From a virus (taxonomy: Duplodnaviria > Heunggongvirae > Uroviricota > Caudoviricetes): a stretch of DNA of 19,381 nt. Position 1 is the stretch's first letter. Each line of letters opens with the position of its first letter. Of this stretch, positions 1 to 19,381 are shown one piece after another. The translations under genes and the position numbers were made by a program. The stretch spans positions 1 to 19,381 of IMG/VR virus record IMGVR_UViG_2861069343_000003; one strand, 5' to 3'. Below the pieces are notes generated by a model. The model saw only the letters and a list, made by a program, of their open reading frames with translations. It had not been told where the DNA came from and ran no database searches.

Positions 1-552
1 ATGCATGACAATATTTGGTTTACATATAAAGCACGTATCCAAGCGCACCATCGACTAGAATGGCTTGAAAAACACTCTCAATTTATCCTCGTTTGGTATG
101 CTATATTGAGTGCGGTACTTTCAATTGTAACGTTGCGATTTCCAAAGGTTCTAGGAGATAATACAGATATCGTTGCGGCGATACTTTCAGTGGCTCTACT
201 GGGTATTTCTCTGATCGTATCTAACCTAGATTTTCGTGGTCGAGCAATAGCTATGAGAAGGAATTATATTGCACTACAGCGACTCTATTTTGACATTACC
301 ACCAGTCAACAGTTATCTCTTGAACAGAAAGAAAAATATTTTAATTTGCTCAATGAGGTTGAGAATCACCGTGACATAGATGATAAAATTTCAAGGGTAA
401 CTCAAGTTGGACTTAAGACGAGGATCCCCACACAAAAAGAAAAAATAATTGTTATTTTATGGATATTACTTCGAATATTTATTACTGCCGCACTTTATAT
501 ACTCCCATTAATATATCTTTGGATTGACTATGACTGCAAGCAGAATTTTTAA
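1..552 (+). CDS. Small integral membrane protein with a SLATT-like architecture (two N-proximal TM helices, a soluble helical segment and a C-terminal TM helix). It is the upstream partner of the reverse transcriptase. It may be 5'-partial because the ORF begins at base 1 of the window.
   Basis: 183-aa ORF. Hydrophobic helices occur at about aa 28–46 (FILVWYAILSAVLSIVTL), 57–76 (IVAAILSVALLGISLIVSNL) and 148–172 (IIVILWILLRIFITAALYILPLIYLW). GC is very low (~30%), unlike the neighbouring phage DNA. The 3' end overlaps the RT start by 29 nt (ATGACTATGACTGCAAGC), which suggests translational coupling. The SLATT assignment rests on architecture and context, not a database hit. Confidence 0.5.
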   Translation: MHDNIWFTYKARIQAHHRLEWLEKHSQFILVWYAILSAVLSIVTLRFPKVLGDNTDIVAAILSVALLGISLIVSNLDFRGRAIAMRRNYIALQRLYFDITTSQQLSLEQKEKYFNLLNEVENHRDIDDKISRVTQVGLKTRIPTQKEKIIVILWILLRIFITAALYILPLIYLWIDYDCKQNF

Positions 553-1900
553 AAAGTCATTCTCGAAAAAAAACCTTCTAAAAGTATACTCTGAAAAAAT
601 CAAAGAATCAGGAGCGATTGGCATAGATCGGATTCGCCCATCAAAACTTGATTTGACAATAAAAAATGAGATCACTTTCATTTTTGAAAAGGTTAATTCT
701 GGCAATTACAAATTTACAGCATATAAAGAAAAATTAATATCTAAAGGCGCTAACTCTACACCCAGACAGATTTCCATACCAACTGCTAGGGACAGAATTA
801 CTCTTAGAGCTCTCTGTGAATGCCTTACGGAAATATATCCTAAGTCCAGATTAAAACTACCACATACAGTAATTGACTCATTGAAAGAAGCATTAAACAA
901 CAGTCTATATGCTGAATATGCAAAAATAGATCTTAAAAGTTTCTATCCTTCAATTGAACATAAATTGATAATTAATGCAATAAAAAATAAAATTAGAAAA
1001 AAAGAAATTAGACAGTTAATAACATCATCATTAATCGTGCCTACTGTAAGTGGAACCACAGGAAGCAAAGGTATCCCTAATAATACCAGAGGAGTACCTC
1101 AGGGATTAGCGATATCAAACATTTTAGCTGAAATATCACTATCTAATTTCGATGATGAAATCAATAAAATGCATGACATATGGTACATGCGATACGTTGA
1201 TGACATTCTTATTTTAACACCAAAATATCAAGCAACAAAAATAGCTTCTCATATCATTGATAAGCTTCAATCATTAAATTTAAACCCACATCCATTAAAT
1301 GAAGAGAACTCAAAATCCAAAGTAGGCAGTTTGGATGAAAGTTTTAACTTTTTGGGATACCACATAGAAAATCGAGAATTATTGATAAAACATGAGAGCA
1401 TTCTTAGATTTGAGTCATCCTTAGCAAAAATTTTTACTGCATATAGGCACGCTCTACTACAAGCTAAAAGTAAGCGTGATAAAGAACGAGCTGTTGCATA
1501 TTGTCAGTGGAAACTAAATCTCAGAATTACGGGATGTGTGTTTGAAGGTAAACGATTGGGATGGGTATCGTACTTCTCACAAATAACCTCAACAGCTCAA
1601 CTTCGCTCTGTTAATCATACTATCAATAATCTTATCCGCCGATTCGGCCTTTCATCAGAAATAAAACCAAAATCTTTGATTAAAACTTTCTATGAACTCC
1701 GCAGAGGTAGAGCGGAGACTTTTAAATACATACCTAACTTTGACAATCTACATATATCTCAGAAACGAGAACTTGTTTCTATGTGGATAGGTAAAGAGAA
1801 GGAAAAAAAACTTAGCAATAGTGAAATAGAGAGGAAGTTTAAATTTAAAATTGCGAAATCAGTAAAAGAGCTTGAAGAGGATATTTCAGGAATATCATAG
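524..1900 (+). CDS. Reverse transcriptase, prokaryotic defence-associated type (UG/Abi-like or retron-like). It has a complete finger/palm motif set and a ~200-aa alpha-helical C-terminal extension.
   Basis: 458-aa ORF. RT motifs are visible: GIDRIRPS (motif 1), RQISIPTARDRITLRAL (motif 2), AKIDLKSFYPSIEHKLI (motif 3), RGVPQGLAISNILAEISL (motif 4, QGxxxSP type; DNA ~1091–1111), YMRYVDDILIL (motif 5 with YVDD catalytic box; DNA ~1194–1205) and FLGY (motif 7). There is no maturase/X, Zn-finger or endonuclease domain, so it is not a group II intron. There is no DGR-type I/LGxxxSQ motif 4. It is AT-rich (~32% GC). The alternative start at 530 (MTASRIF) cannot be excluded. Confidence 0.85.
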   Translation: MTMTASRIFKKSFSKKNLLKVYSEKIKESGAIGIDRIRPSKLDLTIKNEITFIFEKVNSGNYKFTAYKEKLISKGANSTPRQISIPTARDRITLRALCECLTEIYPKSRLKLPHTVIDSLKEALNNSLYAEYAKIDLKSFYPSIEHKLIINAIKNKIRKKEIRQLITSSLIVPTVSGTTGSKGIPNNTRGVPQGLAISNILAEISLSNFDDEINKMHDIWYMRYVDDILILTPKYQATKIASHIIDKLQSLNLNPHPLNEENSKSKVGSLDESFNFLGYHIENRELLIKHESILRFESSLAKIFTAYRHALLQAKSKRDKERAVAYCQWKLNLRITGCVFEGKRLGWVSYFSQITSTAQLRSVNHTINNLIRRFGLSSEIKPKSLIKTFYELRRGRAETFKYIPNFDNLHISQKRELVSMWIGKEKEKKLSNSEIERKFKFKIAKSVKELEEDISGIS

Positions 1901-1963
1901 ATATGTAATCCATTAAGTCATTAAAATATATCGCAATAAACACACTATTTAAACTCACAAACC

Positions 1964-2003
1964 AGCCGCAGTATCCTGCCATGGCAAGTTGCTGCGGCTT
2001 TTT
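1964..2003. terminator. Hairpin plus T-run terminator closing the RT operon. It probably acts bidirectionally for the convergent minus-strand small gene.
   Basis: The stem AGCCGCAG (1964–1971) pairs with CTGCGGCT (1992–1999). Its interior holds the self-complementary TGCCATGGCA. It is followed by TTTTT (1999–2003) on the plus strand. On the minus strand the same stem is followed by GGTTTGTGAGTTT. Confidence 0.6.
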
Positions 2004-2007
2004 ATGT

Positions 2008-2301
2008 TCAACGGATCAACAGCCAGATCAGAAGACACGCTACCATCGGCACAGCAAAATCCATCAGGCTTGCCACATCCCATGCGCGTGGATCAAAACC
2101 GCCCCACCACGGCATGTTAATCCGCTTGCCATGCCCGAACATTTCAATCCAGCGATATTATGCTTGGGTGTGTTCGCCCGCAATGAAGAACGTACAACTG
2201 GCTATCGCTCCGTAAACCCAGTTTCCGGTAAAAAGCCCCACCAGTATCTGCGCAGCCACAGCACAAAGTGCATGAAGGAAAGGTGTTATACCCATTTTCA
2301 T
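2008..2301 (-). pseudogene. Small hydrophobic (membrane) protein gene interrupted by an in-frame TAA at codon 48 (plus-strand 2158–2160).
   Basis: The reverse-strand frame reads MKMGITPFLHALCAVAAQILVGLFTGNWVYGAIASCTFFIAGEHTQA*YRWIEMFGHGKRINMPWWGGFDPRAWDVASLMDFAVPMVACLLIWLLIR*. This is 96 codons with a single internal ochre stop and otherwise continuous coding character. The overlapping plus-strand ORF 1981..2313 has a wrong-frame-like composition rich in C, H, R and P. Confidence 0.45.
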
Positions 2302-2337
2302 CCTACCCAATAAAACGGGGCGCACAGCCCCTTAATA

Positions 2338-5300
2338 TTATTTAGAGGCAAGCGCCGCCTCAATTGCAGATAATCTTTGTTTTAATTCTGCGTTTTCTTC
2401 TTCCAGCGAGGTAACGCGATCATCTGTTTCACGGGCGACCTGAACAAGTAAACCCGTCACGGCGGCGTAGTCAACATTAAGATAGCGCGTTTCTTCGCGT
2501 AGCTCGTTGCCGTCAACGGTCGGGCCTTGCAACTCTTCACCGTAATGGATGAATGAACCAACGGCCTCCGGGATGGCCTCTTCAACTTCCTGGGCTATAA
2601 CCCCGGCGCAATGTGCCCCATTCTCCTTGAGCGTGTACGTGTATCCATTAATTTTGCGGATTGCGTCAGTCGCGTTATCGATAATCTCGATATTTTCTTT
2701 CAGTCTGCGGTCTGATGACTGATTCAGTGTGGTGCAGTTAACACTTCCGTTTACAGTAAGGTTTTGCCCGTCTGTTGTTTTTTGCGCATAAAACAGATAC
2801 GCAGCAGACGTGCCAACCTCAAAAACGTTTTGTCGAGTACTGGAACCCCACACCCTGATACTAACTGGTAGTTCTGAATTACCTGAATTAAGTAAAGCAA
2901 AACGATTGCCAGTCCCTGTTTGTTTTCTAATTACTAAATCGGCAGTTGAGTTAACCTCATCTTTGTTGATGGTTAGCGCCTGTGCTGTAGCACCGTTGAC
3001 AGTACCGCTTAGTAGTTGCACCGCGCCATCATCGCCATTTAACAGCACTTGAGCGCTGCTTCTGTGGTTTTTAAGGCACAACATTTTTCCCGTGTTTTTC
3101 GATGTACCTACTGACCACGCCGAATTGGTTCCAGTGCTATCAACACCGCGCACAGCACAATTCATACTACTGTAATCTGACGTACTCCCCAGCACATCAA
3201 CACGCCCGCCGCCTAATTTTGATGGAGTCGTCGAGGTTAACGACCTGACGGTTACATCCTGATTCCATCCTGAAACAACTACCTGACTCCACTCCGTCCA
3301 ACTTCCATTGACAACAAAGCGAACGTATATGCGTTTTGTGTCGCTGCCAATCAGCGTTTGCATGATCGCATAATCTGAACCCGTAGTTTTACGAGTAGAT
3401 TCTACACGTAGCAAAAAGTTACCGCTTACGCCGTCAGGCTTATTGGTAATATATGCACCACCTGCGACAGTTTTGCATTGATAGTATTTAACAGATCCAG
3501 CCACTGTATTAGCAATGATCAAGTCGTTTAAATCAATAGTCTTGTTGTCAATGGTTTCCGGCTCGATAGATCCCGCCATACCTGCGTTAAATGTGGCAAG
3601 GTCAGAAAAGGTTGTTTTACCGCCTACCGTCACCCCGCTATCGAGTTTTGCTTGTGTGATTACTTTGCTGTTTTTTGTGTGGTCAGAATAACTACCAAAA
3701 TACAAATCACCGTCACCAGCTATACCCAGGTATTTTTGATCAACATCATCAACCTTAAACCCAATGGACAAGTTTTTAATTGTGTTGTTGCTCGTTAAAA
3801 CCAAAGGCGTATGCTGAGATCCTTTGATGCTTACCGTAGTGTTATCGGAACTGGTGCTTGTGTTTGCAAATTCTGCGGTGGCTGCGCTGATTTTGTAAGT
3901 TATTTTTAGATTGCGGGCCTCAACCCTCCCGTCGTGGCGAACAATAAAATCACCACTTGATTCACCTTTTGTGTTTTTCGCCCTGATGTGGATTTCGCCA
4001 AGTGATTCGTTGTTTTCAGGCGACCAAACAACGCCGCGCTCGCTTCCGTCGTTGTTCATGAACCACAGATGAGCGGTTCCTTTTGCTGATTTTAGCCTGA
4101 TAGATGGCGTTTCTTTCAATATATCAAGATCACCAGACATAACATCGCCGGATTTTTTCACCTGCGCATCGTTCGTTACGTTGCCAAGTCCAACATCCGA
4201 TTTCGACGGCTTGTTTGCCGAGCCGTATAGCTCATTGACGCTAAAAGTCCCGTTGTTAAGCCGGGCATCGTTGCCGGCATAGATCTTAATCTTCGCGGTT
4301 GAGTAGTCGATATTGATCGCTGACCACGTATCGCCGCACCGCGAGAATATACCAGAACCGTGGCTATAAATGGTCGCCGTGCTTCCGGTCGGCCTATCAC
4401 CGCGCCAGAAATGACCACCTTTGTCACGCAGAGCTTTTAAGATCTCTACATCGCTCATCTTGCCGTTTGTTGATATCCCGCTACCGCCAAGACCGAAAGC
4501 GCCTGTAAGCATAGCATTAGAAAGACCCAAATCTGCTTTAGTCGGCTTGTTTAACTGGTCGTAAATCCTTACAACGGGGCTTTCAACATATCCAGAAGGC
4601 GCGGCGGTTTGCTTAACAAATCCGTCTGGAATGTATAATTCCGGGCGTGCCGTCTGCGCCAGTACCGCAACCTTTGCGCCGTTGATAAATGCGCGCTGGA
4701 AGGCCCAAACCTCAATAAAGCCGTCACCTTTAACCAGGCCGTAACGCATCTGGTTGTTATCGGTCAGCCCGGTTGACCCTAAGCGGCGTATACTCAGATG
4801 ACGAGAAACATTATCCGCACTAAGCAAAGAAGGCAGACCGCGCGCCGAGATCTCGATAAAGTCAATGTTTCCGTAAGGGGAGCCGTAGTTACCAGCGTTA
4901 GTAACCATTAGCGTTACATGGCAATTGCCGCTTCCGGGATCGGAAAGTTTCGCGATCTTTATGTAAAAAGACTCATTACCAGTAACAACGGGCCAATCGT
5001 ATTGCGTCATCGGGCTGACGAGTCCCCCGACCTTGTCGAGATATTCTTTCGCCTTGTTCTCTGACGCTTTAGCGTTGGTTTCGCTGACCTTTGCTGCTGC
5101 CTCACTATTTTTCGCGTTGGTTTCTGATTTTTTGGCTGCTGTCGCGGAGTTTGCCGATGCAGTTTGTGAGTCTGCTGCCGCCTGTGCGCTGTTATCCGCA
5201 TTCGTCTCAGACGTTTTTGCGGCCTTCGCGGAATTTCCTGCTGCCGTTGCCGAGGAAGCTGCACTGCCGGCGCTCGAGGCAGCGCTCGTTTCTGATGATT

Positions 5301-6039
5301 TTGCCGCCACTTTTGAAGCCGACGCATCCCGGGCTGAGGTGGCAGCTTCTGACGCTTTCGTGGTCGCGGTGGATGCAGAAGTGGCCGCAGATTTTTGTGA
5401 TGCTGCGGCATTCGTTTCTGACGTTTTCGCTGCACCGGCACTGGTGGCTGCCGCGCTTTTTGAAGACTCTGCAGCGGCAGCACTTTTTGATGCTTCAGTA
5501 GCCTTTGTTGATGCCGTTCCTGCGCTGGAAGACGCTGACTGAGCCGACGACGCGGCCTGTCCGGCTGACGTGCTGGCTGCGCGTGCGGAGTCCGCAGCAT
5601 CAGTCGCATGGGTTGCCGCCTCACGGGCTGATGTGCGGGCATCACTGGCTGACTTCTTCGCGGCTGCCGTGTTCTGTGCTACTGCGGACGCGTTACGCGC
5701 CACCTCTTCCACCATCAGTTCAAAGCGGCGCAGTGCCTCCGGACGGACATCATCCTCCGTCATGGCACCGAGAAAATCATTCAGCGTACCCGGTTGTGAG
5801 TCTTCATACACGGTGATGGTCCCGGCATGCGATGGCGGGAAGCCTTCCACCAACAGAATAACGCTGTACTGACCGTACTCAACGTCCATGCTGTAACGCC
5901 CGGCTTCATCCGGGTTTTCTGAGGCCACTGTGTTCACCACCACCGTGGTGCTGTTGCGCCTGGCCTTTAGCTGAATGGTGCAGTTTTGTATCGGCTTACC
6001 TGCGCCATCTTTCAGTACACCTGAAATCCGTACTGCCAT
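2338..6039 (-). CDS. stf: Side tail fibre protein (1233 aa) with three parts. The N-terminus is like the lambda Stf tail-attachment domain. The shaft is a long Ala/Ser/Thr-rich degenerate repeat (DNA ~5052–5697). The C-terminus is a self-cleaving intramolecular chaperone domain (CIMCD, peptidase S74-like; DNA ~2341–2715).
   Basis: The N-terminus MAVRISGVLKDGAGKPIQNCTIQLKARRNSTTVVVNTVASENPDEAGRYSMDVEYGQYSVIL is near-identical in pattern to lambda Stf. AAKTSETNA-type repeats occur in the shaft. The C-terminal ...NQSSDRRLKENIEIIDNATDAIRKINGYTYTL... carries the S-D-x-x-L-K-x-N-I autoproteolysis signature of endosialidase-type chaperone domains and ends in a coiled coil (EEENAELKQRLSAIEAALASK). 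No separate tfa gene follows it. Confidence 0.85.
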   Translation of the reverse strand: MAVRISGVLKDGAGKPIQNCTIQLKARRNSTTVVVNTVASENPDEAGRYSMDVEYGQYSVILLVEGFPPSHAGTITVYEDSQPGTLNDFLGAMTEDDVRPEALRRFELMVEEVARNASAVAQNTAAAKKSASDARTSAREAATHATDAADSARAASTSAGQAASSAQSASSSAGTASTKATEASKSAAAAESSKSAAATSAGAAKTSETNAAASQKSAATSASTATTKASEAATSARDASASKVAAKSSETSAASSAGSAASSATAAGNSAKAAKTSETNADNSAQAAADSQTASANSATAAKKSETNAKNSEAAAKVSETNAKASENKAKEYLDKVGGLVSPMTQYDWPVVTGNESFYIKIAKLSDPGSGNCHVTLMVTNAGNYGSPYGNIDFIEISARGLPSLLSADNVSRHLSIRRLGSTGLTDNNQMRYGLVKGDGFIEVWAFQRAFINGAKVAVLAQTARPELYIPDGFVKQTAAPSGYVESPVVRIYDQLNKPTKADLGLSNAMLTGAFGLGGSGISTNGKMSDVEILKALRDKGGHFWRGDRPTGSTATIYSHGSGIFSRCGDTWSAINIDYSTAKIKIYAGNDARLNNGTFSVNELYGSANKPSKSDVGLGNVTNDAQVKKSGDVMSGDLDILKETPSIRLKSAKGTAHLWFMNNDGSERGVVWSPENNESLGEIHIRAKNTKGESSGDFIVRHDGRVEARNLKITYKISAATAEFANTSTSSDNTTVSIKGSQHTPLVLTSNNTIKNLSIGFKVDDVDQKYLGIAGDGDLYFGSYSDHTKNSKVITQAKLDSGVTVGGKTTFSDLATFNAGMAGSIEPETIDNKTIDLNDLIIANTVAGSVKYYQCKTVAGGAYITNKPDGVSGNFLLRVESTRKTTGSDYAIMQTLIGSDTKRIYVRFVVNGSWTEWSQVVVSGWNQDVTVRSLTSTTPSKLGGGRVDVLGSTSDYSSMNCAVRGVDSTGTNSAWSVGTSKNTGKMLCLKNHRSSAQVLLNGDDGAVQLLSGTVNGATAQALTINKDEVNSTADLVIRKQTGTGNRFALLNSGNSELPVSIRVWGSSTRQNVFEVGTSAAYLFYAQKTTDGQNLTVNGSVNCTTLNQSSDRRLKENIEIIDNATDAIRKINGYTYTLKENGAHCAGVIAQEVEEAIPEAVGSFIHYGEELQGPTVDGNELREETRYLNVDYAAVTGLLVQVARETDDRVTSLEEENAELKQRLSAIEAALASK

Positions 6040-6103
6040 ATTCCCCCCACAAAAAAACCCGCCTGAACCGGCGGGCTGTCATAACACTGTGTTACCTGGC
6101 TAA

Positions 6104-6703
6104 TCAGAATTTATAACCGACACCCACGATGAAACCGTCAGTGCGCCAGTCACCACTGCCGGAACCTTCATAAGCAATATCAATGGCCACGGATTCGGTC
6201 GGGTTAAACTGCACGCCAGCCCCCCACGCCAGAGACGTGTTGCTGTGGCGACCGTCATCACTTCCGGTCAGCACATCGTGCGTTTTCCCCTTGTTGTCAG
6301 TTACGCGGAGATAATCCCCGGAGAAAGTCGACACACGGCTGTAAGCCACACCCGCCATCGCATACGCGCTGAACCATTCATTCACGCGCACAGACGGCCC
6401 CGCCATCACGCTGAACCAGCGGTTACGCACGGAATCCTCATGCCAGCGGGTATCGCTGTAATGCGTTTTTTGCTCATCTTCAGCGTTGGCATAACTGAAT
6501 GACGTAATCAGCCCCAGCGTGTCCGTAAACTCATAACGGTATTTCACGTTAATCCCGTTCAGATTATCGCTGCCGGGAGCGTTCGTACGGGCATGAAGAT
6601 ACCCTGCGCTCAGTGTGGCCTGCTGCTCAGACGCCCATGCAGGCGCACCGGATACGGCCAGACAGATGGCTGCGGACAAAATGGCTGCACAAACTTTACG
6701 CAT
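6104..6703 (-). CDS. lom: Lom outer-membrane protein (Ail/Lom/PagC family) with signal peptide
   Basis: The 199-aa ORF MRKVCAAILSAAICLAVSGAPAWASE...GFIVGVGYKF matches lambda Lom almost along its whole length (beta-barrel OMP ending in a C-terminal F). It sits between J and stf as in lambda. Confidence 0.9.
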   Translation of the reverse strand: MRKVCAAILSAAICLAVSGAPAWASEQQATLSAGYLHARTNAPGSDNLNGINVKYRYEFTDTLGLITSFSYANAEDEQKTHYSDTRWHEDSVRNRWFSVMAGPSVRVNEWFSAYAMAGVAYSRVSTFSGDYLRVTDNKGKTHDVLTGSDDGRHSNTSLAWGAGVQFNPTESVAIDIAYEGSGSGDWRTDGFIVGVGYKF

Positions 6704-6726
6704 AATTACCTCTCGCTTTTCTGCAA

Positions 6727-6753
6727 TAAAAAAGGCGCCAGAAATGGCGCCCG
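6727..6753 (-). terminator. Rho-independent terminator between J and lom (minus strand)
   Basis: On the minus strand, GGCGCC-ATTTCT-GGCGCC (plus 6734–6751) is followed by TTTTTAT (plus-strand A-run 6728–6733). A lom RBS and ATG lie immediately downstream. Confidence 0.6.
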
Positions 6754-6771
6754 CATATGGGTTATGAAAAT

Positions 6772-9700
6772 TCAGCTAATCGTGATACCTGCTGTGGATT
6801 TCTTCATCACCACAACCAGCAAATCACTGATACTGGCTGTGGGATACCAGTCATTTACCAGCCACGCTGATACCGAAAACTCCAGCGTCATGTGACCGCG
6901 ACCAGCAGGCATATCAATAACACCTGTATAAACCAGCGTATTATCCAGCGCGGTACGGTTATAAATTTCAGCACCGTTTTTCTTCACTATCAGGCGGCAT
7001 GACGAATAAATATCGTTATTCTCCCGCTCATGTTTAGCGCCACGAAACGCCACCGCGGGAATAACAATCTGCCGGTCAAACGGCTGATCGTCATAAACCC
7101 TGACGGTAATGGTCCCTGATGGCCACCGCTCCGGTGCACGGGAGTCCCGGGGGAAAGCTTTGCCCACTGTTTTAACGAGATCGCCTTCAATCTGGTTCGC
7201 AGACAGTTTTCCCAGAACCCGACAGTTTTCATTTATCGTGACATTGTTGAGCGTCCCGGCGTTCGCATTCACACTGCCACTGATATCCGCATTTTTCGCC
7301 GTCAGTCGCCCGTCCGGTGTAAGGGAAAATACCGGAGGATTACCGCCGCTGGTAATGGTGGGAGCCGTCAGATATTTCAGGAACACTTCGTTCATGAATA
7401 TCTGATCGCCCTGACCAACAAACATCGGCTTTGTGTTGCCATTCGCAGGATTAATCATCGCAATCCTGTCTGCCGCCAGCAGCACCTGACTCTGCATGCC
7501 GTCAGGGGTGTTCTCAATACCGGCACCAATACCCGCGATATAAAGGCGTCCGTCCTGCATCTGCTGCAGCTTCACAGCCCACATGCTGTTCAGGTTATTA
7601 TTTGTATCAACCTGAACCTTCTGTATCTGCTGAATTGCCGCACTCTGGTCTTCCAGTTTCTTATTGACGGTCTGTGTGATTTCATTGCTGACATCCGTAA
7701 TGGATGTCCTGATTTCAGCCAGGTCAGGCGCAAGCTGACCGTTATCAATCTGCGTCCACAGCTCCTGAGCCAGATGGGTTTTCCCTATCTCGCCTTTGAA
7801 AAAATCCAGATAGCCGGATGCGTCATCACTCGGCTGACCAACAGCCTCCACGAATGCCGATTTGCCAACGGTGTTCACACTGCGAACGTAAAAATAATAA
7901 TTATGGCCCGGTTTGATATTGATACTGGCGGCTATCCAGTACAACGCCGTACCAAGATAGCGTGCTGTGGTTTCAACCTGCCTGATATCCGCAATCCGCT
8001 TTTCCGAGAACCAGAACTCAAACTGTACCGTCGGATCATAAACCGCAAGATGCGGCGTGGCGGTTATCTGAAAATAGCCCGGCGTCAGCTCAATCCGCGA
8101 CGGCGCTGCCGGTGCGGCAATCCGGAACGATACCGACGCCGGATCGCCCTGCTGCCCCCACGCATTTACTGCCCGGACTGTCAGCCTGTAGTTCCCCAGA
8201 GCCAGTTGTGTGAAGCGGTAAGTGGTTTCCGTCGTCCGGGCCGTGCTGACCAGCCGCTCACTGCCGTCATCCGCTGCCACGGTCAGGCGAAGCAGGAAGC
8301 TCACGCCCTTCACCACCTTCGGCGTGTCCCAGCGGGCCAGCACCTGGTATTCCCCGCTGTCTGCGGTGACTTCTGCGGTCAGATGCTGCACTGCTGGCGG
8401 CGTGACACCATTCACCGTGCCGCTCTGGTCGCCGTCAAAGTGCGCCCCGTTATCCACGATGGCCTCTTTTTCCGGTACATGCTGCACGGCAGTGATGGCA
8501 TACGTGCCGTCATCGTTCTCACGGATACTCACGCAGCGGAACAGGCGCTGGCGCAGCGTCGGCAGCTTCAGCCCCCACACGCTGTACTCGGCAACGCCGT
8601 CAGGAAGCCGGCTCACTTTCACCTTCACGCCGTCGGTGATGGACTGGACCTCCACGCTGACCGGATTGCCACTTCCGTCAACCAGGCTTATCAGCGTGGT
8701 ACCGGAGGATGGCAGCGTGATTTCACGGTCGAGCGTCAGCGTCCGGGTCTGGCTGTTCACCGCCAGCACGCGCCCGCCGGTGCTGATACCGGCATAGTCA
8801 TCATCGCAGATTTCAATGACATCGCCCGGTACATGGCGAAGCCCTTCAGCACCCACGCTGAAGTCCACGGTCTGCGTTTCCAGCAGCTCCGTTTTAATCA
8901 GCCACAGCCCGGCGCGGTGCGCCTGCCCCCGACTGGTACAGCCAAACGCATCCATCTTCGTGACGTTACGACCATAACGGGCAATGGCCTGCGAGTCCTC
9001 CACAAGCTCTGTTGCCGTCTCCCAGCCGTTATCCGGGTCAATCCAGTTCACTTCAACGGCATTATGGCGGTCTTTCAGGGCGCTGAAGCTGTAGCGGAAT
9101 GGTGCGCCATCATCCGGCATCACCACATTACTGCGGTTATAGGTCCACACCTTATCCGATGGTCGGTCCTGCACGAACGTCAGCGTCTGCCCGTTCCATA
9201 CCGGCATACAGCGCATCGCCGAGCAGAAATCACTGAGCACATCCCACGCCTTACGTTGTGTGGTCAGGTAAGCGTTACAGGTGATGCGCGGCTCCGTACC
9301 GCCAAAGCCGTCCGGCACCGACTGGTCGCAATTCTGGCCGATGACATACAGCGCCCATTTGTCCACATCCGCCGCACCGAGACGTTTCCCCATGCCGTAG
9401 CGCGGGTGGGTCAGCATATCCCACAGACACCAGGCCATGTTGTTGCTGTATGACGGTTTAAACGTCCCGTCCCAGATACCGCTGTATTGCCGCGTCTGCG
9501 GGTTATAATTCGACGGCACCTGCAGAATACGCCCGCGAAGATGATAATTACGGCTCACCTGCTGGCTGCCGAACTGCTCCGAATCCACCTGTACGCCGAC
9601 CAGTGCCGTGTTCGGGTAGCACTGTTTCACATCGATGATTTCGGTGTATGACGACCAGAGCGTTTTGTTCTGCAGCTGGTCTGTGGTGCTGTCCGGCGTC

Positions 9701-10251
9701 ATCCTGCGCATCCGGATGTTGAACGGGCGCGGCGGCAGATTATCCACCACTACCGAGGCCAGATACTGCGAGGTGGTTTTGCCCTTAATGGTGATGTCTT
9801 TTTCCGTCACCCAGCCACCGTTACGCTGTATCTGAACCAGCAGGCGGACTTCCGACGGATTCCGGTCCCCCTTTGAAGTGGTTTCCACCAGTGCCTGCAC
9901 ACCGAAGGTAAAGCGCAGACGGTCAATGTTTGCCGACGTGATGGTCCGGGTGATCGGCGTGTCGTATTTCACTTCCGTGCCCAGTACCGTCTCGGAACCT
10001 GATGATTCAAATCCCTCCGGCGGTGTCTGTTCCTGCTCACCTGCCCGGAACACCACCGTGACACCGGAGATGTTAGTATTCCCCTCACTGTCCAGCACCG
10101 GTGTACTGTTCAGCAGCACGCTTTTTAATCCATCCACCGGACCTTCAACCGGCCCTTCGCTGATGGCATCGATCACACTCAGCAACTGCGTGGACTTCAG
10201 GTTGTCCTTTGCTTCGCGCGGGGTATGCCCCTTACTGCTGCCTTTACCCAT
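6772..10251 (-). CDS. J: Tail tip/central fibre host-specificity protein J (1159 aa)
   Basis: The size, position (after I, before lom) and sequence character are lambda J-like ([24 protein letters not shown]...; C-terminal ...[20 protein letters not shown]). A strong SD (GTGAGGAATG) precedes the start. Large antisense ORFs inside it, such as 7774..9453, are GC-driven artefacts. Confidence 0.9.
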
Positions 10252-10273
10252 TCCTCACGCCCCATAAACGATA

Positions 10274-10293
10274 AAACCGCCCGGAGGCGGTTT
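10274..10293 (-). other. Stable GC hairpin in the I–J intergenic spacer, immediately upstream of the J ribosome-binding site
   Basis: The plus strand reads AAACCGCC-cgga-GGCGGTTT (8-bp stem). On the minus strand it is followed by TATCGTTTATGGGGCGTGAGGAATG, the J SD and start. Confidence 0.4.
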
Positions 10294-10311
10294 CACATAA
10301 AACGTTTTTCA

Positions 10312-10953
10312 TCAGCGACCAATCACCACAACCTGACCACCGTCCCCTTCGTCTGCCGTGCTGATCTCCTGAGAAACCACGCGTGATCCCACGCGCATTT
10401 CACCGTACAGAACGGGCAGAACATTGCCCTGGGCAACCATATTATCCAGTGAAGAAAAATAGGTGTTCTGTTTGCCGTTATCCGTTGTCTGTGTGCGGGG
10501 GGTTTTGGGTTTAGGGGCCAGCATCTGTGCAACACCGCCAAGCGTCATACTGGCACCGAGAGAAAACAGCAGATTACTCGCCATAATTCCTACCCCCGGC
10601 ATCCATATAGCAACCGCCATAACAGCCGCCCCCAGCACAGCCTGAAACACACCGCCACTTTTGGCTCCTGCCAGACGCGGCACGATATGGATCACAGCAC
10701 CATTTGCCAGCGGTTCATTAAGACGGGCTGATAATTCCGTTTCACCTGTATCACGCCCGGCAATGCGTACCTGATACCAGCCGTCGCTCAGCTTCTGACG
10801 AAACGCCGGGAGCTGTGTGGCCAGTGCCCGGATGGCTTCAGCCCCCGTTTTCACACGCAGATCGATGCGGCGGCCAAATCGTTGTAAATCCCCGTAAAGG
10901 CAGATGCGCGCCATGCCCGGTGACGCCAGAGGGAGTGTGTGCGTCGCTGCCAT
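10312..10953 (-). CDS. I: Tail assembly protein I
   Basis: The 213-aa ORF MAATHTLPLASPGMARICLYGDLQRFGRRIDLRVKTGAEAIRALATQLPAFRQKLSDGWYQVRIAGRD...GDGGQVVVIGR is lambda gpI-like (ubiquitin-like N-domain plus hydrophobic Gly/Ala-rich middle). It overlaps the K 3' end, as is typical for this cluster. The true start may be the internal MARICLYG. Confidence 0.85.
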   Translation of the reverse strand: MAATHTLPLASPGMARICLYGDLQRFGRRIDLRVKTGAEAIRALATQLPAFRQKLSDGWYQVRIAGRDTGETELSARLNEPLANGAVIHIVPRLAGAKSGGVFQAVLGAAVMAVAIWMPGVGIMASNLLFSLGASMTLGGVAQMLAPKPKTPRTQTTDNGKQNTYFSSLDNMVAQGNVLPVLYGEMRVGSRVVSQEISTADEGDGGQVVVIGR

Positions 10954-11594
10954 TTGTCGGTATACCTCTCTCGTTTGCTCAGTTGTTCAGGAATATGGTG
11001 CAGCAGCTCGCCGTCGCCGCAGTAAATTGCGGCGTGATTCGGCACCGATGAACCAAAACAGCACAGCAGCACATCGCCCGGCTGTGCCGCTGACAACGGC
11101 ACCTGATACAGCCCCGTCGCCTCCAGATTATCCAGATAGAGATTCTGGCCGTTACGCCACCAGTCATCCTCACGATGAAAGTCCGGCATCTCAATCCCCG
11201 CCAGATGATAAGCATCCCGGAACAGTGTGTAACAGTCCGTCACACCGTGCTCAAAGCGCCGCCCGGTGAGATGCGGCACACAGCGGAACTTATGAATCGT
11301 CCCCCGGCAGACCAGCCACCACGGCAAATCACTCTGCACCTGCAGCCGCCGGTCGGCCTCACTCAGCCAGGGCAGACCACCGGGGTGGCTGTGGACCAGC
11401 GCCACAATCTCACCCTGCATTTCTGCCTGCAGCCAGTCTTCCGGCGACATACGGAAATACGCCTCCGGCTCACCGGAGATATTCACGCAGGGGAAATATC
11501 TTTCCCCCTCCGGCGTGCTTACCACGAAGCCGCACGACTCCGCTGGCGCACATCGCCGGGCGTGCGCCAGAATCGCTGATTCTGTCTGTGTCAT
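10851..11594 (-). CDS. K: Tail assembly protein K (N-terminal JAMM/MPN metalloprotease-like domain plus C-terminal NlpC/P60 domain)
   Basis: The 247-aa ORF starts MTQTESAILAHARRCAPAESCGFVV... It contains the JAMM motif EIVALVHSHPGG and a downstream Cys/His papain-like region (GVTDCYTLFRDAYHLAG ... HHIPEQL). It is lambda gpK-like. Confidence 0.85.
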   Translation of the reverse strand: MTQTESAILAHARRCAPAESCGFVVSTPEGERYFPCVNISGEPEAYFRMSPEDWLQAEMQGEIVALVHSHPGGLPWLSEADRRLQVQSDLPWWLVCRGTIHKFRCVPHLTGRRFEHGVTDCYTLFRDAYHLAGIEMPDFHREDDWWRNGQNLYLDNLEATGLYQVPLSAAQPGDVLLCCFGSSVPNHAAIYCGDGELLHHIPEQLSKRERYTDKWQRRTHSLWRHRAWRASAFTGIYNDLAAASICV

Positions 11595-11599
11595 GGGAT

Positions 11600-12085
11600 T
11601 TACTGCGAAAGTTTGTTAATGGAAAGGAAGCCGCCAAAGTTGCCGACGTTATTGCGGAACTTACAACCGCTCAGGCATTTGCTGCATTTATCCTTCGTGA
11701 TATCGGACGTTGGCTGGTCATATTCATCCGCGACAGCCGGACCGCTATAACCGCACTCGTCACCGCGATAGGTCCAGGTGCAGGTGTTGGCCAGCATGAT
11801 ACGTCCCGGAAAAACAGCGCCATCCGTTTCCGTCGGCGTGGACAGTACAAAGGAGGCACTCACCGCGCTCAGTTCGCTGCACTGCTCAATGCGCCAGCGG
11901 CTGATCACCTCCTGCTCCGGATCGGCATAACTGTTTCCGTTGACGAAGTTCACCGCATCCAGAAAACGGGCGTAAACATTACGCCGGACCACCGTTCCGC
12001 CGACCAGACTCTGCATATCTTCCGCCATCCCGGTGACCATACCGTACAGGTTAGAAACCGTCAGCGTGGGGCGCGTACCGCTCTT
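11600..12085 (-). pseudogene. L: Minor tail protein L, 5'-truncated remnant. Only the C-terminal ~160 codons are present and there is no start codon in homologous context.
   Basis: The frame reads ...KKSGTRPTLTVSNLYGMVTGMAEDMQSLVGGTVVRRNVYARFLDAVNFVNG...FGGFLSINKLSQ*. It matches lambda gpL from its TRPTLTVSNLYGM region to the C-terminus. Upstream of ~12085 the frame hits a stop (plus-strand 12107–12109) and L similarity ends. The first in-frame ATG is at 12040. Confidence 0.75.
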
Positions 12086-12225
12086 TTTACAAAACAGAGA
12101 AGAGCATCACCGGACGACGGGCTCATAACCCAATCCATCCGGGCGGCAGTCACCGCAGGTGTTCTTCTCTGTTTTGTGGAGAAACCAACCGACCTTGCAG
12201 GGTCGATATGATGGGGAGCAGCAAA

Positions 12226-12588
12226 ATGGCTAGCGAACGCAGTACTGATGTGCAGGCATTTATCGGGGAGCTGGACGGCGGCGTATTTGAAACCAAAATC
12301 GGCGCAGTTCTCAGTGAAGTCGCTTCCGGTGTGATGAACACGAAAACCAAAGGTAAGGTCTCGCTCAACCTGGAAATCGAACCGTTTGATGAGAACCGTG
12401 TGAAAATCAAACACAAACTCTCATATGTTCGCCCGACTAACCGCGGGAAAATTTCCGAAGAAGACACCACCGAAACGCCGATGTATGTCAATCGCGGTGG
12501 TCGCCTGACTATTCTGCAGGAAGACCAGGGACAATTACTGACTCTTGCCGGTGAACCTGACGGAAAACTCCGCGCAGCAGGTCATTAA
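12226..12588 (+). CDS. yfdP: YfdP-like prophage protein (KplE1/CPS-53-type early region)
   Basis: The ORF 12208..12588 is 126 aa. The likely start is 12226 (MASERSTDVQAFIGELDGG...), 8 nt after a GGGAG SD, giving 120 aa. It is the first gene of a co-directional block whose sizes (120/274/178/120) and order match yfdP-yfdQ-yfdR-yfdS of E. coli K-12 CPS-53. This is recalled from memory, not searched. Confidence 0.6.
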   Translation: MASERSTDVQAFIGELDGGVFETKIGAVLSEVASGVMNTKTKGKVSLNLEIEPFDENRVKIKHKLSYVRPTNRGKISEEDTTETPMYVNRGGRLTILQEDQGQLLTLAGEPDGKLRAAGH

Positions 12589-12653
12589 TATCGTTCTTAA
12601 TTAACTGATTATTTATCTCATCACTGAATATCTTTATATAGTGAGGACTTATT

Positions 12654-13478
12654 ATGTCTCAGAACTTAGACGCAACCGCAATTAATCAAATCCATGCCCT
12701 TATTTCTGCTCAGGGTGTTAATGAAATTATCAGTAAAATTGGTGCCGATGCTGTGGCATTGCCTGAGAATTTCCGCATTCATGATCTGGAAAAATTTAAT
12801 TTAAATCGCTTCCGTTTCCGTGGTGCGCTTTCCACTGCCAGCATCGATGACTTTACCCGTTATTCTAAAGATCTTGCAGATGAAGGCACCCGCTGCTTTA
12901 TCGATGCTGATAATATGCGAGCCGTCAGTGTGCTTAACCTGGGTACTATTGATGAACCAGGTCACGCAGATAACACCGCCACTCTCAAACTGAAAAAGAC
13001 AGCACCGTTCTCTGCCCTGTTGTCTGTTAACGGCGAGCGTAACTCCCAGAAGTCACTGGCAGAATGGATTGAAGACTGGGCCGACTACCTTGTGGGCTTT
13101 GATGCTAATGGTGACGCCATTCAGGCAACAAAAGCGGCTGCGGCGGTCCGTAAAATCACGATTGAAGCAAACCAGACCGCTGATTTTGAAGACAATGACT
13201 TCAGCGGCAAACGCTCTCTGATGGAGTCTGTCGAAGCGAAAACCAAAGACATTATGCCAGTAGCATTTGAGTTTAAATGCGTTCCATTTGAAGGCCTGAA
13301 AGAACGTCCGTTTAAATTACGCCTCAGCATTATCACTGGTGATCGCCCTGTACTGGTTCTGCGCATTATTCAGCTGGAAGCAGTACAGGAAGAAATGGCT
13401 AACGAATTTCGTGATCTGCTTGTTGAAAAATTCAAAGACAGCAAAGTAGAAACCTTTATTGGTACTTTCACCGCCTGA
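12654..13478 (+). CDS. yfdQ: YfdQ-like prophage protein (DUF2303 family), 274 aa
   Basis: The sequence is [57 protein letters not shown]...[10 protein letters not shown]. The SD GAGGAC lies upstream. Size and position match yfdQ in the KplE1-type module. Confidence 0.65.
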
Positions 13479-13605
13479 TTTCATTACTGCAAATGCCCCT
13501 GCGGGGGCATTTATGGAAACGTAATTAACTCAATAATCGCCTGATGGCGAGGGTTTTCTTTAACCAAAATTCAGCGCGGTGCAGCGCATATACGTGGAGA
13601 ACAAA

Positions 13606-14142
13606 ATGTCATTTATTAAAACTTTTTCCGGGAAGCATTTTTATTATGACAGGATAAATAAAGACGACATCGATATTAACGATATCGCGGTTTCCCTTTC
13701 AAATATCTGTCGCTTTGCCGGTCATCTTTCGCACTTCTACAGCGTCGCCCAACATGCGGTTCTTTGCAGCCAGCTGGTGCCGCAGGAATTTGCTTTTGAA
13801 GCGTTAATGCATGATGCAACAGAAGCGTATTGCCAGGACATTCCCGCACCACTGAAACGCCTTCTTCCTGACTATAAACGGATGGAAGAAAAAATAGACG
13901 CCGTAATCCGTGAGAAATACGGGTTACCCCCGGTTATGAGCACGCCAGTGAAATATGCCGATCTCATCATGCTGGCAACCGAACGCCGCGATCTCGGACT
14001 TGATGATGGCTCTTTCTGGCCTGTACTGGAAGGTATCCCGGCAACAGAGATGTTCAAAGTGATTCCACTGGCTCCAGGCCATGCCTACGGGATGTTTATG
14101 GAACGTTTTAACGAGTTATCGGAGTTACGCAAATGCGCATGA
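13606..14142 (+). CDS. yfdR: YfdR-like HD-domain phosphohydrolase (5'-deoxynucleotidase family), 178 aa
   Basis: The sequence is MSFIKTFSGKHFYYDRINKDDIDINDIAVSLSNICRFAGHLSHFYSVAQHAVLCSQLV...ALMHDATEAYCQDIP with H...H...HD metal-binding motifs. A GGAGA SD lies 7 nt before ATG 13606. The track ORF begins at 13579, but the internal start gives the 178-aa size of K-12 YfdR. Confidence 0.7.
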   Translation: MSFIKTFSGKHFYYDRINKDDIDINDIAVSLSNICRFAGHLSHFYSVAQHAVLCSQLVPQEFAFEALMHDATEAYCQDIPAPLKRLLPDYKRMEEKIDAVIREKYGLPPVMSTPVKYADLIMLATERRDLGLDDGSFWPVLEGIPATEMFKVIPLAPGHAYGMFMERFNELSELRKCA

Positions 14143-14495
14143 ATGTTTTCGAAATGGAAGGGTTTCTTCGCGGGAAATGTGTACCGCGAGATCTGAAAGT
14201 GAACGAAACAAATGCTGAGTACCTGGTACGTAAATTCGATGCGCTTGAAGCTAAATGTGCGGCACTGGAAAACAAAATAATACCAGTGTCAGCTGAACTA
14301 CCACCAGCAAATGAAAGTGTTCTGTTATTTGATGCTAACGGAGAAGGCTGGCTGATTGGCTGGCGTTCTCTCTGGTACACCTGGGGACAAAAAGAAACCG
14401 GAGAATGGCAGTGGACATTTCAGGTCGGGGACATTGAAAGCGTCAATATCACTCACTGGGCAGTAATGCCAAAAGCACCGGAGGCTGGAGCATAA
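14133..14495 (+). CDS. yfdS: YfdS-like prophage protein with a DUF551-like C-terminus, 120 aa
   Basis: Its start overlaps the yfdR stop (ATGCGCATGAATG). The C-terminal ...ITHWAVMPKAPE matches the THWxPLP motif of DUF551 phage proteins. Size and order match yfdS. Confidence 0.6.
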   Translation: MRMNVFEMEGFLRGKCVPRDLKVNETNAEYLVRKFDALEAKCAALENKIIPVSAELPPANESVLLFDANGEGWLIGWRSLWYTWGQKETGEWQWTFQVGDIESVNITHWAVMPKAPEAGA

Positions 14496-15115
14496 TGACC
14501 ACATTTACCGATAAAGAACTGATTAAAGAAATCAAAGAGCGTATCAGCAGCCTGGAGGTTCGAGACGATATTGAGCGCCGTGCTTATGAAATTGCTCTGG
14601 CATCGCTGGAAGAGGAGCCGGTGGCATGGCTACATTCAGACAATGGCTTAGGTATTCCAGCAATAACCAGGAGTAAAAACATTGCTGACAGTTGGTTATC
14701 AAAGGGCTGGTATGTTCAGCCGCTATATATAGCCAAGCCAGTGCCGGTGGTGCCAGATGCTCGTCCGACTTTAAATAATGGCATAGTCGGTTTTGATGAA
14801 GGCTGGAACGCCTGCCGCACCACCATGCTTCACGGTGTCAAACCTGTAAGCCAGACTTACAAGTTGAACAAGCTGTCTGACAACTCTCCGGTAACTCCGG
14901 ATGGTTGGATAAGCTGTAGTGAGCGAATGCCGAACGATAAACAATATGTTTGGTGTTGGGGTAAGTCTTACGGCTGGACTGAGTGCGATACCTTCGAAGG
15001 GTATTACGATTGTTCGAGAAACAAATGGTGGGCAGTTACTGACGATGGGGAAGAACCGGCATTGAAAGTAACCCACTGGATGCCGCTACCGGAGCCACCG
15101 CAGGAGGTGAAGTAA
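14495..15115 (+). CDS. yfdT: YfdT-like prophage protein (full-length form, 206 aa) with a C-terminal DUF551-like domain
   Basis: ATGA start/stop overlap with the previous gene. The C-terminal ...ALKVTHWMPLPEPPQEVK is the DUF551 signature. The position corresponds to yfdT in KplE1. Confidence 0.55.
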   Translation: MTTFTDKELIKEIKERISSLEVRDDIERRAYEIALASLEEEPVAWLHSDNGLGIPAITRSKNIADSWLSKGWYVQPLYIAKPVPVVPDARPTLNNGIVGFDEGWNACRTTMLHGVKPVSQTYKLNKLSDNSPVTPDGWISCSERMPNDKQYVWCWGKSYGWTECDTFEGYYDCSRNKWWAVTDDGEEPALKVTHWMPLPEPPQEVK

Positions 15116-15309
15116 TGAACAACTTAATGACAACTAAACAAGTCGCCGACTTCTGTGGCGTTTCAGTATCGACAGTTCTTCGCTGGAACAGCGTAAACAG
15201 GAGAACTGGCCAGAAATATAGGCCTGACTTTCCAGATCCTGATATTAAATCCTGCCCCAATAAATGGGCATCACACAAGATATACAGGTTTGCGGGAGTT
15301 ATTGAGTAA
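15115..15309 (+). CDS. Small winged-helix/HTH DNA-binding protein of the Xis/AlpA/TorI excisionase-regulator family
   Basis: The 64-aa ORF has an HTH at TTKQVADFCGVSVSTVLRW. It is the last gene of the yfd block, exactly where torI sits in KplE1 (recalled from memory, not searched). It overlaps the previous stop (TAATGA). Confidence 0.6.
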   Translation: MNNLMTTKQVADFCGVSVSTVLRWNSVNRRTGQKYRPDFPDPDIKSCPNKWASHKIYRFAGVIE

Positions 15310-15323
15310 TACGTATTAGTTCA

Positions 15324-15389
15324 GATGTGAGCTAACACATCTATGGCACAGAGCTAAACCTAATCTGACTGTCTACTCTGTGCCATAAG
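15324..15389. terminator. Pair of hairpins between the convergent torI-like gene and the 870-aa gene. They are likely bidirectional terminators and/or part of a prophage-end attachment region.
   Basis: GATGTG-agctaa-CACATC lies at 15324–15341. The perfect 12-bp inverted repeat TATGGCACAGAG ... CTCTGTGCCATA lies at 15342–15353 and 15376–15387. They sit in the 133-bp AT-rich spacer between the two stop codons. Confidence 0.4.
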
Positions 15390-15442
15390 TGGATGTTAAT
15401 TACTTCTTGGTATTTTAATGGTTGGATAGCTTATCAAGATTA

Positions 15443-18055
15443 CTAATCACCCTGTGATGTAAAATAAAACCAATGGTATTCTAGAGCTTGCATAGACAAC
15501 CCAACCTTGTCCCTCAATAGGACACCATTCAGCTCCTGATAGTACCTATCGCGCACCATATCACTTACGTGAATCCTTAAAGTCGCTGGGTCAATAGATA
15601 TTAGATAGTTATCAAAGAGACGATGTATATCAGTACGCAATAACAAGCCATTTTTTATATGATTATCCTTATCTCCTCTGTAAGGATAAATATGAGCTGC
15701 ATCAAGTACTGCTATTGTTTTGCACCCAGTAAAGGCACATTGCCCCCAAACGTTTATCAGTTTATTTCTGAAGTCGCTTTGACCTATACGTATCGTGACG
15801 TTTCTATTTATAACCTTTCGTTCATCAGAGTTATTTATTTTAAAACTCCCTGCTGTTGAAAAATCAAATTTTTCAGTCGCACTAAATATTTTTTTAGATT
15901 GTTTTTTTACTTTTGCAAGCTGTAAATCTGACTTTATTTGTAAGGGTTTTGAGTTTTCTTCATCAAACGATGGAAGTTGAAGTTCTTTAATCATGCTGGT
16001 AGATAGAAAATTTTTGTAACTCATTAACTTAAAATCTAATCCTCGCTCATAACGAATTTTAGAGAGCACTATTGCAGCTTCTTCAATGTATTTAAAACTA
16101 CTTTTCCTTTTATCCCATAATTGAGATAAACAATCTGCATTTAACCTATCATATCTTGATAAAATCTCACCCAAACTGCTGGCTTTAGCGGCGCTATCAT
16201 AGTTTATATACTGTTTTTCTTGGGAATCTTCAATGGAATCCAGAATAAAATTTATATTTACATGATTATCTGCATCTGCATCTGCAGATGCAGATGAATC
16301 ATTAAAATTATCGTAGTCAAGAGAATTTTGATCACTCCAAATAGGTAGCGATAGATAGCAAATATTATCAATGCTGTCGTCCACCAACATTAATTTTTGG
16401 TGGAGTAAAAATAATATAACTGAAGCTTCAAGGTAATTCATTTCTTGTGACAAGAATTTTTCTTTAAGCATATCAAAGTCATATTGTACGTATTCATTTT
16501 TTTTCTTTGATATTACGGAGAGTTGCTCTTCACTTAAGACCACTGGCCTGTCTTCTGATATATTACGAAGTAAGTATGAAATCAATTTTTTTTGATTTTT
16601 TTTAGAATCTTCAGACCTAGGAGGTTCGAGAAACACACCTTCAAGTCTATCCAATGCTTTAAGGCAACTTCCCGCAAGCCTAGTCATCGCATCTTTTCTT
16701 GTTTGAATTAGAGGATCTGCATAGATAACAAAATTATCCCCATTACGAATATGAGCTATTTCAAGCTGATATACATCTAGATTTTTTATAAGTTTAAATA
16801 CAAATCCGTATTTTTGCATTCTATGCAAAGTCAGTGTCGGTATAATATCTTTATTAGATTCTTCATCCAAATTATAGTTTTTTATTCTTTTGTACAACCA
16901 ATTTGTTGCAGAGGAAGAGCAAATTAACTCATTATATTGAATTTTACTATTTTTAGTTATCAGATTTAGAAGAGACATTCCAAACAATGCCTGAATACAA
17001 TCTACATAATAAGATATAGTTGTATAATCTGGATGTCCTTTATAGGGGAGAGAATCTATTGAAATAAAACCTGAGTTATAGAATCTCATAAAGTTTTTTT
17101 CAGATAACACCATGATCCCTAACGTAGTTCTGTCAATAACATTCTGTCCATTTTTTATTATCTCAAGTAGGCTTACTGAAGCTAGTAAGGAAATATAATG
17201 CGAACCTAAAGTAGCGAGATCTCTGTGCGAACTTATAGATCTATTTTTACCCTTTATTCTAGGGGGTATAAAAGCCTGGATTGAATTAAAGTTATTTGAA
17301 AAACCAAAAGCCATGTTCAATTCATTGTTGATGTAACACTCTTTAACATTCGGTTTCTGTACGCCACCCCATGCTGAAATAATACTATTAGATTTTAATA
17401 TTTGTTTTTTATTGTTTTTCAAATTCAAATGATTGCAAACTAAACTGGCAACATTATTCTCTGCTTTTTTTTTACTCTCACCACTTCCGATAAATATCTG
17501 TCCATTAGGAAGTGCTATTTCAGACTCATATATTGGTGCATGCTCGGTCCCACCAGCCAAGGTGGTTTTGTATGTAGGGATTATGTGTTGATGTCTTTGG
17601 AAATATTCATGTAAAAGAGTTTTTGGGGGTTTGCCAACAAATGACTCCGTAATAGAAAGGCTTTCAACAAAAAATTTGAGATGTAATATGATATCACAAT
17701 TAGATATCGCCCCTAGGTAAAATTGAAATATTTGAATTATCATAGAAGATGAGTTGATTTCTTCTTGTTTTACTCCAGGACCAAATTCTGTTTGTTGGTA
17801 GACTTTTGTTAAGGGAAAATTTGTAACAACAAGCTCTCTTAGTTTTTTCTTCAGGCTGCTAGTCATAATGCTTAAATTGTTACCATCCGCACCTTCTATA
17901 CTCAGAGACCGACAAGCGCAGATTAAATCCTCAAGCGACTTACCAACTGATACAGTTGCGTTAAACAATTCAGTATTGCAATTAAAAGATGAACGATGAC
18001 TTATCTGAATATAATTTTCGTTGATATGATTTATGAATAACTTATTCATTTTCAC
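15443..18055 (-). CDS. Large multidomain protein (870 aa). It has an N-proximal dsRNA-binding domain (dsRBD) preceded by a probable degenerate dsRBD, a long uncharacterised middle region with an acidic low-complexity linker, and a C-terminal HNH_2-family (His-Me finger) nuclease domain. It is a candidate single-gene defence or abortive-infection effector.
   Basis: Residues ~148–213 (DNA ~17417–17614) read KTLLHEYFQRHQHIIPTYKTTLAGGTEHAPIYESEIALPNGQIFIGSGESKKKAENNVASLVCNHL. This matches the canonical dsRBD pattern (P-x-Y ... G-x-x-H-A-P-x-F ... G-x-G-x-S-K-K-x-A ... L). Residues ~68–100 (KKKLRELVVTNFPLTKVYQQTEFGPG) look like a degenerate first dsRBD. The C-terminus (DNA ~15590–15769) reads GQCAFTGCKTIAVLDAAHIYPYRGDKDNHIKNGLLLRTDIHRLFDNYLISID, the HNH_2 pattern (C..TG...L.AAHI.P......NGL.L....H..FD). 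GC is ~29%. A strong SD (GAGGTG) and its own promoter lie upstream. Confidence 0.8.
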   Translation of the reverse strand: MKMNKLFINHINENYIQISHRSSFNCNTELFNATVSVGKSLEDLICACRSLSIEGADGNNLSIMTSSLKKKLRELVVTNFPLTKVYQQTEFGPGVKQEEINSSSMIIQIFQFYLGAISNCDIILHLKFFVESLSITESFVGKPPKTLLHEYFQRHQHIIPTYKTTLAGGTEHAPIYESEIALPNGQIFIGSGESKKKAENNVASLVCNHLNLKNNKKQILKSNSIISAWGGVQKPNVKECYINNELNMAFGFSNNFNSIQAFIPPRIKGKNRSISSHRDLATLGSHYISLLASVSLLEIIKNGQNVIDRTTLGIMVLSEKNFMRFYNSGFISIDSLPYKGHPDYTTISYYVDCIQALFGMSLLNLITKNSKIQYNELICSSSATNWLYKRIKNYNLDEESNKDIIPTLTLHRMQKYGFVFKLIKNLDVYQLEIAHIRNGDNFVIYADPLIQTRKDAMTRLAGSCLKALDRLEGVFLEPPRSEDSKKNQKKLISYLLRNISEDRPVVLSEEQLSVISKKKNEYVQYDFDMLKEKFLSQEMNYLEASVILFLLHQKLMLVDDSIDNICYLSLPIWSDQNSLDYDNFNDSSASADADADNHVNINFILDSIEDSQEKQYINYDSAAKASSLGEILSRYDRLNADCLSQLWDKRKSSFKYIEEAAIVLSKIRYERGLDFKLMSYKNFLSTSMIKELQLPSFDEENSKPLQIKSDLQLAKVKKQSKKIFSATEKFDFSTAGSFKINNSDERKVINRNVTIRIGQSDFRNKLINVWGQCAFTGCKTIAVLDAAHIYPYRGDKDNHIKNGLLLRTDIHRLFDNYLISIDPATLRIHVSDMVRDRYYQELNGVLLRDKVGLSMQALEYHWFYFTSQGD

Positions 18056-18081
18056 CTCGTGTATTATTCGATAAAGATCAC

Positions 18082-18110
18082 ATTGTACGTGATATCAACT
18101 ACTTGCTCAA
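18082..18110 (-). promoter_or_regulatory. Sigma70-like promoter for the 870-aa gene
   Basis: On the minus strand: -35 TTGAGC (plus 18105–18110), a 17-bp spacer, -10 TACAAT (plus 18082–18087), then the SD GAGGTG (~18062–18067) and ATG at 18055. Confidence 0.5.
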
Positions 18111-18157
18111 AGCAGATCGTCATATCCTATTGCGTTCTAGCTACGTAAACTATCCTA

Positions 18158-19381
18158 TCAGTTAGAGTCTGAGTTAGTACAAGTAACAATCGATTCAACT
18201 CTCTCCCACCATGCCTGGTAGGCTTTACGCTGTTCTTCTAGATAATCGCTCTTGTCATAAACTTGCCATACCCCTGGCAGTTTATGACCTAGCATTATTT
18301 CTGCAATATGAGGCGCAGTAAGATCAGAAAAGTTTGTTCGTGCTGTTCGTCTCAAATCATGAAGAGACCAATGAGGAAATTGATACCCCAAACGCCGCCA
18401 TGCGTACTGCATTAAATTGTAAGGCAGCGACTGCAATGATGTCCGACCAACTGGTTCCCTGCTTCCTTCCTTAGTAAAAAGCATATCGGAACCGTTGTTC
18501 ATAGAGATAACGTATTTTATAATCTCTTCAACCGGTTCAATAATGGGCCGCTTTAGCGGTTCGCCTGTTATATCCCCTGTCTTATGTCGTTCTGGTGGTA
18601 CAGTCCATATCTTATTAATGAAATCAAAATCGTCCACCTTGGCAGTAATTAGCTCTGAACTACGGCAACCAAAATGAAGCAATAGTTTAATGAAGGCCCG
18701 GTATTTAGGAACCATTCGAGAACCATCGATCGCAGCATAAAGGATTTTAATTTCATCATGTGTCAGAAACCGTTTCTTCTGACCTTTACGGATATCCATA
18801 TCTTTACCCGTGATATCCGACAGCGGGCGAGTTTCAATGAGCTTTCTCTTATACGCCCAGACATGGGCCTGCTTTGCGTTAATTAGCAATCGGTCTGCTA
18901 TTGCTGGAGTCTTAGTGCTAAGAGGCTCCAGGACTTCTAACCAATCATGCAATGTAGCTGCATCGTTAGGGATATTCCCGATTTTAGAGAACAGGTGCAG
19001 CTCAAACGAGCGGAGTATCTGTTCAGAACCTTTTTTATTTTTTACACAATATGCTTCATACCAGGCACGGATCACAGACTCTACCGTCATGGCTTCAGTA
19101 GCTTTTCGTTTTTCAGCCTGCTTGACCAATCGTGGATTACGGTTTGACTCGAGTTCACCACGGAGACGGATAACTTCTTCTCTGGCCTCTTTTAATCCAG
19201 TTGCCGGGTAAGTTCCGATATCAAGACGCTCACCTTTCCCTGCCCATTGATAACGATATTGGAACACTACGCGACCTTTCGGTGATACTCTGACAGACAA
19301 ACCATCACGATCGGATTTAACCAAAACCTTATCACGTTCCTTTCCAACGACTGAACGCAACCACGCATCAGACAGCGCCAT
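18158..19381 (-). CDS. int: Tyrosine recombinase/integrase, P4-like family. The start codon is at the last base of the window. The gene is transcribed toward the 870-aa gene.
   Basis: The 407-aa ORF has an N-terminal arm-binding region (MALSDAWLRSVVGKERDKVLVKSDRDGLSVRVSPKGRVVFQYRYQWAGKGERLDIGTY) and a C-terminal catalytic region with R...HDLRRTART...LGHK...Y (WSLHDLRRTARTNFSDLTAPHIAEIMLGHKLPGVWQVYDKSDY). Confidence 0.9.
   Translation of the reverse strand: MALSDAWLRSVVGKERDKVLVKSDRDGLSVRVSPKGRVVFQYRYQWAGKGERLDIGTYPATGLKEAREEVIRLRGELESNRNPRLVKQAEKRKATEAMTVESVIRAWYEAYCVKNKKGSEQILRSFELHLFSKIGNIPNDAATLHDWLEVLEPLSTKTPAIADRLLINAKQAHVWAYKRKLIETRPLSDITGKDMDIRKGQKKRFLTHDEIKILYAAIDGSRMVPKYRAFIKLLLHFGCRSSELITAKVDDFDFINKIWTVPPERHKTGDITGEPLKRPIIEPVEEIIKYVISMNNGSDMLFTKEGSREPVGRTSLQSLPYNLMQYAWRRLGYQFPHWSLHDLRRTARTNFSDLTAPHIAEIMLGHKLPGVWQVYDKSDYLEEQRKAYQAWWERVESIVTCTNSDSN

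Follow-up and report, generated by a model that had tools for sequence, protein, structure and literature searches.

A DRT10 (UG17) cassette of the Eco3 type, very probably intact, with a variant repeat template in a decayed lambdoid prophage

Work from 2025-26 established DRT10 as a defence system made up of a UG17 reverse transcriptase (RT), a SLATT protein and an upstream non-coding RNA (ncRNA) (PMC12632851; bioRxiv 10.64898/2026.04.29.721553); it is of current interest as a minimal, telomerase-like repeat-adding RT serving immunity. The reference homologue, Eco3DRT10, is that of E. coli 703491 (RT OKX54664; Tang et al. 2025, PMC12632851; Ramirez et al. 2026, bioRxiv 10.64898/2026.06.29.735271), for which defence, protein priming, tandem-repeat synthesis and a 2:1 architecture have been shown (PMC12632851; bioRxiv 10.64898/2026.06.29.735271); it has been examined by genetics and biochemistry, and cryo-EM and the rules of the template boundary are reported in the latter source. 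Phage protection dependent on the RT, the SLATT and the ncRNA was demonstrated for three E. coli homologues including Eco3 (PMC12632851) and for the E3659 system (bioRxiv 10.64898/2026.04.29.721553), with the latter work also covering SbcB and an SSB-like trigger. In Eco3DRT10, defence is abolished by a YVAA mutation, and both cDNA synthesis and defence are abolished by S456A, S456 being the priming residue (PMC12632851). [quoted passage not shown]

Here, a stretch of 19,381 nt of viral DNA (the window) was analysed, the first 1900 positions of which, together with an ncRNA gene lying upstream of base 1, very probably constitute an intact DRT10 anti-phage cassette (UG17, subtype A, Eco3-like), carried as cargo by a decayed lambdoid prophage. 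A preliminary description made from the sequence alone had correctly deduced what kind of system this is and that its RNA lies outside the window. In the RefSeq annotation, neither the ncRNA nor a DRT10 system is marked at the locus. The features are as follows, negative positions lying upstream of the window:

-222: left junction of the cassette at the dinI stop codon, where homology ends
about -191 to -162, plus strand: ncRNA promoter, TTGACT-N18-AATAAT with TG upstream, from a promoter scan
-155 to -19 (L001 5846-5982), plus strand: DRT10 ncRNA gene of 137 nt, outside the window, based on fold, covariation and colinearity with Eco3
1 to 552, plus strand: SLATT_5 effector gene (ORF1), 183 aa, three predicted transmembrane segments, based on profile matches; WP_069914208.1
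530 to 552, plus strand: 23-nt overlap of SLATT stop and RT start (translational coupling), from the ORF list and RefSeq
530 to 1900, plus strand: UG17 (DRT10) reverse transcriptase (ORF2), 456 aa, matching RT_UG17 and RVT_1; WP_001678535.1
1193 to 1204, plus strand: codons of the catalytic YVDD, RT residues 222-225, from the translation
1895 to 1897, plus strand: codon of the protein-priming Ser456 at the C-terminus, the RT ending in DISGIS and the stop
1901 to 1933, plus strand: AT-rich 3' tail of the cassette, with the right junction at about 1933/1934, from comparison with phage mEp460
1964 to 1999, no strand assigned: hairpin and U-run terminator of the phage backbone, -21.3 kcal/mol, followed by UUUUU
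2338 to 6039, minus strand: tail fibre with phage_tail_N and Peptidase_S74 domain matches

ORF1 matched SLATT_5 in Pfam (1.8e-28) and NCBIfam (9.5e-40) as well as RTasSLATT in PADLOC (1.3e-56), and its hydropathy revealed three hydrophobic segments (residues ~25-48, 54-79 and 146-177), in agreement with the small, SLATT-like effector with three membrane passes that had been proposed. Compared with the Eco3DRT10 reference sequences taken from Table S1 of PMC12632851, the protein is identical to the Eco3DRT10 SLATT at 179 of 183 residues (98%); an identical SLATT paired with a near-identical RT is listed in the same table. SLATT is a predicted pore former, and publications on DRT10 so far treat membrane depolarisation by it as a prediction (PMC12632851, discussion).

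The RT shares 394 of 399 residues (99%) with OKX54664, and R371, K385, Y388, S456 and YVDD are all present at the published Eco3 positions. The intact YVDD and QGLAISN motifs described earlier were both recovered; the length of 458 aa given with them was not, as it corresponds to TTG 524, an alternative start in the ORF list, while ATG 530, used by RefSeq and by the authors of the DRT10 studies, yields 456 aa. Because the RT starts at ATG 530 instead of TTG 524, its overlap with the SLATT gene measures 23 nt and not 29 nt, the two-gene operon with overlapping frames standing as described. Among 14 relatives examined in other genera, 13 keep an overlap of 2-23 nt.

The cassette forms an AT-rich insert of 2.15 kb that separates dinI from the tail-fibre genes of the prophage. 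The DRT10-free phage mEp460 represents the empty site, with homology to it resuming at window position 1934; lambdoid phages match only 1934-2003. In other prophages, the slot is occupied by a serine acetyltransferase or T3SS effectors. The cassette thus fills a variable prophage slot, which is the cargo position that had been claimed, and the RT is convergent to the side tail fibre as stated. The GC content is 33.7% over 1-2003, falling to its lowest value, 30.6%, at 501-1000, compared with 52.3% in adjoining prophage DNA; the cargo is AT-rich as reported, with the earlier value of ~31% applying to its lowest stretch and not to the whole. The strong hairpin terminator after the RT was likewise recovered, but it is not part of the cargo operon: in mEp460, where the cassette is missing, the same hairpin separates dinI from the tail-fibre-side genes, and it therefore belongs to the phage backbone, probably acting in both directions. 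A simple terminator scan had missed this hairpin because of its long inner loop, and it was revealed by folding.

A role of dinI as a fourth component was considered and rejected, given that most of the 1720 genomes with dinI lack DRT10 and that homology ends at its stop codon. A LexA-boxed dinI promoter is located 300 nt upstream in the same orientation as the cassette; as a weaker add-on to the interpretation, it could couple expression of the cassette to the SOS response. The tail fibre and the integrase gave no matches to PADLOC.

Of 5426 complete E. coli genomes, 187 carry the cassette, which occupies no fewer than three prophage integration sites; it was absent from all of 50,697 deposited phage genomes. 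Of the host prophage, only ~20 kb remain, devoid of head, lysis and regulatory genes, and one small ORF nearby is a pseudogene, as might be expected if the locus were DRT10 by sequence and a functionally silent relic of a decaying element. This is improbable, since both ORFs are intact, conservation extends to all key residues tested, to the promoter and to the ncRNA helices, window positions 1-2330 are matched at 99% identity or more by 57 complete genomes, and all 187 carriers share the ncRNA-promoter spacer at no less than 95% identity. We infer that the window allele is active in its carrier strain.

Assignment of the RT, proposed beforehand to be a UG/Abi-type defence RT and left without a class, was achieved by profile search. 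It matched the PADLOC profile RT_UG17 over its full length (1.2e-158, 526 bits, profile positions 1-429 of 429), which places it in UG17, now named DRT10; the Pfam RVT_1 match was 8.4e-21. A different class-2 UG/Abi system, DRT3-like (UG3/UG8) or DRT9-like, that merely resembles UG17 and would produce poly(dTdG) or poly(dA), could be read from the Drt3a profiles that also match the RT (2.6e-37 as the next best PADLOC profile; 112.6 bits in NCBIfam) and from the SLATT proteins that accompany DRT3 and DRT9, too. We consider it very improbable in view of the 127 bits for Drt3a in PADLOC against the UG17 score, the NCBIfam Drt3a score below its cutoff of 200, the absence of a second RT (UG8), a template loop without ACACAC or a U-run, and the near-identity of the RT to that of Eco3DRT10.

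The ncRNA lies beyond the window edge and is therefore known only from identical public genomes; its sequence was taken from E. coli AR437, the genome of which is 100% identical to the window. Its 137 nt agree with the ~137-143 nt expected of a DRT10 ncRNA, and folding yielded a minimum free energy of -57.6 kcal/mol (z -4.6) and an architecture in which a basal stem bears four smaller stem-loops, with 35 pairs in five helices. Compensatory changes were found at 15 of these pairs across 15 species, and 98.5% of the cells in the helices were paired, compared with 48-54% in slid controls; the observed value was reached by 0 of 500 shuffles on four of five measures and by 3 of 500 on the fifth. 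The published Eco3 landmarks U15, U62/U64, G44, G86, G104, U105-106, C107, G111, C116-U119 and A120-U123 were all matched, colinearity with Eco3 being based on these position numbers and on the exact published template in the IHE3034 allele.

An RNA upstream of base 1 had been anticipated, and none downstream; accordingly, the stretch 1901-1960 was predicted to be unpaired, and an Rfam scan of -700 to 2400 (E<=1) returned only a chance match to the bantam miRNA, there being no DRT10 ncRNA family. The preliminary description had also proposed extending the sequence upstream in search of a structured ncRNA or an msr/msd with flanking inverted repeats, of which the former was found and the latter was not. 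The combination of an RT, a small transmembrane protein and an adjacent structured RNA is superficially that of a retron with an Ec48-like 2TM effector, in which the upstream RNA would be the msr/msd for branched multicopy single-stranded DNA, and the RT does match NCBIfam retron_St85_RT at 58.7 bits. This score is far below the cutoff of 235, no msr or retron family of Rfam was matched, the RNA has a closed fold of five helices, its template loop is internal and it lacks the a1/a2 inverted repeats and branching G of an msr/msd, and the RT carries the C-terminal priming serine of DRT10, so that a retron has only a minimal probability. A group II intron or DGR RT remnant without a defence role, to which the NCBIfam group_II_RT_mat match (TIGR04416, 144 bits) and a faint GIIM match could point, is just as remote, because that score is below the cutoff of 300, no intron RNA domains were detected by Rfam (E<=1), the window contains no TR/VR pair and no direct repeats above 42 nt, with none near the RT, and the UG17 profile fits far better; the lack of group II intron and DGR hallmarks had been correctly noted before.

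Within the DRT10 assignment, the template was located in loop B, downstream of SL5, as an A-B-A' pattern CAA-CGGUUC-CAA, numbered C107-A-A-C-G-G-U-U-C115 and then C116-A-A-U119. The template reads CAACGGUUC followed by CAAU, compared with CAAUGAUUC followed by CAAU in Eco3, the two differing at two positions (U110C and A112G), while the CAA...CAA anchors are invariant across the 15 species. Because of these two substitutions, the repeat is predicted to be GAACCGTTG rather than GAATCATTG, and the product of the window allele, as judged from the template, would be a serine-primed (GAACCGTTG)n single-stranded DNA. The same substitutions create a GUUC...GUUC pair at 8-nt spacing, which could in principle compete as a register. 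As the main register, this 8-nt alternative (GUUC-AACG-GUUC), unique to the window allele, was rejected because the 5' boundary is geometrically fixed at C107, because the two CAA sites are the sole possible pairing partners of the cDNA 3' end TTG, and because it is CAA...CAA and not GUUC that is repeated in the homologues from Pseudomonas and Photorhabdus.

Both templates occur naturally within one and the same E. coli lineage of DRT10, with CAACGGUUC in 153 and CAAUGAUUC in 34 of the carriers, making the window allele the commoner one. The ncRNAs of AR437 and IHE3034 show three differences, two of them within the 9-nt template (Poisson P ~0.03 at a locus divergence of ~3%). Diversifying selection on the cDNA repeat itself, for instance as a way of evading phage factors by which a given repeat is recognised or degraded, is a speculative and rather unlikely explanation; alternatively, the template may simply be free to drift.

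In the mechanism proposed for the locus, the 137-nt ncRNA would be transcribed from its own sigma-70 promoter, fold with SL1 as the basal stem and four smaller stem-loops, and be bound as one molecule by two RT monomers. The loop-B monomer would use the hydroxyl of its C-terminal Ser456 as the primer, start DNA synthesis opposite C116 and copy back to C107, with this boundary presumably fixed by RT contacts of R371 with SL5 and of K385 and Y388 with SL1. The cDNA 3' end (...GTTG) would then unpair and re-anneal to the downstream A' copy C116-A117-A118-U119, and repetition of this cycle would give a kilobase-long single-stranded DNA of 9-nt repeats, covalently attached to the RT, with the repeat unit predicted above. 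The host 3'-5' exonuclease I (SbcB) may hold the cDNA in check, and phage factors disturbing the handling of single-stranded DNA (SSB-like proteins) may alter its amount or state during infection. This change in the cDNA would switch on the SLATT as putative pore former, and the infection would be aborted. For the switch itself, activation of the SLATT by accumulated or unprotected cDNA is favoured, at somewhat better than an even chance, over its release from cDNA-mediated inhibition, to which we assign a smaller, appreciable probability.

The DRT10 system being already known, the novelty of the locus is low. It adds little to published work: a template allele of the best-studied homologue that occurs naturally and at higher frequency, and a cleanly bounded cargo insertion in the dinI/tail-fibre slot with phage mEp460 as empty-site reference.

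Of the described systems, Eco3DRT10 is the closest, sharing with the locus the order ncRNA-SLATT-RT, the 456-aa RT with its terminal Ser456 and an ncRNA that, judged by the published position numbers, is colinear nucleotide for nucleotide in its five stem-loops, linkers and A' element; it differs in the 9-nt template and hence in the repeat. E3659 UG17-A (Escherichia sp.; Sanchez-Nieto et al. 2026) belongs to the same subtype and has an overlapping SLATT-RT pair and an independently transcribed upstream ncRNA of ~140 nt, with the same tripartite requirement and the same SbcB dependence as Eco3-like DRT10. It differs by 7-nt repeats flanked by trinucleotide motifs, and the published accounts disagree on the response to infection, in that cDNA rises in the E3659 system, whereas Eco3 cDNA is reported to fall upon Bas18 infection. 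In DRT9 (UG28) and DRT3 (UG3 and UG8), an ncRNA-templated, protein-primed repetitive cDNA is the immune intermediate as in DRT10, the DRT9 ncRNA has a fold similar to that of DRT10, and SLATT proteins are often found nearby; however, they produce poly(dA) or poly(dTdG) from inherently repetitive templates, their oligomeric states are different, and the SLATT is accessory, while it is a required effector in DRT10. Retrons of the Ec48 type (RT and 2TM effector) have in common with DRT10 a defence RT, a small membrane effector, an ncRNA and the logic of abortive infection, but produce branched msDNA primed from an RNA 2'-OH, and no msr/msd is present at the locus. Telomerase (TERT and telomerase RNA) resembles DRT10 in its short internal template with a repeated alignment element, its structural template-boundary element and its repeat-addition processivity; unlike telomerase, DRT10 primes from its own serine and not from a chromosome end, comprises 456 aa, places two monomers on each RNA and acts in immunity.

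Profile searches assigned the two overlapping genes at the left end of the window to the DRT10 phage-defence system. E. coli AR437 (NZ_CP029108.1, 839347-858727) matched the window at 100% identity, as did several other complete genomes, and was used to extend the view beyond the left edge (locus L001, in which position 6001 is window base 1).

Features of the cassette and its surroundings (window coordinates; negative values lie upstream of base 1)
-537 to -222 (L001 5463-5778), same direction as the cassette: region holding a dinI-like gene (Pfam DinI, 1.8e-19)
1-552, plus strand: ORF1, SLATT_5 protein of 183 aa
530-1900, plus strand: RT ORF, 456 aa from the RefSeq ATG at 530, overlapping ORF1
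1964-1999: hairpin of -21.3 kcal/mol followed by a U-run
2008-2295, minus strand: 95-codon ORF between terminator and tail-fibre gene
2338-6039, minus strand: tail-fibre gene convergent to the RT (N-terminal phage_tail_N, C-terminal Peptidase_S74 intramolecular chaperone)
15443-18049, minus strand: gene of an 868-aa protein in the AT-rich island 15116-18157

The ORFs, RT motif, membrane protein, hairpin and convergent tail fibre of the preliminary description were all recovered; its 29-nt overlap was not, since a start at ATG 530 makes the ORF1/RT overlap 23 nt. The authors describing Eco3DRT10 (Eco3), the nearest homologue, from E. coli 703491, made the same start correction (PMC12632851). 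The GC content was 33.7% in 1-2003 vs 52.3% in the neighbouring prophage DNA. Hydropathy analysis revealed three hydrophobic segments in the ORF1 protein, and the RT retains R371, K385, Y388, S456 and YVDD (residues 222-225).

The protein first described as SLATT-like was identified as SLATT_5 (Pfam 1.8e-28, NCBIfam 9.5e-40; PADLOC RTasSLATT 1.3e-56). For the RT, proposed to be a defence RT of the UG/Abi kind, the PADLOC RT_UG17 match spanned the whole protein (1.2e-158, 526 bits), the runner-up PADLOC profile being Drt3a with 127 bits; scores against the NCBIfam group II intron, retron and Drt2/3/4 models were all far under their cutoffs. A 2022 study (PMC9226505) had predicted a defence role for UG17 RTs with SLATT partners, which were named and characterised as DRT10 thereafter (PMC12632851; bioRxiv 10.64898/2026.04.29.721553; bioRxiv 10.64898/2026.06.29.735271).

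DRT10 requires an ncRNA of ~137-143 nt encoded 5' of SLATT (PMC12632851; bioRxiv 10.64898/2026.04.29.721553). As the window starts exactly at the SLATT start codon, the upstream DNA was read in AR437. The spacer from the dinI-like gene to SLATT is 222 bp long and contains a promoter (TTGACT-N18-AATAAT, with TG upstream); its RNA folds strongly (MFE -57.6 kcal/mol, z -4.6), with 0 of 200 shuffles as stable. Setting +1 to L001 5846 put all published Eco3 landmarks on the correct nucleotides, namely the U-tracts near U15 and U61-64, G44 and U43 of loop A, G86, G104, the linker U105-U106, the template start C107, G111, A' (C116-U119) and the linker A120-U123. This agreement places the ncRNA at window -155 to -19 (L001 5846-5982), so that the structured RNA anticipated 5' of base 1 was found there in AR437. 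No feature is annotated at this ncRNA gene in the 40 RefSeq genomes listed among the 187 carriers described below and Rfam holds no family for it; automated annotation therefore gives only SLATT and RT domain-containing proteins.

A homologue scan with one genome per species yielded 15 loci, 14 of which encode full-length RT relatives of 58-84% identity (Xenorhabdus, Photorhabdus, Buttiauxella, Pseudomonas, Stutzerimonas). In 13 of the 14 relatives a recognisable SLATT ORF extends 2-23 nt past the RT start, and a homologous RNA lies upstream in all 14. RNAalifold analysis of the 15-sequence alignment gave a basal stem and four stem-loops (35 pairs), with compensatory double changes at 15 of the pairs. 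Standard pairs occupied 98.5% of the alignment cells, vs 48-54% when partners were slid by 1-3 columns. The observed percentage paired, either both-sides-change count and the covariation score were matched by 0 of 500 shuffles, and the count of further pair types by 3 of 500.

The ncRNA spacer was present in 187 of 5426 complete E. coli genomes, always on the chromosome; 153 carry the template allele of the window and 34 that of Eco3 (e.g. IHE3034, CE10). The prophages concerned reside at prfC, at yecD/aspS or at dusA beside an integrase, the cassette always lying between a dinI-like gene and tail-fibre genes, and carrier loci share homology over window -537 to 1998. No deposited phage genome was found to contain the cassette. 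In phage mEp460, the order is int, dinI, 35 nt, terminator, small ORF and tail fibre, and alignment to it delimited the DRT10 insert to window -221 to 1933 (2155 bp). The strong hairpin thought to close the cassette is thus present, but is an element of the phage backbone outside the insert. The same slot is occupied in other prophages by either a serine acetyltransferase gene or genes of the T3SS effectors EspM2 and EspW, which confirms the proposed moron position.

The dinI homology ends at the dinI stop codon, and dinI, present in 1720 genomes, was rejected as a DRT10 component, being a general prophage gene. Two LexA-box-like CTGT-N8-ACAG motifs lie over its promoter (around L001 5472-5487 and 5502-5517). 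Because no terminator was detected between dinI and the ncRNA promoter, the SOS response could conceivably drive read-through into the cassette.

The prophage is a remnant of ~20 kb between prfC and yjjG that retains tail genes L'-K-I-J-lom-stf, a few early genes, an HNH gene, the integrase and both AT-rich cargo islands but has lost its head, lysis and immunity genes. A truncated tail gene L is fused to the early-region genes yfdP-yfdQ-yfdR and two DUF551 genes (window 11600-12211), with a 25-nt inverted repeat of 84% complementarity at the fusion point (12089-12113/12153-12177). An internal stop makes the 2008-2295 ORF, which matched nothing in Pfam or NCBIfam, a pseudogene in this prophage; IHE3034 and mEp460 have intact copies. 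The tail-fibre ORF is continuous in the six-frame list (1233 aa) and carries 84-nt periodic repeats in an Ala/Ser-rich region (5111-5433); the split in RefSeq, an 890-aa CDS plus a 'partial' N-terminal pseudogene, probably reflects an annotation artefact. Two domains were recognised in the 868-aa protein: an RNase III-type dsRNA-binding motif (residues 142-208, Pfam dsrm 2.6e-10) and, towards the C-terminus, an HNH_2 nuclease (771-820, 2e-13) with a weak resemblance to phosphorothioate-dependent restriction enzymes. Its gene (GC 34%) directly adjoins the prophage integrase and was found in only 17 of the 5426 genomes, all at ≥99% identity. No defence-system profile matched across the whole length of the protein. 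The gene is a candidate for an uncharacterised defence or cargo function.

In Eco3, the A-B template is C107-AAUGAUUC-115 and A' is CAAU (116-119); synthesis begins opposite C116 and ends at C107, yielding a Ser456-primed (GAATCATTG)n product (PMC12632851; bioRxiv 10.64898/2026.06.29.735271), with the stop fixed by the distance to the SL5 anchor (bioRxiv 10.64898/2026.06.29.735271). The AR437 upstream DNA gives the template of the window's allele as CAACGGUUC, then CAAU. Since substitution at position 110 is tolerated with an altered repeat and position 112 lies inside the permissive B segment (PMC12632851), the product of this allele is predicted to be (GAACCGTTG)n, its fourth realignment position forming a G:U wobble. 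GUUC...GUUC at 8-nt spacing also arises from the substitutions; use of this register is not expected, as C107 marks the boundary, the cDNA 3' end can pair with the two CAA sites only, and CAA...CAA, not GUUC, is invariant over the 15 species.

Published accounts of the link from cDNA to SLATT differ. Tang et al. found cDNA to be lower after infection and proposed that it restrains SLATT (PMC12632851); Sanchez-Nieto et al. reported higher first-strand cDNA, a toxicity that SbcB suppresses, and an SSB-like trigger from the phage (bioRxiv 10.64898/2026.04.29.721553). In an earlier genetic study, a UG17-carrying strain could not do without sbcB except when its RT was disrupted. We lean, only weakly, towards SLATT being switched on by accumulated or unprotected cDNA.

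Comparison with Eco3DRT10, based on the sequences in Table S1 of PMC12632851 (RT OKX54664), revealed 394 of 399 identical residues over the compared 399-residue part of the RT and 179 of 183 in SLATT; the same table has E. coli entries with a SLATT identical to the window's and a near-identical RT. For this 99%-identical system, ncRNA expression, 2:1 RT:RNA assembly, serine priming, and template copying with realignment have been shown (PMC12632851; bioRxiv 10.64898/2026.06.29.735271). By analogy, the window's cassette would express its ncRNA, assemble RT and ncRNA 2:1, and make serine-primed cDNA by template copying followed by realignment. The kind of system, its context and the off-window RNA position read from the sequence at the outset are supported. 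With DRT10 already described, novelty is low, and what the locus adds to the known system is local: the majority template allele with its predicted product, the exact insertion limits and the identification of the terminator as a phage-backbone element.

What the first reader, a model, noticed from the sequence alone, without database searches (positions are those of the whole stretch)
15443..18110. 870-aa dsRBD–HNH nuclease next to the integrase: candidate dsRNA-sensing abortive-infection/defence effector
A single, very AT-rich gene (~29% GC against ~52% in the adjacent phage genes) sits at the integrase-proximal cargo position. It encodes a protein whose N-terminal quarter contains an unmistakable dsRNA-binding domain (..PTYKTTLAGGTEHAPIYESEIALPNGQIFIGSGESKKKAENNVASL..). 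A probable degenerate second dsRBD lies just upstream. The C-terminus is an HNH_2-type His-Me finger nuclease (CAFTGC...AAHIYPY...NGLLLRTDIHRLFD). Tandem dsRBDs feeding an effector domain is the PKR/Staufen/RNase III logic. In bacteria dsRBDs are essentially confined to RNase III-like housekeeping enzymes, so a dsRBD fused to a DNA/RNA-cutting HNH domain in a prophage hotspot is unusual. A plausible model is sensing of phage-derived dsRNA (convergent transcripts or replication intermediates) to license nuclease activity. The ~550-aa middle region has no recognisable motif. One stretch (HRDLATLGSHYISLLASVSL) faintly resembles a catalytically dead RNase III signature box, but that is speculative. 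The gene has its own sigma70-like promoter and strong SD.
Basis: partly seen in the sequence, partly recalled or inferred. Interest (0 to 1): 0.85.

Follow-up and report, generated by a model that had tools for sequence, protein, structure and literature searches.

The report
Dead tandem RNase III fused to HNH
A rare, horizontally acquired E. coli prophage gene encodes two catalytically dead copies of the dsRNA-cutting enzyme RNase III, predicted to pair up as in eukaryotic Dicer/Drosha, tethered to a restriction-type HNH DNA nuclease, and it sits where other strains carry known anti-phage genes, so it is a strong but untested candidate for a bacterial immune protein that senses double-stranded RNA.

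Summary
ORF 15443..18055 (-) encodes a canonical dsRBD (Pfam dsrm, E 2.6e-10) and an HNH_2 nuclease (E 1.5e-13). It is AT-rich (32.8% GC) and lies between a prophage integrase and an excisionase-like gene.

- Module A has lost all catalytic acids but keeps a canonical dsRBD.
- Module B keeps a strongly conserved, non-canonical site (R278, A281, A/S285, D352, C353, Q355) and has a degenerate dsRBD.

About 20 divergent relatives keep this architecture. They lie next to Hachiman, GmrSD-type genes, BrxR and integrases, and inside a lambdoid phage. In other E. coli strains the same integrase-proximal slot holds Dsr1 or an AIPR protein.

Best reading: a single-protein defence nuclease whose dead RNase III platform senses A-form duplex, most likely phage dsRNA, and licenses HNH cleavage of DNA. 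Function, trigger and outcome are untested. PADLOC has no full-length model, and I found no paper describing it.

The parts
15443..18055 (-). Whole ORF (870 codons from the GTG). The probable true start is the ATG at 18049 (868 aa, RefSeq WP_086625076.1, annotated 'HNH endonuclease').
17651..18028 (-). RNase III-like domain A (residues ~10-135). All-helical and degenerate. The positions equivalent to the catalytic residues are N32, V35, K39, Q108 and Q111, and they vary across the family.
   Evidence: hhalign of residues 1-143 alone against an RNase III profile gives P 5e-6 over Rnc 18-155. Bona fide RNase IIIs align over query 18-212. Conservation is and the fold.
17420..17626 (-). dsRBD1 (residues 144-212). 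Canonical, and its three RNA-contact regions are conserved: K145/T146/L148/Q149/E150/Q153, G169/H172 and S194/K195/K196/A198/E199.
16856..17323 (-). RNase III-like domain B (residues ~245-400). This is the best-conserved part of the family (AFIPPRxK..SHRxLATLG; YxVDCIQALF). The active-site equivalents R278, A281, A/S285, D352 and Q355, plus C353 and G284, are nearly invariant but not catalytic by the canonical rule.
16643..16843 (-). dsRBD2 (residues 405-471). It has alpha-beta-beta-beta-alpha topology at pLDDT ~82-89, but its RNA-contact motifs are degenerate (only R412 and partly K454 are conserved).
16331..16612 (-). Helical region containing repeat 1 (residues ~482-575; the repeat core is 505-575).
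   Evidence: The model is helical here. It is homologous to repeat 2 by hhalign (probability 92%, P 5e-7).
16181..16330 (-). Acidic, low-confidence linker of variable length (residues 576-625, DYDNFNDSSASADADADN...).
   Evidence: pLDDT is below 50. P0003 and P0004 have a large insertion here.
15956..16180 (-). Helical repeat 2 (residues 626-700), with the motif L..LW..R....EEAAxVLS..RYERGIDF....LPS. Shorter HNH_2 proteins of Pseudomonas, Marinobacter and others carry 2-3 copies of this motif.
15446..15823 (-). HNH_2 His-Me finger nuclease domain (residues 745-870). H788, N802, D809 and H811 are invariant. The beta-beta-alpha core is E784-788, E803-807 and H808-815.
18055..18058 (-). Shine-Dalgarno GAGG, 5 nt upstream of the ATG at 18049.
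18082..18110 (-). Promoter-like hexamers TTGAGC-17-TACAAT. This is only a candidate; the match is no better than chance.
15342..15387 (.). Perfect 12-bp inverted repeat between the two convergent genes. It is a candidate bidirectional terminator.
18158..19381 (-). Tyrosine integrase that bounds the cargo slot. It is present in 699 of 5426 complete E. coli genomes. Six occurrences were inspected (the window's own AR437 record and five other strains), and all lie next to yjjG.
15115..15309 (+). 64-aa HTH_17 excisionase-like gene on the other side of the cargo slot.

Best explanation
The gene encodes a single-polypeptide anti-phage defence nuclease carried as cargo by temperate phages and defence islands.

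Sensor. The N-terminal ~470 residues are a duplicated bacterial RNase III (RIIID-dsRBD, then RIIID-dsRBD) that has lost canonical catalysis. The two RIIIDs are predicted to pack into an intramolecular pseudo-dimer like the processing centre of Dicer and Drosha. Together with the canonical dsRBD1, this should form a platform that binds A-form duplex without cutting it.

Effector. Two helical repeats and two flexible linkers tether a TagI/VcaM4I-type HNH DNase.

Proposed mechanism. Duplex RNA that accumulates during phage infection (convergent or antisense transcripts, polymerase by-products, RNA-phage replication intermediates) binds the dead RNase III platform. Binding relieves autoinhibition or drives oligomerisation, and the HNH domain then cuts DNA. 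The cut DNA could be phage DNA near the source of the dsRNA, or bulk cellular DNA (abortive infection).

Shown here: the domain architecture, the loss of the catalytic acids, conservation of the dsRBD1 RNA contacts and the HNH catalytic residues, and the association with mobile elements and defence islands.

Inferred: the defence function itself, the ligand, the coupling between sensor and nuclease, the nuclease substrate and the outcome for the cell.
For: Architecture:
- Pfam dsrm and HNH_2 both score above their gathering cut-offs.
- A profile of residues 1-215 matches full-length RNase III at E 1.9e-34. Residues 1-143 alone match the RIIID at P 5e-6. Residues 215-480 match a second full RNase III at P 4.4e-6.
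- The exhaustive HMMER search aligned genuine RNase IIIs over query positions 18-212.
- Two relatives give weak Pfam RNase III hits at exactly the two predicted sites.
- The AlphaFold model built on 31 sequences has mean pLDDT 77.
- Foldseek aligns Dicer, DCL and Drosha over 480-600 columns.

Conservation:
- The catalytic acids are lost in both RIIIDs.
- The site in module B is nearly invariant (R278, A281, G284, D352, C353, Q355).
- The dsRBD1 RNA-contact residues and the HNH residues H788, N802 and H811 are conserved.

Defence context:
- The same integrase-proximal slot holds Dsr1 or an AIPR protein in other E. coli strains.
- A UG17 reverse transcriptase plus SLATT (DRT-class) system sits at the other end of the same prophage remnant.
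- Relatives lie next to two GmrSD-type genes, Hachiman plus an AAA_15/21 ATPase pair, and BrxR with MksE and DUF7281 genes.
- One relative is in an integrase/resolvase islet, and another is a moron in a lambdoid phage.
- No conserved partner gene was found.
- The gene is AT-rich and present in only 17 of 5426 complete E. coli genomes.
Against: - There are no functional data of any kind.
- PADLOC has no full-length model. Only its generic HNH models hit.
- The hhalign P-values for module B alone are modest (1.2e-4).
- dsRBD2 lacks the canonical RNA-contact motifs.
- The strongly conserved, non-canonical site in module B has no explanation. It could serve something other than dsRNA binding.
- E. 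coli already has active RNase III, which clears dsRNA. It is unclear how a trigger threshold would be set or how self dsRNA would be tolerated.
- HNH_2 enzymes with solved structures read modified DNA, not RNA.
- Only about six informative neighbourhoods were examined, with no statistical enrichment test.
Confidence: 0.5

Rival explanations
1. Hybrid-directed restriction. The dead RNase III/dsRBD platform reads RNA:DNA hybrids (R-loops, replication primers, reverse-transcription intermediates) rather than dsRNA. The HNH domain cuts the DNA strand in or next to the hybrid, much as the Cas9 HNH cuts the DNA strand of an RNA:DNA heteroduplex. Invader DNA would be restricted directly, without cell suicide.
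For: The closest structural relatives of the effector are DNA-cutting reader-HNH restriction enzymes. Hybrids are also A-form-like. The Cas9 HNH cleaves the DNA strand paired to the guide RNA (stated in PMC5714182). The conserved non-canonical site in module B could reflect a changed ligand. One relative lies directly downstream of two GmrSD-type restriction genes.
Against: dsRBD1 keeps the full canonical dsRNA-contact set, including the residues that read 2'-OH groups on both strands. From general knowledge, dsRBDs and RNase III bind hybrids much more weakly than dsRNA. Nothing in the sequence points specifically to hybrids.
Confidence: 0.15
2. Decoy or guard of host RNase III. The catalytically dead tandem RNase III mimics the host Rnc dimer and is bound or modified by phage proteins that target RNase III. 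That event, not RNA, releases the HNH nuclease.
For: The N-terminus is an RNase III homologue over its full length, with a predicted dimer-like arrangement. The catalytic residues are dispensable for the family. From general knowledge, guard and decoy logic is known in bacterial immunity, and some phages modify RNase III (T7 gp0.7).
Against: Identity to real RNase III is only ~20%, so surface mimicry of E. coli Rnc is unlikely. The family occurs in hosts with very different GC content and neighbourhoods. The most conserved residues line the RNA-contact and active-site positions, not the outer surface.
Confidence: 0.1
3. Not a host-defence gene. The protein serves the carrying phage or island in another way, for example processing or sequestering structured RNA for its own regulation, degrading host or competitor DNA during induction, or acting as a selfish nuclease.
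For: The gene is carried inside a lambdoid phage genome between the replication and late genes and in a prophage remnant. From general knowledge, HNH nucleases in phages often serve packaging or homing. The phage database search found only HNH-level relatives.
Against: Several relatives sit in non-phage contexts beside known defence systems, including directly downstream of BrxR. The E. coli copy persists intact in a decayed, non-inducible prophage remnant whose other cargo is a DRT system. Alternative cargo at the same slot includes known defence genes. The HNH type is that of restriction enzymes, not of homing or packaging HNHs.
Confidence: 0.1

Closest known systems
Bacterial class 1 RNase III (Rnc; TIGR02191, PF00636/PF14622 plus PF00035)
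   Same: Each of the two N-terminal modules is collinear with a complete RNase III, an RIIID followed by a dsRBD. E. coli RNase III is the best sequence hit in the PDB and the best Foldseek hit. The dsRBD1 RNA-contact residues are retained.
   Different: There are two modules in one chain instead of a homodimer. The catalytic E/D residues are lost in both. TIGR02191 scores 37 bits against a cut-off of 166. The protein is fused to a DNase. It is rare, AT-rich and on mobile elements rather than a housekeeping gene.
Eukaryotic Dicer and Drosha (RNase III enzymes with two RIIIDs forming an intramolecular dimer)
   Different: This protein has no helicase, PAZ or platform domains. Its domain order is RIIID-dsRBD-RIIID-dsRBD. 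It is catalytically dead, so it cannot dice. Its output would be DNA cleavage by HNH rather than small RNAs. It most likely arose by independent duplication of a bacterial RNase III. Koonin 2017 states that no Dicer orthologue exists in prokaryotes (PMC5303251).
Reader-HNH modification-dependent restriction enzymes (TagI, VcaM4I; related to ScoMcrA-type PT-dependent enzymes)
   Different: Pfam found no other DNA-reader domain in the protein. Instead it is an RNase III/dsRBD duplex-RNA platform, and a duplicated helical repeat separates it from the HNH domain.
HEPN-RNase III-dsRBD fusions of cyanobacteria (Anantharaman et al. 2013, PMC3710099)
   Same: This is a bacterial conflict-system protein that joins RNase III and a dsRBD to a second nuclease.
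   Different: Those were predicted to be active 'two-headed RNases' with a single RNase III domain and a HEPN RNase. Here the RNase III domains are duplicated and dead, and the partner is an HNH DNase.
Mitoribosomal protein mL44 (a pseudo-RNase III plus dsRBD)
   Different: It is a single-module structural ribosomal protein with no effector domain.

Membership tests
dsRBD (Pfam PF00035 dsrm) | Profile score above the gathering cut-off | tested here: met
   41.2 bits against 23, E 2.6e-10, residues 144-210
dsRBD (Pfam PF00035 dsrm) | alpha-beta-beta-beta-alpha fold with conserved RNA-contact regions 1-3 | tested here: met
HNH_2 His-Me finger nucleases (PF13391) | Profile score above the cut-off, beta-beta-alpha core and the catalytic His/Asn/His | tested here: met
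Bacterial RNase III (TIGR02191 equivalog) | Full-length score above the NCBIfam cut-off | tested here: not met
   37.4 bits against 166.25, and only the dsRBD part aligns
Bacterial RNase III (TIGR02191 equivalog) | Signature ERLEFLGD and the catalytic acids (E. coli E38/E41/D45/D114/E117) | tested here: not met
   Module A has N32, V35, K39, Q108 and Q111. Module B has R278, A281, S285, D352 and Q355.
RNase III superfamily (homology and fold only) | RIIID helical fold collinear with RNase III, followed by a dsRBD | tested here: met
Dicer/Drosha-type RNase III | Two RIIIDs in one chain forming an intramolecular dimer | tested here: inconclusive
   Two RIIIDs in one chain are shown. The dimer geometry is inferred from one predicted model, in which 258-293 residues superpose on Giardia Dicer and Drosha. 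pTM is only 0.47, and I could not inspect the coordinates.
Dicer/Drosha-type RNase III | Catalytically competent processing centre, and PAZ/platform or helicase domains | tested here: not met
   The catalytic acids are absent. No such domains appear in the Pfam results.
Modification-dependent (type IV) reader-HNH restriction enzymes | A modified-DNA reader domain fused to HNH | tested here: not met
   The HNH domain is homologous. Pfam reports no domains other than dsrm and HNH_2, and the region upstream of the HNH is RNase III-like or helical repeat.
Any catalogued anti-phage system (PADLOC-DB v2.0.0) | Full-length match to a system-specific model | tested here: not met
   Only the generic HNH models PDLC04132 and PDLC03546 hit, and only over residues 715-836
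Defence-island or MGE cargo gene (operational criterion) | Recurrent location next to known defence genes or in variable cargo slots of mobile elements | tested here: met
   This is qualitative: about six neighbourhoods plus the alternative cargo at the same slot, with no enrichment statistics.
Abortive-infection system | Infection-triggered death or arrest of the infected cell that protects the population | not testable with these tools
   This requires phage challenge at high and low multiplicity of infection

The most novel reading that the evidence does not exclude
This would be the first bacterial innate-immune receptor that recognises double-stranded RNA as a pathogen-associated pattern. 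The receptor would be a prokaryotic, catalytically dead, Dicer/Drosha-like intramolecular RNase III pseudo-dimer wired to an HNH DNase. Bacteria would then have evolved a 'sense dsRNA, then destroy' antiviral logic using the same fold that eukaryotes recruited for RNAi. It could also defend against RNA phages, which DNA-targeting systems cannot see.
Probability: 0.35. Interest if true: 0.9.

Novelty: new variant of a known kind. Interest (0 to 1): 0.72.

Why it matters
- **dsRNA sensing in bacteria.** dsRNA is the classic viral danger signal in eukaryotes (PKR, RIG-I/MDA5, Dicer, OAS). No bacterial defence system built on an RNase III/dsRBD sensor turned up in my searches, including a 2026 review of homologies between bacterial and eukaryotic immunity (PMC13276650).
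- **Two RNase III domains in one chain.** This arrangement is treated as a hallmark of eukaryotic Dicer and Drosha (PMC5303251). Here it appears in bacteria, in defence hotspots, with catalysis removed and a DNase attached. That makes the question "do bacteria sense phage dsRNA?" directly testable with one gene and a few point mutants.
- **Practical use.** A dsRNA-gated DNase would be a new tool. The family also supplies a non-cleaving, high-avidity duplex-RNA binder.
- **A concrete hotspot.** The work documents an integrase-proximal defence hotspot next to yjjG in E. coli. Its cargo alternates between Dsr1, an AIPR protein, this gene and unknown genes.

Tried and rejected
- **Word-indexed homologue searches.** Both searches, one with the single protein and one with a 23-sequence profile, returned only the same four clusters. 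The exhaustive HMMER search was needed to find the family.
- **First AlphaFold run.** With a 4-sequence MSA it was unusable outside dsRBD1 (pLDDT 34).
- **Early single-sequence comparison.** hhalign of the 4-sequence family against my recalled E. coli Rnc sequence was not significant for either RIIID alone. It became significant only with deeper profiles on both sides.
- **Representative-genome scan.** The run with A4 was swamped by the conserved HNH motif. It returned mostly shorter repeat-plus-HNH_2 proteins (about 210-500 aa) and no intact full-length member. One partial member sits at a Moraxella caprae contig end.
- **Conserved partner gene.** The idea was rejected. The two 239-aa upstream neighbours in L002 and L089 are unrelated, and other neighbours differ.
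- **Second dsRBD upstream of residue 148.** Rejected.
- **RNA partner.** None was found. Rfam gave only a sub-threshold, chance miRNA hit.
- **Phage and plasmid collections.** They hold no full-length relative. The hits were HNH-only or genuine rnc genes.
- **AFDB fold search.** The library was not available.
- **Helical repeat identity.** Pfam scans of the full-length proteins gave nothing for the helical repeat region except one sub-threshold HTH_56 hit in P0008. The RNase III profile found nothing in residues 480-740. The repeat's fold class remains unassigned.
Full report

Yes. The ORF listing gives one long ORF at 15443..18055 on the minus strand, 870 codons from a GTG.
- Pfam finds dsrm at residues 144-210 (E 2.6e-10, 41.2 bits against a gathering score of 23). 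It finds HNH_2 at 773-822 (E 1.5e-13, 50.8 bits against 21).
- NCBIfam's RNase III equivalog matches only the dsRBD part (37 bits against a cut-off of 166).
- PADLOC matches only generic HNH models over residues 715-836.
- The ORF is 32.8% GC.
- The upstream sequence reads acGAGGtgaaaATG. The Shine-Dalgarno overlaps the GTG, so the ATG at 18049 (the RefSeq start, 868 aa) is the likely start.
- The promoter-like site TTGAGC-17-TACAAT at 18110..18082 exists. In this AT-rich stretch such matches are no more frequent than in shuffles: 9 found against 14.5 +/- 4.0 expected.
- A perfect 12-bp inverted repeat (15342-15387) separates the gene from the convergent 64-aa HTH_17 excisionase-like gene.

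**2. Where is it?**

The window is E. coli chromosome (100% identical to strain AR437). It is a decayed lambdoid/CPS-53-like prophage remnant inserted between prfC and yjjG.
- PGAP calls the gene simply "HNH endonuclease".
- The full gene is present in 17 of 5426 complete E. coli genomes.
- The adjacent integrase is present in 699 genomes. In each of the six occurrences I inspected (the window's own AR437 record and five other strains) it lies beside yjjG.

In four strains I inspected that have the integrase but not the gene, the slot between the integrase and the DUF551 genes holds other cargo:

| Strain | Cargo at the slot |
|---|---|
| EC20 | anti-phage sirtuin Dsr1 |
| CT30 | AIPR-family protein |
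| JNEC-KY204 | 595-aa "ATP-binding protein" |
| O157:H7 146N4 | 515-aa hypothetical protein |

The far end of the same remnant (window 1-1900, 33.6% GC) carries a SLATT protein plus a UG17 reverse transcriptase. Both hit PADLOC DRT-class models at 1e-56 and 1e-158. So the gene occupies a variable-cargo slot that holds known defence genes in other strains, inside an element that also carries a defence system.

**3. What is the protein?**

The word-indexed search found only four clusters. These were the E. coli protein, one at 85% identity and two at 46-49%, all collinear over the full length.

The exhaustive HMMER search with residues 1-740 found 19 hits below 1e-30 and about 20 full-length relatives of 680-940 aa at 19-40% identity. 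Every relative that extends to both ends has dsrm plus HNH_2.

In that search, genuine 220-230-aa RNase IIIs aligned from query position ~18 to ~212, not just over the dsRBD. The best PDB sequence hit (E. coli RNase III, 7r97) also extended into the RIIID helix ADTVEALIG.

I tested this with profile-profile comparison against an alignment of 19 of those RNase IIIs plus E. coli Rnc:

| Family segment | Match in RNase III | P or E value | Probability |
|---|---|---|---|
| 1-143 alone | Rnc 18-155 (RIIID) | 5e-6 | 86% |
| 1-215 | Rnc 17-226 | 1.9e-34 | 99.9% |
| 215-400 alone | Rnc 9-150 | 1.2e-4 | 55% |
| 215-480 | Rnc 8-225 | 4.4e-6 | 87% |
| 480-740 | nothing | - | - |

Two relatives independently give sub-threshold Pfam RNase III hits at exactly those two places: P0013 at 29-109 and P0024 at 286-311. 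The N-terminal 470 residues are therefore a tandem duplication of a complete RNase III, each copy an RIIID plus a dsRBD.

**4. Structure.**

With four sequences AlphaFold was uninformative outside dsRBD1. With 31 sequences the model reached mean pLDDT 77, with most domain blocks at 80-95. It shows:
- helical 2-132;
- dsRBD1 at 144-209;
- helical 225-400;
- a second alpha-beta-beta-beta-alpha unit at 405-471;
- helical 482-569;
- a disordered acidic stretch at 575-625;
- helical 628-690;
- a disordered stretch at 699-755;
- a beta-beta-alpha HNH core at 784-815.

Fold searches gave the following:
- Foldseek against the PDB ranks E. coli and Aquifex RNase III first. It aligns Dicer, DCL3, DCL4 and Drosha over 480-600 columns.
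- A single RIIID has about 130-150 residues. Superposing 258-293 residues at that rmsd therefore requires both RIIID-like domains to sit as in the Dicer/Drosha intramolecular dimer.
- This is a prediction. pTM is 0.47, and I could not inspect the coordinates or the residue alignments.
- In the viral structure library the top hit is a giant-virus tandem RNase III.

**5. Which residues are kept?** (31-sequence alignment)

- **Module A.** The positions equivalent to E. coli E38/E41/D45/D114/E117 are N32/V35/K39/Q108/Q111. They vary across the family, so this site has decayed.
- **Module B.** The equivalents are R278 (R21/K4), A281 (A23/S2), A/S285, D352 (21 of 24) and Q355 (22 of 25). C353 (24 of 25), G284 (all) and Y349 flank them. 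This is the most conserved part of the whole family (AFIPPRxK..SHRxLATLG and YxVDCIQALF). It lacks three of the four metal-binding acids, so canonical RNase III catalysis is excluded, yet the site is under strong selection.
- **dsRBD1.** It retains all three canonical RNA-contact regions.
- **dsRBD2.** It does not retain them, and resembles the protein-interaction type of dsRBD.
- **HNH.** H788, N802, D809 and H811 are invariant.

**6. The linker region.**

Residues 505-575 and 622-700 are homologous copies of a ~70-aa helical unit (hhalign probability 92%, P 5e-7). The unit's motif is L..LW..R....EEAAxVL...R...GID....LP.

The scan of representative genomes found many shorter HNH_2 proteins (about 210-500 aa) in Pseudomonas, Marinobacter, Pseudoalteromonas and others. 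They share only residues ~617-866. The 280-500-aa ones whose sequences I read carry two or three copies of this repeat in front of the HNH, with no RNase III part. The repeat-plus-HNH effector is thus a pre-existing cassette to which the tandem RNase III sensor was added.

**7. Context of relatives**.

Informative neighbourhoods:

| Locus (protein) | Neighbourhood |
|---|---|
| L092 (P0010) | directly downstream of two GmrSD-type genes |
| L093 (P0017) | near an AAA_15/21 ATPase pair, HamA plus helicase (Hachiman) and another helicase |
| L094 (P0015) | 9 nt downstream of a BrxR/WYL regulator, next to MksE (weak hit) and DUF7281 genes |
| L089 (P0013) | an integrase/resolvase islet between dnaX-ybaB and ligA-zipA |
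| L002 (P0002) | beside another HNH_2 gene and an IS3 transposase |
| L101 | a 918-aa member between the replication/ParB genes and the DUF968-lysis-terminase genes of a lambdoid temperate phage |

No neighbouring gene is conserved. The two 239-aa upstream ORFs are unrelated. The protein therefore looks like a single-gene system.

**8. Mechanism.**

The best-supported reading is a reader-effector defence nuclease. A non-cleaving platform that binds A-form duplex (a tandem dead RNase III pseudo-dimer plus a canonical dsRBD) is tethered by flexible linkers to a restriction-type HNH DNase. Binding of duplex RNA produced during infection would license DNA cleavage.

Shown here:
- the architecture;
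- the loss of catalysis;
- retention of the RNA-contact and HNH catalytic residues;
- the link to mobile elements and defence hotspots.

Inferred:
- the ligand;
- the coupling between sensor and nuclease (the acidic linker may act as an autoinhibitory mimic, or activation may work by oligomerisation on long duplexes);
- the substrate;
- whether the outcome is abortive infection or local restriction.

Rivals:
- recognition of RNA:DNA hybrids, with Cas9-like cutting of the DNA strand;
- a decoy of host RNase III that senses phage proteins;
- a function that benefits the phage rather than the host.

The unexplained near-invariance of the R/A/A/D/C/Q site in module B is the main loose end.

**9. 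Comparison and novelty.**

- The protein is homologous to RNase III but fails the enzyme's defining features.
- It resembles Dicer and Drosha in having two RIIIDs in one chain, but it lacks their other domains and their catalysis.
- The nearest published precedent I found is the HEPN-RNase III-dsRBD fusion noted in cyanobacteria (PMC3710099).
- The His-Me finger classification does not mention a dsRBD or RNase III partner in its main text; I did not check its supplementary domain-architecture figures (PMC5714182).
- Koonin 2017 states that no Dicer orthologue exists in prokaryotes (PMC5303251).
- A 2026 review of bacterial immunity mentions RNase III only for eukaryotic Dicer (PMC13276650).
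- Five further full-text searches found nothing matching.
- These searches cover only the held library, so prior description elsewhere cannot be excluded.

I classify it as a new variant of a known kind: a modular single-protein reader-nuclease defence gene whose sensor type has not been described in bacteria.

Noticed in passing
window 1-1900 (+): A SLATT_5 protein (1-552) overlaps a reverse transcriptase (524-1900). They hit PADLOC RT-associated SLATT (1e-56) and RT_UG17 (1e-158), which makes this a DRT-class defence pair. It is AT-rich (33.6% GC) and sits at the opposite end of the same prophage remnant.
   Followed up: partly
L096 1991-5818; L098 4044-5744; L099 3922-5709; L097 4282-5829: The slot between this integrase and the DUF551 genes, next to yjjG, is a variable-cargo hotspot in E. 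coli. It holds Dsr1, an AIPR-family protein, a 595-aa 'ATP-binding protein' and a 515-aa hypothetical protein in four other strains. The last two are uncharacterised candidates.
   Followed up: partly
L006, L007, L009, L014, L015, L020, L021 (ORFs ending near 10550-10810): A family of 380-475-aa proteins in Pseudomonas, Marinobacter, Pseudoalteromonas and Marinobacterium has 2-3 copies of the helical repeat 'L..LW..R....EEAA..LA..R...G.D' followed by HNH_2. They have basic, low-complexity N-termini and no recognised sensor domain.
   Followed up: partly
protein P0044 (218 aa): This is a stand-alone degenerate RNase III. It has EHYQSIGKSF in place of ERLEFLGDSV, and it carries the family's 'FGPGV' motif and a canonical dsRBD. 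It aligns with query positions 18-207 (E 1.6e-11). It may be a free-standing relative of module A or an evolutionary intermediate.
   Followed up: no
L090 5528-5716 and L091 422-610: A 62-aa ORF with no Pfam hit lies immediately upstream of the P0008 family member, in the same position on two independent contigs. It could be a small regulator or partner specific to that subclade.
   Followed up: no
L005 249-1751 (Moraxella caprae DSM 19149): A family member resembling P0014 is cut off near a contig end. Only the C-terminal ~500 residues are in frame, with 248 nt upstream. It is the only named non-E. coli isolate in which I saw the family.
   Followed up: no
window 2338-12211: The rest of the element is tail genes only: a 1233-aa tail fibre, Lom, gpJ, a tail assembly protein, a C40 peptidase and a truncated gpL. 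These abut the early genes yfdP, yfdQ and yfdR. RefSeq marks several pseudogenes here. It is a deleted, non-inducible remnant that has nevertheless kept both AT-rich cargo modules intact.
   Followed up: no
BFVD A0A3G5AGS1 (Satyrvirus, 539 aa): A giant-virus 'putative ribonuclease 3' aligns with the model over 533 columns (E 7.7e-11). It is another non-cellular protein with tandem RNase III architecture.
   Followed up: no
window 18240-18300 (+): Rfam mir-3204 scores 29 bits against a gathering score of 90, inside the integrase gene. This is a chance match.
   Followed up: yes
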